Shown: positions 1-64,000, counted from the stretch's first letter. The stretch is DNA of 64,000 bases from Thermoanaerobaculia bacterium (GCA_035278895.1 DATEIO010000954.1:104-64103); one strand, 5' to 3'. The notes: a model not told the origin generated them from the letters alone. Numbers and translations are program-made.

Positions 1-3000
1 CCCTGCGCGCCCTGTTCGAGGGGCCGACCATCGCCGAGTTGGCGGAGCGGGTGCACGCCGCCTTCCAGGCCGGCTCAGGGCTCGAGCTCCCGGCGATCCA
101 GCCGGTGCCGCGCGACCGCGATCTCCCGCTGTCCTTCGCGCAGCAGCGCCTCTGGTTCCTCTGGCAGCTCGAGCCGGAGAGCCCGGCGTACAACAGCCCC
201 AAGGCTCTGCGCATGCGCGGGCCGCTGGACGTCCCGGCTCTTGAGCGCACGCTCGACGAGATCGTGCGGCGCCACGAGGTCCTGCGCACCACGTTCCCCT
301 CCACGGACGGCCGGCCGGTCCAGCGGATCGATCCGGAGGCGCGGCCCGGCTTGCCGGTGCACGATCTCTCGGCGGACCCCGACCGCGAGGAGCGGGCGCG
401 CGCGGCGTTCCGCGCCGAGGCGCAGCGACCGTTCGACTTGGCGCGCGAGATCCCGATCCGCACCCGGCTTCTCGTTCTCGGCCCAGAGGACCACGTCCTC
501 CTGCTGACCACCCATCACATTGCCAGTGACGGATGGTCCGTAGCGGTCCTCGAGCGCGAGGTGACCGCTCTCTACCAGGCATTCTCCGCGGGAGAACCGT
601 CGCCTCTGCCGGAGCTGCCGGTGCAGTACGCCGACTTCGCAGAGTGGCAGCGGGAGTGGCTGCAGGGCGAGGTGCTCGAGCGCCAGCTCGCCTACTGGCG
701 CGGCCAGCTCGCCGGCACGCCGCCGGTTCTGGAGCTGCCGCTCGACCGCCCACGGCCCGCGGTGGCAAGTCCACGCGGGAAACGGCTGGCGTTCGCCGTG
801 CCCTCCGCGTTGTCGCGCTCCTTGACCGAGTTGAGCCAGCGGCGTTCCGTGACGCCGTTCATGACCTTGCTGGCGGGCTTCCAGGTCCTGCTGGCCCGCT
901 CCTCCGGCCAGTCGGACGTGAGTGTGGGAACTCCCATCGCGGGGCGCCGCCACATCGAGACCGAAGGGATGATCGGGTTCTTCGTCAACACGCTGGTGAT
1001 GCGCGGTGCGGTGGAAGGGACCCGGAGCTTCGACGAGCTGCTCGGCCAGGTGCGCGAGACGGCGCTCCAGGCCTACGCCCATCAGGATCTCCCCTTCGAG
1101 CGTCTGGTGGACGAGCTCGCCCCGGAGCGCTCGCTGCAGCATACGCCGCTGTTCCAGGTGATGCTGGTCCTGCAGAACGTGGAGCGGGATGGCGTGCAGA
1201 TCGGCGGCCTGGAGCTGTCGCCGTTCGCCGCGGAGCCCGGCGTGGCGAAGCTCGACCTGCTGCTCAGCCTGGGAGAGGAGGCCGGTGTGCTCCGCGGCGA
1301 GCTCCAGTATCGGACTGAGCTGTTCGACCGGGCGACGATCGCGCGCCTGGCCGGCCATCTGGTCTCCCTGCTCGAAAGCGCTGCCGCGGCTCCGCAGAGC
1401 CTCCTTTCCGATCTCGCTCTACTGGCCCCGGCTGAGCGCCATCAGCTGCTGACGGAGTGGAACGACACGGGGGTCCTCCCGGCGGGGCCCGCGACTCTGC
1501 CCGCGCTGTTCGCGGCGCAGGCGGCGCGGAGCCCGCGCGCCGTGGCCGTGGTCTGCGGTGAAGAATCGCTCACCTACGCCGAGCTCGACCGGCGTGCCGG
1601 CCGGCTGGCGCAGCGCCTGCGGGCCATGGGGGTGGGCCCGGAGGTGCGGGTGGGCCTCTGCGCCGAGCGCTCCCTGGAGATGGTCGTGGGGCTGCTCGGT
1701 GTGCTCAAGGCAGGCGGCGCCTATGTGCCGCTCGATCCCGCCTATCCGCAGGAGCGTCTGGCCTTCATGCTGGAGGACTCGGGCGCGCCGGTGGTGCTGG
1801 CCGGGGCCTCGGTCCTCGACCGGCTGCCCCGGGGGACGACGCGGGTGATGGCTCTGGGCGAGGAAGGGGAGGACGGGCCGGAGGTGTGGGCGACGGACGC
1901 GGAGCTGCCGGTGGAGCCGGGCCATCTCGCGTACCTGATCTACACCTCGGGCTCGACGGGACGGCCCAAAGGCGTGGCCATCGAGCACCGGAGCGCCGCC
2001 GCCCTGCTCGCCTGGGCTCGCGAGGTCTTCTCGGACGAAGAGATCGCGGCCGTCTTCGCCTCCACCTCGATCTGCTTCGACCTGTCCGTCTTCGAGCTCT
2101 TCGTGCCGCTGACGCGGGGCGGGCGGGTGGTGCTGGGCGCCGACGCTCTGGAGCTCCCCGGCCTCCCCGCCGCCCGGGAGGTCACCCTGATCAACACGGT
2201 GCCCTCCGCCTTGAGCGAGCTGCTGCGGATGAATGCGGTGCCGCCGTCGGTGCGCGCGATCAATCTGGCGGGCGAGCCGCTGCGCCGGGCCCTGGTGGAC
2301 CGCATCGCGGCGCTGGGCACCGGTGCGCGGGTGATGAACCTGTACGGCCCCTCGGAAGACACAACCTATTCGACGTTTGCCGAGGTCTCCCAGCGCACCT
2401 CCGAAGAGCCGCGGATCGGCCGGCCGGTGAGCGGTTCCGCGGCCTATGTCCTGGATCGGGACGGGCAGCCGGCGCCGCTGGGAGTGGCCGGCGAGCTCTA
2501 CCTGGCCGGCGCGGGCCTGGCGCGCGGCTACCTGGGCCGGCCGGAGCTGACCGCCGAGCGGTTCGTCCCCGACCCGTTCGGCAGAGAGCCTGGCGGACGC
2601 CTGTATCGCACGGGAGATCTGGTACGGCAGCGGAGAGAAGGCGATCTGGACTTTCTGGGCCGCATCGATCACCAGGTCAAGATCCGCGGATTCCGGATCG
2701 AGCTGGGGGAGATCGAGGCGGCTCTGCTGGCGCAGCCGTGCGTCCGCGAGGCTGTCGTCCTGGTGCGCGAGGACCGGCCGGGAGACCGGCGCCTGGTGGC
2801 CTACGTGGCCGGGGATGCGGTGGAGCCCACGCTCCTCCGGGAGCGGCTCGGCGAGCGGCTCCCCGCCTACATGGTGCCCGCCCTGTTCGTGCAGCTCAGC
2901 GCCTTGCCGCTGACTCCCAATGGCAAGGTCGACCGGCGGTCGCTGCCGGTCCCCGAAGGAGAGCGGCCGGAGCTGCGGTCCGGATTCCTGGCTCCAGGCA

Positions 3001-6000
3001 CGCCTGCCGAGCAGACCCTGGCTGCGATCTGGTCGCAAGTGCTGGGGGTCGCGCAGATCGGCGCTCACGACAACTTCTTCGAGCTCGGCGGCGACTCGAT
3101 CCTGAGCATCCAGATCGTCGCCCGCGCCAATCAGGCGGGGCTGCGGCTGACACCGCGCCAGATCTTCCTGCACCCCACGGTCGCAGGCCTGGCCGCGGCG
3201 GCCGGCGATCCGGAGAGCACGCCCGCCGCCGAGCAGGGGCTGGTCACCGGCCCGGTGCCTCTGACGCCGATCCAGCATTGGTTCTTCGACCAGGGCTTCC
3301 ACAGGGTCGACCATTTCAATCAGGCGGTGTTGCTGGAGGTGAGGAAGCCTCTGGAGCTGAAGGTCCTTGAACAGGCCGTCCTCCACCTCCTGGCCCACCA
3401 CGACGGGCTGCGTCTGCGCTTCGTCCAGGAGCCCTCCGGATGGCGGCAGGAGATCGGGGACCTGCCGCAGCAGGCGCCGGTCCTCTTCCTCGATCTGTCG
3501 GCCCTGCCGGAGGACCCGTGGAAGGACGCGCTGGAAAGGGAGGCGACCCGCGTGCAGGCCAGCCTGAGCCTGACCTCCGGTCCGATCGTCCGCTGCGCCC
3601 TCATCCATCTCGGCGACGGTGAGCCGGACCGCCTGCTGATCGTCGTCCACCACCTCGCCGTGGACGGAGTCTCCTGGCGCGTGCTGCTGGAGGACCTCCA
3701 GAGGGCCTGTGAGCAACTGGCCGCCGGAGGCGAGGCGCGTCTGCCCGCCAAGACCTCCTCGTACCGGCAGTGGGCCGAGAGGCTGGAGAGCCACGCCTGC
3801 TCCGCGGCCGTCCGCGACGAGCCGGGCTTCTGGCTTTCCGAAGACCGCCGCAGGGTCCGGCCCCTGCCGGTCGATGACCTCGAGGGAGCCGCCGGACTGG
3901 CGGGCAACACCGCCGGCTCCACGGTTTCCGTCGCTGTCGAGCTCGAAGAGGACGAGACGCAGGCCCTGCTCCAGGAGGTTCCGAAGGCTTACCGGACGCG
4001 GATCGACGAGGTGCTGCTGGCGGCTCTGGCCCTGGCTTCTGAAGACTGGACGGGCGAGCCGCTCTCCCTGGTCGACCTGGAAGGGCACGGCCGCGAGGAG
4101 CTCGGCGCCGACCTCGACGTATCCCGTACGGTCGGCTGGTTCACCTCGATCTATCCGGCGCTGCTCGACACCCAGGGCCTGCGCAGCCCGGGCGAGCTGT
4201 TGAAGTCGATCAAGGAGCAGGTGCGCGGAATTCCAGGGCGCGGCCTCGGCTATGGGCTGCTGCGCTACGCGGGCGGAGATCCGGAGACCGCCGCGGCTCT
4301 GGGTACGCTGCCCCAGGCGCAGGTGATCTTCAACTATCACGGCCAGATCGACCAGGTGCTGGCCGGAAGCTCCATCTTCGCCCCGGCGAGCGAGACCACG
4401 GGGCCGTCGATGGACCCGTCCGAGCGGCGGCGGCACCTGTTGAGCCTCAACGGGATCGTCTCCGCCGGGCGTCTGCGGATGACCGTGCGTTTCAGCGACC
4501 GGGTCTACCGTCCCGCGACGATCCAGGCGCTGGCCGAAGGTTTCCGGCAGCACCTGCGGGGGCTGATCGAGCATTGCCTGTCCCCGGAGGCCGGCGGTGC
4601 GACCCCGGCGGACTTCCCCCTGCTGCGCGCCAGCCAGCGCGAGCTCGATCTCCTGCTGGCCGCGGTGGCCTCCAGCCGGGCGCCGGAAGGCCGCCCCGAG
4701 ATCCAGGACCTCTATCCGCTCTCCCCGATGCAGGAGGGCATGCTCTTCCATAGCCTCTTCGAAGCGGGAACGACCGCCTACGTCTGCCAGTCGCGATACG
4801 CCCTCGAGAACCTGGACGTCCAGGCTTTCGAGCGTGCCTGGGACGCCGTGATCGCTCGCCAGCCGGTCCTGCGCACCGGGTTCTTCACCACCGGGAGCGG
4901 CCGTCCCGTCCAGGCCGTCGAGCGCAAGGCGCATCTGGCTCTCCGGGCCGAAGACTGGCGCGGGCTCGCGGCCGACCGGCAGCGGGAGGGGCTGGACGAG
5001 CTCGCGCGGCGCGAGCGCCAGGAAGGCTTCGAGCTGACGAAGCCCCCGCTCATGCGCCAGGTCCTCGTGCGCGTGGGAGAGCGCGAGCACCACCTGATCT
5101 GGACGCACCACCACCTTCTGATGGATGGCTGGTCCGTGCCTCTGGTCCTCCGCGAGGTCGCCGCCGCCTACCGCGCTTTCTCCGCCGGAGAGCCGCTGGA
5201 GCTTCCGGAGGCACGCCCGTATCGCGACTACATCGCCTTCCTGCAGGCGCGCGACCCCGGCCCGGCCGAGGAGCTCTGGCGGAGGATCCTCGCCGGTTTC
5301 ACGGTCCCGACGGTCCTGCCGGTCGAGCGGCGCGAGGCCTCCGCAAGCCCGGTTGAGGAGCGGGGGAGAGAACAGGTCCGCTGGCCGGCCACATCCTTCG
5401 CCGGGCTCGAGGCGTTCGCGCGCCGCCACCAGCTTACGGTCCATACCCTGGTGCAGGGTGCCTGGGCGCTCCTCCTGGGGCGCTACAGCGGCAGCGATGA
5501 CGTGGTCTTCGGGAGCGTGGTATCGGGCCGCCCGCCGCAGCTCGCGGGTGTGGAATCCATGGCCGGCCTGTTCATCAACACCCTCCCGGTGCGGGTGCAG
5601 ATGCCGCCCCGCGCGTCTGTCCTCCCCTGGCTGCAGTCCCTCCAGGCCGAGCAGCTCGCCCTGCGCGAGGTCGAGCACACACCGCTCGTCCAGGTCCAGC
5701 GCTGGAGCGAGGTGCCGCCAGGAACACCGCTGTTCGACACATTGCTGGTCTTCGAGAACTATCCGGTCGATCCGCGGATCGGCCAGGGGCTGGGAGCGTT
5801 GCAGATCCGGCGGGTCGAAGCGGTCGAGCACACGAGCTATCCCTTGAACCTCCTGGCCGCGGCGTCCGGCGAGCTCTCGCTGACTCTCGAGCACGACGCC
5901 AGCCGGTTCGAGGCCGCCACCATCTGCGCCCTGCGGCTCCATCTGGAGCAGCTTCTGGGAGGGCTCGTGGAGGATCCGCAGCGGTCGTTGGCGGACCTTC

Positions 6001-9000
6001 CGATGCTCGGTGAGGCCGAGCGTCAGCAGATCCTTTCGGAGCACCAGGGACGGGCTCTGGAGGGAGAGGTCGCACCGCGTCTCCACGCGCTGTTCGAGCG
6101 GCAGGCACGGCAGCAGCCGGATGCCATCGCCGTGGTCTCAGGGGACGGCGAGCTCCGTTACGGAGACCTGGACGCTCGTGCCGAGCGGCTGGCGGACTGC
6201 CTGCGCGCTCTCGGCGTGGGACCGGAGGTGACGGTAGGCGTCTGCCTGGAACGCTCGCCACAGCTGCTGGTGGCGCTTCTCGGCGTGCTCAAAGCGGGCG
6301 GTGCGTACGTGCCGCTCGATCCGGGCTATCCGGCGGAGCGCCTGGCCTTCATGCTCAAGGACTCCGGCGCGGCAGTGGTGCTGAGCGAGTCCTCGGTGGC
6401 CGGAAAGCTGCCGGAGAGCCAGGCTCAGGTGGTGCGGCTAGATGACGCCTGGCCGTGGGCGGTCGGTCCCATGGCGGGACCGCCGGCCGAGCCGGGCCAC
6501 CTCGCCTATGTGATCTACACCTCGGGCTCCACCGGGCAGCCCAAGGGCGTGGCCATCGAGCACCGCAGCGCGGCCGCCCTCCTGGCCTGGGCGCAGGAGC
6601 TTTTCTCGGACCCCGAGGTCTCCGCAGTTTTCGCCTCCACGTCGATCTGCTTCGACCTCTCGATTTTCGAGCTGTTCGTTCCCCTGTCGCGGGGCGGCCG
6701 TGTGATCCTGGGGACTGACGCCCTGCAGCTTCCCGATCTGGCCGCCGCCGGCGAGGTGACGTTGATCAACACGGTGCCCTCGGCGATCAACGAGCTGCTG
6801 CGGATGAACGCGGTGCCGCCGTCGGTACGCACGATCAACCTGGCGGGTGAGCCCCTGCGCCGGGCCCTGGTCGACCGCATCGCGGCGCTCGGCACGGTGA
6901 AACGGGTGCTCAACCTGTACGGCCCGTCAGAGGACACGACCTACTCGACCGTTGCCGACGTCCCCCTGGACAGCGCCAGGGAGCCGCGGATCGGGCGTCC
7001 GGTGAGCGGATCGTCGGCGTTCGTCCTGGATCGCCAGGATCGGCTGGCGCCGCTGGGCGTGCCGGGCGAGCTGGTCCTCGCCGGCTCCGGGCTGGCGCGC
7101 GGCTACCTGGGCCGGCCGGAGCTGACGGCCGAGCGCTTTGTGCCCGATCCTTTCGGCAACGAGCCGGGCGGACGGCTGTACCGCACCGGTGACCTGGTCC
7201 GCCGATTGCGCGACGGCGATCTGGAGTTCCTGGGCCGGATCGATCATCAGGTCAAAGTCCGCGGCTTCCGGATCGAGCTGGGAGAAATCGAGGCGTCCCT
7301 GCTGGCGCAACCTGGGGTCCGCGAAGCGGTGGCCGTGGTGCGCGAGGACCGGCCGGGAGACCGCCGGCTGGTGGCCTACTTCGCTGGCGAGGCGGCGATT
7401 CCGGATCTCCGCGAGCGGCTGCGCGAAAAGCTCCCCGCCTTCATGGTTCCATCCTTGTTCGTCGCTCTCGACGCACTGCCGCTGACCCCCAACGGCAAGG
7501 TCGACCGGCGGGCGCTGCCGGCGCCGGAGAGCGAGCGGCCGGAGCCGCGGGCCGGGTTCTCGGCACCGGGCACGCCGGCCGAGCAGACTCTCGCGGAGAT
7601 CTGGGCGCAGGTGCTGGGGGTCGAGCGGGTGGGCGTGTACGACGACTTCTTCGAGCTCGGCGGGGATTCGATCCTGAGCATCCAGATCGTGGCCCGCGCC
7701 AACCAGTCAGGGCTGCGAGTGACGCCGCGCCAGCTCTTCGAGCACCCCACCGTGGCCGCGCTGGCCGCGGTGGCCGGCACCGCGGAGATTCCCAAGACCG
7801 AGCAGGGGCTGGTCACAGGACCGGTGCCCCTGACGCCGATCCAGCACTGGTTCTTCGAGCGTGGCTTCCAAAAGGTCGACCATTACAACCAGGCGCTGCT
7901 CCTCGAGGTACGGCAGCCCCTGGAGCCGGCGGTCCTCGAGCGGGCCGTCCTCCATCTCCTGACGCACCACGATGCGCTGCGGCTACGCTTCTTCCGCGGT
8001 TCCTCAGGGTGGCAGCAGGAGAGCCGTGGTCTGCCGGCACGGGCTCCGTTCGCCCGGATCGACCTGTCCACCCTGGCGCCCGCGCAGCGGCGGGCCAACC
8101 TCGAAGCGGCGGCGACCTGCGTACAGGCCGGCCTGCATCTGGCCACCGGACCGATCGTCCGTTGCGCCCTGTTCCACTTGGGCTCCGGCGAGCCGGACCG
8201 CCTGCTGATCGCCATCCATCATCTGGCCGTGGACGGCATCTCCTGGCGCGTGCTGCTGGAGGATCTCCAGGGGGCCTGCGAACAGTTGGCCGCGGGAGGT
8301 GAGGTACGCCTGCCGGCCAAGACCTCCTCCTTCCGGCAGTGGTCCGAGGCGCTGGAACGCCACGCCCGCTCCGCGGCGGTCCGCGAGGAGTTGGGCTTCT
8401 GGCTCTCCGGAGAGCGCCGCGGGGTGCGGCCCCTGCCGGTCGATGATCCCGCAGGACCCGTGGCGGCCACGGCCGGCTCGGCATTGTCCGTCGCAGTCTC
8501 CCTGGGAGAGGACGAAACGCGCGCGCTGCTCCAGGACGCGTCCCGGGCCTACGGCACCCGGATCGACGAGGTGCTGCTGTCCGCTCTGGCGTCCGCTTGC
8601 GCGGATTGGACCGGCGAGCCGCTGACCTTGATCGACGTAGAAGGGCACGGCCGTGAGGACCTCGGCGCCGGGATCGATGTGTCCCGCACCGTCGGCTGGT
8701 TCACGACGATCTACCCGGTGCTGCTCGACATCCGCGGCCTGTGGAGCCCGGGAGCGCTCCTGAAGTCGGTCAAGGAGCAGGTGCGCGGGATTCCGGGGCG
8801 CGGCCTGGGTTACGGGTTGCTGCGCCACTCCAGCGGAGATCCGGAGATCGCCGCTGCGCTGGGCGAGCTGCCGCAGGCCCAGATCCTCTTCAACTACCTC
8901 GGCCAAGTCGACCAAGCCCTGTCCGGGAGCGCGACGTTTGGTCCAGCCCGCGAGTCGGCGGGTCTGTCGATGGACCCGGCGGAGAGCCGCGAGTACCTCC

Positions 9001-12000
9001 TGGATGTCCAGGGAGTCGTGACCGGGGGACGGATGCACCTGACGCTGCGTTCCAGCGAACGGGTCCACCGCCGGGAAACCTTGGAGGCGTTGGCCGAAGG
9101 GATCTGGCGGCACCTGCAGGCCCTGATCGAACATTGTCTGTCTCCCGAGGCTGGCGGCTTCACACCCTCCGATTTCCCCCTGGCGGCTCTCTCCCAGGCC
9201 GCGGTCGATCGCCTCACCGCGGACCGCTCCGTCGAGGAGATCTATCCGCTCTCACCGATCCAGCTCGGGATGCTGCTCCACGCCCTGCGCGAGCCCGGCT
9301 CCGAGGTCTACTGCGAGCAGATGAGCTGCGCGTTCCGGGGGGAGCTCGATCGCGGCGCACTGCAGGCGGCCTGGCGCGGAGTGGTGAGCCGGCACTCCAT
9401 TCTGCGCACCGGGTTTGTCTGGGAGGGGCTCACCGAGCCTCTCCAGGTGGTCCATCGAGAGGTTGAGCTGCCGTTCGTCCACCAGCTCTGGCGGGACGTG
9501 CCGCCAGAGCTGGTGGAGGCCCGCTTCGCCGCCTTCCTGCGAGAGGACAAACAGCGCGGCTTCGATCTCGCGCAGGCGCCCCTGATCCGCCTGACCCTGA
9601 TCGAGCTCGCCCCGGGCGACTACCGGTTCGTCTGGACGACCCACCACATCGTCACCGACGGGTGGTCGACACCGGTCCTGGTCCGGGAGATGTTCGCCCT
9701 CTATGAAGCACAGCGGCAGGGGCGTGCGGCCGACCTTGCAACGGTCCGTCCGTTCCGCGGCTACATCGCCTGGCTGCGAGAGCAGAGCCCCGCCGCGGAC
9801 GAGCGCTTCTGGCGGCAGGAGCTCGCCGGCATCACGGGGCCCACCCCGCTCGACGTCGACCGTTGGGCTCCCGTTTCCGAAGAAACGAGGCATGGCGAGG
9901 AAAGAATCCAGCTCTCCGCGGCCGTCACCGCCGCCCTGGTTGCCCTGACCCGCCGTTGCAGTGTCACCCTGAGCACGGTCGTCCAGGGGGCGCTCGCCCT
10001 TCTGCTCGGTCGCTACAGCGGCCGGCGCGACGTGGTATTTGGCGCCACGGTCTCGGGCCGGCCGGCGCTGCTTGCCGGTGTCGAATCGATCGTCGGGCCG
10101 TTCATCAATACCCTGCCGGTCCGCGTCCGTGTCCCTGCGGATGGGGAAGACACGGCGTCGTGGCTCCGCGGGCTCCAGAAGCACCAGGCCGAGCGCCAGC
10201 AGCATGAGCACAGCCCCTCGGTTCAACCGTGGAGCGAAGTGCCCCTGGGACTGCCGCTCTTCGAGGTTCTGCTGGTGGTGGAGAACCAGCGGCAGGAGGT
10301 TCCGGCGGGCGGACCGGAAGCGGTGGCCGCAGCGGTCGAGATCCGCGAGGTGCGCTCGGAGGTGCGGACGCGCTATCCGCTCAACCTGGTCGTCCTGCCG
10401 GGCCGCGAGCTGGCGCTTTATGTGCCGTACAACGCCGCGCGGTTCGACGCCGGCACGATCCAGCGCTTCCTGCGGCACCTGGCGACCGCGTTGGAGAGCA
10501 TCGCGGAGGCTCCCGAAGCCCCGGTCTCCGAGATCGCCCTGTTCGACCGCCGCGAGCGGGAGCTGGTGACGAGTGGCGGCCGGAGCCTGGAGGAGCCTCT
10601 GCGCCGGCTCATCGCAGGACGGCGGTCGTGGGGCGATGAGGCCATGGCCGCGGGTCTGGAGGCCCTCCGCGATCCCCGGGTTCAGGTGTTGGATGAGGAC
10701 GGGCGGCCAGCGCCGGTCGGGGTGTCCGGAGAGCTCTGGGTGGAGGAGACCGGCGAGGGCGAGGTGAAGCGGCTCCGGACCGGCGAGCTGGCGCGCTTCC
10801 AGGAGACCGGGGAGATCGAGCTCCTCGGCCCTCTCGGCCAACGGATCGAGATCCGTGGCCGGCGCGTGGATCCGCAGACGGTCGAGCCGGTGCTCGCGGA
10901 GCATCCCGGGGTCGCCGAGGCCGCGGTGCTGGGGATCGGGTCCGTGGCGGGGGGCGAGCTGTGGGCCGGCGTCGTGGCCGCCCCTGGCCAGCCTCTGGAC
11001 GTGGCTGCCCTGCGGACCTGGCTCGAGAGCCGGCTGCCGAAGCACCGGGTGCCGCGCACGATCGTGCGCCTGGACGATCCCCCTCGGACACCGGACGGTG
11101 TGCTCGACCGCCGCTCCCTGCTCGCCACGGCGCGGAGCGCAGCGGAGGGCGCCGGCAGCGCTCCTGGAGAGCCGCTTCAGGAGATCCTGCTGGGTCTCTG
11201 GCGGGAGGTGCTCGGCGTCGAGGACCTGGGGGTGCACGACGGGTTCCTGGAGCTCGGCGGCCACTCGCTTCTCGCGGTCCGGCTGCTCGCCCGGCTGCGC
11301 GAGGTCTTCCAGGTCGAGGTCCCGCTGCGCACCCTGTTCGATGCGCCCAGCGTGGCGGAGCTCGCGCCGCAGCTCGCAGCGATGCTGGCGCTCGGCGGTC
11401 CGCGCGAAGCGCCCGCCCTCGTCCGGGTCACGGACGACCGCGGGCGGGACTTCGCCCCTTCGTACGCCCAGCAGAGGCTCTGGTTCCTCGATCAGCTCGA
11501 GCCGGACAATCCCTTCTACACGCACCTGTTCGGCGTCCGGCTCACCGGCCGTCTGGAGGCCGGGACGCTTGAAAAGGCCCTGTCCGAGATCGTGCGGCGG
11601 CACGAGGTTCTACGCACGACCCTGCCGGCGGTCGCGGGACAGCCGGTGCAGCGGATCGCGCCGCCGCGACCGGTCCGGCTGCCGCTGACCGACCTGGGCG
11701 GTTGTGCCGCGGAGGTGGCGGAGCAGGAGCTCCAGGCCTGGAGCCGGGAGGAGGCCTTGCGCCCCTTCGATCTGACGCGCGGACCGCTGCTGCGTGCCGC
11801 CCTGTTCCGTCTGGCCCCCGACCGGCATGTGATCTTCCTGACGTTGCACCACATCGTCATCGATGCCTGGTCGATCGGCCTCCTCTTCCGCGAGATGGCC
11901 ACGCTGTACCAGGCGTTCGAAGCCGGACAGGCTTCGCCGCTGCCGGAGCTGACGATCCAGTACGCCGACTTCGCGGAGTGGCAGCGGGGCTGGATGCAGG

Positions 12001-12875
12001 GAGAGGTTCTCGCGGATCACCTCGCTTACTGGAAACGCCATCTCGCAGGTGCCTGGAAGCTGCTGGAGCTCCCGGCCGACCGTCCGCGCCCCGACCGCCT
12101 GAGCTACCGCGGTGCGTGGATCCGGCTGCCCATTGCCGCAGCCACGTCGCAGAAGATCTCGGAGCTCAGCCGGCGTCAAGGGACGACCCCGTTCATGACG
12201 CTGCTCGCCGCCTTCGACGTCCTCTTGGCGCGGCTCTCGGGCCAGGAGGATGTGGTGGTTGGAATGACGGTCGCCAACCGGACCCGCGCGGAGATCGAAA
12301 ATCTGATCGGTTTCTTCGTGAATCTGCTGCCCCTGCGCGTCGATCTCTCGGGCTCCCCTACCTTCCTCGCTCTGCTGCAGCGGGTCCGCGAAGCCTCTCT
12401 CGGCGCGCAGGCCCACCAGGACCTGCCCTTCGACAAGCTGGTCGAAGCCGTGCGTCCCGACCGGAGCGCGGGCGACGCGCCCTTGTTCCGCATCACCTTC
12501 GGCGTGCAGAACACGCCGCAGGAGACCCTGGATCTCCCGGGGCTGCAGCTCAGCGCCTTCGGCCGGCAGGAGGAGACCGTGCGCTTCGATCTCACCGTCT
12601 GGGTGTTCGAGACCGAAACGGGCTTCTCGGTCCAGTGGAGCTACAGCACCGAGCTGTTCGACGAATCGACCATCCGGCTCCTGCACGACCGGTTCGCCCA
12701 GCTCCTCGAGAGCATCGTCGAGCGGCCCGAGGCCGAGATCGAGGCTCTGGAGATGCTCTCGCCCCAGGAGCGCCAGAAGCGGGCGCGTCTTGAAACAGCG
12801 AAGAAGACCTCGCGGCACGCCAAGCTGCTTGAAGCCCAACCGAAAAAACTCCGGCTGACCCGGCCGAACCACTAA
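1..12875 (+). CDS. Non-ribosomal peptide synthetase, 5' end cut by window edge: (T)-C-A-T-E-C-A-T-E-C-A*-T-C
   Basis: The frame is open from base 3 (LRALFEGPTIAELAERV = tail of a carrier domain), so the TTG at 39 in the ORF track is not the true start. Motifs read in translation: LCL-type C (LPLSFAQQRLWF ~121; HHIASDGWS); A (YTSGSTGRPKG ~1940 and ~6520; by-eye code DLFNNALTYK in both, Ala-like); T (LGGDSILS ~3085 and ~7660); E (LTPIQHWFF ~3265 and ~7835; HHLAVDGxSWR); DCL-type C after each E (YPLSPMQEGMLFH ~4714; YPLSPIQLGMLLH ~9241); 190-aa A remnant 10560-11130; T (LGGHSLLA ~11256); terminal C (HHIVIDAWS ~11850). Stop TAA 12873-12875. Confidence 0.95.
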   Translation, partial: LRALFEGPTIAELAERVHAAFQAGSGLELPAIQPVPRDRDLPLSFAQQRLWFLWQLEPESPAYNSPKALRMRGPLDVPALERTLDEIVRRHEVLRTTFPSTDGRPVQRIDPEARPGLPVHDLSADPDREERARAAFRAEAQRPFDLAREIPIRTRLLVLGPEDHVLLLTTHHIASDGWSVAVLEREVTALYQAFSAGEPSPLPELPVQYADFAEWQREWLQGEVLERQLAYWRGQLAGTPPVLELPLDRPRPAVASPRGKRLAFAVPSALSRSLTELSQRRSVTPFMTLLAGFQVLLARSSGQSDVSVGTPIAGRRHIETEGMIGFFVNTLVMRGAVEGTRSFDELLGQVRETALQAYAHQDLPFERLVDELAPERSLQHTPLFQVMLVLQNVERDGVQIGGLELSPFAAEPGVAKLDLLLSLGEEAGVLRGELQYRTELFDRATIARLAGHLVSLLESAAAAPQSLLSDLALLAPAERHQLLTEWNDTGVLPAGPATLPALFAAQAARSPRAVAVVCGEESLTYAELDRRAGRLAQRLRAMGVGPEVRVGLCAERSLEMVVGLLGVLKAGGAYVPLDPAYPQERLAFMLEDSGAPVVLAGASVLDRLPRGTTRVMALGEEGEDGPEVWATDAELPVEPGHLAYLIYTSGSTGRPKGVAIEHRSAAALLAWAREVFSDEEIAAVFASTSICFDLSVFELFVPLTRGGRVVLGADALELPGLPAAREVTLINTVPSALSELLRMNAVPPSVRAINLAGEPLRRALVDRIAALGTGARVMNLYGPSEDTTYSTFAEVSQRTSEEPRIGRPVSGSAAYVLDRDGQPAPLGVAGELYLAGAGLARGYLGRPELTAERFVPDPFGREPGGRLYRTGDLVRQRREGDLDFLGRIDHQVKIRGFRIELGEIEAALLAQPCVREAVVLVREDRPGDRRLVAYVAGDAVEPTLLRERLGERLPAYMVPALFVQLSALPLTPNGKVDRRSLPVPEGERPELRSGFLAPGTPAEQTLAAIWSQVLGVAQIGAHDNFFELGGDSILSIQIVARANQAGLRLTPRQIFLHPTVAGLAAAAGDPESTPAAEQGLVTGPVPLTPIQHWFFDQGFHRVDHFNQAVLLEVRKPLELKVLEQAVLHLLAHHDGLRLRFVQEPSGWRQEIGDLPQQAPVLFLDLSALPEDPWKDALEREATRVQASLSLTSGPIVRCALIHLGDGEPDRLLIVVHHLAVDGVSWRVLLEDLQRACEQLAAGGEARLPAKTSSYRQWAERLESHACSAAVRDEPGFWLSEDRRRVRPLPVDDLEGAAGLAGNTAGSTVSVAVELEEDETQALLQEVPKAYRTRIDEVLLAALALASEDWTGEPLSLVDLEGHGREELGADLDVSRTVGWFTSIYPALLDTQGLRSPGELLKSIKEQVRGIPGRGLGYGLLRYAGGDPETAAALGTLPQAQVIFNYHGQIDQVLAGSSIFAPASETTGPSMDPSERRRHLLSLNGIVSAGRLRMTVRFSDRVYRPATIQALAEGFRQHLRGLIEHCLSPEAGGATPADFPLLRASQRELDLLLAAVASSRAPEGRPEIQDLYPLSPMQEGMLFHSLFEAGTTAYVCQSRYALENLDVQAFERAWDAVIARQPVLRTGFFTTGSGRPVQAVERKAHLALRAEDWRGLAADRQREGLDELARRERQEGFELTKPPLMRQVLVRVGEREHHLIWTHHHLLMDGWSVPLVLREVAAAYRAFSAGEPLELPEARPYRDYIAFLQARDPGPAEELWRRILAGFTVPTVLPVERREASASPVEERGREQVRWPATSFAGLEAFARRHQLTVHTLVQGAWALLLGRYSGSDDVVFGSVVSGRPPQLAGVESMAGLFINTLPVRVQMPPRASVLPWLQSLQAEQLALREVEHTPLVQVQRWSEVPPGTPLFDTLLVFENYPVDPRIGQGLGALQIRRVEAVEHTSYPLNLLAAASGELSLTLEHDASRFEAATICALRLHLEQLLGGLVEDPQRSLADLPMLGEAERQQILSEHQGRALEGEVAPRLHALFERQARQQPDAIAVVSGDGELRYGDLDARAERLADCLRALGVGPEVTVGVCLERSPQLLVALLGVLKAGGAYVPLDPGYPAERLAFMLKDSGAAVVLSESSVAGKLPESQAQVVRLDDAWPWAVGPMAGPPAEPGHLAYVIYTSGSTGQPKGVAIEHRSAAALLAWAQELFSDPEVSAVFASTSICFDLSIFELFVPLSRGGRVILGTDALQLPDLAAAGEVTLINTVPSAINELLRMNAVPPSVRTINLAGEPLRRALVDRIAALGTVKRVLNLYGPSEDTTYSTVADVPLDSAREPRIGRPVSGSSAFVLDRQDRLAPLGVPGELVLAGSGLARGYLGRPELTAERFVPDPFGNEPGGRLYRTGDLVRRLRDGDLEFLGRIDHQVKVRGFRIELGEIEASLLAQPGVREAVAVVREDRPGDRRLVAYFAGEAAIPDLRERLREKLPAFMVPSLFVALDALPLTPNGKVDRRALPAPESERPEPRAGFSAPGTPAEQTLAEIWAQVLGVERVGVYDDFFELGGDSILSIQIVARANQSGLRVTPRQLFEHPTVAALAAVAGTAEIPKTEQGLVTGPVPLTPIQHWFFERGFQKVDHYNQALLLEVRQPLEPAVLERAVLHLLTHHDALRLRFFRGSSGWQQESRGLPARAPFARIDLSTLAPAQRRANLEAAATCVQAGLHLATGPIVRCALFHLGSGEPDRLLIAIHHLAVDGISWRVLLEDLQGACEQLAAGGEVRLPAKTSSFRQWSEALERHARSAAVREELGFWLSGERRGVRPLPVDDPAGPVAATAGSALSVAVSLGEDETRALLQDASRAYGTRIDEVLLSALASACADWTGEPLTLIDVEGHGREDLGAGIDVSRTVGWFTTIYPVLLDIRGLWSPGALLKSVKEQVRGIPGRGLGYGLLRHSSGDPEIAAALGELPQAQILFNYLGQVDQALSGSATFGPARESAGLSMDPAESREYLLDVQGVVTGGRMHLTLRSSERVHRRETLEALAEGIWRHLQALIEHCLSPEAGGFTPSDFPLAALSQAAVDRLTADRSVEEIYPLSPIQLGMLLHALREPGSEVYCEQMSCAFRGELDRGALQAAWRGVVSRHSILRTGFVWEGLTEPLQVVHREVELPFVHQLWRDVPPELVEARFAAFLREDKQRGFDLAQAPLIRLTLIELAPGDYRFVWTTHHIVTDGWSTPVLVREMFALYEAQRQGRAADLATVRPFRGYIAWLREQSPAADERFWRQELAGITGPTPLDVDRWAPVSEETRHGEERIQLSAAVTAALVALTRRCSVTLSTVVQGALALLLGRYSGRRDVVFGATVSGRPALLAGVESIVGPFINTLPVRVRVPADGEDTASWLRGLQKHQAERQQHEHSPSVQPWSEVPLGLPLFEVLLVVENQRQEVPAGGPEAVAAAVEIREVRSEVRTRYPLNLVVLPGRELALYVPYNAARFDAGTIQRFLRHLATALESIAEAPEAPVSEIALFDRRERELVTSGGRSLEEPLRRLIAGRRSWGDEAMAAGLEALRDPRVQVLDEDGRPAPVGVSGELWVEETGEGEVKRLRTGELARFQETGEIELLGPLGQRIEIRGRRVDPQTVEPVLAEHPGVAEAAVLGIGSVAGGELWAGVVAAPGQPLDVAALRTWLESRLPKHRVPRTIVRLDDPPRTPDGVLDRRSLLATARSAAEGAGSAPGEPLQEILLGLWREVLGVEDLGVHDGFLELGGHSLLAVRLLARLREVFQVEVPLRTLFDAPSVAELAPQLAAMLALGGPREAPALVRVTDDRGRDFAPSYAQQRLWFLDQLEPDNPFYTHLFGVRLTGRLEAGTLEKALSEIVRRHEVLRTTLPAVAGQPVQRIAPPRPVRLPLTDLGGCAAEVAEQELQAWSREEALRPFDLTRGPLLRAALFRLAPDRHVIFLTLHHIVIDAWSIGLLFREMATLYQAFEAGQASPLPELTIQYADFAEWQRGWMQGEVLADHLAYWKRHLAGAWKLLELPADRPRPDRLSYRGAWIRLPIAAATSQKISELSRRQGTTPFMTLLAAFDVLLARLSGQEDVVVGMTVANRTRAEIENLIGFFVNLLPLRVDLSGSPTFLALLQRVREASLGAQAHQDLPFDKLVEAVRPDRSAGDAPLFRITFGVQNTPQETLDLPGLQLSAFGRQEETVRFDLTVWVFETETGFSVQWSYSTELFDESTIRLLHDRFAQLLESIVERPEAEIEALEMLSPQERQKRARLETAKKTSRHAKLLEAQPKKLRLTRPNH
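10560..11130 (+). other. Truncated adenylation domain remnant (A*): only A6-A10-like C-terminal part, degenerate
   Basis: Only ~190 aa lie between the C-A linker (EIALFDRRERE ~10530) and the carrier domain. The recognisable relics are GELWVEE (A6), LRTGEL (A7), GQRIEIRGRRVDPQTVE (A8), LPKHRVP (A9) and PDGVLDRR (A10). The A10 Lys is replaced by Val at 11100-11102. There is no SGSTG P-loop and no specificity pocket. Confidence 0.8.
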
Positions 12876-12886
12876 GGAGGATGTCC

Positions 12887-13939
12887 ATGAGCCAACTGAC
12901 GAGCGATTCCAGCTTCAGCCGATTCGCCGCGCGCCCGCGCAAGGCCGTGCGCCTGTCCCAGGAGGAACTGATCAAGACCCGCTTCCTGCCGGAAGCGGAC
13001 GGTCAGGAGCTGCCGCTGGTGATCGAGCCCAACGTGGAGAATCTCAATCTCACCACCTGGGCGGCCAACAACCAGGGCTTCCTGGAAGAGAAGCTCCACA
13101 CCTACGGCGCTCTCCTGTTCCGCGGCTTCGACGTCGACGGCCCCGAACAGTTCCGCGAGGTGGCGCGGGCGATCTGCCCGGACCTGCTCGACTACACCGA
13201 GCGCGCGGCGCCGCGCAACGAGGTGAAGGAGAACGTCTACACCTCGACCGAGTTCCCGCCCGACCAGCACATCCCGATGCACCACGAGATGTCCTACTCG
13301 CACAACTGGCCGACCCGGCTCCTGTTCTTCTGCGATCAACCCTCGCAGGAAGGGGGCTGCACGCCGATCACCGACGATCGAAAAGTGATCGATCTGCTGG
13401 ATCCGGAGGTCAAACAGCGCTTCCTGGAGCGGGGAGTGATGTACGTCCGCAATTACGGAGAAGGGGTCGACATGCCCTGGCAGGTGGTCTTCCAGACCGC
13501 GGACAGGGCCGGGGCCGAGGCCTACTGCCGGGACGCCCACATGGACATCGAGTGGCGCGACGGCGATCGCGTCCGCACCCGCGCCCGGCGCCAGGTGCTC
13601 GCGACCCATCCGAAGACGGGCGACACGGTCTGGTTCAACCATGCCCACCTGTTCCACATGTCCAACCTGGAGCCGGCAGTCCGCGACGCGCTGCTCGCCG
13701 AGTTTGAGCCCGACGAGCTGCCGCGCAACGCCTTCTACGGCGACGGCTCGGCGATCGAGGCGCCGGACCTGGAGCACATCCGCCGCACCTACAGCGACAA
13801 CGCCGTCCGCTTCCTTTGGCAGAAGGGGGACGTCCTTCTGGTCGACAACTTCCTGGTGTCGCACGGCCGCGATCCGTTCAAGGGACCCCGCCGGATCCTG
13901 GTCGCCATGGCGGACCTCTACACCAATCCGGATCTCTGA
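12887..13939 (+). CDS. TauD/SyrP/KtzO-like Fe(II)/2-oxoglutarate-dependent amino-acid hydroxylase
   Basis: AAGGAGG lies at 12874-12880. The track start ATG 12881 abuts it; the in-frame ATG 12887 has a 6-nt spacer and is preferred. The translation shows the TauD-family layout, with an HxE iron ligand pair (PMHHEMSY) and a distal His-Gly-Arg (FLVSHGRDPFKG). The gene starts 5-11 nt after the upstream NRPS stop, inside the NRPS operon. Confidence 0.85.
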   Translation: MSQLTSDSSFSRFAARPRKAVRLSQEELIKTRFLPEADGQELPLVIEPNVENLNLTTWAANNQGFLEEKLHTYGALLFRGFDVDGPEQFREVARAICPDLLDYTERAAPRNEVKENVYTSTEFPPDQHIPMHHEMSYSHNWPTRLLFFCDQPSQEGGCTPITDDRKVIDLLDPEVKQRFLERGVMYVRNYGEGVDMPWQVVFQTADRAGAEAYCRDAHMDIEWRDGDRVRTRARRQVLATHPKTGDTVWFNHAHLFHMSNLEPAVRDALLAEFEPDELPRNAFYGDGSAIEAPDLEHIRRTYSDNAVRFLWQKGDVLLVDNFLVSHGRDPFKGPRRILVAMADLYTNPDL

Positions 13940-13988
13940 TCCCAACGAGACCCTGATCACGAATTCGACTCCGTAGAGGGGATGGCAC

Positions 13989-15280
13989 ATGCGGCAGCAA
14001 GTCATTGAAGGTTTCCGTCTCTCTCCCCAGCAGCGGCAGCTCTGGCGGCACCGCGGCACGGCAGGAGCCCAGGTGGTGCAGTGCGCCGCCACTCTTGAGG
14101 GAGCGGATCCGGACCGTTGGGAACAGGCGCTCCGCGAGGTGGCCTGGCGGCACGAGGCCCTGCGCACCCGCTTCGAATGCCTGCCGGGCATGGAAGTGCC
14201 GATCCAGGTGATCGGCGAGGAGGTCGCGCTCCCGGTACGGCGGATCTCCGCCGGCTCCATGGCTGCCGCGGGAGTGGAGGAGGCGGTCCGGAGCTGGATG
14301 GAGCAGGAGAGGGCTCCTTTCGACCTCCGGTCCGCTCCGCCGGTCCGCTTCGCTCTGGCCTCTCTCGGCGCGGGCCGGGACCTCCTGATCCTCTCTGCTC
14401 ATGCGCTGTGCGCCGATCCCTGGAGCCTGGAGAATCTTCTCTGCGACCTCGTCCAGGCCTGCGCCGCCCCGGGCGACGGCGAGGCCTTCGACGCGGAGGC
14501 TCTGGGATACGTCCAGTTCTCCGAATGGCAGAACGAGCTGCTCGAAGACCGTGAGAACGAAGACGAGGAGGCGTCCGCCTTCTGGGCCCGGCAGACCCGG
14601 GACGACGGCGCGCCGCTCTCGCTGCCGATCGAACGGGCTCCGCACCGCCGGACCACGGCGGAGAGAGCGGCGGCCCCGGCCGTGCGCCGACGCCTGGAGG
14701 CCGCGGCCCTGGAGCGGGCGGCGGAGGCCTGCGGATCCTCGGTCACGACCCTGGTTCTAACCTGCTGGGGGCTCCTCCTGGCCCGCCTCGCGGACGTCGG
14801 GGAGATCTCGATGCAGCTCTACACCCCGGGTCGCAAGTTCCCTGAGCTCCAGGGCGCGATCGGAGCCTTCGGCCGCTATCTTCCGCTGCGCCTGCGGGGG
14901 CCGGCGGGCCGGTCGCTCAAGGCGGAGGCCGCGCGCGTCACGGAAAGGCTGCTGGAGGTCGAGAGGTGGGAGGAGCTTTTCGCCGGGCGCGCGGAATCCG
15001 GCGTGGAGAGCGGCGATCCGGCAGATTTCGGTTTCGATGCCGAGGACCGGCAGACCCTGTTCGAGGAGGGGAGCCTGCGCCTCACAGTCCTCGAGACGGA
15101 GTGGGCGAGCCAGCCTTTCCGGCTCCGCCTGTCGGTGAGCCGCTGCGCCGGTGAGCTCGAGCTGACCTTGCGGTTCGATCCGGCGCACTTCGACCGTGGG
15201 GCCGTGCACCGGCTCGCGGACAGCCTGGAGTCCCTGCTGCGGCAGGCCGCGCGCTCGCCCGAGACCGCCACGGCCGACTT
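13989..15280 (+). other. Full-length condensation-like domain lacking the catalytic His (C*)
   Basis: About 430 aa. It has a C1-like motif (LSPQQRQLW) and its own C-A linker (LDVLGEAERQQMDAWN ~15285). The C3 motif reads H-A-L-C-A-D-P, so the second (catalytic) His is Ala. Confidence 0.7.
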
Positions 15281-18200
15281 GGACGTCCTGGGCGAGGCCG
15301 AGCGGCAGCAGATGGACGCGTGGAATGCGACCGCGATCGATTTCCCGGACGAGGCGAGCCTTTCCTGGCGGTTTGCGGCCCAGGCCGAGCGTGCGCCTGA
15401 AGCGGTGGCCGTGGTGGCACCGGAAGGGCAGCTCACCTTCCGCGCTCTCAGCAAACGCGTCGACCGTCTCGCGGATCGCCTGCGCGGCCTCGGGGTCGGT
15501 CCCGAGGTGCGCGTGGCCCTCTGCCTCGACCGTTCCCTGGATCTGATCACCGGTATTCTGGGCGTGCTGGCGGCGGGCGGAGCCTACGTGCCGTTCGATC
15601 CCTGGCAGCCGGCCGAGCGCCTGGCGGCCCTGCTCGAAGACTCAGGCGCGCCGGTGGTCCTCTGCCAGAGCCGCTCGCGGGGGCGGGTGCCCTGCGGAGC
15701 CTGGCAGGTGGTCTGCCTCGATGGGGAAAGCGCACCCCTGGCGCAGGAGCCGGAGAGGTGTGCGAGCCCGGCAGCCGGACCGGAGAGCCTCGCCTACGCC
15801 ATCTACACCTCGGGCTCCACCGGCCGCCCCAAGGCGGCGTTGATCGAAAACCGGTCCGTGGCGAACCTCCTGTTGGCTCTGGAGCGCGAGATCTACTCCC
15901 GGCTTGACGGCCGCCGGCCCCTGCGGGTGACTCTCAATGCGCCGGTCTCGTTCGATGCCTCCGTCAAGCAGTGGATCCAACTGCTGCAGGGCCGGACCCT
16001 GCTGGTGGTTCCCGAGGAGGTGCGGGCGGACGGCGAAGCGTTGCTCTTGTGGCTCAACCAGAACCACGTGGACGTCCTCGACTGCACGCCGTCGCAGCTC
16101 CGCCTGCTCCTCGCCGCCGGCCTCGGCAGCGAGCCCGACCGCTTCGCGATCTACCCGCGCGCCGTGCTGGTCGGTGGCGAGGCCATCGATCCCGGCCTGT
16201 GGGCACAGCTCGCCCGCGACAAGGGGCGGCTCTTCTTCAACGTCTACGGTCCCACGGAATGCACGGTCGACACGACCGTGTGCCGGGTGGAGCCGGGGGG
16301 CACCCCTTCGATCGGCGGGGCGCTCGCCAATGTCCGGACCTACGTGGTCGACGCCGGGTGGCGCCGGACGCCGATCGGGGTTCCGGGCGAGCTCTGCATC
16401 GCCGGCGCCGGCCTGGCGCGCGGGTATGCCGGGCGCCCCGACCTGACGGCGGAGAAGTTCGTGCCCGATCCGTTCGCCCCTGAGCCGGGCGCCCGTCTCT
16501 ACCGGACCGGCGACCGCGCGCGCTTCTGCGGAGACGGCCGGCTGGAATACCTCGGGCGCGTCGACCACCAGGTCAAGATCCGTGGCTACCGGGTGGAGCT
16601 GGGGGAGATCGAAGGGGTGCTCTCGCGCCACCCGGGCGTGGCACAGACGGTGGCGGCGCTGCGCGAAGACCAGCCCGGACGCCCGCGCCTGGTGGCCTAC
16701 GTGACGCCGCGGCGGCGGCACGCGGAGAAAGTGGGGGAGGGGCAGCACGAGCTGCCGAACGGCCTCCGCGTCACCCACCAGAACCGCAACGAGACCGAGT
16801 ACCTGTACCGGGAGATCTTTGAGAGCCGGTGCTACGCCCGGCACGGAATCTTCCTGCCCGAGGACGCCTGCGTTTTCGACGTCGGTGCCAACATCGGCAT
16901 GTTCACCCTCTTCGTGCAGGGAGAGTGTACGCGGCCGCGGGTCTACGCCTTCGAGCCCCTGTCTGCGATCCACGACTGCCTGCGGGCGAACAGCCAGCGG
17001 TATGGGCTGGACGTGAAGCTCTTCCGGTTCGGCCTGTCGGATCGGGAACGGACGGAGCGGTTCACCTACTACCCCAGCTACTCGATGATGTCCGGGCAGA
17101 GTGCCTACGCTCAGCCGTCCGCCGAGATCGAGGTCATCCGGCGCTTCCTCGAAAACCAGACCGCCAGCGGCATCGCTGGCGCGGACGCCCTGCTGGCCGA
17201 GGCGGGCGACCTGCTTGCCAATCGCTTCCGGATGGAGGAGGCCGAGGTCACCTTGCGCCGTCTCTCCAACGTGATGCGGGAGCAGGGGATCGAGCACGTC
17301 GATCTGTTGAAGATCGACGTGCAGCGGGCCGAGCTGGACGTGCTCCTCGGGATCGACGACGAGGATTGGCCGCGCATCGACCAGGTCGTCCTCGAAGTCC
17401 ACGACGGGGCCGGCGAGGCGACCGAAGGACGGGTCGCTCAGATCCGCGCCCTGCTGGAGCCGCGCGGCTTCCGCGTGGTGGCCGAGCAGGACGAGCTGCT
17501 GACCGGCACCGATCGCTACAACGTCTACGCCATCCGCCAGGGCCTGGAGACCCGGGCCGCCCGCGCCTGCGAGGCTTCAGGGCTCGCCCGGTTGCGCGAG
17601 GCCGGCGCGGCGGAGCTCTCGGCCGACGGCCTTCGCGAGCACGCCCGCCGCTGGCTGCCGGACTTCATGGTCCCCTCCGATCTGGTGATCCTGGACGAGC
17701 TCCCCATCACCCCCAACGGCAAGGTCGACCGCCGCGCGCTGCCGGCGCCGGAAGAGGTGGCCGCAGCCGGGCAGCGCCAGGTCCGGGCGCCACGCACTCC
17801 GATCGAAGAGGTCCTGGTGGGGCTCTTCGCCGCAGTGCTCGGCCTCGACCGGGTCGGCGTCGACGAGAGCTTCTTCGACCTGGGGGGGCACTCCCTGATG
17901 GCCACCCAGCTCATGGCGCGGGTGCGCGAGACCTACCGGGTGGAGATGCCGCTGCGCCTCCTCTTCGAGCGCCCCACGCCGGAGCGGCTGGCCCAGAGCG
18001 TGGCGACCGCTCTGCGCGCCGGCGTCGACGTCCGGGAGTCCATCCCGCCGGTGCCGCGCGAGGGCGATCTGCCGCTCTCGTTCGCGCAGCAGCGGCTCTG
18101 GTTCGTCCAGCAGTTGGAGCCGGACGCCACGATGTACAACAGCATCAAGGCGCTCCGCGCCCGGGGGGAGCTCGACGTCGCGGCCCTGGAGGCCACCTTC

Positions 18201-19475
18201 ACGGAGCTGGTGCGGCGCCACGAGATCCTGCGGACCACCTTCCTCTCGGTCTCCGGCGAGCCCGTGCAGCGCATCCATCCGCCGGCCCCGGTCGACCTCC
18301 CGGTGATCGACCTGGAGGGATTGCCGGAGCCCGTCCGTCTCGACGAGGCGCGCCGCCGGTGCAAGAGCGAGACGACGACCCCCTTCGATCTGGCGCACGA
18401 GGTGATCCGGTTCCGGCTCCTCCGGCTCTCCTCCAAGGATCACGTCATCCTCCTCGGTTTCCACCACATCCTCGGAGACGCCTGGTCGCTGAACGTGATC
18501 GAACGCGAAGTCCGGACCCTGTACGAAGGGTTCCGGGAGGGGCGTCCGGCCGGGTTGCCGGACCTGCCGGTCCAGTACGCCGATTTCGCGTGGTGGCAGC
18601 GCCAGTGGCTGCAGGGGGAGGTCCTCGACGCGCATCTCGCGTACTGGAAGAAGCAGCTCGCCGGGGTGCCGCTGGTCCTCGATCCCGCCGCTCACGAGCC
18701 ACGGCCCCGGGGGGTTGCCCGCCGGCAGGCGGAGAGCCTCGTGGCCCTGGGGCCGGAGATCACGGAGAAGATCAAGGCTCTCGGCCTCCAGCAGGGGACC
18801 ACGCTGTACATGACCCTCCTGTCCGCCTTCTCCGTGCTGATGTCCCGCTTCGCGCAGCAGGACGATCTGGTCCTGGGCACCTCGTTCGCGGGCCGCGAGC
18901 GCGTCGAGACCGAGGGGCTCATCGGGTGCTTCGTCAACGTCCTGCCGATGCGAGCGAATCTCACCGACCGGCCGACGTTCCTGGAGCTTCTGGGGCGCAT
19001 GCGTGAGGTGACGCTGGGCGCCTACGCGCATCAGAACCTCCCCTTCGAGCGCCTGGTCGAAGAGCTGACGGACGAGAGGCGGCTCGGCCGCAATCCGGTC
19101 GTCCAGGTCTTCTTCGGGATCCAGAACGCGCTGGACGTGAAGCTCGGGCTCCCCGGCCTCGAGATGGAGCCCTTCGAGGAGGGATACGAAGAGGTGCGCG
19201 TCGACCTGAGCGTCTGGATGTGGGAATCGGGAGACGCCCTGAAAGGGGTGTGGAGCTACGACACCTCTCTGTTTCTCCCGCAGACCATCGAACGGATGCA
19301 GAAGGGCTTCGAGAATCTCCTCGCAAGCCTCCTCGCCGACCCGGAAGCCCGGGTTCACGACCTGGAGCTCAGGACCGAAGCCGAGAAGGAAGAGCTGCAA
19401 CAACAGGCGAAGGCTCTCAAGCAGTCCAACCTCGAGAGATTCCGCAAAGCGAAGGCCCGGCCGGCTGCTGTCTGA
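13989..19475 (+). CDS. Non-ribosomal peptide synthetase: C*(His-less)-A(Glu-like, interrupted by FkbM-type methyltransferase)-T-C
   Basis: ATG 13989 follows AGAGGGGA. N-terminal C-like domain has MRQQVIEGFRLSPQQRQLW but SAHALCADP in place of HHxxxDG (~14394-14420). A core: YTSGSTGRPK ~15805; by-eye code DAKDLGVVDK. A8: KIRGYRVELGEIE ~16575. Insert 16710-17545. A9/A10: LPDFMVP ~17655, PNGKVDRR ~17715. T: LGGHSLMA ~17880. Terminal C: LPLSFAQQRLWF ~18070, HHILGDAWS ~18465. Stop TGA 19473-19475. Confidence 0.93.
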   Translation: MRQQVIEGFRLSPQQRQLWRHRGTAGAQVVQCAATLEGADPDRWEQALREVAWRHEALRTRFECLPGMEVPIQVIGEEVALPVRRISAGSMAAAGVEEAVRSWMEQERAPFDLRSAPPVRFALASLGAGRDLLILSAHALCADPWSLENLLCDLVQACAAPGDGEAFDAEALGYVQFSEWQNELLEDRENEDEEASAFWARQTRDDGAPLSLPIERAPHRRTTAERAAAPAVRRRLEAAALERAAEACGSSVTTLVLTCWGLLLARLADVGEISMQLYTPGRKFPELQGAIGAFGRYLPLRLRGPAGRSLKAEAARVTERLLEVERWEELFAGRAESGVESGDPADFGFDAEDRQTLFEEGSLRLTVLETEWASQPFRLRLSVSRCAGELELTLRFDPAHFDRGAVHRLADSLESLLRQAARSPETATADLDVLGEAERQQMDAWNATAIDFPDEASLSWRFAAQAERAPEAVAVVAPEGQLTFRALSKRVDRLADRLRGLGVGPEVRVALCLDRSLDLITGILGVLAAGGAYVPFDPWQPAERLAALLEDSGAPVVLCQSRSRGRVPCGAWQVVCLDGESAPLAQEPERCASPAAGPESLAYAIYTSGSTGRPKAALIENRSVANLLLALEREIYSRLDGRRPLRVTLNAPVSFDASVKQWIQLLQGRTLLVVPEEVRADGEALLLWLNQNHVDVLDCTPSQLRLLLAAGLGSEPDRFAIYPRAVLVGGEAIDPGLWAQLARDKGRLFFNVYGPTECTVDTTVCRVEPGGTPSIGGALANVRTYVVDAGWRRTPIGVPGELCIAGAGLARGYAGRPDLTAEKFVPDPFAPEPGARLYRTGDRARFCGDGRLEYLGRVDHQVKIRGYRVELGEIEGVLSRHPGVAQTVAALREDQPGRPRLVAYVTPRRRHAEKVGEGQHELPNGLRVTHQNRNETEYLYREIFESRCYARHGIFLPEDACVFDVGANIGMFTLFVQGECTRPRVYAFEPLSAIHDCLRANSQRYGLDVKLFRFGLSDRERTERFTYYPSYSMMSGQSAYAQPSAEIEVIRRFLENQTASGIAGADALLAEAGDLLANRFRMEEAEVTLRRLSNVMREQGIEHVDLLKIDVQRAELDVLLGIDDEDWPRIDQVVLEVHDGAGEATEGRVAQIRALLEPRGFRVVAEQDELLTGTDRYNVYAIRQGLETRAARACEASGLARLREAGAAELSADGLREHARRWLPDFMVPSDLVILDELPITPNGKVDRRALPAPEEVAAAGQRQVRAPRTPIEEVLVGLFAAVLGLDRVGVDESFFDLGGHSLMATQLMARVRETYRVEMPLRLLFERPTPERLAQSVATALRAGVDVRESIPPVPREGDLPLSFAQQRLWFVQQLEPDATMYNSIKALRARGELDVAALEATFTELVRRHEILRTTFLSVSGEPVQRIHPPAPVDLPVIDLEGLPEPVRLDEARRRCKSETTTPFDLAHEVIRFRLLRLSSKDHVILLGFHHILGDAWSLNVIEREVRTLYEGFREGRPAGLPDLPVQYADFAWWQRQWLQGEVLDAHLAYWKKQLAGVPLVLDPAAHEPRPRGVARRQAESLVALGPEITEKIKALGLQQGTTLYMTLLSAFSVLMSRFAQQDDLVLGTSFAGRERVETEGLIGCFVNVLPMRANLTDRPTFLELLGRMREVTLGAYAHQNLPFERLVEELTDERRLGRNPVVQVFFGIQNALDVKLGLPGLEMEPFEEGYEEVRVDLSVWMWESGDALKGVWSYDTSLFLPQTIERMQKGFENLLASLLADPEARVHDLELRTEAEKEELQQQAKALKQSNLERFRKAKARPAAV
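16710..17545 (+). other. FkbM-family SAM-dependent methyltransferase inserted between A8 and A9 of the adenylation domain
   Basis: About 280 aa are inserted after RLVAYV (~16700) and before LPDFMVP (~17655). The insert contains a VFDVGANIGMF SAM-binding motif (16871-16903) and the stretch YAFEP...RFGLSDRE...LLKIDVQRAELDVL, which is typical of FkbM-type methyltransferases. Confidence 0.8.
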
Positions 19476-19504
19476 CAGGCCTGGAGAGATTTCGGAGGAC
19501 CGCC

Positions 19505-20820
19505 ATGGAACAACTGCAGTCGTCGCTCGAGGGATTCTGGCTTTCTCCCCAGCAGAAGCGCGTGTGGCTCCTGAGCCGGAGCGGCCCCGCTCTGGTCGAA
19601 CAGGGTGTCGTTCTCGTGGAAGGCTCTCTCGATCCGCGCCGCCTCGAAGCGGCGCTGGCGCGGGTTCTCGAGCGGCACGAAATCCTTCGGACCACCTTCA
19701 AAGCGGTGTCCGGCATGGCGTTCCCGCTCCAGGTCGTCGAGGACGGCGCGGACCTCGCGCTGCGCACCATGGACTGGAGCGCCGGAGGCCCCGGAATTGC
19801 GGAGGACGAGGCATTCGACGCCATCCTGCGCGAAGAGCGGGAGACCGGCTTCGACTTCGAGGAAGGGCCGGTCGCACGCTTCTGCCGCATCACGCTCGGC
19901 GGGCAGCGGCACGCGCTGGTGATCACGCTGCCGTCCGTCTGCGGAGATGCGGCGAGCCTCGAAAACCTGGTCGGCGAGATCGGCCGGGAGTATCTCGCGG
20001 AGAGCGGAGTGCCGAGCCTGCAGGAGCAGGAGGAGCCGGTCCAGTACATCCAGTTCTCGGAGTGGCAGAACGAGATCCTGAGCGACACCTCCGAGGAGGG
20101 GGAGCCGGGACGGCGCCACTGGCGGTCGCGCCAGGAGATCTCCGGGCCAGCGCCAAGCCTGCCTCTCGAAGGAGAGGCAGAGGTGGCGCAAGGGGTCTCC
20201 CGGACCTTGCGCCTCTCGCCGGGCCCGGACCTCGGGGCAGGCCTGGCCGCCTGGGCCGCGGCGCGGGGGGTGACGGAGAGCGCGGTCCTCCTCGCAGCCT
20301 GGTGGGGCACGCTCTGCCGGCTGACCGATCGCGAGGAGCTCCGGATTTCCGTGCAGTGCCACGGCCGGGCCTATGAAGAGATGCTCGGGGCCATCGGGCT
20401 CTACGAGCGCTGGCCCGCAATCGGCCGCGGTCTACGCAGCAGCTTCCTGTTTTCGGAGGTGGTCGACTCTTTCTCCCGGGAGCTCGCCGAAGCGCTGGAA
20501 TGGCAGGAGCTCTACGGGCCTGAGGCGCTCGACGGGAGCACCGCCGGAGGCGGGGGATTCGGCTTCGAGTACACCACCCGCCGCGGCGAGCCTTTCCAGG
20601 CGGGGCCGGTGCGCTTCTCCCTGGCGCGGCTCGACGGCTGCACCGAACGCTTCAAGCTCCGCCTCTCCGCAGCGCGCGGTCCGCGAGGGCTCGGGCTCGA
20701 CCTGTGCTTCGATCCGGGCCTGTACGAGGACACGGCGGCGCTGCGCCTCGCGGAGAGCTTCTTCGCCCTGCTCGCCGCGGGTCTGGCAGCGCCCGACACT
20801 CCCGTCCAGGAGCTCGAGGT
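19505..20820 (+). other. Full-length condensation-like domain lacking both His of HHxxxDG (C*)
   Basis: The C1-like motif GFWLSPQQKRVW is present. The C3 position reads LPSVCGDAA (19931-19951), with no His at all. It has its own C-A linker, LEVLGGTELGLLALWN (~20815). Confidence 0.7.
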
Positions 20821-23800
20821 GCTGGGCGGCACGGAGCTTGGGCTCCTCGCCCTGTGGAACCGCACCTCCTGCCCGCGGCCGGCCGAAGAGCGCCTGCACG
20901 AGCTGTTCGCCGAGCAGGCGAGGCGCACCCCCAAGGCCCTGGCGGTGCTCGCCGGCGACGCGCGGCTGACCTTCGCCGAGCTCGACCAGCGGGCCAACCG
21001 GATCGCCTGGCTCCTGGCCGGTCTCGGGATCGGACCCGACGACCGGGTGGCGCTCTGCCTCGAGCGCTCGGCGGACGCCATCGCCGCCCTCCTGGGGATT
21101 CTCAAGGCCGGCGGCGCCTATGTGCCGGTCGACCCCCTGCAGCCGGGCGACCGGCTCGCCGCCATGCTCTCGGACGCCGGGGCCCGGGTGGTCCTGAGTC
21201 AGAGCCGTCTCTCTTCGCGCGTGCCGCCGGGCTCCTGGCGCACGGTGCTTCTGGATGAGGAGAGCGAGCTCCTGGAGCAGCAGCCCGGGACCGCTCCGGA
21301 GGTGAGCGTCACCGCGGAGCACCTAGCCTACGTGATCTATACCTCGGGCTCCACCGGCCGGCCCAAGGGGACGCTCATACGGCACCGGTCCGTGGCCAAC
21401 CTGATCGTCGCTCTCGACCGGGCCATTTACGGCCGGCTGGGAGAGGGGCCGTGGCGGGTGAGCGTCAATGCGCCTCTGTATTTCGACGCCTCGGTCAAGC
21501 AGTGGGTCCGGCTGCTCCGCGGCGACACGCTGGCGATCGTGGCCGAGGAGCTGCGTACCGACGCTCCGGCGCTCCTCGACTGGCTGCGCCGGGAGCAGGT
21601 GGACGTCCTCGACTGCACACCGTCGCTCTTGCGGCTCCTGCTCGGTGCCGGGCTTCCGGCCGCGGATGGCAGGCCTCAGGCCCTGCTGATCGGCGGGGAG
21701 GCGATCGACGCGGCGCTCTGGGAGGCGCTGGCGGCCGACCCTCATCGCCGGTCCTTCAACGTCTACGGCCCCACCGAATGCACCGTCGACGCTGCCATCG
21801 ACGAGATCGCGGCCGGCCGGACGCCGGCCCTCGGCCGGGCGATCGCCAACGTGGAGCTGTACGTCCTCGGCTCGGCGCTGCACCGGCAGCCGCTGGGGAG
21901 CCCGGGTGAGCTGTGCGTGGGCGGGGAAGGGCTGGCGCGCGGCTATCTGGGCCGCCCCGATCTGACGGCGGAGAAGTTCGTGCCCGATCCCTACGGCGGC
22001 CGGCCGGGGGGCCGTCTCTATCGCACGGGCGACCGCGCGCGTTTCCTCCCGGATGGCAGGATCGAGTTCCTCGGCCGCCTGGACCACCAGATCAAGCTGC
22101 GCGGCTTCCGGATCGAGCTGGGCGAGATCGAGGCTGCCCTGGCCAGCCACCCGGAGGTGAGTGAAGCGGTGGCGCTCTTGCGCGAGGACCAGCCCGGCCA
22201 GCCGCGCCTCGTGGCCTATGCCGTGGGGCGGAACCGGGACTGCTCACCGGCGCCGGAAGAGCTGCGCGAGCACCTGCGCGGGCTGCTGCCCGACTACATG
22301 GTCCCGGCCGCCTGCGTGGCCCTCCGGGAGATGCCCCTGACCCGCAACGGCAAGGTCGACCGCCGCGCGCTGCCCGCGCCGGAGGAGGTGGCCACCGAGG
22401 CGCGGGAGCGCCTGACGCCGCGGACCCCCATCGAAGAGATCCTGGTCGGGATCTTTGCCGACGTTCTCGGCATCCAGCCTCCGGGCGCCGACGAGAGCTT
22501 CTTCGAGCTCGGCGGGCACTCGCTTCTGGCCACTCAGCTCATCGCCCGGGTGCGCGAGTCGTTCCGCATCGACCTGCCTCTGCGCGTCCTTTTCGAGGAC
22601 CCCACGGCGGCGGCGCTGGGACCGCGGATCGAAGCCGCTCTGGCAGCCGGAGGCGCTCTGGAGGCGCCGCCACTCCAGGCGATGCCGCGCGAGGGGGACC
22701 TCCCCCTGTCTTTTGCCCAGCAGCGGCTCTGGTTCCTCTGGCAGCTCGAGCCGGACAGCCCGGCGTACAACAACCCCAAGGCCCTGCGGATCCGCGGTCC
22801 GCTGGAGGTCGCCGCCGTGGCGCAGACGCTCCGGGAGATCGTGCGTCGCCACGAGGTCCTGCGCACGACGTTCCCGGCCCTGGAGGGAGAGCCGGTGCAG
22901 CGGATCGAGCCGGCGGCGTTTCTCTCCCTGCCGCGGATCGACCTGTCGTCCCTGCCCGAGGAGGAGCGGGAAGCGGTGGCGCACCACCTTTTCCGCGCGG
23001 ATGCGCGGCGCCCATTCGACCTGGCGTGCGAGATCCCGGTGCGGGCGCAGTTGCTGTGCCTCGACGCCGACGACCATGTCCTGCTTCTCACCTTCCACCA
23101 CATCGCCTGCGACGCCTGGTCGCTGGCGGTTCTGGAGCGCGAGGTGACCCGGCTCTACGAGTCCTTCGCCGCCGGCCGGCCCTCCCCCTTGTCCGAGCTG
23201 CCGGTCCAGTATGTGGACTTCGCGCGCTGGCAGCGCGATTGGCTGCGGGGGGAAGCCCTGGAGCGCCAGCTCGCCCATTGGCGTGGCCGGCTCGAAGGCG
23301 CTCTGCCGGTCCTCGCGCTGCCGCTCGACCGGCCGCGTCCCGCGGTGTCGAGCTCGCGCGGCCGGCGGCAGACGCTCGCGATTCCGGCCCCGCTGTCGCG
23401 CGCCCTGGCCGAGCTGAGCCAGCGGCGGGCGTCGACCCTGTTCATGACTTTGCTGGCCGGCTTCCAGGCCCTGCTGGCCCGCCTCTCGGGGCAGGAGGAC
23501 GTGAGCGTCGGAACCCCGATTGCAGGCCGCCGCCATGTCGAGACCGAAGGGCTGATCGGGTTTTTCGTCAACACCCTCGTGCTGCGCGGACGGATGGAGG
23601 GGAACCCGGCGTTCGAGGATCTCCTGGGACAGGCTCGGGAGACCGCGCTCCAGGCCTACGCTCACCAGGACCTCCCGTTCGAACGCCTGGTCGACGAGCT
23701 CGCTCCGCAGCGCGACATGGCGCACTCGCCGCTCTTCCAGGCCCTGCTCGTTCTGCAGAACGTGGGACGGGACGGTGTGCAGGTCGCCGGCCTGGATCTC

Positions 23801-26800
23801 TCCTCCTTCGGTGCCGGGCCTCTCGTCTCGAAGTTCGATCTGACGTTGAGCCTGACGGAGGGCGCGGAGGGGCTCCAGGGCGGGCTGGAGTACCGCAGCG
23901 AGCTGTTCGATCCGGCGACGATCGCACGGCTCGGCCAGCACCTGATCACCCTGCTGGAGGGAGCCGTCGCCGAGCCGAAGACCCGGTTCGCGGACCTTCC
24001 GCTCCTGACCGCTGCCGAGCGCCACCATCTGCTGGCCGAGTGGAACGACGCTGCGGCCGACATCCCTGAGGTGGCCTTGCACAGCTTGATCGAGGCCCAG
24101 GTCGAGCGTGCTCCGGACGCCGTGGCCGTCACCTTCGCCGGAGAATCGCTGACCTATCGCGAGCTGGATCAGCAAGCCACGGCGCTGGCCTGCCGGTTGC
24201 GCGCCCAGGGGGTCGGCCCGGAGGATCGGGTGGGCCTCTGTGCCGAGCGGTCGCTCGAGCTGGTGGCCGGGCTTCTGGGCATCCTCAAGGCCGGCGGCGC
24301 CTACGTGCCGCTCGACCCGGGGTATCCGGATGCGCGGCTCTCCCAAGTTGCCGAGGACGCCCGGTTCCCGGTGCTGCTGACCCAGGAACCGATGCGGGAA
24401 CGCCTCGCGGCGCTGGCCGGCCCGGAGATCTCTTTGATGGATCTGGCCGCCGGCCCCGCTGCAGACGCCGCCGCGACACCGGCGTGGACGGACAGCGGCG
24501 CCGGCCCCGGCCATGCGGCCTACGTCATCTTCACCTCCGGGTCGACAGGACGCCCGAAGGGAGCGATCAACACTCACCGTGGCATCGTCAACCGCCTGCT
24601 CTGGATGCAGAGCACTTACGGTCTGACGGCTGGGGATTGCGTCCTGCAGAAGACCCCGTTCAGCTTCGACGTCTCGGTGTGGGAATTCTTCTGGCCGCTG
24701 CTGACCGGCGCCCGCCTGGTGCTGGCCCAGCCGGGCGGCCATCAGGATCCGGCCTACCTGGCACGAACCATTGCTGACGAGGGAGTCACCTGTCTCCACT
24801 TCGTGCCTTCGATGCTGCGGGCCTTCCTGGACGAGCCGGATCTGTCGGGCTGCTCGGAGCTGCGGATGGTCATGGCCAGCGGCGAGGCTCTGCCCCTCGA
24901 TCTGGCCAGGCAGTTCCACGAACGTCTGGGCCGACCCTTCGGGACCCGGCTGCACAATCTCTACGGCCCCACGGAAGCGGCGGTGGACGTGACGTTCCAC
25001 GGCTGCCGGTCCGGAGAGGAGAGGGTGCCGATCGGCCGGCCGGTCGCCAACACGCACATCCATCTGCGCGATGCGGCGGGCGGGCTCGCGCCGGTGGGCG
25101 CAGCGGGCGAGCTGCACATTGGTGGCGTGCAGGTCGGGCGCGGTTATCTCGGCCGGCCGGACTTGACCGCAGACCGGTTCGTGCCCGATCCGTTCGGCGC
25201 TCCCGGCAGCCGGCTGTACCGGACCGGTGATCTGGCGCGGCATCTTCCGGACGGCGAGTTGGAGTACCTGGGACGCATCGATCACCAGGTCAAGGTGCGG
25301 GGCTTCCGCATCGAGCTGGCCGAGATCGAGGCGACCCTGGCACAGCACCCGGCCGTTCACGAATCCGTGGTCGTGGCCCGGGAAGGGGCGAACGGTACGG
25401 TCCTCGCCGCCTACGTGGTGCCGGAGGCGGGGAGGAGCGCCGATCCGGCAGCTCTGCGGGATCACCTCAGAGATCGCTTGCCGGAGTTCATGGTGCCTCC
25501 GGCCTGGGTGGTGTTGGATGAATTCCCGCTCCTGCCCAACGGCAAGCTGGACCGCCGGGCCTTGCCGGATCCCGGCCGGATTGAGGCCCCGGGGAGCGGT
25601 GGCCCGGCTCCGCGCACCCCCCTCGAAGAGATCGTGGCCGGGATTTTCGCCGAGGTGCTCGGCATCGGGCTGCCCGGCCCGGAGGCGAGCTTCTTCGATC
25701 TTGGCGGCCATTCGCTGCTCGCTACCCGCGTGATGGCCCGGGTGCGCAGCACGCTTGGAGTGGACCTGCCGCTGCGCACCCTGTTCGAGGCGCCCGCCGC
25801 CGCGACCCTGGCCCGGAGGATCGAAGCCGCGCAGGCGGCCGGCGCCGTCCTCGACATTCCGCCGATCCGGCCCGCGCCGCGCAAGGAGCCTCTCCCGCTG
25901 TCCTTCTCCCAGCAGAGGCTCTGGTTCCTCTGGCAGCTCGAGCCGGCCAGCCCGGCGTACAACGTCCCCCTGGCTCTGCGCATCCACGGGCTGTTGGACG
26001 TGGACGTCCTGGAGCGCGCCCTCTCCGAGGTCGTGCAGCGCCACGAGGCCCTGCGCACGGCCTTCCCGTCGGTGAACGGCGACCCGGTGCAGGTCGTCGA
26101 TCCGGCGGCGCGGCTCGAGCTGCCGCTGGCGGATCTGGCCGACCTGCCGGCCGGGAAGCGCGAAGAGCTGGCGCGGCGCGCCGCCCAGGCCGAGGCACGG
26201 GGTCCCTTCGACCTCTCCCGGGAGCTGCCGGTGCGCGCCAAGCTGCTCCGCCTCGACGCGGAAGATCACCTCCTGCTCCTCACCTTCCATCACATCGTTT
26301 CGGACGCCTGGTCGCTGTCCGTTCTGGAGCGGGAGATGACCGCCCTGTACGAGGCCTTCGCTGCGGGGCGCCCCTCGCCTCTCCAGGACCTGCCGGTCCA
26401 GTACGGCGACTTCGCGGTCTGGCAGCGGCAGTGGCTGCAAGGGGAGACGCTGGAGCGGCAGCTCGCCTTCTGGAGCGATCAGCTCGCCGGCGCCCCGCCG
26501 GTCCTCGACCTGCCGCTGGACCGGCCTCGGCCTCCGGTGGCGGGCCCGCAAGGCGACAGTGTCCCCTTCACCCTGCCTCCCGCCCTGTGCCGCGCCCTTT
26601 CGGGGCTCTGCCGGCAGCGGTCGTCGACTCTGTTCATGACCCTGCTGGCCGGCTTCCAGACTCTGCTGGCCCGCGTTTCCGGCCAGGGAGATGTCAGCGT
26701 CGGGACCCCGATCGCCGGACGGCGCCATGTGGAAACCGAGGGGTTGATCGGATTCTTCGTCAACACGCTCGTGATGCGCGGCCGGTTGGCGAACGATCCC

Positions 26801-29800
26801 ACCTTCGAGGAGCTTCTCGGCCAAGTGCGGGAGACGGCGCTCCAGGCCTATGCCCACCAGGACCTCCCCTTCGAGCGGCTGGTCGACGAGCTGGCCCCCA
26901 CGCGCACCCTGGCGCACACGCCCCTGTTCCAGGTGATGCTCGTGCTGCAGAACGTCGAGCGCAGCGGCGCGTTAAGAGGCGGTCTGCAGCTCTCCCCCTT
27001 CGGCGCCGGGACCGGGGTGACCAAATTCGACCTGAGACTGAGCCTGGCAGAGCGCGGGGACGCGCTCTCCGGCGGGCTGGAGTACCGCACCGACCTGTTC
27101 GACCGGGAGACCCTCGTGCGCCTGGCCGGGCATCTGGAGCGTCTGCTGGAGAGCGCGGTCGCCGAGCCGCGCGCCCGCCTCTCCGAGCTCGCTCTCCTCT
27201 CCTCGGCCGAACGCCACCAGCTCCTGGCCGAGTGGAACGACGCGGCCGTCGAAGTGCCGCAGGAGGCGACCCTGCACGGCCTGTTCGCAGCCCAGGTGGA
27301 GCGCGCGCCCGAGGCCACGGCCGTTCTCGGCGCCGGTGAGCGGTGGACCTATCGCGAGCTCGCCGAACGGGCGTACCGCATTGCCTGGCGGTTGCGCGGT
27401 CTCGGCGTCGGGGCCGAGGACCGGGTGGCCCTCTGCCTGGAGCGCTCGCCGGAGGCCATTGCGGCCCTTCTTGGCGTGCTTGCCGCCGGTGCCGCCTACG
27501 TGCCTCTGGATCCCCGGCAGCCGGCCGGGCGGTTGGCCGACCTGCTCGATGACTGCGGCGCCTCCATCGTGCTCACCACGAGCGCCCTGGCGTCCCGCTT
27601 GCCCTCGGAGGATCGGCGCATCGTTTGCCTCGACGCGGAGCGGGAGGCTCTGGATCGCCTGCCGGCGACCGCCCCGGCTGTGGCCCTTCCGGCCGAAGGG
27701 CTCGCCTACGTCATCTACACCTCGGGCTCGACCGGACGGCCCAAGGGGACGCTGATCCAGCACCGCTCGGTGATCAACCTGGTGAGCGCTCTCGACCGGG
27801 CGGTCTACGACCGCCTGGGCCGCGGGCCCTGGCGGGTGAGCGTCAACGCTCCACTCCTGTTCGACGCCTCGGTCAAGCAGTGGACGCGCCTGCTTCGCGG
27901 CGACGCCCTGGTCCTGGTGCCGGAGGAGCTGCGCGCCGACGGCCCGGCCTTCCTCGCCTGGCTGCGCTCCGCGGAGGTCGACGTGCTCGATTGCACCCCG
28001 TCGCAGCTCCGGTTGCTCTTGGAGGCGGGCCTGGCGGAGACGGACGGAGCGCCGCGGGCCGCCCTGGTCGGGGGCGAGGCCATCGACGCTGCCCTCCGGG
28101 AGACGCTCGCTGCGGATTCGCACCGCCGCTACTTCGACGTCTACGGCCCCACCGAGTGCACGGTGGATGCCGCGATCGGCGAGATCGCGGCCGGCCAGGG
28201 GCCGGGCCTCGGCCGGACGATCGCCAACGTGGAGCTCTTCGTGCTCGATGCAGCGCTCCGGCAACTGCCGCTCGGCGTGCCGGGAGAGCTGTGCATCGGC
28301 GGCGCCGGTCTGGCCCGTGGCTATCTGGGCCGCCCCGACCTGACGGCGGAGAGATTCGTGCCCGATCCGTCCGCCCGGCGCGCCGGGGCCCGGCTGTACC
28401 GCACGGGCGACCGGGCGCGGTTCCTGCCGGACGGCCGTCTCGCGCTCCTCGGCCGCCTCGACCATCAGATCAAGCTGCGCGGCTTCCGCATCGAGCCCGG
28501 CGAGATCGAGGCTGCGCTGGCCAGCCATCCGGCCGTGCACGACGCGGTCGTCCTGCTGCACGAGGACCGGCCCGGGCATCCGCGCCTGGTGGCCTGGGCG
28601 GTGGCGGAGGCCGCTCCGGAAGAGCTGCGCGAGCACCTGCGGCAGCGCCTGCCCGAGCCCATGGTGCCGTCCGCCTGCGTGGTCCTCGACCGGATGCCGC
28701 TGACCCGCAATGGCAAGGTGGACCGCCGCGCGCTGCCCGCTCCTGCCGCGTTGGCGGCAGGCGGTGAAGAGCGGCCGCAGGCGTGGACACCGGGCGAAGA
28801 GATCGTGGCCGGCATCTTCGCCGACGTCCTCGGGATCGAGCGGCCCGGCGCGGAGGCGAGCTTCTTCGATCTCGGCGGCCATTCGCTGCTCGCCACCCGG
28901 GTCATCTCCCGGGTGCGGACCGCGTTCGGCATTGACTTGCCGTTGCGCGCCCTGTTCGAAGAGCCGGCGGTTGCAGGCTTGGCGCGGCGGGTGGAGGAAG
29001 CGAGGGCCGCCAACATGGCTCTGGAGGCTCCGCCGCTCCGGCCGGTGCCGCGCGAGGGGCATCTCCCTCTGTCCTTCGCCCAGCAGCGGCTCTGGTTCCT
29101 CTGGCAGCTCGAGCCCGACAGCCCGGCGTATAACATCCCGCAGGCGCTGCGCATCCGCGGCCCTCTGGACACGGAGGCCCTGGAGCACACCCTCTCCGAG
29201 ATCGTGCGGCGCCACGAGGTCCTGCGCACCACGTTCCCGGCCCTGGAGGGGGAGCCGGTTCAGCACATCGCACCGGCAGCGCAGCTCCAACTGCCGCTCA
29301 CCGACCTGTCGGACCTGCCGGCGGCGGAGCGCGAGGCCATGGCGCGCCGGGCGGCCGGCAGCGAGGCGCGGAACCCGTTCGATCTGGCGCGCGAGATCCC
29401 GGTGCGGGCCCGGTTGCTCCGGCTCGACGCCGCGGACCACGTCCTCCTGCTCACCTTCCACCACATCGCCTCCGATGCCTGGTCGCGGACCGTGCTGCAG
29501 CGGGAGGTGTCGGCTCTGTACGGAGCCTTCGCGGCCGGGCTCCCCTCGCCGCTTCCGGAGCTGCCGATCCAGTATGCGGACTTCGCGCAATGGCAGCGGC
29601 AGTGGCTCCAGGGGGAGGTCCTGGAACGCGAGCTCGCCGACTGGCGCGACCAGCTCGACGGCGCTCCGCCGCTGCTCGACCTGCCCCTGGACCGGCCGCG
29701 GCCGGCGGTCGCGAGCGCGCGCGGCGGGAAGGTGCCCTTCTCCCTGCCGGCCCCCCTGTCGCTCTCCTTGACGGAGCTGAGCCGGCAGCTCTCCTCGACC

Positions 29801-32800
29801 CTGTTCATGACTCTGCTCGCCGGCTTCCAGGCCCTGCTCGCCCGCTATTCCGGCCAGGCGGACGTGAGCGTCGGTACCCCGATCGCAGGCCGGCGGCAGC
29901 TCGAGACCGAGGGGCTGATCGGGTTCTTCGTCAACACGCTCGTGCTGCGCGGCCGGATGGAGGACGACCCGAGCTTCGAGGATCTCGTCACCCAGGCACG
30001 GGAGACGGCCCTGCGGGCCTACGCCCATCAGGACCTCCCCTTCGACCGCCTGGTCGATGAGCTCGCGCCGCAGCGGGACCTCGCGTATACGCCGCTCTTC
30101 CAGGTGATGCTCGCCCTGCAGAACGTGGGGCGGGAGAGCCTCGGGGTGGCCGGCCTGGAGCTCTCCTCGTTCGGCGTGGCCACCGAAGCCACCAAGCTCG
30201 ACCTGATGCTGACCCTGTCCGAAGGGGCCGGGGGGCTCCAGGGGAGCTTCCAGTTCCGCGCCGATCTGTTCGACCCCGCCACCATCGCCTGTCTGGCCGA
30301 GCGCTTCACCGTCCTGCTGGCGAGCGCCGTGGCCGACCCGCGGACCCGTCTCTCGGATCTCGACCTCCTCACCCGGACGGAGCGTCTCCAGCTCCAGGCA
30401 GAGGAGGGCCGGGCGCCGGCCGACCGGCAGGGGACCCTGCCCGGCCTGTTCGAGGCGCAGGCGGAGCGCACCCCGGACGCCGAGGCCGTGCGCTGCGCCG
30501 GAGAGTCGCTGACCTATGCCGAGCTGGACCGGTGGGCCAACCGGATCGCCTGGTGCCTGATCGGGCTCGGGGTGCAGGCCGAAGCCCGGGTGGCGCTCTG
30601 CCTCGAGCGGTCGCCCGCCATGGTGGCCGCTCTGCTCGGGGTGCTCAAGGCTGGCGCCGCCTACGTGCCGCTCGACTCCCGGCAGCCGGTGGACCGTCTC
30701 GCCTCCATGCTGGAGGACGCCGGGGCCGCCGTGGTGCTGGGCGACCGCCACACCGCCTCCCGCCTGCCGGTGGGCGCCTGGCGCCTCGTAGAGCTCGACG
30801 CCGCGAGCGAGCTGCTGGAGCGCCAGCCCGCGACCTGTCCGCCGCTCGCCGTCTCCGCCGAGGGTCTCGCCTATGTCATCTACACCTCGGGCTCGACCGG
30901 GCGTCCCAAGGGGGTGCTCATCGAGCACCGCGCCGCGGTCAACCTGGCCAACGCCCTGGACCGGAGAATCTACGGCCGGATCGGTGGACCCGCGCCCCGG
31001 CGGGTGAGCGCCAATGCGCCGCTGACCTTCGATGCCTCGGTCCAGCAGTGGACGCGCCTGCTGTTCGGCGATGCCCTGGTCATCGTGCCGGAAGAGCTGC
31101 GCGCCGACGGCCCGGCGCTGCTCGAGTGGATGCACCGGGAGCGCCTGGACGTCCTCGACTGCACGCCCTCGCATCTGCGCCTCCTGGCGGAAGCAGGCCT
31201 GATGGAGAGCCCCGGCGCGCCGGGCGCGCTCCTGGTCGGCGGCGAGGCCATCGACCGGACGCTGTGGGAGGCGATGGCCGCCGACTCCCGGCGCTCCTTC
31301 TTCAACGTCTACGGTCCCACGGAATGCACGGTGGATTCCACGGTGGAGGAGATCGCGGCGCGGCCGGAGCCGAGCCTGGGGCAGCCGGTCGACAACGTGG
31401 AGGTGCGGGTGCTCGACGCGGCGCTCCGCAAGGTGCCGCTCGGCCTGCCTGGCGAGTTGTGCATTGCGGGAGCGGGTCTGGCGCGCGGCTACCTGGGCCG
31501 CCCGGACCTCACGGCGGAGAAGTTCGTTCCGGATCCGTTCGGTCTCCCCGGAGCCCGGCTGTATCACAGCGGCGACCGGGTGCGCCTCTTCGCCGACGGC
31601 CGGTTGGAGTTCCTGGGCCGGCTCGACCATCAGGTCAAGCTGCGCGGCTTCCGCATCGAGCTCGGAGAGATCGAGGCCGCGCTGGCCCGTCACCCGGCCG
31701 TGCGCGAGGCCGTGGCGCTGCTGCGCGAGGACGTGCCCGGCCAGCCGCGTCTGGTCGCCTATGCCGTGGCCGCGGCCACGCCGGAAGAGCTCCGCGAGCA
31801 CCTGAGCCGGCTCCTTCCCGAGTACATGGTGCCGTCCGTCTGCGTGGTGCTCGAGCAGATGCCGCTGAACCGTAGCGGCAAGGTCGACCGCCGCGCGCTG
31901 CCGGTGCCGCCGGAGCCCGCCCCGGGCGCGGAGGTGCAGGCGCCGAGCACGCCTCTCGAGGAGATCGTGGCCGGCCTCTTTGCCGACGTGCTGGGGATCG
32001 AGCGGCCCGGCGCGGACGCGAGCTTCTTCTCGCTGGGCGGGCACTCGCTGCTCGCCACCCGCGTGATCTCGCGGGTGCGCGGGGCGTTCGGGGTGGACCT
32101 GCCGCTGCGCATCCTGTTCGAGGCGCCGACCGCGGCGGGTCTGGCGCGGCGGGTGGAGGAGGCGCGGACCGCCGGCGCCGCTCCGGAGGCTCCGCCGATC
32201 CGCCCGGTACCGCGCGAAGGAGCGCTCCCCCTGTCCTTTGCCCAGCAGCGGCTCTGGTTCCTCTGGCAGCTCGATCCGGACAGCCCGGCCTATAACGTTC
32301 CGCAGGCTCTGCGGATCCGCGGAGCCCTGGACGCAGAGGCCCTGGAGCAGGCCCTCGGCGAGATCGTGCGCCGCCACGAGGTGCTGCGCACCACCTTTCC
32401 GGCCCTGGATGGAGAGCCGGTGCAGCGGATCCACCCCGAGGCGCGGCTTGCCATCCCGATCCTCGATCTGGCGCATCTGCCGGCGGAGGATCGCGAGATC
32501 GCCGTAGAGGAACGTGCCCGTGCCGAGGCCCGGATGCCGTTCGATCTGGCGCGCGAGGCGCCGGTGCGCGCCAGGCTTCTCCGTCTCGGCGCGGAGGAGC
32601 ACGTCCTGCTCCTCACTCTCCATCACATCGTTTCCGACGCCTGGTCGCAGACCGTGCTGGAGCGCGAGCTGACGGCCCTGTACCAGGCTTTCCGCGCGGG
32701 GCTCCCTTCTCCTCTGCCGGAGCTGCCGGTCCAGTACGCGGATTTCGCGCAGTGGCAGCGGCAGTGGCTCCAGGGCGAAGCGCTGGAGCGCCAGCTCGGC

Positions 32801-35800
32801 TACTGGCGCGGTCAGTTGGCGGGAGCGCCTCCGGTGCTCGATCTGCCGCTGGACCGGCCGCGGCCGGCGGTGGCGAGCCCTCGCGGCGGCAAGGTCGCTT
32901 TCGCTCCGCCGGCCGTGTTGTCTCGCGCGCTCGCGGAGCTGAGCCAGCGGAGCTCTTCGACCCTGTTCATGACCCTGCTCGCGGGTTTCCAGGCCTTCCT
33001 GGCCCGCTTCTCCGGTCAGCCCGACGTCTGCGTCGGCACGCCCATCGCCGGACGGCGCCACGCCGAGACTGAAAATCTGATTGGTTTCTTCGTCAACACC
33101 CTTGTCTTGCGCGGCTCGATGGAGGGGGATCCGACGTTTTCGGATCTGCTCGCCGGGACGCGGGAGACGGCTCTCCAGGCCTATGCCCACCAGGATCTCC
33201 CGTTCGAGCGCCTGGTCGACGATCTGGCTCCGCAGCGGGACCTGGCGCACACGCCCCTGTTCCAGGTGATGCTCGCGCTCCAGAACGTGGGCCGGAAGGG
33301 GGCTCGCGCGGGCGGTTTGCAGCTCTCTTCCGTGTCTGCGGACGCCGGCGTGGCAAAGCTCGATCTGATGCTCACCCTGGCCGAGGGCAACGGCGAGCTC
33401 CAGGGGAGCTTCGCCTACCGCGCCGAGCTGTTCGACCGGACGACGGTCGAGCGCCTGGCGGGCCACCTGATCACTCTGCTCGAGAGCGCCGCCGCCGATC
33501 CGCAGACCCGCCTTTCCGATCTCGCTCTGCTCACCCCGGCCGAGCGGCTCCATCTCCTGGCCGCGGGCCGCGGCGCCGTGGCCGGCCGTCCCGAGGGAGC
33601 GACTCTGCACGGCCTGTTTGCCCTCCAGGTAGAGCGGAGCCCGGAGGCCGAGGCCGTGCGCTGCGGAGACGACCGGCGGACCTACCGCGAGCTCGACGCA
33701 CAGGCGAACCGGATCGCCTGGCTCCTGCGCGAGCTCGGAGTGCGGGCCGAGGACCGGGTGGCCCTCTGCCTGGAACGCTCGCCCGAGGCCCTGGCCGCCC
33801 TGCTCGGAACGCTCAAGGCCGGCGCCGCCTACGTGCCGCTCGATCCGCGGCAGCCGGGAGAACGTCTCGCCGCCATGCTCGCCGACTCCGGGGCCTCTGT
33901 GGTGCTCGGATCCCGCCGCGTCCCCGGGCTGCCGGTGGGGAGCTGGCATCCGGTGCTGCTCGACGCCGAACCGGAGACGCTGGCGCGGCAGCCTGTGACG
34001 GCTCCTCCCGTCCCCCTCACCGGGGAGAGCCTCGCCTATGTCATCTACACCTCGGGCTCGACCGGCCGCCCCAAGGGGACGCTCATCTCTCACGGTGCGG
34101 CGATCAATCTGGCTCTGGCCCTGGACCGGGCGATTCACGGCCAGCTCGCCGATCCTGCACCGCGCCGGGTGAGCCTCAACGCGCCGCTGACGTTCGACGC
34201 CTCGGTGCAGCAATGGACGCGCCTGCTGTTCGGCGACACCGTCTCGATCGTCTCTGAGGAGATGCGCGCTGACGGCCCGGCTCTGCTCGAGTGGATGCGG
34301 AGCGAGCGCCTGGACGTCTTCGACTGCACGCCCTCGCATCTGCGTCTCCTGGTGGAGTCGGGCCTTCTGGAGACCCCGGGCGCGCCGCGCGCTCTCCTGG
34401 TCGGCGGCGAGGCCATCGACGTTTCTCTCTGGAGAGCCCTGGCCTCCGATGCGTCGCGCCGCTTCTTCAACGTCTACGGCCCCACCGAGTGCACGGTGGA
34501 TTCCACGGTGGAGGAGATCGGAGCCCGGCCGGAGCCGAGCCTGGGCGTTGCAGTGGACAACGCGGCCTGCCGGGTGCTCGATGCCGCGCTCGGTCCGGTG
34601 CCGCTCGGCGTTTCCGGCGAGCTGTGCATCGCGGGAGCGGGTCTGGCGCGCGGCTACCTGGGCCGCCCGGACCTCACGGCGGAGAAGTTCGTTCCGGATC
34701 CGTTCGGGGCTCCCGGAGCCCGGCTGTACCGCAGCGGCGACCGGGTGCGCCGCTTCGCCGACGGCCGGCTGGAGTTCCTGGGCCGGCTCGACCACCAGGT
34801 CAAGCTGCGCGGCTTCCGGATCGAGCTCGGAGAGATCGAGGCCGCGCTGGCCCGTCACCCGGCCGTGCGCGAAGCGGTCGCTCTGCTGCGTGAGGACGTG
34901 CCCGGCCAGCCGCGCCTCATCGCCTACGCCGTGGCTGCGGCCACGCCCCAGGCCCTGCGGGATCACCTGCGCCAGAGCCTGCCGGAGTACATGGTCCCGT
35001 CCGCCTGCGTGGTGCTCGACGAGATGCCCCTGAACCGCAGCGGCAAGGTGGATCGCCGCGCGCTGCCGGAACCGAAGGTCGAGGCGGCCGGAGAGAGCCT
35101 GCAGGAAGCGGCGCCGCGCACCCCTCTCGAGGAGATCCTAGCCGGGATCTTCGCCGAGGTGCTCGGCCGCGAGCGGCTCGACATCGACACGAGCTTCTTC
35201 GAGCTCGGTGGCCATTCCCTGCTGGTCACCCGGGTGATCTCCCGGATCGCCAGCCTGCTGCGGGTGGACCTGCCGTTGCGGGCTCTGTTCGAGAATCCGA
35301 CCGCGAGGGCCCTCGCCCGGCAGGCCGAGACGGCGCTGAGCTCCAGCACCGGGCTGGAAGCGCCGCCGATCCGGCCGGTGCCACGGACCGGAGATCTCCC
35401 TCTCTCCTTCGCGCAGCAGCGGCTCTGGCTCATCGACCAGCTCGAGCCGGGAAGCGCGCTGTACAACATGCCGAGCACCCTCCGCCTGCGCGGCGCGCTC
35501 AGCGCCACGGCTCTGCGCAACGCCTTCGACGGTCTGGTGCGGCGGCACGAGGCCCTGCGCACCCGATTCGCCGAGGTGGCGGGCGTGCCGGTCCAGATCA
35601 TCGATCCGCCTTCGGATTGGAGCCTGCCACAGGTCGACCTGTCCGCTCTGCCGGAGGCCGTGCGAGAGGCCGAGGCGCGGCGGCTGGCGCGCCGTGAGGC
35701 CGCGCGGCCCTTCGACCTGGTGCGAGGCCCGGTGCTGCGCACCACGCTCCTGCGGCTGGCGGCTGAAGAGCACATCCTGCTGATGAACCTGCATCACATC

Positions 35801-38800
35801 GCCGGAGACGGCTGGTCGATGGACGTGCTGTCTCGCGAGCTCGCGGCCCTCTACCGGGCAGCGGCCTTGCCGGAGCTCCCCATCCAGTACGCCGATTTCG
35901 CGGCCTGGCAGCGGCAGTGGCTGTCAGGCGAGGTGCTGGAGCGGGAGATCGCCTACTGGCGCGGGCGTCTGCAGGAGGATGCCGAGCTGAGCCTGCCCAC
36001 CGACCGGCCCCGTCCGGCGGTTTCGAGCCGCCGTGGGGGCCGGTGGCCGTTCTCCCTGCCCGAGCCCGTGGCGGAGAAGCTGTCCGTCCTCTCCCGGAAC
36101 GCGGGCACGACGCTCTTCATGACCCTGCTCGCGGCCTGGAAAACCCTGCTGTTCCGCAGCTCCACGAACGAGGGAGACATCCGGGTCGGCACCCCCATCG
36201 CAGGGCGGCGCCAGCTCGAGACCGAGGGCCTGATCGGCTTTTTTGTGAATACGCTCGTCCTGCGCACCGAGCTGGCCTTAGAGCAGACGGTCCGCGAGCT
36301 GCTGGAGCGGGTGCGCGAGACGGCGCTCCAGGCCTATGCGCACCAGGATCTCCCGTTCGAGAAGCTTGTCGAGGAGCTCCAACCGGAACGCCATCTGAGC
36401 CGGGTGCCTCTGTTCCAGGCGATCTTCTCGTTCCAGACCGCTCCGGCCGCGGAGCCGGGGCTCCAGGGAATCCGGATCGAAGGGCTGGAGATCGACTCCG
36501 GCATGGCCAAGTTCGACCTCGGTCTCTTCATGGCCGAGAGGAGATCGGCCCTGAGCGGAACGCTCCAGTACGACGCCGACCTGTTCGACTCGACCACTGC
36601 CGCCCGGCTGGCGACCCACCTGGAGCGGCTGCTGACGGCCATGGTGGCCGGTCCGGGCCTGCGCTTGGATGAGCTGCCGCTCCTCTCCGACGCAGAGCGG
36701 CACCAGCTCACAGGGGAGTGGAACGACGCGGCCGCGGTCTATGAACGGGAGCGTTGCATCCACGAGCTGCTCGCCGAGCAGACCGCGCGGACCCCCGAGG
36801 CTCCGGCCGTGCTCTTCGGCGCGACCAAGTGGAGCTACGGCGAGCTCGAACGCCGCGCCAACCGTTTGGCCCATGCCCTGCTCCGGCGCGGCGTGGGGCC
36901 CGAGGCGAGGGTGGGAGTCCTCCTGGAGCGATCGGCCGAGATGGTCCTGGCTCTGGTGGCGATCCTCAAGGCCGGCGGAGCCTACGTGCCGCTCGACCTT
37001 GCCTCTCCCCGCGAGCGGCTGTCCCTGCTGGCGCACGAAGCGGGCCTGGCCGCCCTCGTCTCGGACCGGGCCACCCTCGATCTTCTCGACGCCGGGCTCA
37101 ACCTGCCCCGGGTGCTGCTCGATGAAGAGGCCGCCGAGATCGACCGCTGCCCGGACGCTCCGCCACAGGCGGCGGTGGCCGCGGAGAGCCTCGCCTACGT
37201 GATGTACACCTCCGGATCGACCGGAGTGCCCAAGGGGGTCGCGATCACCCACCGAGCGATCGCGCGGCTGGTGCGGGGGACGGATTACATCCGTCTGGCG
37301 CCTGGCGACCGCGTAGCCCAGGCCTCCAACGTGGCCTTCGATGCCGCGACGTTCGAAATCTGGGGCGCTCTGCTCAACGGCGCCACGCTCGTCGGGGTGC
37401 CGCGCGAGGTGCTGCTGTCAACGCAGGAGCTCGGAGAACAGCTCGAGCGCGACCGGATCGATGTCCTGTTCCTGACCACGGCTCTTTTCCATCAGCTCGC
37501 CCTGGAGGCGCCCCGGGCGCTGTCCTCGGTGCGCGACCTGCTGTTCGGCGGCGAGGCGTCCGATGCGGACCGCGTGCGCGCCCTGCTGGCCGCCGGAGGG
37601 CCGCGGCGGCTGCTGCACGTCTACGGTCCGACCGAATGCACGACCTTCGCCTCCTGGCAGCGGGTGAGCGCGGTCCCGCCGGGAGCGGCGACGGTGCCGA
37701 TCGGCCGGCCTGTCGCCAATACCGGCCTCTACGTGCTGGACCGCGCGATGCGGCTGGTGCCCACGGGCGTCGTGGGCGAGCTCTACCTGGGCGGCGACGG
37801 CTTGGCGCGGGGCTACCTGGACCGGCCGGATCTGAGCGCCGACCGCTTCGTTCCCGACCCCTTCGCCGATCGCCCGGGAGAGCGGCTCTATCGCACCGGC
37901 GACCTCTGCCGCCGGACCGGCCGGGGAGAGGTCGAGATCCTCGGCCGCCTCGATACGCAGGTCAAGATCCGCGGATTCCGTATCGAGCCGGGGGAGATCG
38001 AGGCGGCTCTGCGGGCGCATTCCGCAGTGCGAGAGGCTGTGGTCCTGGCCCGCCAGGAGAAGGACTCTCCGGGCCGGAGGCTCGTCGCCTATGTCGTGGC
38101 CGCTCCGGGAGCGGACGTCTCCGCCGCCGGGCTCCGGAGCTTCCTGGGCGAGACGCTCCCAGCCTACATGGTGCCCTCCGCGATCGTGCGGATGGTGGCC
38201 CTGCCCCTCACCCCCAATGGCAAGATCGACCGCCGGGCCCTGCCCGAGCCTGAGCCGGAACGGGAGGGCTTCAGCGCGCCCCGCACCCCGACCGAAGAGC
38301 TGGTGGCCGCGGTCTGGGCGGACCTGCTGCAGGTCGACCGGGTCGGTCTCGAGGACGACTTCTTCGCGCTCGGCGGGCATTCTCTGGTCGCGACCCGCCT
38401 GATGTCCCGGCTGCGTCAGGGCTTCGGAATCGAGATGCCGCTGCGGGTGCTGTTCGAGAGCCCCACCCTGGGCGGGCTGGCGCGGGAGGTCGAGGAGCGC
38501 CTGCGCGCCGCGCAGGCCTGCGTGGCTCCGCCCCTCTTGCGCGGGGAGCGTCCGGAGCGCCTGCCGCTCTCCTTCGCGCAGCAGCGGCTCTGGTTCCTCG
38601 ACCGGTTAGAGCCCGGAAGCACCGCCTACAACATTCCGCTCGCTTTCCGGCTTTACGGCCTCCTGGACCGGACGGCCCTGGAAGCGAGCCTTGCGGAGGT
38701 GGTCCGGCGGCACGAGGTGCTGCGCACTGTCTTCCGCGAGGTCGACGGGGAGGCGGTCCAGGTCGTCGAGCCCGCCCGGTCGCGCCCCCTGCCGTTGGTG

Positions 38801-41800
38801 GACCTCTCCAGCCTGCCGGAGGAGGCGCGCGGGACGGAGCTGCTCCGGCTCGCTCGGAACGAGGCCCGGTGCCCCTTTGACCTGGAGAGCGGGCCGGTGC
38901 TGCGCGCCTCCCTGGTCCGGTTGGGCGGGGAAGAGCACGCTCTGCTCGCCACCCTGCACCACATTGCGGGCGACGGCTGGTCCCTGGGCCTTCTGAGCCG
39001 CGAGATCGGCACCCTCTACCGGGACTTCGCCGCCGGCCGGCCGCCCTCCCTGCCGGAGCTCCCGGTCCAGTACGCCGACTTCGCCGCCTGGCAGCGGCGG
39101 TGGCTCCAGGGCGAGACCTTGAAGGCCGAGCTGGCCCTCTGGCGCAACCGGCTGCAGGGGGCCCCGGTCCAGATCGAGCTGCCTACCGATCGCCCGCGTC
39201 CCGCAGTGCCGAGCCGGCAGGGCCGCTCGGTTCCCTTCGCGCTCCCGGCAGGGCTGGCCACCGCGATCCGGGACCTCGGCCGCGCGCACACGGCGACCTC
39301 CTTCATGGTCCTGCTCGCTGCCTTTCAGACCCTGCTCTCCCGCCTCTCAGGCCAGGATGACGTCAGTGTCGGCACCCCGATCGCCGGGCGGACCCGGGTC
39401 GAGACCGAGGGGCTCATCGGCTTCTTCGTGAACACCCTGGTTCTGCGCGTTGATCTCTCTGGGGATCCGGCGTTTGCCGGCCTGCTGGCGCGCGTGCGAG
39501 AGGTCGCCTTGGACGCGCATCTCCATCAGGACATCCCATTCGAGAAGCTCGTCGAGGAGCTCGATCCGCAGCGAAGCCTTTCGCGGGCGCCCCTTTTCCA
39601 GGTCATGCTCGCCTATCAGAACCTGCCGGAGCCGACCGCCGAGGGGCTCCCGGGCCTTCAGGTGGCTTCGCTGCCGGCGTCCCCGGGGACGGAGAAGTTC
39701 GATCTCACACTGGCCGTGCGCGAGCTGGAAGACGGGCTGTCCGGCGGCCTTTCCTACGCCTGCGATCTCTTTGATGCCTCCACGATCGAGCGCCTGTTCG
39801 GCCACTTCGGCCAGCTCCTCGAAGAGGTCGTCGCCGACCCGCGGCGCCGGCTGTCCGAAATCGCCCTCTTGACGGCTACCGAGCGCCACCAGCTCCTCGC
39901 CGAGTGGCAGGGTGTGGCGGTGGCGATCCCGGAAGCGACTCTGCACGGCCTGATTCGGGCGCAGGCGGAGCGTACGCCCGGCGCGGTGGCCGTGGTCTTC
40001 GAGCAGGACGCGCTGACCTATGCCCAATTGGACCGCCAGGCCGCGGTCCTGGCCAGGCGGCTGCGGGCTCTGGGAGTCGGTCCGGAGGTGCGGGTGGGCC
40101 TCTGCGCCGAGCGCTCGCTGGAGCTGGTCGTGGGGCTCCTGGGCATCCTTGAGGCCGGCGGCGCCTATGTGCCCCTCGATCCGGGCTACCCGGATGCACG
40201 GCTGGCCCTGGTGGCCGAGGACGCGCGCGTGGCCGTGTTGCTGACCCAGGCCCCCTTGCGCGAGCGCCTGGCCGGGCTCGTGGGGGAAACGCCCGTGGTG
40301 GAGCTCGCCCTGGACGATGAAGCTGCCGCTCCGGACTGGCGCCTCGAAGACGGGGCGGAGCCGGATCACGCCGCGTACGTCATCTTCACCTCCGGTTCGA
40401 CGGGACGTCCCAAGGGAGCGGTCAACAGCCACCGCGGCATCGTCAACCGGCTGCTCTGGATGCAGAGCGCGTATGGTCTGACCCCCGCGGACCGGGTGCT
40501 GCAGAAGACCCCGTTCAGCTTCGACGTCTCGGTGTGGGAATTTTTCTGGCCGCTTTTGACTGGAGCGCGCTTGGTGGTGGCGCGTCCGGGAGGCCATCAG
40601 GATCCAGCCTATCTGGTGCGGACCATCGCCGAGGCCGGGATCACCCACGTGCACTTTGTGCCGTCCATGCTGCGGGCCTTCCTGGAGGAACCCGATCTCT
40701 CGGGCTGCTCCAGCTTGCGGCAGGTGATGGCGAGCGGAGAGGCCCTGCCGGCCGATCTGGCCGAGCTCTTCCACGCCCGCCTGGGGGTCCCCTTCGGCAT
40801 CGAGCTGCACAACCTGTACGGGCCGACCGAGGCCGCGGTGGACGTGACGTTCCACTCCTGCCGTCCCGGGGAGGAGCGGATCCCCATTGGCCGGCCCGTG
40901 GACAACACGCGCATCCATATCGTCGATACCCAGGGCGGCCTTTCGCCGCTGGGGGCTCCCGGCGAGCTGCACATCGGCGGCGTGCAGGTGGGGCGCGGCT
41001 ACCTCGGCCGGCCCGACCTGACCGCGGAGCGCTTCGTCCCCGATCCGTTCGGGGAGCCGGGCGCGCGGCTGTACCGCACCGGTGACTTGGCGCGGTATCT
41101 GCCGGATGGAGAGGTGGAGTACCTGGGCCGTCTCGACCATCAAGTCAAGATCCGGGGCGTGCGCATCGAGCTGGGCGAGATCGAGGCGGCCCTGGCGCGG
41201 CACCCCGGGGTCCACACCGCCGTGGTGATGGCCCGCCAAGGGGCGGACGCAACGTTCCTGGCAGCCTGGGTCGTGGCGAAGCCGGAGAGCGAAGCCGGTC
41301 CCATGGTCTGGCGCGAGCATCTGCAGCGCCACCTGCCCGAGGCGATGGTGCCCTCAGCCTGGGCCGTGCTCGACGAGTTGCCGCTCCTGCCCAATGGAAA
41401 GGTCGACCGGCGGGGCCTGCCCTCGCCGCTTCCGATCGGACGCGCGCAGGGTGCCTCGATCGCGCCGCGCACGCCGGTGGAAGAGATCGTGGCCGGGATC
41501 TTCGCCGAGGTCCTGGGCGTCGAGCAGCCCGGCGTCGAGGCGAGCTTCTTCGATCTCGGCGGCCACTCGCTGCTCGCCACCCGGGTCGTCTCCCGGATCC
41601 GGACCTCGTTCGCCATCGACCTGCCGCTGCGCGCCCTGTTCGAGGAACCGACAGTCGCGGGCCTGGCGCGGCGGGTGGAGGAGGCGCTGACCGCCGGCGC
41701 CGCTCTGGAAGCTCCGCCCCTCCGGCCGTCACCGCGCGAGCGGGGGCCCCTCCCCCTTTCCTTTGCCCAGCAGCGGCTCTGGTTCCTCTGGCAGCTCGAG

Positions 41801-44800
41801 CCCGACAGCCCGGCCTACAACATGCCGCAGGTGCTGCGCATCCGCGGAGGTCTGGACGTGCCGGCCCTCACTCGTGCTTTCGGCGAGATCGTGCGCCGCC
41901 ACGAGGTGTTGCGCACCACGTTTCCGTCCCTCAACGGCGAGCCGGTGCAGCACATCGATCCGGCGGCGCGGCTCACCTTGCCGATCGTCGACCTAACGGA
42001 TCTGCCGGTGGATGAGCGCGAGGTCTCGGCTCGCCACATGGCTCGCATCGAGGCGCGGACCCCGTTCGATCTGGCGCACGAGCTGCCGGTGCGCGCCCGT
42101 CTGCTCCGTCTCGGCGCGGAGGAGCACGTCCTGCTTCTCACCCTTCATCACATCGCCTCCGATGCCTGGTCGCAGACCGTGCTGGAGCGTGAGGTGGGCG
42201 CGCTGTACCAAGCCTTCTCTGCGGGCCTCCCCGCCCCCTTGCCGGAGCTGCCGGTGCAGTATGCGGACTTCGCGCGGTGGCAGCGGGAGTGGCTCCAGGG
42301 CGAGGTGCTGGAGGGCCAGCTCGCCTTCTGGCGCGATCATCTCGCCGGTGCTCCACCGGTGCTGGATCTTCCGCTGGACCGGCCCCGTCCGCCGGTGGCG
42401 AGCTCGCGGGGCGGCAGCCTTCCGCTCACCCTGCCGACTCCCGTGTCCCGCGCCCTCGCGGAGCTCTGCCGGCGGCGGTCGTCGACGCTGTTCATGGCTC
42501 TGTTGGCGGGCTTCCAGGCCCTGCTGGCCCGCTGCTCCGGCCAGGGGGACGTCAGCGTCGGCACCCCGATCGCCGGCCGCCGTCATCTGGAAACCGAAGG
42601 GCTGATCGGGTTCTTCGTCAACACGCTCGTGCTGCGCAGCCGGATGGAGGACGATCCGGCGTTCGAGGATCTTCTCGGCCAGGCGCGGGAGACGGCGCTC
42701 CAGGCCTATGCGCACCAGGATCTCCCGTTCGAGCGCCTGGTCGACGAGCTGGCGCCGCAGCGCGATCTGGCGAACACGCCGCTCTTCCAGGCGATGCTCG
42801 TTTTGCAAAACGTGACGCGCCAGGGTGTGCGGGCGGGAGGCCTGGAGCTCTCCTCGGCCGGCGGCGAGCCCGGAGTGGCCAAGTTCGATCTGACGCTGGC
42901 GCTGTCCGAAGGGAGCGAAGGGCTCCGCGGCAGCTTCAGCTACCGGGCCGGGCTGTTCGATGCAACGACGATGGAGCGTCTGGCAGATCGCCTCATCACC
43001 CTTCTGGAAGGCGCCGTGGCCAATCCACAGGCCCGCCTCTCCGATCTCCCCCTCCTGACTTCGGCCGAGCGCCAGCAGCTCCTGGCTGCGGCAGAGGGAG
43101 CGGCGAGCGAGATCCCGGAAGCGACCCTGCACGGCCTGATCGAGACGCAGGTCGAGCGCACCCCCGGCGCCGTGGCCGTGGTGTTCGAAGGGGAATCGCT
43201 GACCTACCGCGAGCTGGACCGGCGCGCTACGGCGCTGGCCCACCGGCTGCGCGCCCGGGGCGTCGGTCCGGAGGAGCGGGTGGGCCTCTGCGCCGAACGG
43301 TCGCTCGAGCTGGTGATCGGTCTGCTGGGCATCCTCAAAGCCGGCGGCGCCTGGGTGCCTCTCGACCCGGGCTATCCGGATGCGCGGCTCGCCCTGGTAA
43401 TCGAGGACGCCCGGTTCTCGGTGGTGCTGACGCAGAAGCCCCTCGAAGAACGCCTGGAAGCCCTGGTCGGCGCAGAAACCTGCCTGGTGGATCTGGCAGC
43501 CGGCGCCGCTGCGGATTCCATCGCGATGGAGGCGCGGATGGACAGCGGTTCCGGCCCGGACCATGCGGCCTACGTCCTCTTCACTTCCGGGTCGACCGGA
43601 CGTCCGAAGGGAGCGATCAACACCCACCGCGGCATCGTCAACCGCCTGCTCTGGTTCCAGCGGCAGCGTCCGTTGACGGCCGCTGACCGGGTCCTGCAGA
43701 AGACGCCATTCAGCTTCGACGTCTCGGTATGGGAATTCTTCTGGCCGCTTTTGACCGGCGCGCGCCTGGTGCTGGCCCGTCCGGGCGGTCATCAGGATCC
43801 CGCCTATCTGGCGCGGACCATCGCGGAGGAGGGGATCACCTGTCTGCACTTCGTCCCTTCCATGCTGCGGATCTTCCTGGAAGAGCCCGATCTGTCCGGT
43901 TGCTCCGGCCTGCGGCGGGTGCTCGCGAGCGGTGAGGCCCTGCCGGCCGATCTGGCCGAGAGCTTTGCGGCTCGCCTGGGGCGTCCCTTCGACGTCGAGC
44001 TCCACAACCTGTATGGCCCCACCGAAACCGCGGTGGAGGTGACTTGGCATCTCTGCCAGCCCGGCGAGAAGCGCATCCCGATTGGCCGGCCGGTGGACAA
44101 CGTGCGCATCCAGATCCTCGATCCCCAGAACCGGCTCGCGCCGGTCGGGGTGGCAGGCGAGCTCCACATCGGCGGCGTCCAGGTCGGGCGCGGCTATCTC
44201 GGGCGGCCTGACCTGACAGCAGAGCGCTTCGTGCCCGATCCGTTCGGGCCTCCCGGTACGCGGCTGTACCGGACCGGAGACTTGGCGCGGCAGCTGCCGG
44301 ACGGCGAGGTGGAGTACCTGGGGCGCCTCGACCACCAGGTCAAGGTGCGGGGCTTCCGCATCGAGCTGGCCGAGATCGAGGCGGCCCTGGCGCAGCACCC
44401 GGCCGTTCGCGAGTCCGTGGTCGTGGCGCGCGAAAGGGCGACCGGCACGTTCTTGGCCGCCTACGTGGTGCCGGAGTCCGGGGGGGAGGCCGATCTGGCC
44501 GCGCTGCGGGATCACCTCAAGGACCGCTTGCCGGAGTACATGGTGCCGGCGGCGTGGACGGTGTTGAACGAATTTCCGCTTCTGCCCAACGGCAAGCTCG
44601 ACCGCCGTGCCCTGCCGGACCCCGGCCGGGTCGAGGCGCAGACGGCTGGCGGGCTGGCGCCGCGCACTCCCCTCGAAGAGATCGTTTCGGGGATCTTTGC
44701 CAAGGTGCTCGGGATCGAGCTGCCCGGTGTCGAGACGAGCTTCTTCGAGCTCGGCGGCCACTCCCTGCTTGCCACCCGGCTCATCTCCCGGCTGCGACGG

Positions 44801-47800
44801 GATCTGGGCGTGGACCTCCCGCTGCGGGCGGTCTTCGAAGAACCCACCGCGGCCAGGTTGGCGCGGCAGGTGGAGGAGCGCCTCCGTACGCCGGGCTCCG
44901 CTGCGTCTCCGGCCCTGGTCCGGGCGCCGCGTCCGGAGTACCCGCCGCTCTCCTTCGCCCAGCAGCGGCTCTGGTTCCTCGACTGCCTGGAACCCGGGAG
45001 CCCGGCCTACAACATCCCGCTCGCCCTGCGGGTGGACGGCCCGCTGGAGCGGGCGGCCCTGGAAGGGGGCTTGACCGAGGTGATACGCCGGCACGAGGTC
45101 CTGCGCACCGTGTTCCGGGCGGTGGACGGCGAGCCTTTCCAGGTGATCGAGCCGGCCCGCGCCTGGAGCCTGCCACTGGTGGATCTCTCCGGTCTCCCGG
45201 AAGCGGCGCGCCACTCCGAGGCCCTCCGGCTCGCCCGGACCGAGGCCCGGCGTCCCTTCGACCTCGTGAGGGGGCCGGTCCTGCGCACGGCCCTGGTCAG
45301 GCTCGGAGCCGAAGAGCACCATCTCCTCGTCACCCTGCACCACATCGCGGGAGACGGCTGGTCCCTGAGTCTCCTGAGCCGCGAGATCGGGACCCTCTAC
45401 CGCGATCTCGCCGCCGGACGGCCTTCCTCCTTGCCGGAGCTCCCGGTCCAGTACGCCGACTTCGCCGCGTGGCAGCGGCGGTGGCTTCAGGGCGAGACGC
45501 TGGAGGCCGAGCTGGCCCACTGGCGCAGCCGGCTGCAGGGAGCCCCGGCCCTCCTCGAGCTGCCTGCCGACCGGCCGCGCCCCGCGGTGCCGAGCCGGCG
45601 CGGCCGCGCGATCTCCTTCGCATTGCCGGCCGACCTGACGGCTGCGATCCACGACCTCGGCCGGGCCGAGACAGCGACCCCCTTCATGGTCCTGCTCGCC
45701 GCCTTCCAGGTCCTGCTTGGCCGCTTCTCGGGCCAGGACGACGTCAGCGTCGGCGCCCCGATCGCGGGGCGGACCCGGCTAGAGGTCGAGGGGCTCGTCG
45801 GGTTCTTCGTGAACACCCTCGTCCTGCGCACGGACCTCGCTGGAAATCCGACCTTCCGCGACCTGCTGGCCCGCGTGCGCGAAACCTGTCTCGACGCGCA
45901 TCTCCACCAGGACGTCCCGTTCGAGAAGCTCGTCGAAGAGCTCGAGCCGCAACGGAGCCTGTCGCGGGCGCCGCTGTTCCAGGCCATGCTCGCCTACCAG
46001 AACCTGCCCGAGCCGGACGCGGAGGGCTTCCCCGGCCTGCGCGTGGCTGCGCTGCCGGTCTCCCAGGGCGCCGAGAAGTTCGACCTGACCCTGGCGGTGC
46101 GCGACCGGGAGGGCGGGCTCTCCGGAAGCCTCTCCTACGCTTGCGACCTGTTCGACGCCTCCACGGCCGAGCAGATGCTCGCAAGCTTCTGCGAGCTCCT
46201 GAGCGCGGCGGTGGCCGATCCGGCGCAGCGTGTAACCGATCTGCCCCTGCTGAGCGCGGGCGACCGCGAGCGGATGCTTGCCGGGACGGCCGGACCGGTC
46301 GCGGCCTGGCCCGAGCGGCGGCTCCACGAGCTGTTCGAAGAGAGCGCATGGCGGACGCCGGAGGCCGTGGCCGCCTCCTGCGAAGGGCAGGCGCTCACCT
46401 ACGGCGAGCTTGAAGCGCGGTCCAACCGGCTGGCGCGCTACCTCCGCACGCTGGGCGTGGGGGTGGAGACGCGGGTCGGCATCTGCCTCGATCGCTCGCT
46501 CGACCTCCTGGCCGCCCTGCTCGGGGTGCTCAAGGCCGGAGGTGCCTGGGTACCGCTCGATCCCTCGTATCCGCAGGGGTGGCTGGACCTCGTGCTCCGC
46601 GATGCCGCGGCGCCCGTGGTGGTGACCACCTCGTCCCTGGCGGCACGCTTGCCGGAGAGCCTGCCGGTCCGCCGGCTCCTCCTCGACACTGAACGGCCGG
46701 CCCTCGAGGCGGAGAGCCCCGAGCCGCTGCCGCTCCAGGGCTGCGGACAGAGCGCCGCCTACCTCCTCTACACCTCGGGATCGACCGGCCGTCCCAAGGG
46801 GGTGGTCGTCTCACACACCGCCATCGTCAACCACATGCTCTGGATGCAGGAGGCGTATCCGCTGAAGCCGGGCGACCGGGTCTTCCAGAAGACCCCCTTC
46901 GGCTTCGACGCCTCGATCTGGGAGCTCTTCCTCCCTCTCCTGGCGGGAGCCCGGGTGGTGCTGGCACGGCCAGGCGGGCATCAGGACCCCGCCTACCTCG
47001 TGGAGACCCTGGAGCGGGAGCAGATCACCGTGCTGCAGGTCGTGCCCTCGCTGCTGCGCATGCTCCTGGAAACCCCGGGTCTGGAGCGTTGCGCTCACCT
47101 CCGGCGGCTCTTCTGCGGCGGCGAGGCCCTGCCGCTCGACCTGGTCGAGGACTTCCGGAGCCGGAACGGTGCCGCGGTGATCAACCTCTACGGGCCGACC
47201 GAGGCGGCCATCGACGCCACTTCCTGGGCCTTCGCGCCGGGAACGCGGGGACCGGTCGCCCCCCTCGGCCAACCGATCTCGAACGTGAGCCTCCTGGTTC
47301 TCAACCGCTCAGGGCAGCCGGTCCCGCCGGGAGTCGCGGGAGAGCTTTGCATTGCCGGCACCGCTCTCGCCCGCGGCTACCTCGGCCGGCCGGACCTCAC
47401 CGCCTTATGCTTCGTGCCCGCGCCCTTCGCGGCCGAGCCCGGAGCGCGCCTCTACCGTACCGGCGATGCGGTGCGGCAGCGCGCGGACGGCACCCTGGAG
47501 TTCCTGGGCCGGCTCGACCGCCAGGTCAAGCTGCGGGGATTCCGGATCGAGCTCGAAGAGATCGAGGCCGCTCTGCGGCGGCAGCCGGAGGTCCGGGAGG
47601 CCGCGGTCGTCCTCCAGGAGAACGCGGAAGGGGGGCCGCGTCTGGTCGCCTGCGTAGTCCCGGCCGAGGGCTCGTCCCCCACGGTCGAGGCTCTGCAGCG
47701 CGGGCTGCAGGGCGAGCTGCCGAAGCACATGGTCCCGGCGGTGTTCTCCCTGCGGGATTCCCTGCCCAGGACCCCGAGCGGCAAGCTCGACCGCGGGAAG

Positions 47801-48913
47801 CTGGCCGATGGCCTGCCCCAGGTCTCTGAAACCGCCGGCGCGGTGCTCCCGCGCGACCCCATGGAGCTCGATCTGTGCCGGATCGCCGCCGAGGTCCTGG
47901 GCGTGCCGCGGGTCGGCGTGCGGGATGACTTCTTCGCCCTGGGCGGGCACTCGCTCCTGGCGGTCCGGTTCCTCGCCCGCCTGCGCAGGCAGTTCGGTGT
48001 GGACCTCCCGCTGTCCTGCCTGTTCGAGAGCCCGACTATGGAGCACCTGGCCACCGTCCTGCGGCGTCGCGGTCCGGCGCGCCCGGCCTCGGCCCTGGTG
48101 AAGATCGAGGGGCGGGGGAGCGAGCGCCCGATCTTCTGCGTCCATCCGATCGGCGGCCAGGTCCTCTGCTATGCGGAGCTGGCGCGGAGCCTTGGCCCCG
48201 GCCAGCCCTTCTACGGCCTCCAGGTCGCCGCGCCGTCTCAGGGCTCGATGGCCGAGCGGGCGGCGGAGTACCTGCGGGAGGTCCGGAATGTCCAGCCCAC
48301 CGGCCCGGTCCGCCTCGCGGGCTGGTCCATGGGCGGCGTCCTGGCCTTCGAGATGGCGCGGCAGCTCTGCGAACGGGGCGACGAGGTGGAGGCTCTCTTC
48401 CTCCTCGACACCACGGCTCCGGGCCATGCGAGCTATCCCCGGGCCGAGCCCGAGAGCGCGCTGCTCCTGGAGTTCGCTCGCGATTTCGCCGCGATCGGCG
48501 GTCTCAACGGCCAGGCCAGGCCGGCTCTGGGAGAGATCGCCCGGGCCGAGCCGGAGGAGGCCGTCCAGCGGCTGCTCCGCCTGGCCCGCGAGCACGACCT
48601 GCTCCCCGCGGACCTGGAGGAGGAAGACGTCCGGCGCTGGTTCGAGGTGTTCCGGAGCAACCACCGCGCGATGGTGTCGTACCGCCCCGCGGCCTACCCG
48701 GGCCCCGTCGTCCTCCTGCGCGCGGCCGAAGGCATCCGGCCGGGCCGTGAGGGGGACCTGGGGTGGAACCGGCTGGCTCTCGACGGCGCCGAGGTCCGCA
48801 CCGTCCCAGGAAACCACTACAGCCTGCTGCGGGAGCCCCATGTGGGCGAGCTCGCCCGCGAGATGGCAGAGATTCTCGGCCTCGCAAAGAAAGAGAGGAG
48901 GTCCCGTCCATGA
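19505..48913 (+). CDS. Giant non-ribosomal peptide synthetase (9,802 aa): C*-A-T-(C-A-T)x8-TE
   Basis: GGAGG lies at 19494-19498, 6 nt before ATG 19505 (MEQLQSSLEGFWLSPQQKRVW). The track start 19220 would overlap the upstream gene. There are nine SGSTG A cores, at ~21345, 24535, 27720, 30885, 34050, 37210, 40390, 43585 and 46775. By-eye Stachelhaus codes: A1 DAKDLGVVDK (Glu), A2 DVWHMSLVDK (Ser), A3 DAKDLGVVDK (Glu), A4 and A5 DAQDLGVVDK (Gln), A6 DAFFLGVTFK (branched aliphatic), A7 DVWHMSLVDK (Ser), A8 DVWHLSLVEK (Ser), A9 DAWQFGLIDK (Gln). Each module has a GGHS carrier motif. All eight internal C domains are LCL-type (LPLSFAQQRLWF...; HHIxxDxWS). TE has GWSMGG ~48320. Stop TGA 48911-48913. 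Confidence 0.95.
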   Translation: MEQLQSSLEGFWLSPQQKRVWLLSRSGPALVEQGVVLVEGSLDPRRLEAALARVLERHEILRTTFKAVSGMAFPLQVVEDGADLALRTMDWSAGGPGIAEDEAFDAILREERETGFDFEEGPVARFCRITLGGQRHALVITLPSVCGDAASLENLVGEIGREYLAESGVPSLQEQEEPVQYIQFSEWQNEILSDTSEEGEPGRRHWRSRQEISGPAPSLPLEGEAEVAQGVSRTLRLSPGPDLGAGLAAWAAARGVTESAVLLAAWWGTLCRLTDREELRISVQCHGRAYEEMLGAIGLYERWPAIGRGLRSSFLFSEVVDSFSRELAEALEWQELYGPEALDGSTAGGGGFGFEYTTRRGEPFQAGPVRFSLARLDGCTERFKLRLSAARGPRGLGLDLCFDPGLYEDTAALRLAESFFALLAAGLAAPDTPVQELEVLGGTELGLLALWNRTSCPRPAEERLHELFAEQARRTPKALAVLAGDARLTFAELDQRANRIAWLLAGLGIGPDDRVALCLERSADAIAALLGILKAGGAYVPVDPLQPGDRLAAMLSDAGARVVLSQSRLSSRVPPGSWRTVLLDEESELLEQQPGTAPEVSVTAEHLAYVIYTSGSTGRPKGTLIRHRSVANLIVALDRAIYGRLGEGPWRVSVNAPLYFDASVKQWVRLLRGDTLAIVAEELRTDAPALLDWLRREQVDVLDCTPSLLRLLLGAGLPAADGRPQALLIGGEAIDAALWEALAADPHRRSFNVYGPTECTVDAAIDEIAAGRTPALGRAIANVELYVLGSALHRQPLGSPGELCVGGEGLARGYLGRPDLTAEKFVPDPYGGRPGGRLYRTGDRARFLPDGRIEFLGRLDHQIKLRGFRIELGEIEAALASHPEVSEAVALLREDQPGQPRLVAYAVGRNRDCSPAPEELREHLRGLLPDYMVPAACVALREMPLTRNGKVDRRALPAPEEVATEARERLTPRTPIEEILVGIFADVLGIQPPGADESFFELGGHSLLATQLIARVRESFRIDLPLRVLFEDPTAAALGPRIEAALAAGGALEAPPLQAMPREGDLPLSFAQQRLWFLWQLEPDSPAYNNPKALRIRGPLEVAAVAQTLREIVRRHEVLRTTFPALEGEPVQRIEPAAFLSLPRIDLSSLPEEEREAVAHHLFRADARRPFDLACEIPVRAQLLCLDADDHVLLLTFHHIACDAWSLAVLEREVTRLYESFAAGRPSPLSELPVQYVDFARWQRDWLRGEALERQLAHWRGRLEGALPVLALPLDRPRPAVSSSRGRRQTLAIPAPLSRALAELSQRRASTLFMTLLAGFQALLARLSGQEDVSVGTPIAGRRHVETEGLIGFFVNTLVLRGRMEGNPAFEDLLGQARETALQAYAHQDLPFERLVDELAPQRDMAHSPLFQALLVLQNVGRDGVQVAGLDLSSFGAGPLVSKFDLTLSLTEGAEGLQGGLEYRSELFDPATIARLGQHLITLLEGAVAEPKTRFADLPLLTAAERHHLLAEWNDAAADIPEVALHSLIEAQVERAPDAVAVTFAGESLTYRELDQQATALACRLRAQGVGPEDRVGLCAERSLELVAGLLGILKAGGAYVPLDPGYPDARLSQVAEDARFPVLLTQEPMRERLAALAGPEISLMDLAAGPAADAAATPAWTDSGAGPGHAAYVIFTSGSTGRPKGAINTHRGIVNRLLWMQSTYGLTAGDCVLQKTPFSFDVSVWEFFWPLLTGARLVLAQPGGHQDPAYLARTIADEGVTCLHFVPSMLRAFLDEPDLSGCSELRMVMASGEALPLDLARQFHERLGRPFGTRLHNLYGPTEAAVDVTFHGCRSGEERVPIGRPVANTHIHLRDAAGGLAPVGAAGELHIGGVQVGRGYLGRPDLTADRFVPDPFGAPGSRLYRTGDLARHLPDGELEYLGRIDHQVKVRGFRIELAEIEATLAQHPAVHESVVVAREGANGTVLAAYVVPEAGRSADPAALRDHLRDRLPEFMVPPAWVVLDEFPLLPNGKLDRRALPDPGRIEAPGSGGPAPRTPLEEIVAGIFAEVLGIGLPGPEASFFDLGGHSLLATRVMARVRSTLGVDLPLRTLFEAPAAATLARRIEAAQAAGAVLDIPPIRPAPRKEPLPLSFSQQRLWFLWQLEPASPAYNVPLALRIHGLLDVDVLERALSEVVQRHEALRTAFPSVNGDPVQVVDPAARLELPLADLADLPAGKREELARRAAQAEARGPFDLSRELPVRAKLLRLDAEDHLLLLTFHHIVSDAWSLSVLEREMTALYEAFAAGRPSPLQDLPVQYGDFAVWQRQWLQGETLERQLAFWSDQLAGAPPVLDLPLDRPRPPVAGPQGDSVPFTLPPALCRALSGLCRQRSSTLFMTLLAGFQTLLARVSGQGDVSVGTPIAGRRHVETEGLIGFFVNTLVMRGRLANDPTFEELLGQVRETALQAYAHQDLPFERLVDELAPTRTLAHTPLFQVMLVLQNVERSGALRGGLQLSPFGAGTGVTKFDLRLSLAERGDALSGGLEYRTDLFDRETLVRLAGHLERLLESAVAEPRARLSELALLSSAERHQLLAEWNDAAVEVPQEATLHGLFAAQVERAPEATAVLGAGERWTYRELAERAYRIAWRLRGLGVGAEDRVALCLERSPEAIAALLGVLAAGAAYVPLDPRQPAGRLADLLDDCGASIVLTTSALASRLPSEDRRIVCLDAEREALDRLPATAPAVALPAEGLAYVIYTSGSTGRPKGTLIQHRSVINLVSALDRAVYDRLGRGPWRVSVNAPLLFDASVKQWTRLLRGDALVLVPEELRADGPAFLAWLRSAEVDVLDCTPSQLRLLLEAGLAETDGAPRAALVGGEAIDAALRETLAADSHRRYFDVYGPTECTVDAAIGEIAAGQGPGLGRTIANVELFVLDAALRQLPLGVPGELCIGGAGLARGYLGRPDLTAERFVPDPSARRAGARLYRTGDRARFLPDGRLALLGRLDHQIKLRGFRIEPGEIEAALASHPAVHDAVVLLHEDRPGHPRLVAWAVAEAAPEELREHLRQRLPEPMVPSACVVLDRMPLTRNGKVDRRALPAPAALAAGGEERPQAWTPGEEIVAGIFADVLGIERPGAEASFFDLGGHSLLATRVISRVRTAFGIDLPLRALFEEPAVAGLARRVEEARAANMALEAPPLRPVPREGHLPLSFAQQRLWFLWQLEPDSPAYNIPQALRIRGPLDTEALEHTLSEIVRRHEVLRTTFPALEGEPVQHIAPAAQLQLPLTDLSDLPAAEREAMARRAAGSEARNPFDLAREIPVRARLLRLDAADHVLLLTFHHIASDAWSRTVLQREVSALYGAFAAGLPSPLPELPIQYADFAQWQRQWLQGEVLERELADWRDQLDGAPPLLDLPLDRPRPAVASARGGKVPFSLPAPLSLSLTELSRQLSSTLFMTLLAGFQALLARYSGQADVSVGTPIAGRRQLETEGLIGFFVNTLVLRGRMEDDPSFEDLVTQARETALRAYAHQDLPFDRLVDELAPQRDLAYTPLFQVMLALQNVGRESLGVAGLELSSFGVATEATKLDLMLTLSEGAGGLQGSFQFRADLFDPATIACLAERFTVLLASAVADPRTRLSDLDLLTRTERLQLQAEEGRAPADRQGTLPGLFEAQAERTPDAEAVRCAGESLTYAELDRWANRIAWCLIGLGVQAEARVALCLERSPAMVAALLGVLKAGAAYVPLDSRQPVDRLASMLEDAGAAVVLGDRHTASRLPVGAWRLVELDAASELLERQPATCPPLAVSAEGLAYVIYTSGSTGRPKGVLIEHRAAVNLANALDRRIYGRIGGPAPRRVSANAPLTFDASVQQWTRLLFGDALVIVPEELRADGPALLEWMHRERLDVLDCTPSHLRLLAEAGLMESPGAPGALLVGGEAIDRTLWEAMAADSRRSFFNVYGPTECTVDSTVEEIAARPEPSLGQPVDNVEVRVLDAALRKVPLGLPGELCIAGAGLARGYLGRPDLTAEKFVPDPFGLPGARLYHSGDRVRLFADGRLEFLGRLDHQVKLRGFRIELGEIEAALARHPAVREAVALLREDVPGQPRLVAYAVAAATPEELREHLSRLLPEYMVPSVCVVLEQMPLNRSGKVDRRALPVPPEPAPGAEVQAPSTPLEEIVAGLFADVLGIERPGADASFFSLGGHSLLATRVISRVRGAFGVDLPLRILFEAPTAAGLARRVEEARTAGAAPEAPPIRPVPREGALPLSFAQQRLWFLWQLDPDSPAYNVPQALRIRGALDAEALEQALGEIVRRHEVLRTTFPALDGEPVQRIHPEARLAIPILDLAHLPAEDREIAVEERARAEARMPFDLAREAPVRARLLRLGAEEHVLLLTLHHIVSDAWSQTVLERELTALYQAFRAGLPSPLPELPVQYADFAQWQRQWLQGEALERQLGYWRGQLAGAPPVLDLPLDRPRPAVASPRGGKVAFAPPAVLSRALAELSQRSSSTLFMTLLAGFQAFLARFSGQPDVCVGTPIAGRRHAETENLIGFFVNTLVLRGSMEGDPTFSDLLAGTRETALQAYAHQDLPFERLVDDLAPQRDLAHTPLFQVMLALQNVGRKGARAGGLQLSSVSADAGVAKLDLMLTLAEGNGELQGSFAYRAELFDRTTVERLAGHLITLLESAAADPQTRLSDLALLTPAERLHLLAAGRGAVAGRPEGATLHGLFALQVERSPEAEAVRCGDDRRTYRELDAQANRIAWLLRELGVRAEDRVALCLERSPEALAALLGTLKAGAAYVPLDPRQPGERLAAMLADSGASVVLGSRRVPGLPVGSWHPVLLDAEPETLARQPVTAPPVPLTGESLAYVIYTSGSTGRPKGTLISHGAAINLALALDRAIHGQLADPAPRRVSLNAPLTFDASVQQWTRLLFGDTVSIVSEEMRADGPALLEWMRSERLDVFDCTPSHLRLLVESGLLETPGAPRALLVGGEAIDVSLWRALASDASRRFFNVYGPTECTVDSTVEEIGARPEPSLGVAVDNAACRVLDAALGPVPLGVSGELCIAGAGLARGYLGRPDLTAEKFVPDPFGAPGARLYRSGDRVRRFADGRLEFLGRLDHQVKLRGFRIELGEIEAALARHPAVREAVALLREDVPGQPRLIAYAVAAATPQALRDHLRQSLPEYMVPSACVVLDEMPLNRSGKVDRRALPEPKVEAAGESLQEAAPRTPLEEILAGIFAEVLGRERLDIDTSFFELGGHSLLVTRVISRIASLLRVDLPLRALFENPTARALARQAETALSSSTGLEAPPIRPVPRTGDLPLSFAQQRLWLIDQLEPGSALYNMPSTLRLRGALSATALRNAFDGLVRRHEALRTRFAEVAGVPVQIIDPPSDWSLPQVDLSALPEAVREAEARRLARREAARPFDLVRGPVLRTTLLRLAAEEHILLMNLHHIAGDGWSMDVLSRELAALYRAAALPELPIQYADFAAWQRQWLSGEVLEREIAYWRGRLQEDAELSLPTDRPRPAVSSRRGGRWPFSLPEPVAEKLSVLSRNAGTTLFMTLLAAWKTLLFRSSTNEGDIRVGTPIAGRRQLETEGLIGFFVNTLVLRTELALEQTVRELLERVRETALQAYAHQDLPFEKLVEELQPERHLSRVPLFQAIFSFQTAPAAEPGLQGIRIEGLEIDSGMAKFDLGLFMAERRSALSGTLQYDADLFDSTTAARLATHLERLLTAMVAGPGLRLDELPLLSDAERHQLTGEWNDAAAVYERERCIHELLAEQTARTPEAPAVLFGATKWSYGELERRANRLAHALLRRGVGPEARVGVLLERSAEMVLALVAILKAGGAYVPLDLASPRERLSLLAHEAGLAALVSDRATLDLLDAGLNLPRVLLDEEAAEIDRCPDAPPQAAVAAESLAYVMYTSGSTGVPKGVAITHRAIARLVRGTDYIRLAPGDRVAQASNVAFDAATFEIWGALLNGATLVGVPREVLLSTQELGEQLERDRIDVLFLTTALFHQLALEAPRALSSVRDLLFGGEASDADRVRALLAAGGPRRLLHVYGPTECTTFASWQRVSAVPPGAATVPIGRPVANTGLYVLDRAMRLVPTGVVGELYLGGDGLARGYLDRPDLSADRFVPDPFADRPGERLYRTGDLCRRTGRGEVEILGRLDTQVKIRGFRIEPGEIEAALRAHSAVREAVVLARQEKDSPGRRLVAYVVAAPGADVSAAGLRSFLGETLPAYMVPSAIVRMVALPLTPNGKIDRRALPEPEPEREGFSAPRTPTEELVAAVWADLLQVDRVGLEDDFFALGGHSLVATRLMSRLRQGFGIEMPLRVLFESPTLGGLAREVEERLRAAQACVAPPLLRGERPERLPLSFAQQRLWFLDRLEPGSTAYNIPLAFRLYGLLDRTALEASLAEVVRRHEVLRTVFREVDGEAVQVVEPARSRPLPLVDLSSLPEEARGTELLRLARNEARCPFDLESGPVLRASLVRLGGEEHALLATLHHIAGDGWSLGLLSREIGTLYRDFAAGRPPSLPELPVQYADFAAWQRRWLQGETLKAELALWRNRLQGAPVQIELPTDRPRPAVPSRQGRSVPFALPAGLATAIRDLGRAHTATSFMVLLAAFQTLLSRLSGQDDVSVGTPIAGRTRVETEGLIGFFVNTLVLRVDLSGDPAFAGLLARVREVALDAHLHQDIPFEKLVEELDPQRSLSRAPLFQVMLAYQNLPEPTAEGLPGLQVASLPASPGTEKFDLTLAVRELEDGLSGGLSYACDLFDASTIERLFGHFGQLLEEVVADPRRRLSEIALLTATERHQLLAEWQGVAVAIPEATLHGLIRAQAERTPGAVAVVFEQDALTYAQLDRQAAVLARRLRALGVGPEVRVGLCAERSLELVVGLLGILEAGGAYVPLDPGYPDARLALVAEDARVAVLLTQAPLRERLAGLVGETPVVELALDDEAAAPDWRLEDGAEPDHAAYVIFTSGSTGRPKGAVNSHRGIVNRLLWMQSAYGLTPADRVLQKTPFSFDVSVWEFFWPLLTGARLVVARPGGHQDPAYLVRTIAEAGITHVHFVPSMLRAFLEEPDLSGCSSLRQVMASGEALPADLAELFHARLGVPFGIELHNLYGPTEAAVDVTFHSCRPGEERIPIGRPVDNTRIHIVDTQGGLSPLGAPGELHIGGVQVGRGYLGRPDLTAERFVPDPFGEPGARLYRTGDLARYLPDGEVEYLGRLDHQVKIRGVRIELGEIEAALARHPGVHTAVVMARQGADATFLAAWVVAKPESEAGPMVWREHLQRHLPEAMVPSAWAVLDELPLLPNGKVDRRGLPSPLPIGRAQGASIAPRTPVEEIVAGIFAEVLGVEQPGVEASFFDLGGHSLLATRVVSRIRTSFAIDLPLRALFEEPTVAGLARRVEEALTAGAALEAPPLRPSPRERGPLPLSFAQQRLWFLWQLEPDSPAYNMPQVLRIRGGLDVPALTRAFGEIVRRHEVLRTTFPSLNGEPVQHIDPAARLTLPIVDLTDLPVDEREVSARHMARIEARTPFDLAHELPVRARLLRLGAEEHVLLLTLHHIASDAWSQTVLEREVGALYQAFSAGLPAPLPELPVQYADFARWQREWLQGEVLEGQLAFWRDHLAGAPPVLDLPLDRPRPPVASSRGGSLPLTLPTPVSRALAELCRRRSSTLFMALLAGFQALLARCSGQGDVSVGTPIAGRRHLETEGLIGFFVNTLVLRSRMEDDPAFEDLLGQARETALQAYAHQDLPFERLVDELAPQRDLANTPLFQAMLVLQNVTRQGVRAGGLELSSAGGEPGVAKFDLTLALSEGSEGLRGSFSYRAGLFDATTMERLADRLITLLEGAVANPQARLSDLPLLTSAERQQLLAAAEGAASEIPEATLHGLIETQVERTPGAVAVVFEGESLTYRELDRRATALAHRLRARGVGPEERVGLCAERSLELVIGLLGILKAGGAWVPLDPGYPDARLALVIEDARFSVVLTQKPLEERLEALVGAETCLVDLAAGAAADSIAMEARMDSGSGPDHAAYVLFTSGSTGRPKGAINTHRGIVNRLLWFQRQRPLTAADRVLQKTPFSFDVSVWEFFWPLLTGARLVLARPGGHQDPAYLARTIAEEGITCLHFVPSMLRIFLEEPDLSGCSGLRRVLASGEALPADLAESFAARLGRPFDVELHNLYGPTETAVEVTWHLCQPGEKRIPIGRPVDNVRIQILDPQNRLAPVGVAGELHIGGVQVGRGYLGRPDLTAERFVPDPFGPPGTRLYRTGDLARQLPDGEVEYLGRLDHQVKVRGFRIELAEIEAALAQHPAVRESVVVARERATGTFLAAYVVPESGGEADLAALRDHLKDRLPEYMVPAAWTVLNEFPLLPNGKLDRRALPDPGRVEAQTAGGLAPRTPLEEIVSGIFAKVLGIELPGVETSFFELGGHSLLATRLISRLRRDLGVDLPLRAVFEEPTAARLARQVEERLRTPGSAASPALVRAPRPEYPPLSFAQQRLWFLDCLEPGSPAYNIPLALRVDGPLERAALEGGLTEVIRRHEVLRTVFRAVDGEPFQVIEPARAWSLPLVDLSGLPEAARHSEALRLARTEARRPFDLVRGPVLRTALVRLGAEEHHLLVTLHHIAGDGWSLSLLSREIGTLYRDLAAGRPSSLPELPVQYADFAAWQRRWLQGETLEAELAHWRSRLQGAPALLELPADRPRPAVPSRRGRAISFALPADLTAAIHDLGRAETATPFMVLLAAFQVLLGRFSGQDDVSVGAPIAGRTRLEVEGLVGFFVNTLVLRTDLAGNPTFRDLLARVRETCLDAHLHQDVPFEKLVEELEPQRSLSRAPLFQAMLAYQNLPEPDAEGFPGLRVAALPVSQGAEKFDLTLAVRDREGGLSGSLSYACDLFDASTAEQMLASFCELLSAAVADPAQRVTDLPLLSAGDRERMLAGTAGPVAAWPERRLHELFEESAWRTPEAVAASCEGQALTYGELEARSNRLARYLRTLGVGVETRVGICLDRSLDLLAALLGVLKAGGAWVPLDPSYPQGWLDLVLRDAAAPVVVTTSSLAARLPESLPVRRLLLDTERPALEAESPEPLPLQGCGQSAAYLLYTSGSTGRPKGVVVSHTAIVNHMLWMQEAYPLKPGDRVFQKTPFGFDASIWELFLPLLAGARVVLARPGGHQDPAYLVETLEREQITVLQVVPSLLRMLLETPGLERCAHLRRLFCGGEALPLDLVEDFRSRNGAAVINLYGPTEAAIDATSWAFAPGTRGPVAPLGQPISNVSLLVLNRSGQPVPPGVAGELCIAGTALARGYLGRPDLTALCFVPAPFAAEPGARLYRTGDAVRQRADGTLEFLGRLDRQVKLRGFRIELEEIEAALRRQPEVREAAVVLQENAEGGPRLVACVVPAEGSSPTVEALQRGLQGELPKHMVPAVFSLRDSLPRTPSGKLDRGKLADGLPQVSETAGAVLPRDPMELDLCRIAAEVLGVPRVGVRDDFFALGGHSLLAVRFLARLRRQFGVDLPLSCLFESPTMEHLATVLRRRGPARPASALVKIEGRGSERPIFCVHPIGGQVLCYAELARSLGPGQPFYGLQVAAPSQGSMAERAAEYLREVRNVQPTGPVRLAGWSMGGVLAFEMARQLCERGDEVEALFLLDTTAPGHASYPRAEPESALLLEFARDFAAIGGLNGQARPALGEIARAEPEEAVQRLLRLAREHDLLPADLEEEDVRRWFEVFRSNHRAMVSYRPAAYPGPVVLLRAAEGIRPGREGDLGWNRLALDGAEVRTVPGNHYSLLREPHVGELAREMAEILGLAKKERRSRP
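30420..36760 (+). repeat. Tandem duplicated C-A(Gln)-T modules (period 3175 nt) inside the giant NRPS
   Basis: Modules 4 and 5 share the same specificity code. They also share long near-identical DNA, including a perfectly identical 77-mer at 31466-31542 and 34641-34717 (gcgggagcgggtctggcgcgcggctacctgggccgcccggacctcacggcggagaagttcgttccggatccgttcgg). Confidence 0.85.
48110..48880 (+). other. Type I thioesterase domain terminating the assembly line
   Basis: PIFCVHPIGGQVLCYAELA, GxSxG nucleophile elbow GWSMGG (~48318-48335) and C-terminal VPGNHYSLL (His of the triad). Confidence 0.85.
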
Positions 48914-50568
48914 AGCTGGTTCATATTCTCCTGCGGTACTCGCGCGGTGCGGCGCTCCTGGCCATCGCTGCGGGGTGCCTGTCGGGGCTCGCGGGCACCG
49001 GGCTGCTCGCGGTGCTCAACAGCGCCATCCACCGGTCCGCCCAGGGCACCCCGGGAGATCTGCTGCTGCCGTTCCTCGGGCTTGCCGGGCTCTTCGCGGC
49101 GTCCCGGCTCCTCTCCGGCTACCTCCTCGACCGGGTCAGCCTGAGCACCGTCTTCGGCCTGCGGAGCCAGTTGAGCTGGGACATCCTGGGTACGCCGCTG
49201 AACCGGCTCGAGAGCATCGGCTCCCATCGCCTCACGGCGGTCCTGACCTCAGACATCAGCAGCATCGCAGGGGCGCTCCAGCGATTGTCTCCCCTGTGCA
49301 TCAACTTCGCGATCCTGCTCGGCGGCCTCGCCTACCTGGGGTGGCTCTCCTGGAAGGTTCTGCTGCTGGTGGTGGTCATCCTGCCGTTCGGCGTGGTGAC
49401 CTATCAGCTCCCGAATCTGCGGGCCCGCAGCCGGCAACGGCAGGCGCGCGCGGTGACCGACCAGGTCTTCGAGCACTACCGTGGAGTGACCGAAGGAGCC
49501 AAGGAGCTACAGCTCAACCGGCGGCGGCGCCATGCGTTCATGACCCGGCTCGACGAGGCGGGGCGGCTCTTCCAGAAGCTCCGCATCGAGTCGCTGACCC
49601 TCTTCCGGATCGCCTCGACCTGGGGACAGCTCTTGTTGTTCCTCCTCATCGGCACCCTGGTCTTCTTCCTGGCCCGGACGATCGGGCTGCCGCAGGCCAC
49701 GGTCACCGGGGCGGCTCTGGTGCTGCTCTACATCCTCAATCCTCTGCAATCGCTTCTCGACGCCCTGCCCGACCTCGCTCAGGCCGCCGTGTCCCTGGAA
49801 AACGTCGAGAAGCTCGGCCTCTCGCTCGCGCGGACCCGGGGAGACCACGCCGCCGAGCCCGAGCCCATCCTGCCCGTCGCCGCCCTGGAGCTCCGCGGCG
49901 TCCGCTACAGCCATCCGGGCGAGGAGGAGATCGGGTTCAGCGTGGGGCCCATCGACCTGCGGCTCGAGCCTGGCGAGCTGGTGTTCGTGACCGGAGGCAA
50001 TGGCAGCGGCAAGACCACCCTGGCCAAGCTGATCACCGGCCTCTATACGCCGGTCGAGGGGCAGGTCCGGTTGAACGGCCGGGTGATCACCCCGGAGACT
50101 CTGGAGTGGTGCCGCCAGCACGTCTCCGCCGTCTTTGCCGACTTCTACCTCTTCCGCGAGCTTCTGGGGCTCGGCCAGGGCGCCGCCTTCGCGGGCGTCC
50201 AGGATCTGCTGACCCGTCTCCAGCTTCGCCACAAAGTACGGATCGAAGACGGCTCGTTCACCACCTTGAGCCTGTCGCAAGGGCAGCGCAAACGCCTCGC
50301 CCTGCTCACGACCTGGCTGGAAGACCGCCCCCTGGTGCTGTTCGACGAATGGGCCGCCGATCAGGATCCCGTGTTCCGGGATTTCTTCTACACCCAGGTG
50401 TTGCCGCAGCTCAAAGAACAGGGGAAGACCGTGGTCGTGATCTCTCACGACGACCGCTATTACGGGATCGCCGACCGCGTCCTGAAGCTCGACCAGGGGG
50501 CCCTTCTGAGCGAAGAGAGGGTGAGGGAGCCGAGGATCGCCATAGCCGCCCGGGGAATGGCGGGATGA
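48910..50568 (+). CDS. Cyclic-peptide/siderophore-type ABC exporter (fused TMD-NBD; SyrD/PvdE/YojI-like)
   Basis: ATG 48910 overlaps the NRPS stop (ATGA, 48910-48913). The N-terminal half is hydrophobic (MKLVHILLRYSRGAALLAIAAG...). NBD motifs: Walker A GGNGSGKTT, signature LSQGQRKRL, Walker B LVLFDEWAADQD, H-loop ISHDD. The track's upstream extension (48763) lies inside the NRPS. Confidence 0.9.
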   Translation: MKLVHILLRYSRGAALLAIAAGCLSGLAGTGLLAVLNSAIHRSAQGTPGDLLLPFLGLAGLFAASRLLSGYLLDRVSLSTVFGLRSQLSWDILGTPLNRLESIGSHRLTAVLTSDISSIAGALQRLSPLCINFAILLGGLAYLGWLSWKVLLLVVVILPFGVVTYQLPNLRARSRQRQARAVTDQVFEHYRGVTEGAKELQLNRRRRHAFMTRLDEAGRLFQKLRIESLTLFRIASTWGQLLLFLLIGTLVFFLARTIGLPQATVTGAALVLLYILNPLQSLLDALPDLAQAAVSLENVEKLGLSLARTRGDHAAEPEPILPVAALELRGVRYSHPGEEEIGFSVGPIDLRLEPGELVFVTGGNGSGKTTLAKLITGLYTPVEGQVRLNGRVITPETLEWCRQHVSAVFADFYLFRELLGLGQGAAFAGVQDLLTRLQLRHKVRIEDGSFTTLSLSQGQRKRLALLTTWLEDRPLVLFDEWAADQDPVFRDFFYTQVLPQLKEQGKTVVVISHDDRYYGIADRVLKLDQGALLSEERVREPRIAIAARGMAG

Positions 50569-50647
50569 GTGGGAAGCGGTTTACCCCGGCACGGGAAAGG
50601 AGTTACCCGAAGGCCGGTATTTTCAAGGGGTTGCGGCGCCTCCGGCC

Positions 50648-50663
50648 TGGCACTTGCCTTGCT
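50648..50663 (+). promoter_or_regulatory. Sigma54 (-24/-12) promoter element TGGCAC-N5-TTGCT
   Basis: The sequence TGGCACttgccTTGCT has exact GG-N10-GC spacing. It sits 80 nt after the exporter stop and 114 nt before the ADOP permease ATG, on the same strand. Confidence 0.55.
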
Positions 50664-50776
50664 CAATCGTCTTCGCGAGGTTGAGCATGAGCTGGCAAAC
50701 GCCCGCGAACGAAGCAGAACCTCGCGAGTTGGAATGAGTGGCTGATGACAGCCACGGAGAACCAGGAGACATCGCC

Positions 50777-53233
50777 ATGGAATTCTTCATCCAAGATCTT
50801 CGCCTCAGCGCGCGCACGCTGGCCAAGAGCCCTGTGTTCACCACGATGGCGGTGTTGACACTGGCTCTTGGGATCGGTGCGAACGCCGCGATTTTCAGTT
50901 TTTTCAAGTCGACCGCGCTCCACCCTCTGCCGTTTCCCGGGGCCGAGCGCCTGGTGAACGTTCACGGGACCGTGGTGCGCGATGGGAAAGAGGAGGTGCG
51001 CGGGGCTTCGTACCCCGACTTCCAGGACTGGGCCGCGCAGACGCGGTCCGTCGAATCGATCGCGGGCTTCAGCCGGGAGGCGTTCAACCTGGTGGGGGAG
51101 GGGAGCGCCGAGCGCGTCGAGGTCGACATGGTGACGCCCGACTACTTCCGCGTCTATGGGTTTGCCCCGCAGATCGGCCGGACCTTCCGGAAGGAGGAGA
51201 ATCAGACGCCCAACGGAGCGCCGGTGGCCGTCCTCAGCCACCGCCTCTGGCAGCAGCGCTTCGGCGCGGACCCGGGCGTTCTGGGGCAGACCCTGATCCT
51301 GAGCGGTGTGTCGCTTCAGGTGATCGGCGTCATGCCGGAGCGCTTCCGGGGCTCCTGGGGAGACACCGATCTCTGGATCCCGGTCCGCAAGGCCGCGGAT
51401 CTGATGCCGAACCGCGCGCCCAGGGTCTTCGAGAGCCGGGGCTCGCGCTGGCTGGACGTCGCCGCCCGTCTCGCTCCCGGAAAGACCGCGGATGAGCTGC
51501 AGTCGGAGATGACCGCGATCTCGAGCCGGCTGGCGCAGGAGTATGCGGACACCAACGCCGACCGTGCCGCCAAGGTCGTCCCTCTCGAGGAGGACCTGCT
51601 GGGCGAGGTCCAGGGGACGTTCCGGCTGCTGTTCGGCGCCGTGGGCCTGGTCTTGCTGATCGCATGCACCAACGTGACCAACCTGCTCATGGCGCGGACA
51701 ACGAACCGGCGCAAGGAGGTGGCCATCCGGGCGGCCATTGGCGCGCCACGCAGCCGTCTGGTGCTGCTGGTGGCGGCCGAGACTCTCCTGCTCGGGATCC
51801 TGGGCGGGATCGTGGGGCTGGGAGTCGGGAGGATCGGGGTCGCCCTGCTGCAGCGGTACAGCCCTCTCGAGCTCCCCGAATACGTGGAGGTGGGGGTCGA
51901 TCCGGTGGTGTTCGGGTTCGCCCTCGTGCTGTCGCTCCTGGCCGGGCTCCTGCTGGGCCTCCTGCCGGCCGCGCAGGTGATCAAGACGGACCTGACCGGC
52001 ACCCTCAAGGACGCCCGCGGGGCGGCGCAGGAGGGGCTCGGCGGCTTCCGCCGCCTGCGCTCGCAGAACCTGCTGGTCGCCGCCGAGGTGGCCATCGCCG
52101 TGCCGGTCCTGATCGGGGCCGGTCTGGTGCTGCAGAGCTTCCACCAGCAGCAGTCGGTCAAGCCGGGGTTCTCGAGCGAAGAGCTGCTGACCTTCCAGGT
52201 GCACCTCCCCCCCGGCGTCTATCCCGAGGAGAAATCGATCGCCATGGTCCAGCGGCTCCACGAGCGGGTGAAAGCGCTGCCGGGAGTGGACACGGTGGCC
52301 CTGGCTTCCGACCTGCCCCTGGGCGGGGGCTCGCGCGCGCGGCTGATCGGGATCGAGGATCAACTGGCGCGCGATCCCGAAAGCGAGGTCCGGGTCTACG
52401 AGCACCTGGTGAGCCCCGAGTTCTTCGCCGCCACCCGGATTCCTCTCCTGCAGGGGAGCGGCTTCACGCCGCACGCGCCGGGCCAGCCGTCCCAGGAGGT
52501 GATCGTCAGCAAGGCGCTCGCCGAAGAGGCCTGGCCCGGCCAGAGCCCCCTCGGCAAGCGGATCGTCAACGGCGAGAACAAGTGGGTCGTCGTGGGCGTG
52601 GCAGGAGACGTCCGCTACCGGTCGCTCCTGCCGGATCCGGAGGGGAACCCGGACGACCCGGACGTCTATCGTCCGATCCTGCAGACCGGCGTGGCCAGCC
52701 TGGGGGTGATCGTGAAGAGCCAGTCCGACCCGGCCGCGCTCACGAATCAGGTGCGGCAGGCGGTGCGGGAGCTCGATCCCGCGCTGCCGGTGTTCGAGAT
52801 CACGACCCTGCAGCAGGCCGTGGCGGAAGAGACGGCCCTGGGCCGGTTCAGCTCGCTGCTGTTCGGGCTGTTCGGAGCCCTGGCGCTGTTCCTGATCGGG
52901 ATCGGCATCTACGGAGTGACGAACTACTCGGTGTCGCAGAGGAGACGGGAGATTGGCATTCGGATGGCGATCGGTGCGCGTCCGGGACAGGTGTTGATGC
53001 ATGTGTTGCGGGAGGGGCTCTGGATCACTCTGCTCGGGTTGGGCCTGGGGCTCTTCGCCGCTTACGCGTCGACGCGCCTCCTGCAGAACATCCTGTTCGG
53101 AGTGAGCGCCACCGACGCCCTCACGTTCGTGGCGGGGGTTCTGATCGTTCTCGCCCTGGCCCTCCTCGCCTGCTATGCCCCGGCGCGCCGCGCCTCGCGC
53201 CTGGACCCGCTGCTCTCGCTCAAGCAGGAGTAG
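50777..53233 (+). CDS. ADOP-family duplicated FtsX/MacB-type ABC permease (no cognate ATPase adjacent)
   Basis: ATG 50777 gives MEFFIQDLRLSARTLAKSPVFTTMAVLTLALGIGANAAIF, the characteristic N-terminus of this family. The 818-aa protein has two FtsX-like 4-TM blocks, each preceded by a large periplasmic domain. GGAGAC lies upstream of the ATG. Confidence 0.85.
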   Translation: MEFFIQDLRLSARTLAKSPVFTTMAVLTLALGIGANAAIFSFFKSTALHPLPFPGAERLVNVHGTVVRDGKEEVRGASYPDFQDWAAQTRSVESIAGFSREAFNLVGEGSAERVEVDMVTPDYFRVYGFAPQIGRTFRKEENQTPNGAPVAVLSHRLWQQRFGADPGVLGQTLILSGVSLQVIGVMPERFRGSWGDTDLWIPVRKAADLMPNRAPRVFESRGSRWLDVAARLAPGKTADELQSEMTAISSRLAQEYADTNADRAAKVVPLEEDLLGEVQGTFRLLFGAVGLVLLIACTNVTNLLMARTTNRRKEVAIRAAIGAPRSRLVLLVAAETLLLGILGGIVGLGVGRIGVALLQRYSPLELPEYVEVGVDPVVFGFALVLSLLAGLLLGLLPAAQVIKTDLTGTLKDARGAAQEGLGGFRRLRSQNLLVAAEVAIAVPVLIGAGLVLQSFHQQQSVKPGFSSEELLTFQVHLPPGVYPEEKSIAMVQRLHERVKALPGVDTVALASDLPLGGGSRARLIGIEDQLARDPESEVRVYEHLVSPEFFAATRIPLLQGSGFTPHAPGQPSQEVIVSKALAEEAWPGQSPLGKRIVNGENKWVVVGVAGDVRYRSLLPDPEGNPDDPDVYRPILQTGVASLGVIVKSQSDPAALTNQVRQAVRELDPALPVFEITTLQQAVAEETALGRFSSLLFGLFGALALFLIGIGIYGVTNYSVSQRRREIGIRMAIGARPGQVLMHVLREGLWITLLGLGLGLFAAYASTRLLQNILFGVSATDALTFVAGVLIVLALALLACYAPARRASRLDPLLSLKQE

Positions 53234-53279
53234 CTGGACGCGGGAGGCCAGAGCCACAGCCAGGGTATGATCCTGGTTG

Positions 53280-54544
53280 ATGCTAAAGCGGCTCGAGCGG
53301 CTCGTCGGAAGGTGGTGGAGGCGCAGGCGAGTCGACCGCCGCGCCTTCCAGGAGCTGGGCCGCTCGCTCGCGCTGATCGTCGACCGCGAGGCCTTGAAGT
53401 CGAGCGTGGCCGCGCGCATCCGCGAGCTGTTCGATCCGGACCGGCTCATCGTCCTGGAGCCCGACCTCGGAGAAGCCGTGTTCCAGCCCGGCTTCTCCTT
53501 CGGCCTCGATCCGGCCGAGCTCGAAGGGGTCGAGCTCCCCGCCCGCGGCAAGCTCGCGCGCTGGCTCACGGTCAACGAGGTCTCCTTCGTCCGCGACCGT
53601 CAGTCGGGGGTTTTCGACTATCTCGATCCGGCAGAGAAGGACCTCTTCGACCGCTTGCGGGTCACGGTCGCGGTCCCCATGGTCTCGCTCAACCGCATGA
53701 CCGGGATCCTTCTCCTCGGATGGGACCAGTCAGGGCGCCAGTTGCTCGGGAGCGACCTGGAGCTGCTGCAGCTCCTGGCCTCCCAGGCGAGCCTCGCCTT
53801 CGAGAACGCGGCCCTCTACCGCGCGCAGCAGGAGCGCCTCGACCGCCTCCACCGCGCCGAACGCCTGGCTGCGGTCGGTCAGCTCGCGGCCGGCGTAGCC
53901 CACGAGATCCGCAACCCGCTGACCGCGATCCGTTCGACCATGCAGTACCTCCTCCAGGGCCTCGACCCTGCCGAGCCGCGCCATCAGCTCGTCGCCGAGA
54001 TCCTGAGCGAGGTCGACCGCATCAACGGCACGGTCGGCGGGCTGCTCAGCCTCAGCCGGGCCGGCGAGGTCCATCTGACGGAGACCGATCTGACCGATCT
54101 GGTGTCCACGTCGATCCATCTGGTCCAGGCCCGCGCGGGAGAGCAGGGGGTCGTTCTCGAAGCCCGCCTCGGCAGCGAGCCGCTGCGCGTCCTGGCCGAC
54201 GCCGGTCAGCTCAAGCAGGTCTTTCTCAATCTGCTCTTGAACGCTCTGCAGTCCATGCCCGGTGGTGGCCGGATCACCGTCACCGCGTCCCCCTGGCGTT
54301 CGCCGCTCGGGGGCGGGCAGCGCTGGGCCCAGGTCCGGATCGCCGATACGGGGCCCGGAATTCCCTCCGACCAGCTCCGCCATATCTTCGACCCCTTCTA
54401 TACGACCAAACGGGAAGGCACTGGTCTGGGGCTCGCCATCTGCTACGGTATTGTCGAGAGGCACCAGGGGGAGATCCAGCTGGAGAGCGAGCTGGGAAAA
54501 GGGACCACGGCCTCTGTCCGACTGCCGCTCGCGGAGAAAAAAGC

Positions 54545-54560
<16 letters not shown>
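53280..54560 (+). CDS. Soluble sensor histidine kinase (GAF-like N-terminal domain, HisKA, HATPase_c)
   Basis: H-box AHEIRNPLTAIRST. N/G boxes LNLLLNALQSMP, IADTGPGIP, GTGLGLAICYGIV. No hydrophobic TM segments. The track start is TTG 53277; ATG 53280 is the next codon. Confidence 0.85.
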
Positions 54561-55951
<1,391 letters not shown>

Positions 55952-55963
55952 CCTCCCGGTCTT

Positions 55964-56686
55964 TCAGCGCGCGGTCAGCCCGCCGCGCATGTAGTCGAGA
56001 TAGAGGCGCTCCAGGTCCTCATAGCGCAGCTCCTCCCGGCTGCGGACGAGGACCTGCCGCCCCTCCTGGAGGATCCCCATGCGGTCGGCGATCCGGCGTA
56101 CCCAGACCAGGTCCTGCAGGGTGACGAGCAGCGCCTTGCCGCGGTCGCGCAGGGTCTCGATCAGCTCGACGAGCTCGGCGGCGGCCTTGGGATCGAGCCC
56201 GGAGAGCGGCTCGTCGAGCACCAGGGCGGAGGCGTCCTTGACCAGAGCCACGGCCATGCCGACCTTGCGGACGGCGCCGGGACCGAGATCCACCAGGCAC
56301 TGATCGAATGCCGCCTCGGGGAGCCCGACCTCGCGCAGAGCCATCTCGCAGCGGTCCCGCAGCATCGGACGGCCGCACCCTAAGCTGGCGAAATATTCGA
56401 GGTTCTGGCGCGCGGTCAGGCGATCGTAGAAACCCGTACCACTGCTAAAGAACGCGACCCGCCGCTTTGCGGCGAGAGGCTCCCGGTCCACGTCGATCCC
56501 ATCGATCAGGCAGTGGCCGGCGGTCGGCCGGGTCAGGCCGAGGAACAGGTCGATCACCGTGGTCTTGCCGGCTCCCTGGGCTCCGACGAGACAGTAGATC
56601 TCCCCGGCCTGCACTTTCAGATTCAGAGCATCCAGGGCGAGCCGGCCGCTCGGATAGCGCTTGCTGAGATCGATGGCTTCGATCAT
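55964..56686 (-). CDS. ABC transporter ATP-binding protein (ABC-2 type) with degenerate Q-loop, signature and H-loop
   Basis: Walker A GAQGAGKTT and Walker B LVLDEPLSGLD are intact. The signature reads LGPGAVRKV instead of LSGGxxQR, the Q-loop region reads FFSSGTGFY (no Gln), and the H-loop position reads TLQDL (Gln for His). Confidence 0.8.
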   Translation of the reverse strand: MIEAIDLSKRYPSGRLALDALNLKVQAGEIYCLVGAQGAGKTTVIDLFLGLTRPTAGHCLIDGIDVDREPLAAKRRVAFFSSGTGFYDRLTARQNLEYFASLGCGRPMLRDRCEMALREVGLPEAAFDQCLVDLGPGAVRKVGMAVALVKDASALVLDEPLSGLDPKAAAELVELIETLRDRGKALLVTLQDLVWVRRIADRMGILQEGRQVLVRSREELRYEDLERLYLDYMRGGLTAR

Positions 56687-56690
56687 CGGG

Positions 56691-58151
56691 TCACCCGGGC
56701 TCGGAGCGGTAGAAGACGAACAGGGTCGCTCCCAAAAGACCCAGGGTCTCGAGCGCGAACATCAGCAGGGCCGGACCGGCGGCCGTGAAGCCTTCGCGCA
56801 TGGAGCTCTCACGGAAGGTGAAGCGAGGGAGGTCGTCCGGCTGGACCGGCCGGCCGGACATGTAGCCGCGGAAGAAGAGCAGATGCGGGCTCGCCGGGTC
56901 CGCGGCATCGAGCGCCCGGACCCGTTCCGCGAGTTGGGAGTGGAAAGCCGCGGCTTGGTCGAGGAAGGAGTGCTCGCGCCACCGTCCGGCGCCGGCCAGG
57001 CGTTCCGCGATCTGCTGGACCAGAGAGAACGGGGAGGCGGCCGCGAAATCGTCCGCCAGGTGCGCCTGCTCCAGCTTTCGGTCCAGCTCCTCCTGCCGGA
57101 TCCGGTCACGCAACGCGGCGCGCCGATTCTCGGCCCGGGCCGAGATCTTCTCCCAGGCATAGTCGTCCGCCACGGCCCACTGAGGGCGCCGCCAGCGTCC
57201 CTGCAGGCCACCGAGCTCGCGATCGATCCGGGCGCTGGCTTCGGCCATGCGCTGCGCGATCTCCTCTTCCTCTGGAACCGGCCGCAGGACATGGGCGAGC
57301 AGGAGAGCGAGCGCCGGGATCACCACCACGCCCGTGATCCAGAGCAGGGCCAGAGCGCCCAGACTGGTGGACGGATCGCGCGTGAGCGACGACACCAGCA
57401 GCGCCGCCAGGATGAAAAACGCCGCGGCCCAGAGACCCAGGAGCACCACGAGCCCGGCCTTGACGAGATCCGTGGAGGTCAACCGGAGCCCCCCCAGGCC
57501 GGTGGCCAACGCCAGGCTCAGAGCGGCGCCAGCCATCAGGGGAACTGCCAGACAGGCCCAGGCGGCGAGGAATTTGCCCGCCAGCACCTTCCAGCGCGGG
57601 ATGGGGCAGGAGAGGAGGAGGCGCAGCCTCTCGCTCCGGCGCTCCTCGCAGATCGCGTCGTGACAGAGCAGGAAGGCGCCGATCGAAAGGACGATTCGGA
57701 TGGCGAACATCCAGTCGATTGGCACGGTACGGGGCAGAAGCCTGGAGTCGCCGCGGGTGCTCCGGATCTCGGGTGTAATCAGCGCGCTCAAGGCCTGCAG
57801 AGAGGCGTCGGGGGTCACGGACTGCCCGCCGTCGACTACCAGGGCGAGACGCCAGGGCGCCTTGAGCGCGGGATGGAGGATCTCGACGGCGCTGTCCAGA
57901 GAGATGCCGGAGATCTGACGCTCGTAGGCTTCGAGAACGGCGGCGCGCTCAGCGGATTCGAAGCGGTGGCGGGCCGCGGCGGTCACGGCCGCCAGACCCA
58001 TGAGGATGATCAGCAGCAGCGCGGGAGCCCAGAACCGGAGGCTGCCCGCCGCCCTCCGGACGTCATGGCGGAGGATGGTCCCCACCACGGTCACCCGCCT
58101 CGTCTCCAGGGGCCGGGGAACCAGAAGAGAGCCGTCCTCCCGGCCGATCAT
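56691..58151 (-). CDS. ABC-2 family transporter permease with large C-terminal soluble extension
   Basis: The start ATG (58151-58149 on the minus strand) overlaps the upstream stop (ATGA). MIGREDG...RFWAPALLLIILMGLAAV is followed by six or so hydrophobic helices, then a ~200-aa soluble tail. The track's 132-aa N-terminal extension overlaps the upstream gene and is Arg/Pro-rich junk. Confidence 0.75.
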   Translation of the reverse strand: MIGREDGSLLVPRPLETRRVTVVGTILRHDVRRAAGSLRFWAPALLLIILMGLAAVTAAARHRFESAERAAVLEAYERQISGISLDSAVEILHPALKAPWRLALVVDGGQSVTPDASLQALSALITPEIRSTRGDSRLLPRTVPIDWMFAIRIVLSIGAFLLCHDAICEERRSERLRLLLSCPIPRWKVLAGKFLAAWACLAVPLMAGAALSLALATGLGGLRLTSTDLVKAGLVVLLGLWAAAFFILAALLVSSLTRDPSTSLGALALLWITGVVVIPALALLLAHVLRPVPEEEEIAQRMAEASARIDRELGGLQGRWRRPQWAVADDYAWEKISARAENRRAALRDRIRQEELDRKLEQAHLADDFAAASPFSLVQQIAERLAGAGRWREHSFLDQAAAFHSQLAERVRALDAADPASPHLLFFRGYMSGRPVQPDDLPRFTFRESSMREGFTAAGPALLMFALETLGLLGATLFVFYRSEPG

Positions 58152-59749
58152 GCGAGGAGCTCCCTGCGGAAGAGGGAGAGGGAGAGGGCCCCGGCGGCAG
58201 CATTGAGGGCGAGCAGGACGAACGCTTCGAAAGCGCCATCCTGGAGACTCGCGAGCAGGCGGGGGCTCGGGGCGTGGAAACGCGGCAGATCGTCCAGCCG
58301 CAGTCGCTGCGACGGATCGTGCTCCCGGGCTTCGAGATCCCGCCGGACCTGTGCGGCCACCTGCGGGTCGCTGAAGCGGCTGAACAGGCTTTGAGCATTG
58401 GTCTCGCTCACGTCCTCGGGAGCGAGACCCAGGAAGCGCGGCCAGGGAGTGAGGCTCTCCGGACGGTCGTCCGTGAACCAGCGCCAGGACGCGAAGGCGT
58501 TCTTGCGCTCGAGATAGCGGATAAGCTCGAGCCGATAGCTCCGGCAAGCCGCAAGGAACTGCTCGTGCTCCGCGAGCGACGTCCCGGCCAGGGACTCCGA
58601 CAGGCCATCGAGCAGAGCGGCCGGGGAGAGCGCGGCGACCCCGGCCGCAAACCGCTCGCTGCGACGCTGTCGCGCCTGGATCTGCTGCTGCACGGCGAAA
58701 ACCTCGCCGGCATAGCGCATCCCTTCCCGTACCTCGAAACGGAAGTAATCGCTCAAGGCGTCGTAGTAGGCCGCGGAGCCGTGGCGGTACCGCACGGCCC
58801 CATGAGCCCGCCCGGAAAAGTTGACTGCCGTGTGTCCGCTGAACGTCGCGAGGAGCGGCTCGCTCCGAAGCTCCGCGGCGAGCCGCTCCTCATGCCGGGC
58901 GGCCATCCGCTCCTGCTGTGCCCGGGCGGCCCGCTGGCCCTCCCGGATGCCGGCCAGGTCCTCTGCCGTGGCCCAGACCGCGCCGGGCAGGAGCAGGATG
59001 AAAGTCAGCCAGACGATGACCGAGGCCGTCAGGGCTGTCGACGGGCTGCGCCTCCCCAGCGAAACGACGAGCCCCACCAGGAACATCAGGCAGAGATAGG
59101 CGACGTAGACCACGGTGAGGGCGGCGATGCGCAGCCAGTGGCCGGCCGTCAGCTCTGCCGTGGTCGCGAATCTCAGGATCGCGAGGCTCACCAGGAGGGC
59201 CCCGCCGAGCGGCAACGCCAGGGTCAGAATGCCGCCGAGGATCTTGCCGATCAACAGGGGCGACCGCCGGACTCCTTGGGCGAGGACTGCGCGGAGCATG
59301 CCGTTCTCCCGCTCACAGGTGACGGAATCGCCGGCGAGGAGCAGGGCCAGCAGCCCCAGGACGACCGTCACGATCGTGGTGAGGTCCAGAGCAGGCACGC
59401 CCACCAGAAGCTCATTGCCGCGATGGCCGCCGACGGCGACCGCGGGGACCGTGTAGACGTGGATCACGACCTCGGTGCCAAGGTGGGCATCAAACCCCTG
59501 GTCGAGAATGCTCAGCGGCTCGGGCGGACGTACCACCACGGGCTGCAGGTAGGAATAGACCGAAGCCCGCGACAGAGCCCGCGCGTGCTCGGCGACCTGC
59601 TCCCGCCAAGTGCGCAGGCGCAGGTCGTAGTCGCGTGCCGCGATCAGAGCGGACGACGCGGCGAGGAGGATCGCGAGGAACGCCCCGACCCGGAAGCGGA
59701 AGCCTGCCAGATGGTACTGGCACTCCTTGCGGATGATGGCGCGTAGCAT
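58148..59749 (-). CDS. ABC-2 family transporter permease with large C-terminal soluble extension
   Basis: MLRAIIRKECQYHLAGFRFRVGAFLAILLAA... It has multiple TM helices, including the ABC-2-like stretch SVTCERENGMLRAVLAQGVRR, and is a paralogue of the downstream permease. First gene of the minus-strand three-gene operon. Confidence 0.8.
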   Translation of the reverse strand: MLRAIIRKECQYHLAGFRFRVGAFLAILLAASSALIAARDYDLRLRTWREQVAEHARALSRASVYSYLQPVVVRPPEPLSILDQGFDAHLGTEVVIHVYTVPAVAVGGHRGNELLVGVPALDLTTIVTVVLGLLALLLAGDSVTCERENGMLRAVLAQGVRRSPLLIGKILGGILTLALPLGGALLVSLAILRFATTAELTAGHWLRIAALTVVYVAYLCLMFLVGLVVSLGRRSPSTALTASVIVWLTFILLLPGAVWATAEDLAGIREGQRAARAQQERMAARHEERLAAELRSEPLLATFSGHTAVNFSGRAHGAVRYRHGSAAYYDALSDYFRFEVREGMRYAGEVFAVQQQIQARQRRSERFAAGVAALSPAALLDGLSESLAGTSLAEHEQFLAACRSYRLELIRYLERKNAFASWRWFTDDRPESLTPWPRFLGLAPEDVSETNAQSLFSRFSDPQVAAQVRRDLEAREHDPSQRLRLDDLPRFHAPSPRLLASLQDGAFEAFVLLALNAAAGALSLSLFRRELLA

Positions 59750-59805
59750 GAGTACCTTTGGAACCGGTCAAGCTCGGCTTCTGAAGTCTATCAGCAAGTG
59801 CAGAA

Positions 59806-59821
59806 TGCAGCCTGCGTGCCA
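59806..59821 (-). promoter_or_regulatory. Sigma54 (-24/-12) promoter element, minus strand: TGGCACG-N4-CTGCA
   Basis: The reverse complement of 59806-59821 is TGGCACgcaggCTGCA, with exact GG-N10-GC spacing. It lies ~57 nt upstream of the ABC-2 operon start (59749) in the correct orientation. Confidence 0.5.
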
Positions 59822-59868
59822 TGGCGGAGCCCTGGAGCCGCGGACGTTCGCCAGCCCGAGGGGGAAAC

Positions 59869-59899
59869 AGTTTACCCTGCTTTGAGTAAGAGTTTACCC
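59869..59899. promoter_or_regulatory. Direct repeat AGTTTACCC x2 (22-bp spacing) between divergent sigma54-type promoters; candidate activator site
   Basis: AGTTTACCC occurs at 59869-59877 and 59891-59899, 48-78 bp from the minus-strand -24 element and 54-84 bp from the plus-strand one. The core TTACCCAT recurs at 61638-61645, upstream of the third element. Confidence 0.3.
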
Positions 59900-59952
59900 A
59901 TTTTCCGAGGCTCTGCTCCTCGCCTCTTCCGGAAGGTTTCCTTTTCAGGACG

Positions 59953-59968
59953 TGGTCCGCCTCTTGCA
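59953..59968 (+). promoter_or_regulatory. Sigma54-like -24/-12 element TGGTCCG-N4-TTGCA
   Basis: The sequence TGGTCCgcctcTTGCA has exact GG-N10-GC spacing and lies 80 nt upstream of the radical SAM ATG (60048). The -24 box deviates from the CAC consensus. Confidence 0.4.
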
Positions 59969-60047
59969 AACTATCTGGTCGCCCAAGGCAAAACGAGATA
60001 GTTGGCTCGTCGAAACACAATCCGACTTCACTCCAGAGAGGTGCTCC

Positions 60048-61550
60048 ATGCTGCGCACGAGCAGTTATACGATCTTCGTCCATCTGCCCGGCAACGAACG
60101 AGAGATCCTGCTGGTACATGGTTATACCGGCGCCTATGACAAGGTCTCGCGGGAGGTGGCTGATTTCCTCCGCTCGCGCGAGGTCCAGGAGAGGGCCAGG
60201 CCCTTGTATGGCGAGTGGAGTCAGGAGCCGGAGCCCGTGGGGGCACCGGGATCTCCTTCGGAAGAGACGATCGATCTGTTGCGCGAGCAGGGCTATCTGA
60301 CCGAGCTCGCGCCGGAAGACGAAGAGGCCTTCTTCGGCCGCCTCGCCAACGCGCTCCATGAACGGGCTCTGCGCCAGGCCCCCAGCTATATCTTCATGCC
60401 CACCTATGACTGCAACCTGCGGTGCTCCTATTGTTATCAGGACCACATGCGTAACGATTGCAGCTTCCATCACCTGCTCCGCTCCATGCGGCCGGCCATG
60501 ATCGATCGCATCTTCGCGGCCCTGCCGCGGATCGAGAGGCTCCATGGTCTCGATCCGGATGCGTTCAGGCGGCGCAACGTCGGCCTCTTCGGGGGCGAGC
60601 CGCTGCTGGCGGCCCATCGCCCCGCCATCGAGCACCTCCTCCGCCGCACCTTTGAGCTGGGGGAGGCGGATGTCTGGGCGGTGACCAACGGCACCGAGCT
60701 CCAGGCCTACCGCGACCTGCTGGGCCCCGGTGGGATCGCGACTCTCCAGATCACGCTCGACGGACCGCCGCAGGAACACGACCGCCGCCGGATCTATGCG
60801 GATGGCACGGGCTCCTATGAGCGGATTGCGGCCAATATCACGATGGCCCTTGAACAGGGTGCCGCGGTCAGCATCCGTCTCAACGTCGATCGCAACAACC
60901 TCATGGATCTGCCGGCCGTGGCCGCCGAGATCGAGGCCCGCGGCTGGGATCGCCACCCCCGGTTCTCGGCCTACACCTCGCCCGTGCGGGGCGGCAATGG
61001 CAAGACCGATCCCAAAAGCGTGCTGAGCTCGTGGGATCTCGACCGGGAGCTGACGCGGATGCGCGAAGAGAATCCGCGCCTGGCAGGGCTGGCGCGCCCC
61101 GATGAGGCTCTGCGCGTCCGGGCGCGCCGGATCTTTGATGCGCCCGAATCCGTGCTGCCGAGCCTGCGGCCGAGTTTCTGCAGCGCGCACGACCGCATGT
61201 ACATCTTCGATCCTTTCGGAGACATCTACGCCTGCTGGGAGAAGACCGGAGATCCGGAGGTCCGGATCGGCCGCGTGCTGCCCGAGGGAGAGATCGAGCT
61301 CAAAGTCGAGGAGTCGAAGATGTGGCGCAGCCGCACGGTGGCGAGCAATCCGGTCTGCCGGCGCTGCCGTTACGCTCTCCACTGCGGCGGTGGCTGCGCG
61401 GTGCTCGCGTGGGCGGGAAGCGGGCAGTTCCATTCGAGCTATTGCGACGGCTTCGCCTCCCGCTTCAAGGCGAGCGTCGCCGACGCCTATCTGGCGCACG
61501 CTGCAGGAGCTCCCACCTCCGCACTCGGTAAAAGGGTCTGCGATCTCTGA
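60048..61550 (+). CDS. Radical SAM/SPASM-domain peptide-modifying enzyme
   Basis: ATG 60048 follows GAGAGGTG (the track start 59952 is an upstream extension). There is a ~100-aa N-terminal domain (SYTIFVHLPGNEREILLVHGYTGAYDKV...TIDLLREQGYLT). The radical SAM cluster motif is CNLRCSYC (YDCNLRCSYCYQ). The C-terminal Cys-rich SPASM region reads FCSAHD...DIYACWE...CRRCRYALHCGGGCAV. Confidence 0.85.
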   Translation: MLRTSSYTIFVHLPGNEREILLVHGYTGAYDKVSREVADFLRSREVQERARPLYGEWSQEPEPVGAPGSPSEETIDLLREQGYLTELAPEDEEAFFGRLANALHERALRQAPSYIFMPTYDCNLRCSYCYQDHMRNDCSFHHLLRSMRPAMIDRIFAALPRIERLHGLDPDAFRRRNVGLFGGEPLLAAHRPAIEHLLRRTFELGEADVWAVTNGTELQAYRDLLGPGGIATLQITLDGPPQEHDRRRIYADGTGSYERIAANITMALEQGAAVSIRLNVDRNNLMDLPAVAAEIEARGWDRHPRFSAYTSPVRGGNGKTDPKSVLSSWDLDRELTRMREENPRLAGLARPDEALRVRARRIFDAPESVLPSLRPSFCSAHDRMYIFDPFGDIYACWEKTGDPEVRIGRVLPEGEIELKVEESKMWRSRTVASNPVCRRCRYALHCGGGCAVLAWAGSGQFHSSYCDGFASRFKASVADAYLAHAAGAPTSALGKRVCDL

Positions 61551-61563
61551 TCCACGGCAGATT

Positions 61564-61586
61564 CCCCTTCGGTCATTCCGGAGGGG
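61564..61586 (+). terminator. Hairpin 14 nt after radical SAM stop (possible intrinsic terminator/attenuator)
   Basis: CCCCTTCGG-tcatt-CCGGAGGGG forms a 9-bp stem (one G:U pair) with a 5-nt loop. It is followed by a C/T-rich tract rather than a clean U-run. Confidence 0.35.
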
Positions 61587-61703
61587 CCTTCACCCTTCTC
61601 ATCAACCTTTTAAAAACTCTGGTCACCTGGTCAAGAATTACCCATCCTTGAGTCGTGGCTTACTCACGGAGAGGGTTTGAAAGGCTTTTTCCTCCAGACT
61701 GGC

Positions 61704-61719
61704 TGGTCTGCCCCTTGCA
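61704..61719 (+). promoter_or_regulatory. Sigma54-like -24/-12 element TGGTCTG-N4-TTGCA
   Basis: The sequence TGGTCTgccccTTGCA has exact GG-N10-GC spacing and lies 70 nt upstream of the 64-codon ORF. It matches the element at 59953 at 15 of 17 positions (TGGTCYGCCYCTTGCAA). Confidence 0.4.
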
Positions 61720-61788
61720 ATGATCACATTTCGTAGCAGGCACAAGTCGAATTGATCAAAGCTATCCGTATCGCACCAAGGAGAAGGA

Positions 61789-61983
61789 ATGAAGAAGAAC
61801 CGGGTTTTGCGAGATATGGCGTCTCTCAACCGTGCAGCCTTCCGAGTCGGAATCCAGGACCTTGGGAGTGGATCGCTGGAGGATCTTCTGGCAAAAGTGG
61901 TGGGCAGCCTGTCCGATCAACCCTCGGCGACCTGCACGGAATTCACCTGCAACCTGTACGCCCCTCCTCCTCCTGAGAGTTAA
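61789..61983 (+). CDS. Small ORF (64 aa), candidate RiPP precursor peptide for the adjacent radical SAM/SPASM enzyme
   Basis: AAGGAG lies at 61778-61783, 5 nt before ATG 61789. Translation: MKKNRVLRDMASLNRAAFRVGIQDLGSGSLEDLLAKVVGSLSDQPSATCTEFTCNLYAPPPPES. The N-terminal ~39 aa look like a helical leader; the tail is Cys/Thr/Ser/aromatic/Pro-rich (CTEFTC, PPPP). GC3 is about 64% in a region of ~49% GC. It sits 239 nt downstream of the rSAM gene on the same strand. Confidence 0.5.
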   Translation: MKKNRVLRDMASLNRAAFRVGIQDLGSGSLEDLLAKVVGSLSDQPSATCTEFTCNLYAPPPPES

Positions 61984-62149
61984 AATTTTTCCCAGCCGTA
62001 CGAAGTTTTCCCGCGCGCTGAAGCCCGCCGTGACTCCAGAGCCGCGGCGGCACCGCGCAGGATAGGGTCCTGTCTCGCCGCGAAACGCGGCGGAGCGCTC
62101 TCGACTTCGGCGGGCCCTCGCAAACCGTGATGGGACGCCCGCGCCCGAT

Positions 62150-62503
62150 TCGACGCGAAGTCTCGTCGCCGAGATCATCGTCCAGGGCCGCTTCGATCAC
62201 CGCGACCGCGCCGTCGAACGTCTCGTCCAGCGTCCGCGCGATCTCCTCGTGCTTGCGCTCGCGCATCTTGTCGCGCCGAAGGGCGTCGATGGCGCGCCGT
62301 TTGGCGAGGGCCATCAGCCAGGCGCCCGGATTGGCCGGAACGCCGATCCGCGGCCATTCGGACAGGGCAACGACCAGCGCGTCCTGCGCCAGCTCCTCGG
62401 CAAGGTCGACATTCCGCACCACGCGGACCAGGCCCGCGATGAGCCTGGCCCGTTCAATGCGAAAGGTCGCTTCGATCGCCCGGTGCGTCTCGCCTACGGT
62501 CAC
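62150..62503 (-). pseudogene. 3'-truncated ECF-type sigma factor (COG4941-like sigma-2 region only)
   Basis: The first ~115 aa (THRAIEATFRIERARLIAGLVRVVRNVDLAEELAQDALVVALSEWPRIGVPANPGAWLMALAKRRAIDALRR...ALDDDLGD) look like the N-terminal region of the long YCII-associated ECF sigma factors. After DDDLGD the expected RLRLIF/CHP region-4 sequence is absent in all three frames. The remaining track ORF is Arg-rich read-through into low-GC DNA that overlaps the small ORF. Confidence 0.45.
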
Positions 62504-62577
62504 AGCTCATTTTCGGCCAAGGCCCCAAGGGAGGCAAACCGGAGGCAAGCCGGCTCCAGCCGGCCAGCCGGCGATCA

Positions 62578-62996
62578 TCAGGCGACGCCGAGCTTCCCGC
62601 GCGTCCCTTCACGGGGCGTCGCGAGCTCCTCGGGCGTCAGAAACTCGGCCAGATCCTCCGCCTCGAGGAACGGCCGGATCTCGATCTCGCTCCGGCCCGG
62701 CATGACATTGGGGGAGCGCATCGCCCAGGCCACGGCCTCGTCCATGTCCCTGACCTCCCAGAGCCGACGAACAGCTCGCGGGTCTCGGCGAACGGCCCAT
62801 CGATGACCGTGCGGCCGGGGCCCTCGCAAACGATGCGCTTGGATTGGGCGGAGGGCTTGAGGCCGGCGGCGGCCACCAGGACGCCGGCCTGGACCAGCTC
62901 CTCGGTGAATCGGTCCATCGCCTCGAACGCCTCGGGAGTGGGGGGAACGCTCTGTTCGCTGTCCTCAGTGGCTTTGGCGAATACCATGACCCGCAT
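62578..62996 (-). pseudogene. YCII/DGPF-domain protein gene with a frameshift near 62770-62785
   Basis: AAGGAGG precedes ATG 62996. MRVMVFAKATEDSEQSVPPTPEAFEAMDRFTEELVQAGVLVAAAGLKPS...VIDGPFAETRELF continues in another frame as LWEVRDMDEAVAWAMRSPNVMPGRSEIEIRPFLEAEDL... (track ORFs 62637..63122 and 62578..62829). This is either a real frameshift or a sequencing error. Confidence 0.5.
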
Positions 62997-63034
62997 TGTC
63001 TGCCTCCTTGTTTGAGACGGCCTTTTTTGGCCTC

Positions 63035-63589
63035 TCATTGGGGCGTCGAACGAGCTTGCCGGAAATCGACATCGTTCTGCGAACTTTGTTCGCCGCTGGC
63101 GCCTCCCCTTTTCGGCCCCCATTTCTCCAGGAACGCCAGGATCAGGTCCGGGACGTACTTGTCGTCCTTCATGAAGTCGTCCGGAGTCTGCGAGAGCAAC
63201 AGCGAGCCGTCCGATTCGAGGAGGAAGAGATGGGGGTAGGACGGGATCTCTGGATAGCGAGAAAGGAAGGCCTCGTTCTTTACCTTGTCGCTGAAGTTGA
63301 CCTTGACGACCACAAACCCGTCGCGCAGGCGTTGCGTCAGGCGCTCATCCTCGTGGATGACCTTGTTGAGAATGCGGCAGTAGATGCACCACTCGCCGCC
63401 AACCTCGAGAAGGATGCGTTTGTTCTCCCGCTGCGCCTGGGCGACCGCGGCCTTCAGGTCGGCGGCGGGGTCACGGGACTCGTCGTATCCGGCCGGGGGG
63501 AGCTTCGCTGAGCCTCCCGCGGCCCCCGCTGTCGTCGCCAGGGTCAAGAGCATGGCCGAGAGCAGCCGGAGAATCCTCGTCCGTTTCAT
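63035..63589 (-). CDS. Secreted thioredoxin-fold protein (WCxxC)
   Basis: AAGGAGG lies 6 nt before ATG 63589. Signal peptide MKRTRILRLLSAMLLTLATTAGAAGG; redox motif GGEWCIYCR; thioredoxin-like layout (ILLEVGG...VVVKVNF...PHLFLL). Confidence 0.75.
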   Translation of the reverse strand: MKRTRILRLLSAMLLTLATTAGAAGGSAKLPPAGYDESRDPAADLKAAVAQAQRENKRILLEVGGEWCIYCRILNKVIHEDERLTQRLRDGFVVVKVNFSDKVKNEAFLSRYPEIPSYPHLFLLESDGSLLLSQTPDDFMKDDKYVPDLILAFLEKWGPKRGGASGEQSSQNDVDFRQARSTPQ

Positions 63590-63724
63590 TGCAATCCTCC
63601 TTGAGAGATAGCTTGTCGCTCAGCAAGTATCCCTCAGAGGGGGAGGTTCCGAAAGCTTGGACGGCAAGGATTCCGTTAAGATCGCCCGCGACTTCATCCG
63701 CCGGGCGCGGGTGGTGGAGGGTCT

Positions 63725-64000
63725 ATGAGGTTGCGCAACCTGATCCGGGGCCTTCTCGTTCTCGTCCTCGCTGCTGGCGGTCTGGCTGCGCCCGCGGCGG
63801 GCGCCTCCTTTCCCGAGCCGGTCGAATGGGACTTCGTCCTGCGCGATTTCCGCTTCGGAACGGGCGAAACCCTCCCCGAGCTGAAGCTCCACTACCGCAC
63901 ACTGGGACGGCCGGTCCGCGACGACCGGGGAAGGACGACCAATGCCGTGCTGGTGCTCCATGGCACGGGCGGCTCGGGGAGCAACTTCCTGACGGAGACC
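63725..64000 (+). CDS. Alpha/beta hydrolase (homoserine acetyltransferase-like family), 3' end cut by window edge
   Basis: GGAGGG lies 5 nt before ATG 63725. Translation: MRLRNLIRGLLVLVLAAGGLAAPAAGA (signal peptide), then FRFGTGETLPELKLHYRTLG...NAVLVLHGTGGSGSNF. It is not in the ORF track because no stop is reached before the window ends. Confidence 0.6.
   Translation, partial: MRLRNLIRGLLVLVLAAGGLAAPAAGASFPEPVEWDFVLRDFRFGTGETLPELKLHYRTLGRPVRDDRGRTTNAVLVLHGTGGSGSNFLTET

Follow-up and report, generated by a model that had tools for sequence, protein, structure and literature searches.

A radical SAM/SPASM enzyme and a small cysteine-containing peptide as a probable RiPP pair of soil Acidobacteria under predicted sigma-54 control

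Does a radical SAM gene followed by a very short open reading frame encode a peptide-modifying system and, if so, what would the enzyme make and under which control? The question is raised by a locus in a 64-kb window (64,000 nucleotides, the whole stretch of DNA analysed) from a Thermoanaerobaculia bacterium, where an enzyme gene at 60048-61550 and a 64-aa ORF at 61789-61983 had been taken for a candidate RiPP system under sigma-54 control (hereafter the original prediction). Soils are rich in Thermoanaerobaculia and related Acidobacteria, most of which have not been cultured, and next to nothing has been explored of the peptide natural products that they make. We conclude that the enzyme and the 64-aa ORF very likely represent a real, conserved and uncharacterised RiPP pair of soil Acidobacteria, belonging to a sigma-54 regulon. 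The literature that we searched on sigma-54 with radical SAM precursors, Acidobacteria SPASM proteins and Ktedonobacter RiPPs, from which subscription journals are mostly missing, makes no mention of this enzyme-peptide family. Core strings of the peptides gave only irrelevant matches in the same literature, and a characterisation of distant members may exist in subscription journals.

The enzyme and its relatives

The 500-aa protein encoded on the plus strand at 60048-61550 is identified by HMMs, motifs and AF2 fold as a radical SAM/SPASM peptide maturase with an RRE-like N-terminal domain. Its CNLRCSYC motif (C122, C126 and C129) shows no variation in 20 homologues. A SPASM domain was defined by the pattern CX9-15GX4C ... 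CX2CX5CX3C ... C together with a TIGR04085 match, and all seven cysteines are in place (C378-x12-G-x4-C396, C437-x2-C440-x5-C446-x3-C450 and C466), also unchanged in the 20 homologues. The Pfam model Radical_SAM (PF04055) scores 48.6 bits against a cut-off of 29.5 and TIGR04085 scores 50.8 bits against 27, so that both motifs and scores bear out the earlier description of a radical SAM enzyme with a C-terminal multi-Cys SPASM region.

The best NCBIfam matches are CefB (NF038107, 113 bits), TIGR04463 (112 bits) and PapB (NF047865, 100 bits), all of them maturases of Cys-rich peptides, but each score stays below the curated cut-off (600, 525 and 340 bits, respectively), as does that of the SCIFF maturase model TIGR03974 (50.5 against 425 bits). 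Ten distant relatives of the enzyme scored against NCBIfam likewise fall into no named family. Judged by these profiles, the enzyme belongs to none of the named families, and the HMMs and structures nearest to it are those of the thioether-forming maturases CefB, TIGR04463, PapB and CteB. Membership in a non-peptide family, which the original prediction had named as a way in which it could fail, does not fit: the models for the anaerobic sulfatase maturase anSME (48 bits against 349), mycofactocin MftC (35 against 265), MoaA (41 against 284) and NirJ (34 against 515) are far below cut-off, with peptide maturases scoring best, and we rejected both the sulfatase-maturase and the cofactor-maturase readings. 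Sulfatase, pqq or mft partner genes are found in none of the cassettes inspected.

The closest solved structure is CteB, both by sequence (E 1.6e-14) and by fold (3e-16, TM 0.55–0.65), and the full-length AF2 model aligns to it. The model is of moderate quality (pLDDT 72.8) and poor in the SPASM region, and the enzyme is about 85% divergent from any solved enzyme. SkfB, TigE and SuiB are also among the fold matches, while second-tier structural neighbours include the cyclophane synthase ChlB (PMC12912966) and the non-RiPP enzyme anSME. RRE-fused maturases are recognised by a leader-binding N-terminal PqqD-like winged helix, built of three strands and helices. Residues 1-110 are modelled as three strands (8-12, 19-24 and 30-34) followed by helices, which suggests an RRE-like domain, and the N-terminus aligns with the corresponding domains of CteB and TigE (for TigE from residue 14). 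RRE and PqqD HMMs give no match to this domain.

The small ORF and its pairing with the enzyme

The presumed substrate is encoded on the plus strand at 61789-61983, preceded by the ribosome-binding site AAGGAG (61778-61783) and 5 nt to the ATG. Ribosome-binding site, strand and position were thus correctly described at the outset, while the gap from the enzyme stop codon is 238 nt and not 239 nt. The accompanying argument, that the ORF has a coding-like GC3, fails to discriminate, because the ORF scores 0.64 and its other two frames 0.62 and 0.49 (the enzyme gene has 0.81). It is homologues, codons and synteny that identify the precursor. There are 21 peptide homologues in the protein database, among which C, F, C, N, Y, A and PPPP are invariant, and conserved residues are encoded by synonymous codons (TGC/TGT, TTC/TTT, TAC/TAT, four GCN and four CCN). 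We therefore take the small ORF to be coding by its conservation rather than by its GC3. The PPPP tract is missing in three loci (L020, L023 and L027), and we regard it as lineage-specific and dispensable.

The 64-aa peptide consists of a leader containing SLNRAAFRV and LEDLLAKVVG and a core that reads ...SATCTEFTCNLYAPPPPES. The core motif C49-T-E-F52-T-C54-N-L-Y57-A-P (61933-61965, plus strand) contains two predicted C-x-x-aromatic crosslink units and across relatives reads C-x-x-[FY]-x-C-x-x-[YF], while the leader motif S-L-N...L-E/D-x-R-L-E is common to several clades. The leader/core split proposed earlier is plausible after VVG but does not represent a true double-glycine site, as the residue following the invariant G39 is G, S or K and there is no C39 peptidase. 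Double-glycine/C39 export was rejected, with this variable site and with cassette transporters of the ABC-2 and MacB/FtsX types that have no peptidase domain. No leader peptidase had been seen in the window at first, and the cassette contains none either; we also found no conservation of a cleavage site. Pfam and NCBIfam scans of the window peptide match no model, and those of sister-clade peptides give CefA, FlmA and thiazolylpeptide matches, all sub-threshold. A link to FlmE/OhkG was dropped, as both belong to unrelated orphan arginase pathways.

How tightly is the peptide tied to the enzyme? The original prediction would have been in difficulty if homologous enzymes lacked a conserved adjacent small ORF, and the opposite is found: in 33/33 fetched loci with an enzyme at least 69% identical, the same peptide family lies 20-250 nt downstream, and most relatives at 50-66% enzyme identity have other Cys-containing peptides downstream (in one case divergently upstream). 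In one rearranged locus (L085) the peptide still adjoins the enzyme, divergently placed. An adjacent ORF with leader and core, co-conserved with the enzyme across genomes, is what characterises a RiPP precursor-maturase pair, and both features are present here.

Substrate rule and predicted crosslinks

The wider enzyme family comprises 438 genome loci, and although the downstream peptides differ across it, they obey one rule on the residue three positions after each cysteine. Across 58 distinct cores, F, Y, N, D and H together account for 92% of the residues at this Cys+3 position, compared with a background of 23.5%, and the relative entropy is 2.0 bits at Cys+3 and at most 0.84 bits at other offsets. 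The spacing from Cys to acceptor is constant, while the linker from acceptor to the next Cys varies from 2 to 4 residues. Cysteines and acceptors match in number, every core begins at a Cys and ends at an acceptor, and in 78/162 cases Cys+5 is again a Cys, giving cores with Cys every fifth residue. A β-CH2 is common to all acceptors observed (F, Y, H, N, D and L), mostly beside a radical-stabilising group. Among the sister clades, L043 and L045 have precursors with four CxxF units, and the cultured Ktedonosporobacter rubrisoli (L082) has CxxN precursors.

On this basis we propose the following scheme. The precursor leader, in which a strand motif S-L-N-x-x-x-F/L precedes an L-E-x-L-L helix, would bind the N-terminal recognition domain of the enzyme. 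The enzyme would then join each core Cys to residue i+3, that is C49 to F52 and C54 to Y57, with a loss of 2 Da per join, so that the product would contain two in-line four-residue thioether rings. The bond would most probably be to the β-carbon (ranthionine type) and less probably to the α-carbon (sactionine type). We infer crosslink type, residue pairing, export, leader removal and biological activity with differing confidence: Cys-based thioether rings of some kind are likely, the in-line i to i+3 pairing C49-F52 and C54-Y57 is what the core statistics suggest, and linkage to the β-carbon specifically is about evenly balanced. In the literature searched we found no report of a Cys-Phe/Tyr β-thioether.

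The closest characterised precedent is PapA/PapB (freyrasin, a ranthipeptide), PapB being the best-scoring biochemically characterised family for the window enzyme (100 bits, with a cut-off of 340). Both systems have a radical SAM/SPASM maturase, a leader-bearing precursor and repeated in-line Cys-Xn-acceptor units, with -2 Da per thioether (predicted here). However, PapB installs six in-line β-thioethers on Cys-X3-Asp/Glu units (PMC9413430), whereas the unit here is Cys-X2-(Phe/Tyr), with Asn, Asp or His as the acceptor in sister clades, the window enzyme has an extra N-terminal domain outside the PapB model, and the regulatory and transporter context differs. CteB of the SCIFF (thermocellin) system also forms thioethers and shares the three-part layout of RRE (RRE-like in the window enzyme), radical SAM barrel and SPASM domain, but identity is only about 16%, the SCIFF maturase HMM is far from its cut-off (50 bits against 425) and the window precursor is no six-Cys SCIFF peptide. 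The 'Cys-every-fifth' pair CefA/CefB (NF038108/NF038107) is similar in that CefB is the top enzyme HMM and the cores here also have Cys every fifth residue, and the Ktedonobacteria sister clade has precursors that weakly match CefA (E about 1e-3; 19 against a cut-off of 30). The window enzyme is nevertheless below the CefB cut-off (113 against 600) and the window peptide matches no model; for CefA/B chemistry we found no publication in the literature searched.

The β-carbon assignment has to be weighed against the same cassette with the same Cys-to-(i+3) pairing but with sulfur linked to the α-carbon, which would make the product a type 2 unnested sactipeptide like streptosactin. In subtilosin and thuricin, Phe and Tyr serve as classical sactionine acceptors, and the structural matches of the enzyme include SkfB and CteB-like folds. 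By description, both streptosactin (GggA/GggB) and NxxcA/NxxcB yield small unnested four-residue thioether rings made by radical SAM enzymes, streptosactin as a pair of in-line sactionine rings and NxxcB with an Asn β-thioether (PMC9389541). Unlike the locus described here, these systems are streptococcal and regulated by quorum sensing, and the NxxC acceptor lies upstream of the Cys, whereas the predicted acceptor here is downstream. The side chain is irrelevant to an α-carbon link, but Gly, Ala, Ser and Thr, plentiful in the cores, are nearly absent at Cys+3 and residues with a β-CH2 dominate; moreover, the best-scoring characterised family is the β-thioether enzyme PapB. We therefore consider α-linkage rather unlikely.

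The thioether itself could be questioned, with the enzyme making C-C cyclophanes on aromatic-X-X units (F52-T-C54 and Y57-A-P59) and the cysteines being structural or engaged in a disulfide. F52 and Y57 are indeed kept as aromatics, ChlB represents the second family of structural matches, and there are weak HMM matches to YhhB and FxsB (57 and 51 bits). Against this, these scores are about half those of the thioether-family HMMs, both peptide cysteines are invariant, and Cys and Pro as third residues would be unusual cyclophane acceptors. Sister clades have Asn or Asp at Cys+3 in units without any aromatic (e.g. CSGDGCSGNACSGNG), and therefore Cys is the only universal residue. Cyclophane formation appears improbable to us.

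In-line thioether rings could also give way to some other radical SAM chemistry, such as epimerisation, a cyclopropyl-type or ether bond, or thioethers paired otherwise (nested or acceptor-x-Cys). The enzyme family is unnamed and distant from all solved enzymes, as described above, and the fold matches include SuiB and the cyclopropyl synthase TigE. The F-x-C reading also finds some echo in the cores, since the offset -2 from Cys is rich in F/N (55%). Against this, the constant C-x-x-acceptor spacing with variable linkers favours in-line i to i+3 pairing, as do cores that run from Cys to acceptor in equal numbers, and we give such chemistry little chance. Finally, the reading of the small ORF as a chance ORF or regulatory leader peptide, with the enzyme substrate elsewhere, might appeal to the unremarkable GC3 or, speculatively, to ribosome stalling by the PPPP tract, but is effectively refuted, in our judgement, by the database homologues with their invariant core, the synonymous substitutions, the adjacency to the enzyme in all 33 clade loci and in L085, and the ORF's own sigma-54 promoter and strong ribosome-binding site.

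The two-ring thioether product is a precise prediction, -4 Da in total with rings at C49-F52 and C54-Y57, and as a small system of two genes and regulators the locus could be transferred to a laboratory host. The C-x-x-(F/Y/N/D/H) rule could help to mine relatives and to design peptide-stapling substrates.

Sigma-54 circuit, regulators and transporters

The cassette comprises kinase, activator, ABC-2 transporter, enzyme and peptide, and comparison of loci shows a rigid geometry with variable flanks, in agreement with the initial view of a compact locus distinct from the neighbouring NRPS. The kinase (53277-54560, plus strand), identified by Pfam and conserved in its cassette position, has GAF, HisKA and HATPase domains and appears soluble, with no membrane segment predicted from hydropathy. 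It is followed by an NtrC-type response regulator/sigma-54 activator (54545-55951, plus strand) with receiver, AAA+ sigma-54 interaction and Fis-type HTH domains (Sigma54_activat 245 bits, HTH_8), which at 77-85% identity across cassette loci is the most conserved cassette gene. On the minus strand are the ABC transporter ATPase (55964-56686), closest to the DrrA and lantibiotic-protection subfamilies, and two ABC-2 permeases with DUF3526 (56691-58151 and 58148-59749). Domain matches thus agree with the earlier description of transporter, kinase and activator as parts of the locus, which however left out a duplicated MacB_PCD/FtsX permease of 831 aa (50738-53233, plus strand; Pfam), of the acidobacterial duplicated orphan permease kind, that has its own enhancer and sigma-54 promoter. 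In many sister loci homologous permeases are encoded after the peptide gene, and they are also found inside the rearranged cassette of L085. The window permease probably belongs to the regulon and is a candidate for the exporter.

Sigma-54 control, claimed originally, stands on four -24/-12 promoters and three enhancer copies conserved across loci. The enhancer is tripartite, TTACCC-N6-GRGTAA-N4-TTACCC, and in all three copies the half-sites are spaced 12 and 10 nt start to start. Copy 1 (50581-50608) consists of TTACCC at 50581-86, GGGAAA at 50593-98 and TTACCC at 50603-08; 40 nt after it, and 75 nt before the MacB/FtsX ORF, is the promoter TGGCAC-TTGCC-TTGCT (50648-50663, plus strand). Copy 2 (59872-59899), with the same geometry, comprises TTACCC at 59872-77, GAGTAA at 59884-89 and TTACCC at 59894-99 and is common to two divergent promoters, TGGCACGCAGGCTGCA for the ABC-2 operon (59806-59821, minus strand), which aligns in 28/29 clade loci, and TGGTCCGCCTCTTGCA for the radical SAM gene (59953-59968, plus strand). 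When 29 intergenic regions are aligned, no other block is as well conserved as copy 2. Copy 3 (61638-61665) is degenerate, with TTACCC at 61638-43, GAGTCG at 61650-55 and TTACTC at 61660-65, and stands before the promoter TGGTCTGCCCCTTGCA (61704-61719, plus strand), dedicated to the precursor gene. A precursor promoter of this kind is confined to loci with a long enzyme-peptide spacer (the window, L001, L005 and L006) and to distant cassette loci. Each enhancer copy is 39-54 nt from a sigma-54 promoter and the 64-kb window contains no further copy. In every locus with an enzyme at least 69% identical the promoter element is found 55-95 nt upstream of the enzyme gene, with a chance expectation of about 0.03 matches per region, and in the rearranged L085 both the gene set and the promoter/enhancer units are retained. 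A simple scan of 59700-62300 gave neither a sigma-70 promoter nor an intrinsic terminator. A sigma-54 regulon is defined by conserved GG-N10-GC (-24/-12) promoters, an upstream enhancer and a cognate AAA+ enhancer-binding protein; all three are found at the sequence level, and sigma-54 control of the cassette is strongly supported. Since enhancer and sigma-54 circuit are unusually legible in the sequence, regulon membership becomes assignable by sequence alone.

What would this circuit do? The soluble GAF-domain kinase and the NtrC-type activator would gate expression, with the activator binding the tripartite enhancer and firing the four promoters of the enzyme, the precursor, the divergent ABC-2 operon and the upstream MacB/FtsX permease. 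Transcription from the MacB/FtsX promoter may continue into the kinase and activator genes, and this would create positive feedback. The co-induced transporters would export the product and/or protect the producer. In lantibiotic LanRK/LanFEG systems a two-component system similarly co-induces precursor, modification enzyme and ABC-2-type transporter, and the window ATPase matches the lantibiotic-protection ABC subfamily (118 bits). Unlike LanRK, the window kinase is soluble with a GAF domain and no membrane sensor of the mature peptide, and the regulator is a sigma-54 enhancer-binding protein and not of the OmpR type.

The proposal as a whole, a RiPP cassette making two in-line thioether rings, with sigma-54 regulation and co-induced transporters, we hold to be reasonably probable. 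A wider claim is tentative: that the family makes in-line Cys S-to-β-C bonds at i to i+3 on Phe/Tyr (Asn/Asp/His in sister clades) and forms a large unnamed RiPP class, whose Acidobacteria members are under a dedicated sigma-54 enhancer circuit and whose exporters include duplicated MacB/FtsX permeases. If β-thioethers on Phe/Tyr prove true, this class would extend over 438 genome loci, with its enzymes falling into hundreds of clusters at 50% identity, and the duplicated MacB/FtsX 'orphan' permeases, abundant in Acidobacteria, would gain their first functional link, their recurrent tie to these loci suggesting a role for a very large permease family.

Five loci (L014, L016, L025, L066 and L073) have extra downstream enhancer and promoter units; the small or secreted ORFs that these drive are unrelated and share no theme.

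The enzyme, its peptide partner and their relatives

The association of a radical SAM/SPASM enzyme with a small peptide is real, and its original interpretation is supported and extended here. Among RiPP systems of the radical SAM/SPASM thioether type, the locus is a variant not yet characterised, set apart by its substrate rule and by an unusually well-defined sigma-54 enhancer regulon. A literature search with thin coverage of subscription journals found no publications on this enzyme family. The enzyme call itself holds: the 500-aa product of 60048-61550 (+) contains C122-NLR-C126-SY-C129, the radical SAM motif, together with all seven cysteines of the SPASM motif, and exceeds the thresholds for Pfam Radical_SAM and TIGR04085 SPASM. 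None of the NCBIfam models attained its cut-off with this enzyme, and the top-scoring ones are all RiPP maturases acting on Cys-rich peptides; CefB reached 113 bits (cut-off 600 bits), TIGR04463 112 bits (525 bits) and PapB 100 bits (340 bits). Membership of a non-peptide family is not borne out, as the sulfatase maturase model gave 48 bits against a cut-off of 349 bits and those for mycofactocin, MoaA and NirJ likewise fell far short of theirs.

CteB, which is thioether-forming, is the closest solved structure by sequence profile. The AF2 model (pLDDT 72.8) comprises an N-terminal domain of three strands plus helices, the radical SAM barrel and the SPASM region, and in Foldseek it also retrieved CteB first (E 3e-16, TM 0.55-0.65), followed by anSME, TigE, the cyclophane synthase ChlB, SuiB and SkfB. 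When 1.84 billion cluster representatives were searched exhaustively, 649 clusters matched at E <=1e-30, more than 150 of them full-length with at least 215 bits. Ten sampled relatives likewise had no named family assigned; the family is both large and unnamed. At the C-terminal end, ...V-C-D-L (residues 498-500, window 61539-61547), Cys498-Asp499 is invariant in 20 homologues of 57-87% identity. Cys498 is additional to the seven SPASM cysteines and could be an eighth, removable auxiliary-cluster ligand, in a region where the AF2 model is unreliable.

The 64-aa peptide ORF (61789-61983, +) begins 238 nt after the enzyme gene and has an AAGGAG-N5-ATG start. The coding-like GC3 claimed for it does not discriminate (0.64 in frame vs 0.62 and 0.49 out of frame), and it is conservation that settles the coding status. 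A collection of 5.8 billion proteins contains 21 homologues, whose alignment shows an invariant core, C-T-x-F-T-C-N-x-Y-A-P-P-P-P, and a conserved leader, MKK...LNRAAFRV...LLExLLAxVVG. The conserved residues are encoded by synonymous codons (TGC/TGT, TTC/TTT, TAC/TAT, GCN, CCN) in 24 distinct DNA versions, the hallmark of selection on the protein. The PPPP tail is invariant through most of the subfamily and missing from three of the fetched loci with enzyme relatives (L020, L023 and L027; all such loci carry L numbers). The putative cleavage site lies after the invariant G39, and the residue that comes next can be G, S or K; the system is therefore not of the classical double-glycine type, and no peptidase gene is found within the cassette. 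GC content is low in 61551-61983, at 50% in the enzyme-peptide spacer and 58% in the peptide gene vs 70% for the window and 66% for the enzyme gene.

Is the pairing conserved? Searching one genome per species gave 438 loci with enzyme relatives, the best 80 of which were fetched and their six-frame translations scanned with the peptide-family profile. Every fetched locus with an enzyme at least 69% identical has the matching small ORF 20-250 nt downstream, so the first condition set for refuting the idea, related enzymes that lack a conserved neighbouring small ORF, is not borne out. Most enzymes at 50-66% identity also have small Cys peptides after them, one to three per locus, whose cores are quite unlike this one, and in one distant locus a Cys peptide lies divergently upstream. 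Leaders across clades share an E-I/M-x-S-L-N-x-x-x-F/L segment and then an L-D/E-x-R-L-E-L helix, of which the window leader, DMASLNRAAFRV ... LEDLLAKVVG, is a variant. No obvious Cys peptide is seen in two distant relatives, where the gene right after the enzyme specifies an M50/site-2-protease-like membrane protein with HExxH (L039:11528-12394, L071:11500-12402).

A modular core and its predicted crosslinks

Tabulation of the residues around every Cys in 58 distinct family cores gave F 79, N 33, Y 26, D 10, L 6 and H 4 at Cys+3. Together F, N, Y, D and H make up 92% of this position vs 23.5% background, with a relative entropy of 2.0 bits, while every other offset has at most 0.84 bits. Cys recurs at Cys+5 in 78 of 162 cases. 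Each acceptor sits at a constant distance from its Cys, and the linker from acceptor to next Cys has 2 to 4 residues; each core opens with Cys and closes with an acceptor, and the two are equal in number. The modular unit is thus C-x-x-(F/Y/N/D/H), present in two to four copies, the window core having two, C49-T-E-F52 and C54-N-L-Y57.

Which bond would be made? Since Cys is the sole universal core residue and sister clades lack aromatics altogether (e.g. CSGDGCSGNACSGNG), a Cys-based thioether fits better than a carbon-carbon cyclophane. For the thioether we favour, by inference only, the beta-carbon over the alpha-carbon, because all acceptors have a beta-CH2, mostly benzylic or adjoining a carbonyl, and Gly, Ala, Ser and Thr are avoided at Cys+3 though plentiful in cores. 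Each element of the predicted crosslink has a published precedent: the six in-line Cys-X3-Asp/Glu beta-thioethers made by PapB (PMC9413430), the beta-thioether to Asn made by NxxcB and the two four-residue sactionine rings of streptosactin (both PMC9389541).

In alphaproteobacterial relatives (enzyme 49-53% identity), precursors of 112-127 aa without an obvious leader follow the enzyme (L068:11550-11888, Methylobacterium soli; L074:11558-11896, Caulobacter; L075:11553-11936). They consist of six or seven G-C-I/V-I/V-N/D/K-W repeats with variable linkers, a multi-core form of the same C-x-x-(N/D/K) unit in cultured organisms.

The sigma-54 cassette and its surroundings

The cassette order is kinase (+), activator (+), ABC ATPase (-), permease 1 (-), permease 2 (-), enzyme (+) and peptide (+), and both order and spacing are constant within ~100 nt in all loci of at least 69% enzyme identity with enough flank. 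No membrane segment occurs in the kinase, whose domains are GAF, HisKA and HATPase; the regulator has the full make-up of an NtrC-type sigma-54 activator. The same cassette accompanies 57-63%-identity enzymes with other cores in L029, L031, L036, L051 and L088, and in L085 (enzyme 66%) it is rearranged with all parts kept. In the enzyme family's other clades the cassette is missing and the partners differ, such as an Asp/Arg hydroxylase and a glycosyltransferase in L086.

Sigma-54 control, as originally proposed, is strongly supported by the promoters and enhancer as well as the activator. All loci of the clade have a strict -24/-12 match (TGG-N8-YTGCW) ahead of the enzyme gene, at a distance of 55-95 nt (59953-59968, + in the window), where ~0.03 chance matches per region are expected. 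The ABC-2 operon is faced by another promoter, on the other strand (59806-59821, -), with a strict match in about two-thirds of loci and an aligned element in 28/29. Between the two is the best-conserved intergenic block, the enhancer, with the consensus TTTACCC-N6-GGGTAAC-N2-3-TTACCC (59872-59899 in the window). In loci with a long enzyme-peptide spacer (window, L001, L005, L006), the peptide gene is preceded by a degenerate enhancer copy (61638-61665 in the window) and a third promoter (61704-61719).

Scanning the complete window revealed one further enhancer, its half-sites again spaced 12/10 (50581-50608), and after it a promoter, TGGCAC-N5-TTGCT (50648-50663), just upstream of a duplicated MacB/FtsX permease (50738-53233). 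The kinase and activator genes follow 43 nt later on the same strand, so positive feedback on them from this promoter is possible. Many sister loci encode related permeases directly behind the peptide, and such permeases also occur within the L085 cassette. Additional units of a TTACCC-type enhancer and a sigma-54 promoter are found downstream of the cassette at L014:12651, L016:7001, L025:12963, L066:11986 and L073:15347, driving unrelated small or secreted ORFs, so that some lineages have regulon members of their own.

The flanks vary: L002 has an S8 peptidase there, whereas the window and L001 have a MacB/FtsX permease. Given the rigid cassette order, the unit is independent of the upstream 9,897-codon NRPS ORF (19220-48913, +) and the adjoining 601-aa fused ABC exporter (48763-50568, +; ABC_membrane and ABC_tran domains), which agrees with the earlier view of a compact locus distinct from the NRPS. 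Both of these lack a TTACCC enhancer, which places them outside the sigma-54 regulon. On the right, an ECF-type sigma factor ORF (61943-62503, -) converges on the peptide gene with ~40 nt of overlap, followed by a YCII-like gene (62637-63122, -). The ORF has sigma-70 region 2 alone (residues 20-79), no region 4 and a C-terminal half of non-sigma appearance; it may be truncated at the cassette edge, which, if real, would hint at cassette insertion there. Absent from the window, a second conserved small-peptide family with the consensus MMDNVLSLQ[ML]LG...C.SNVSC.SN.SC...W is encoded just downstream of the cassette in L005:12061-12216, L010:11880-12044, L012:11856-12014 and L034:11853-12014; its 'LSLQxLG' leader and Ser/Cys-rich core resemble class III lanthipeptide precursors.
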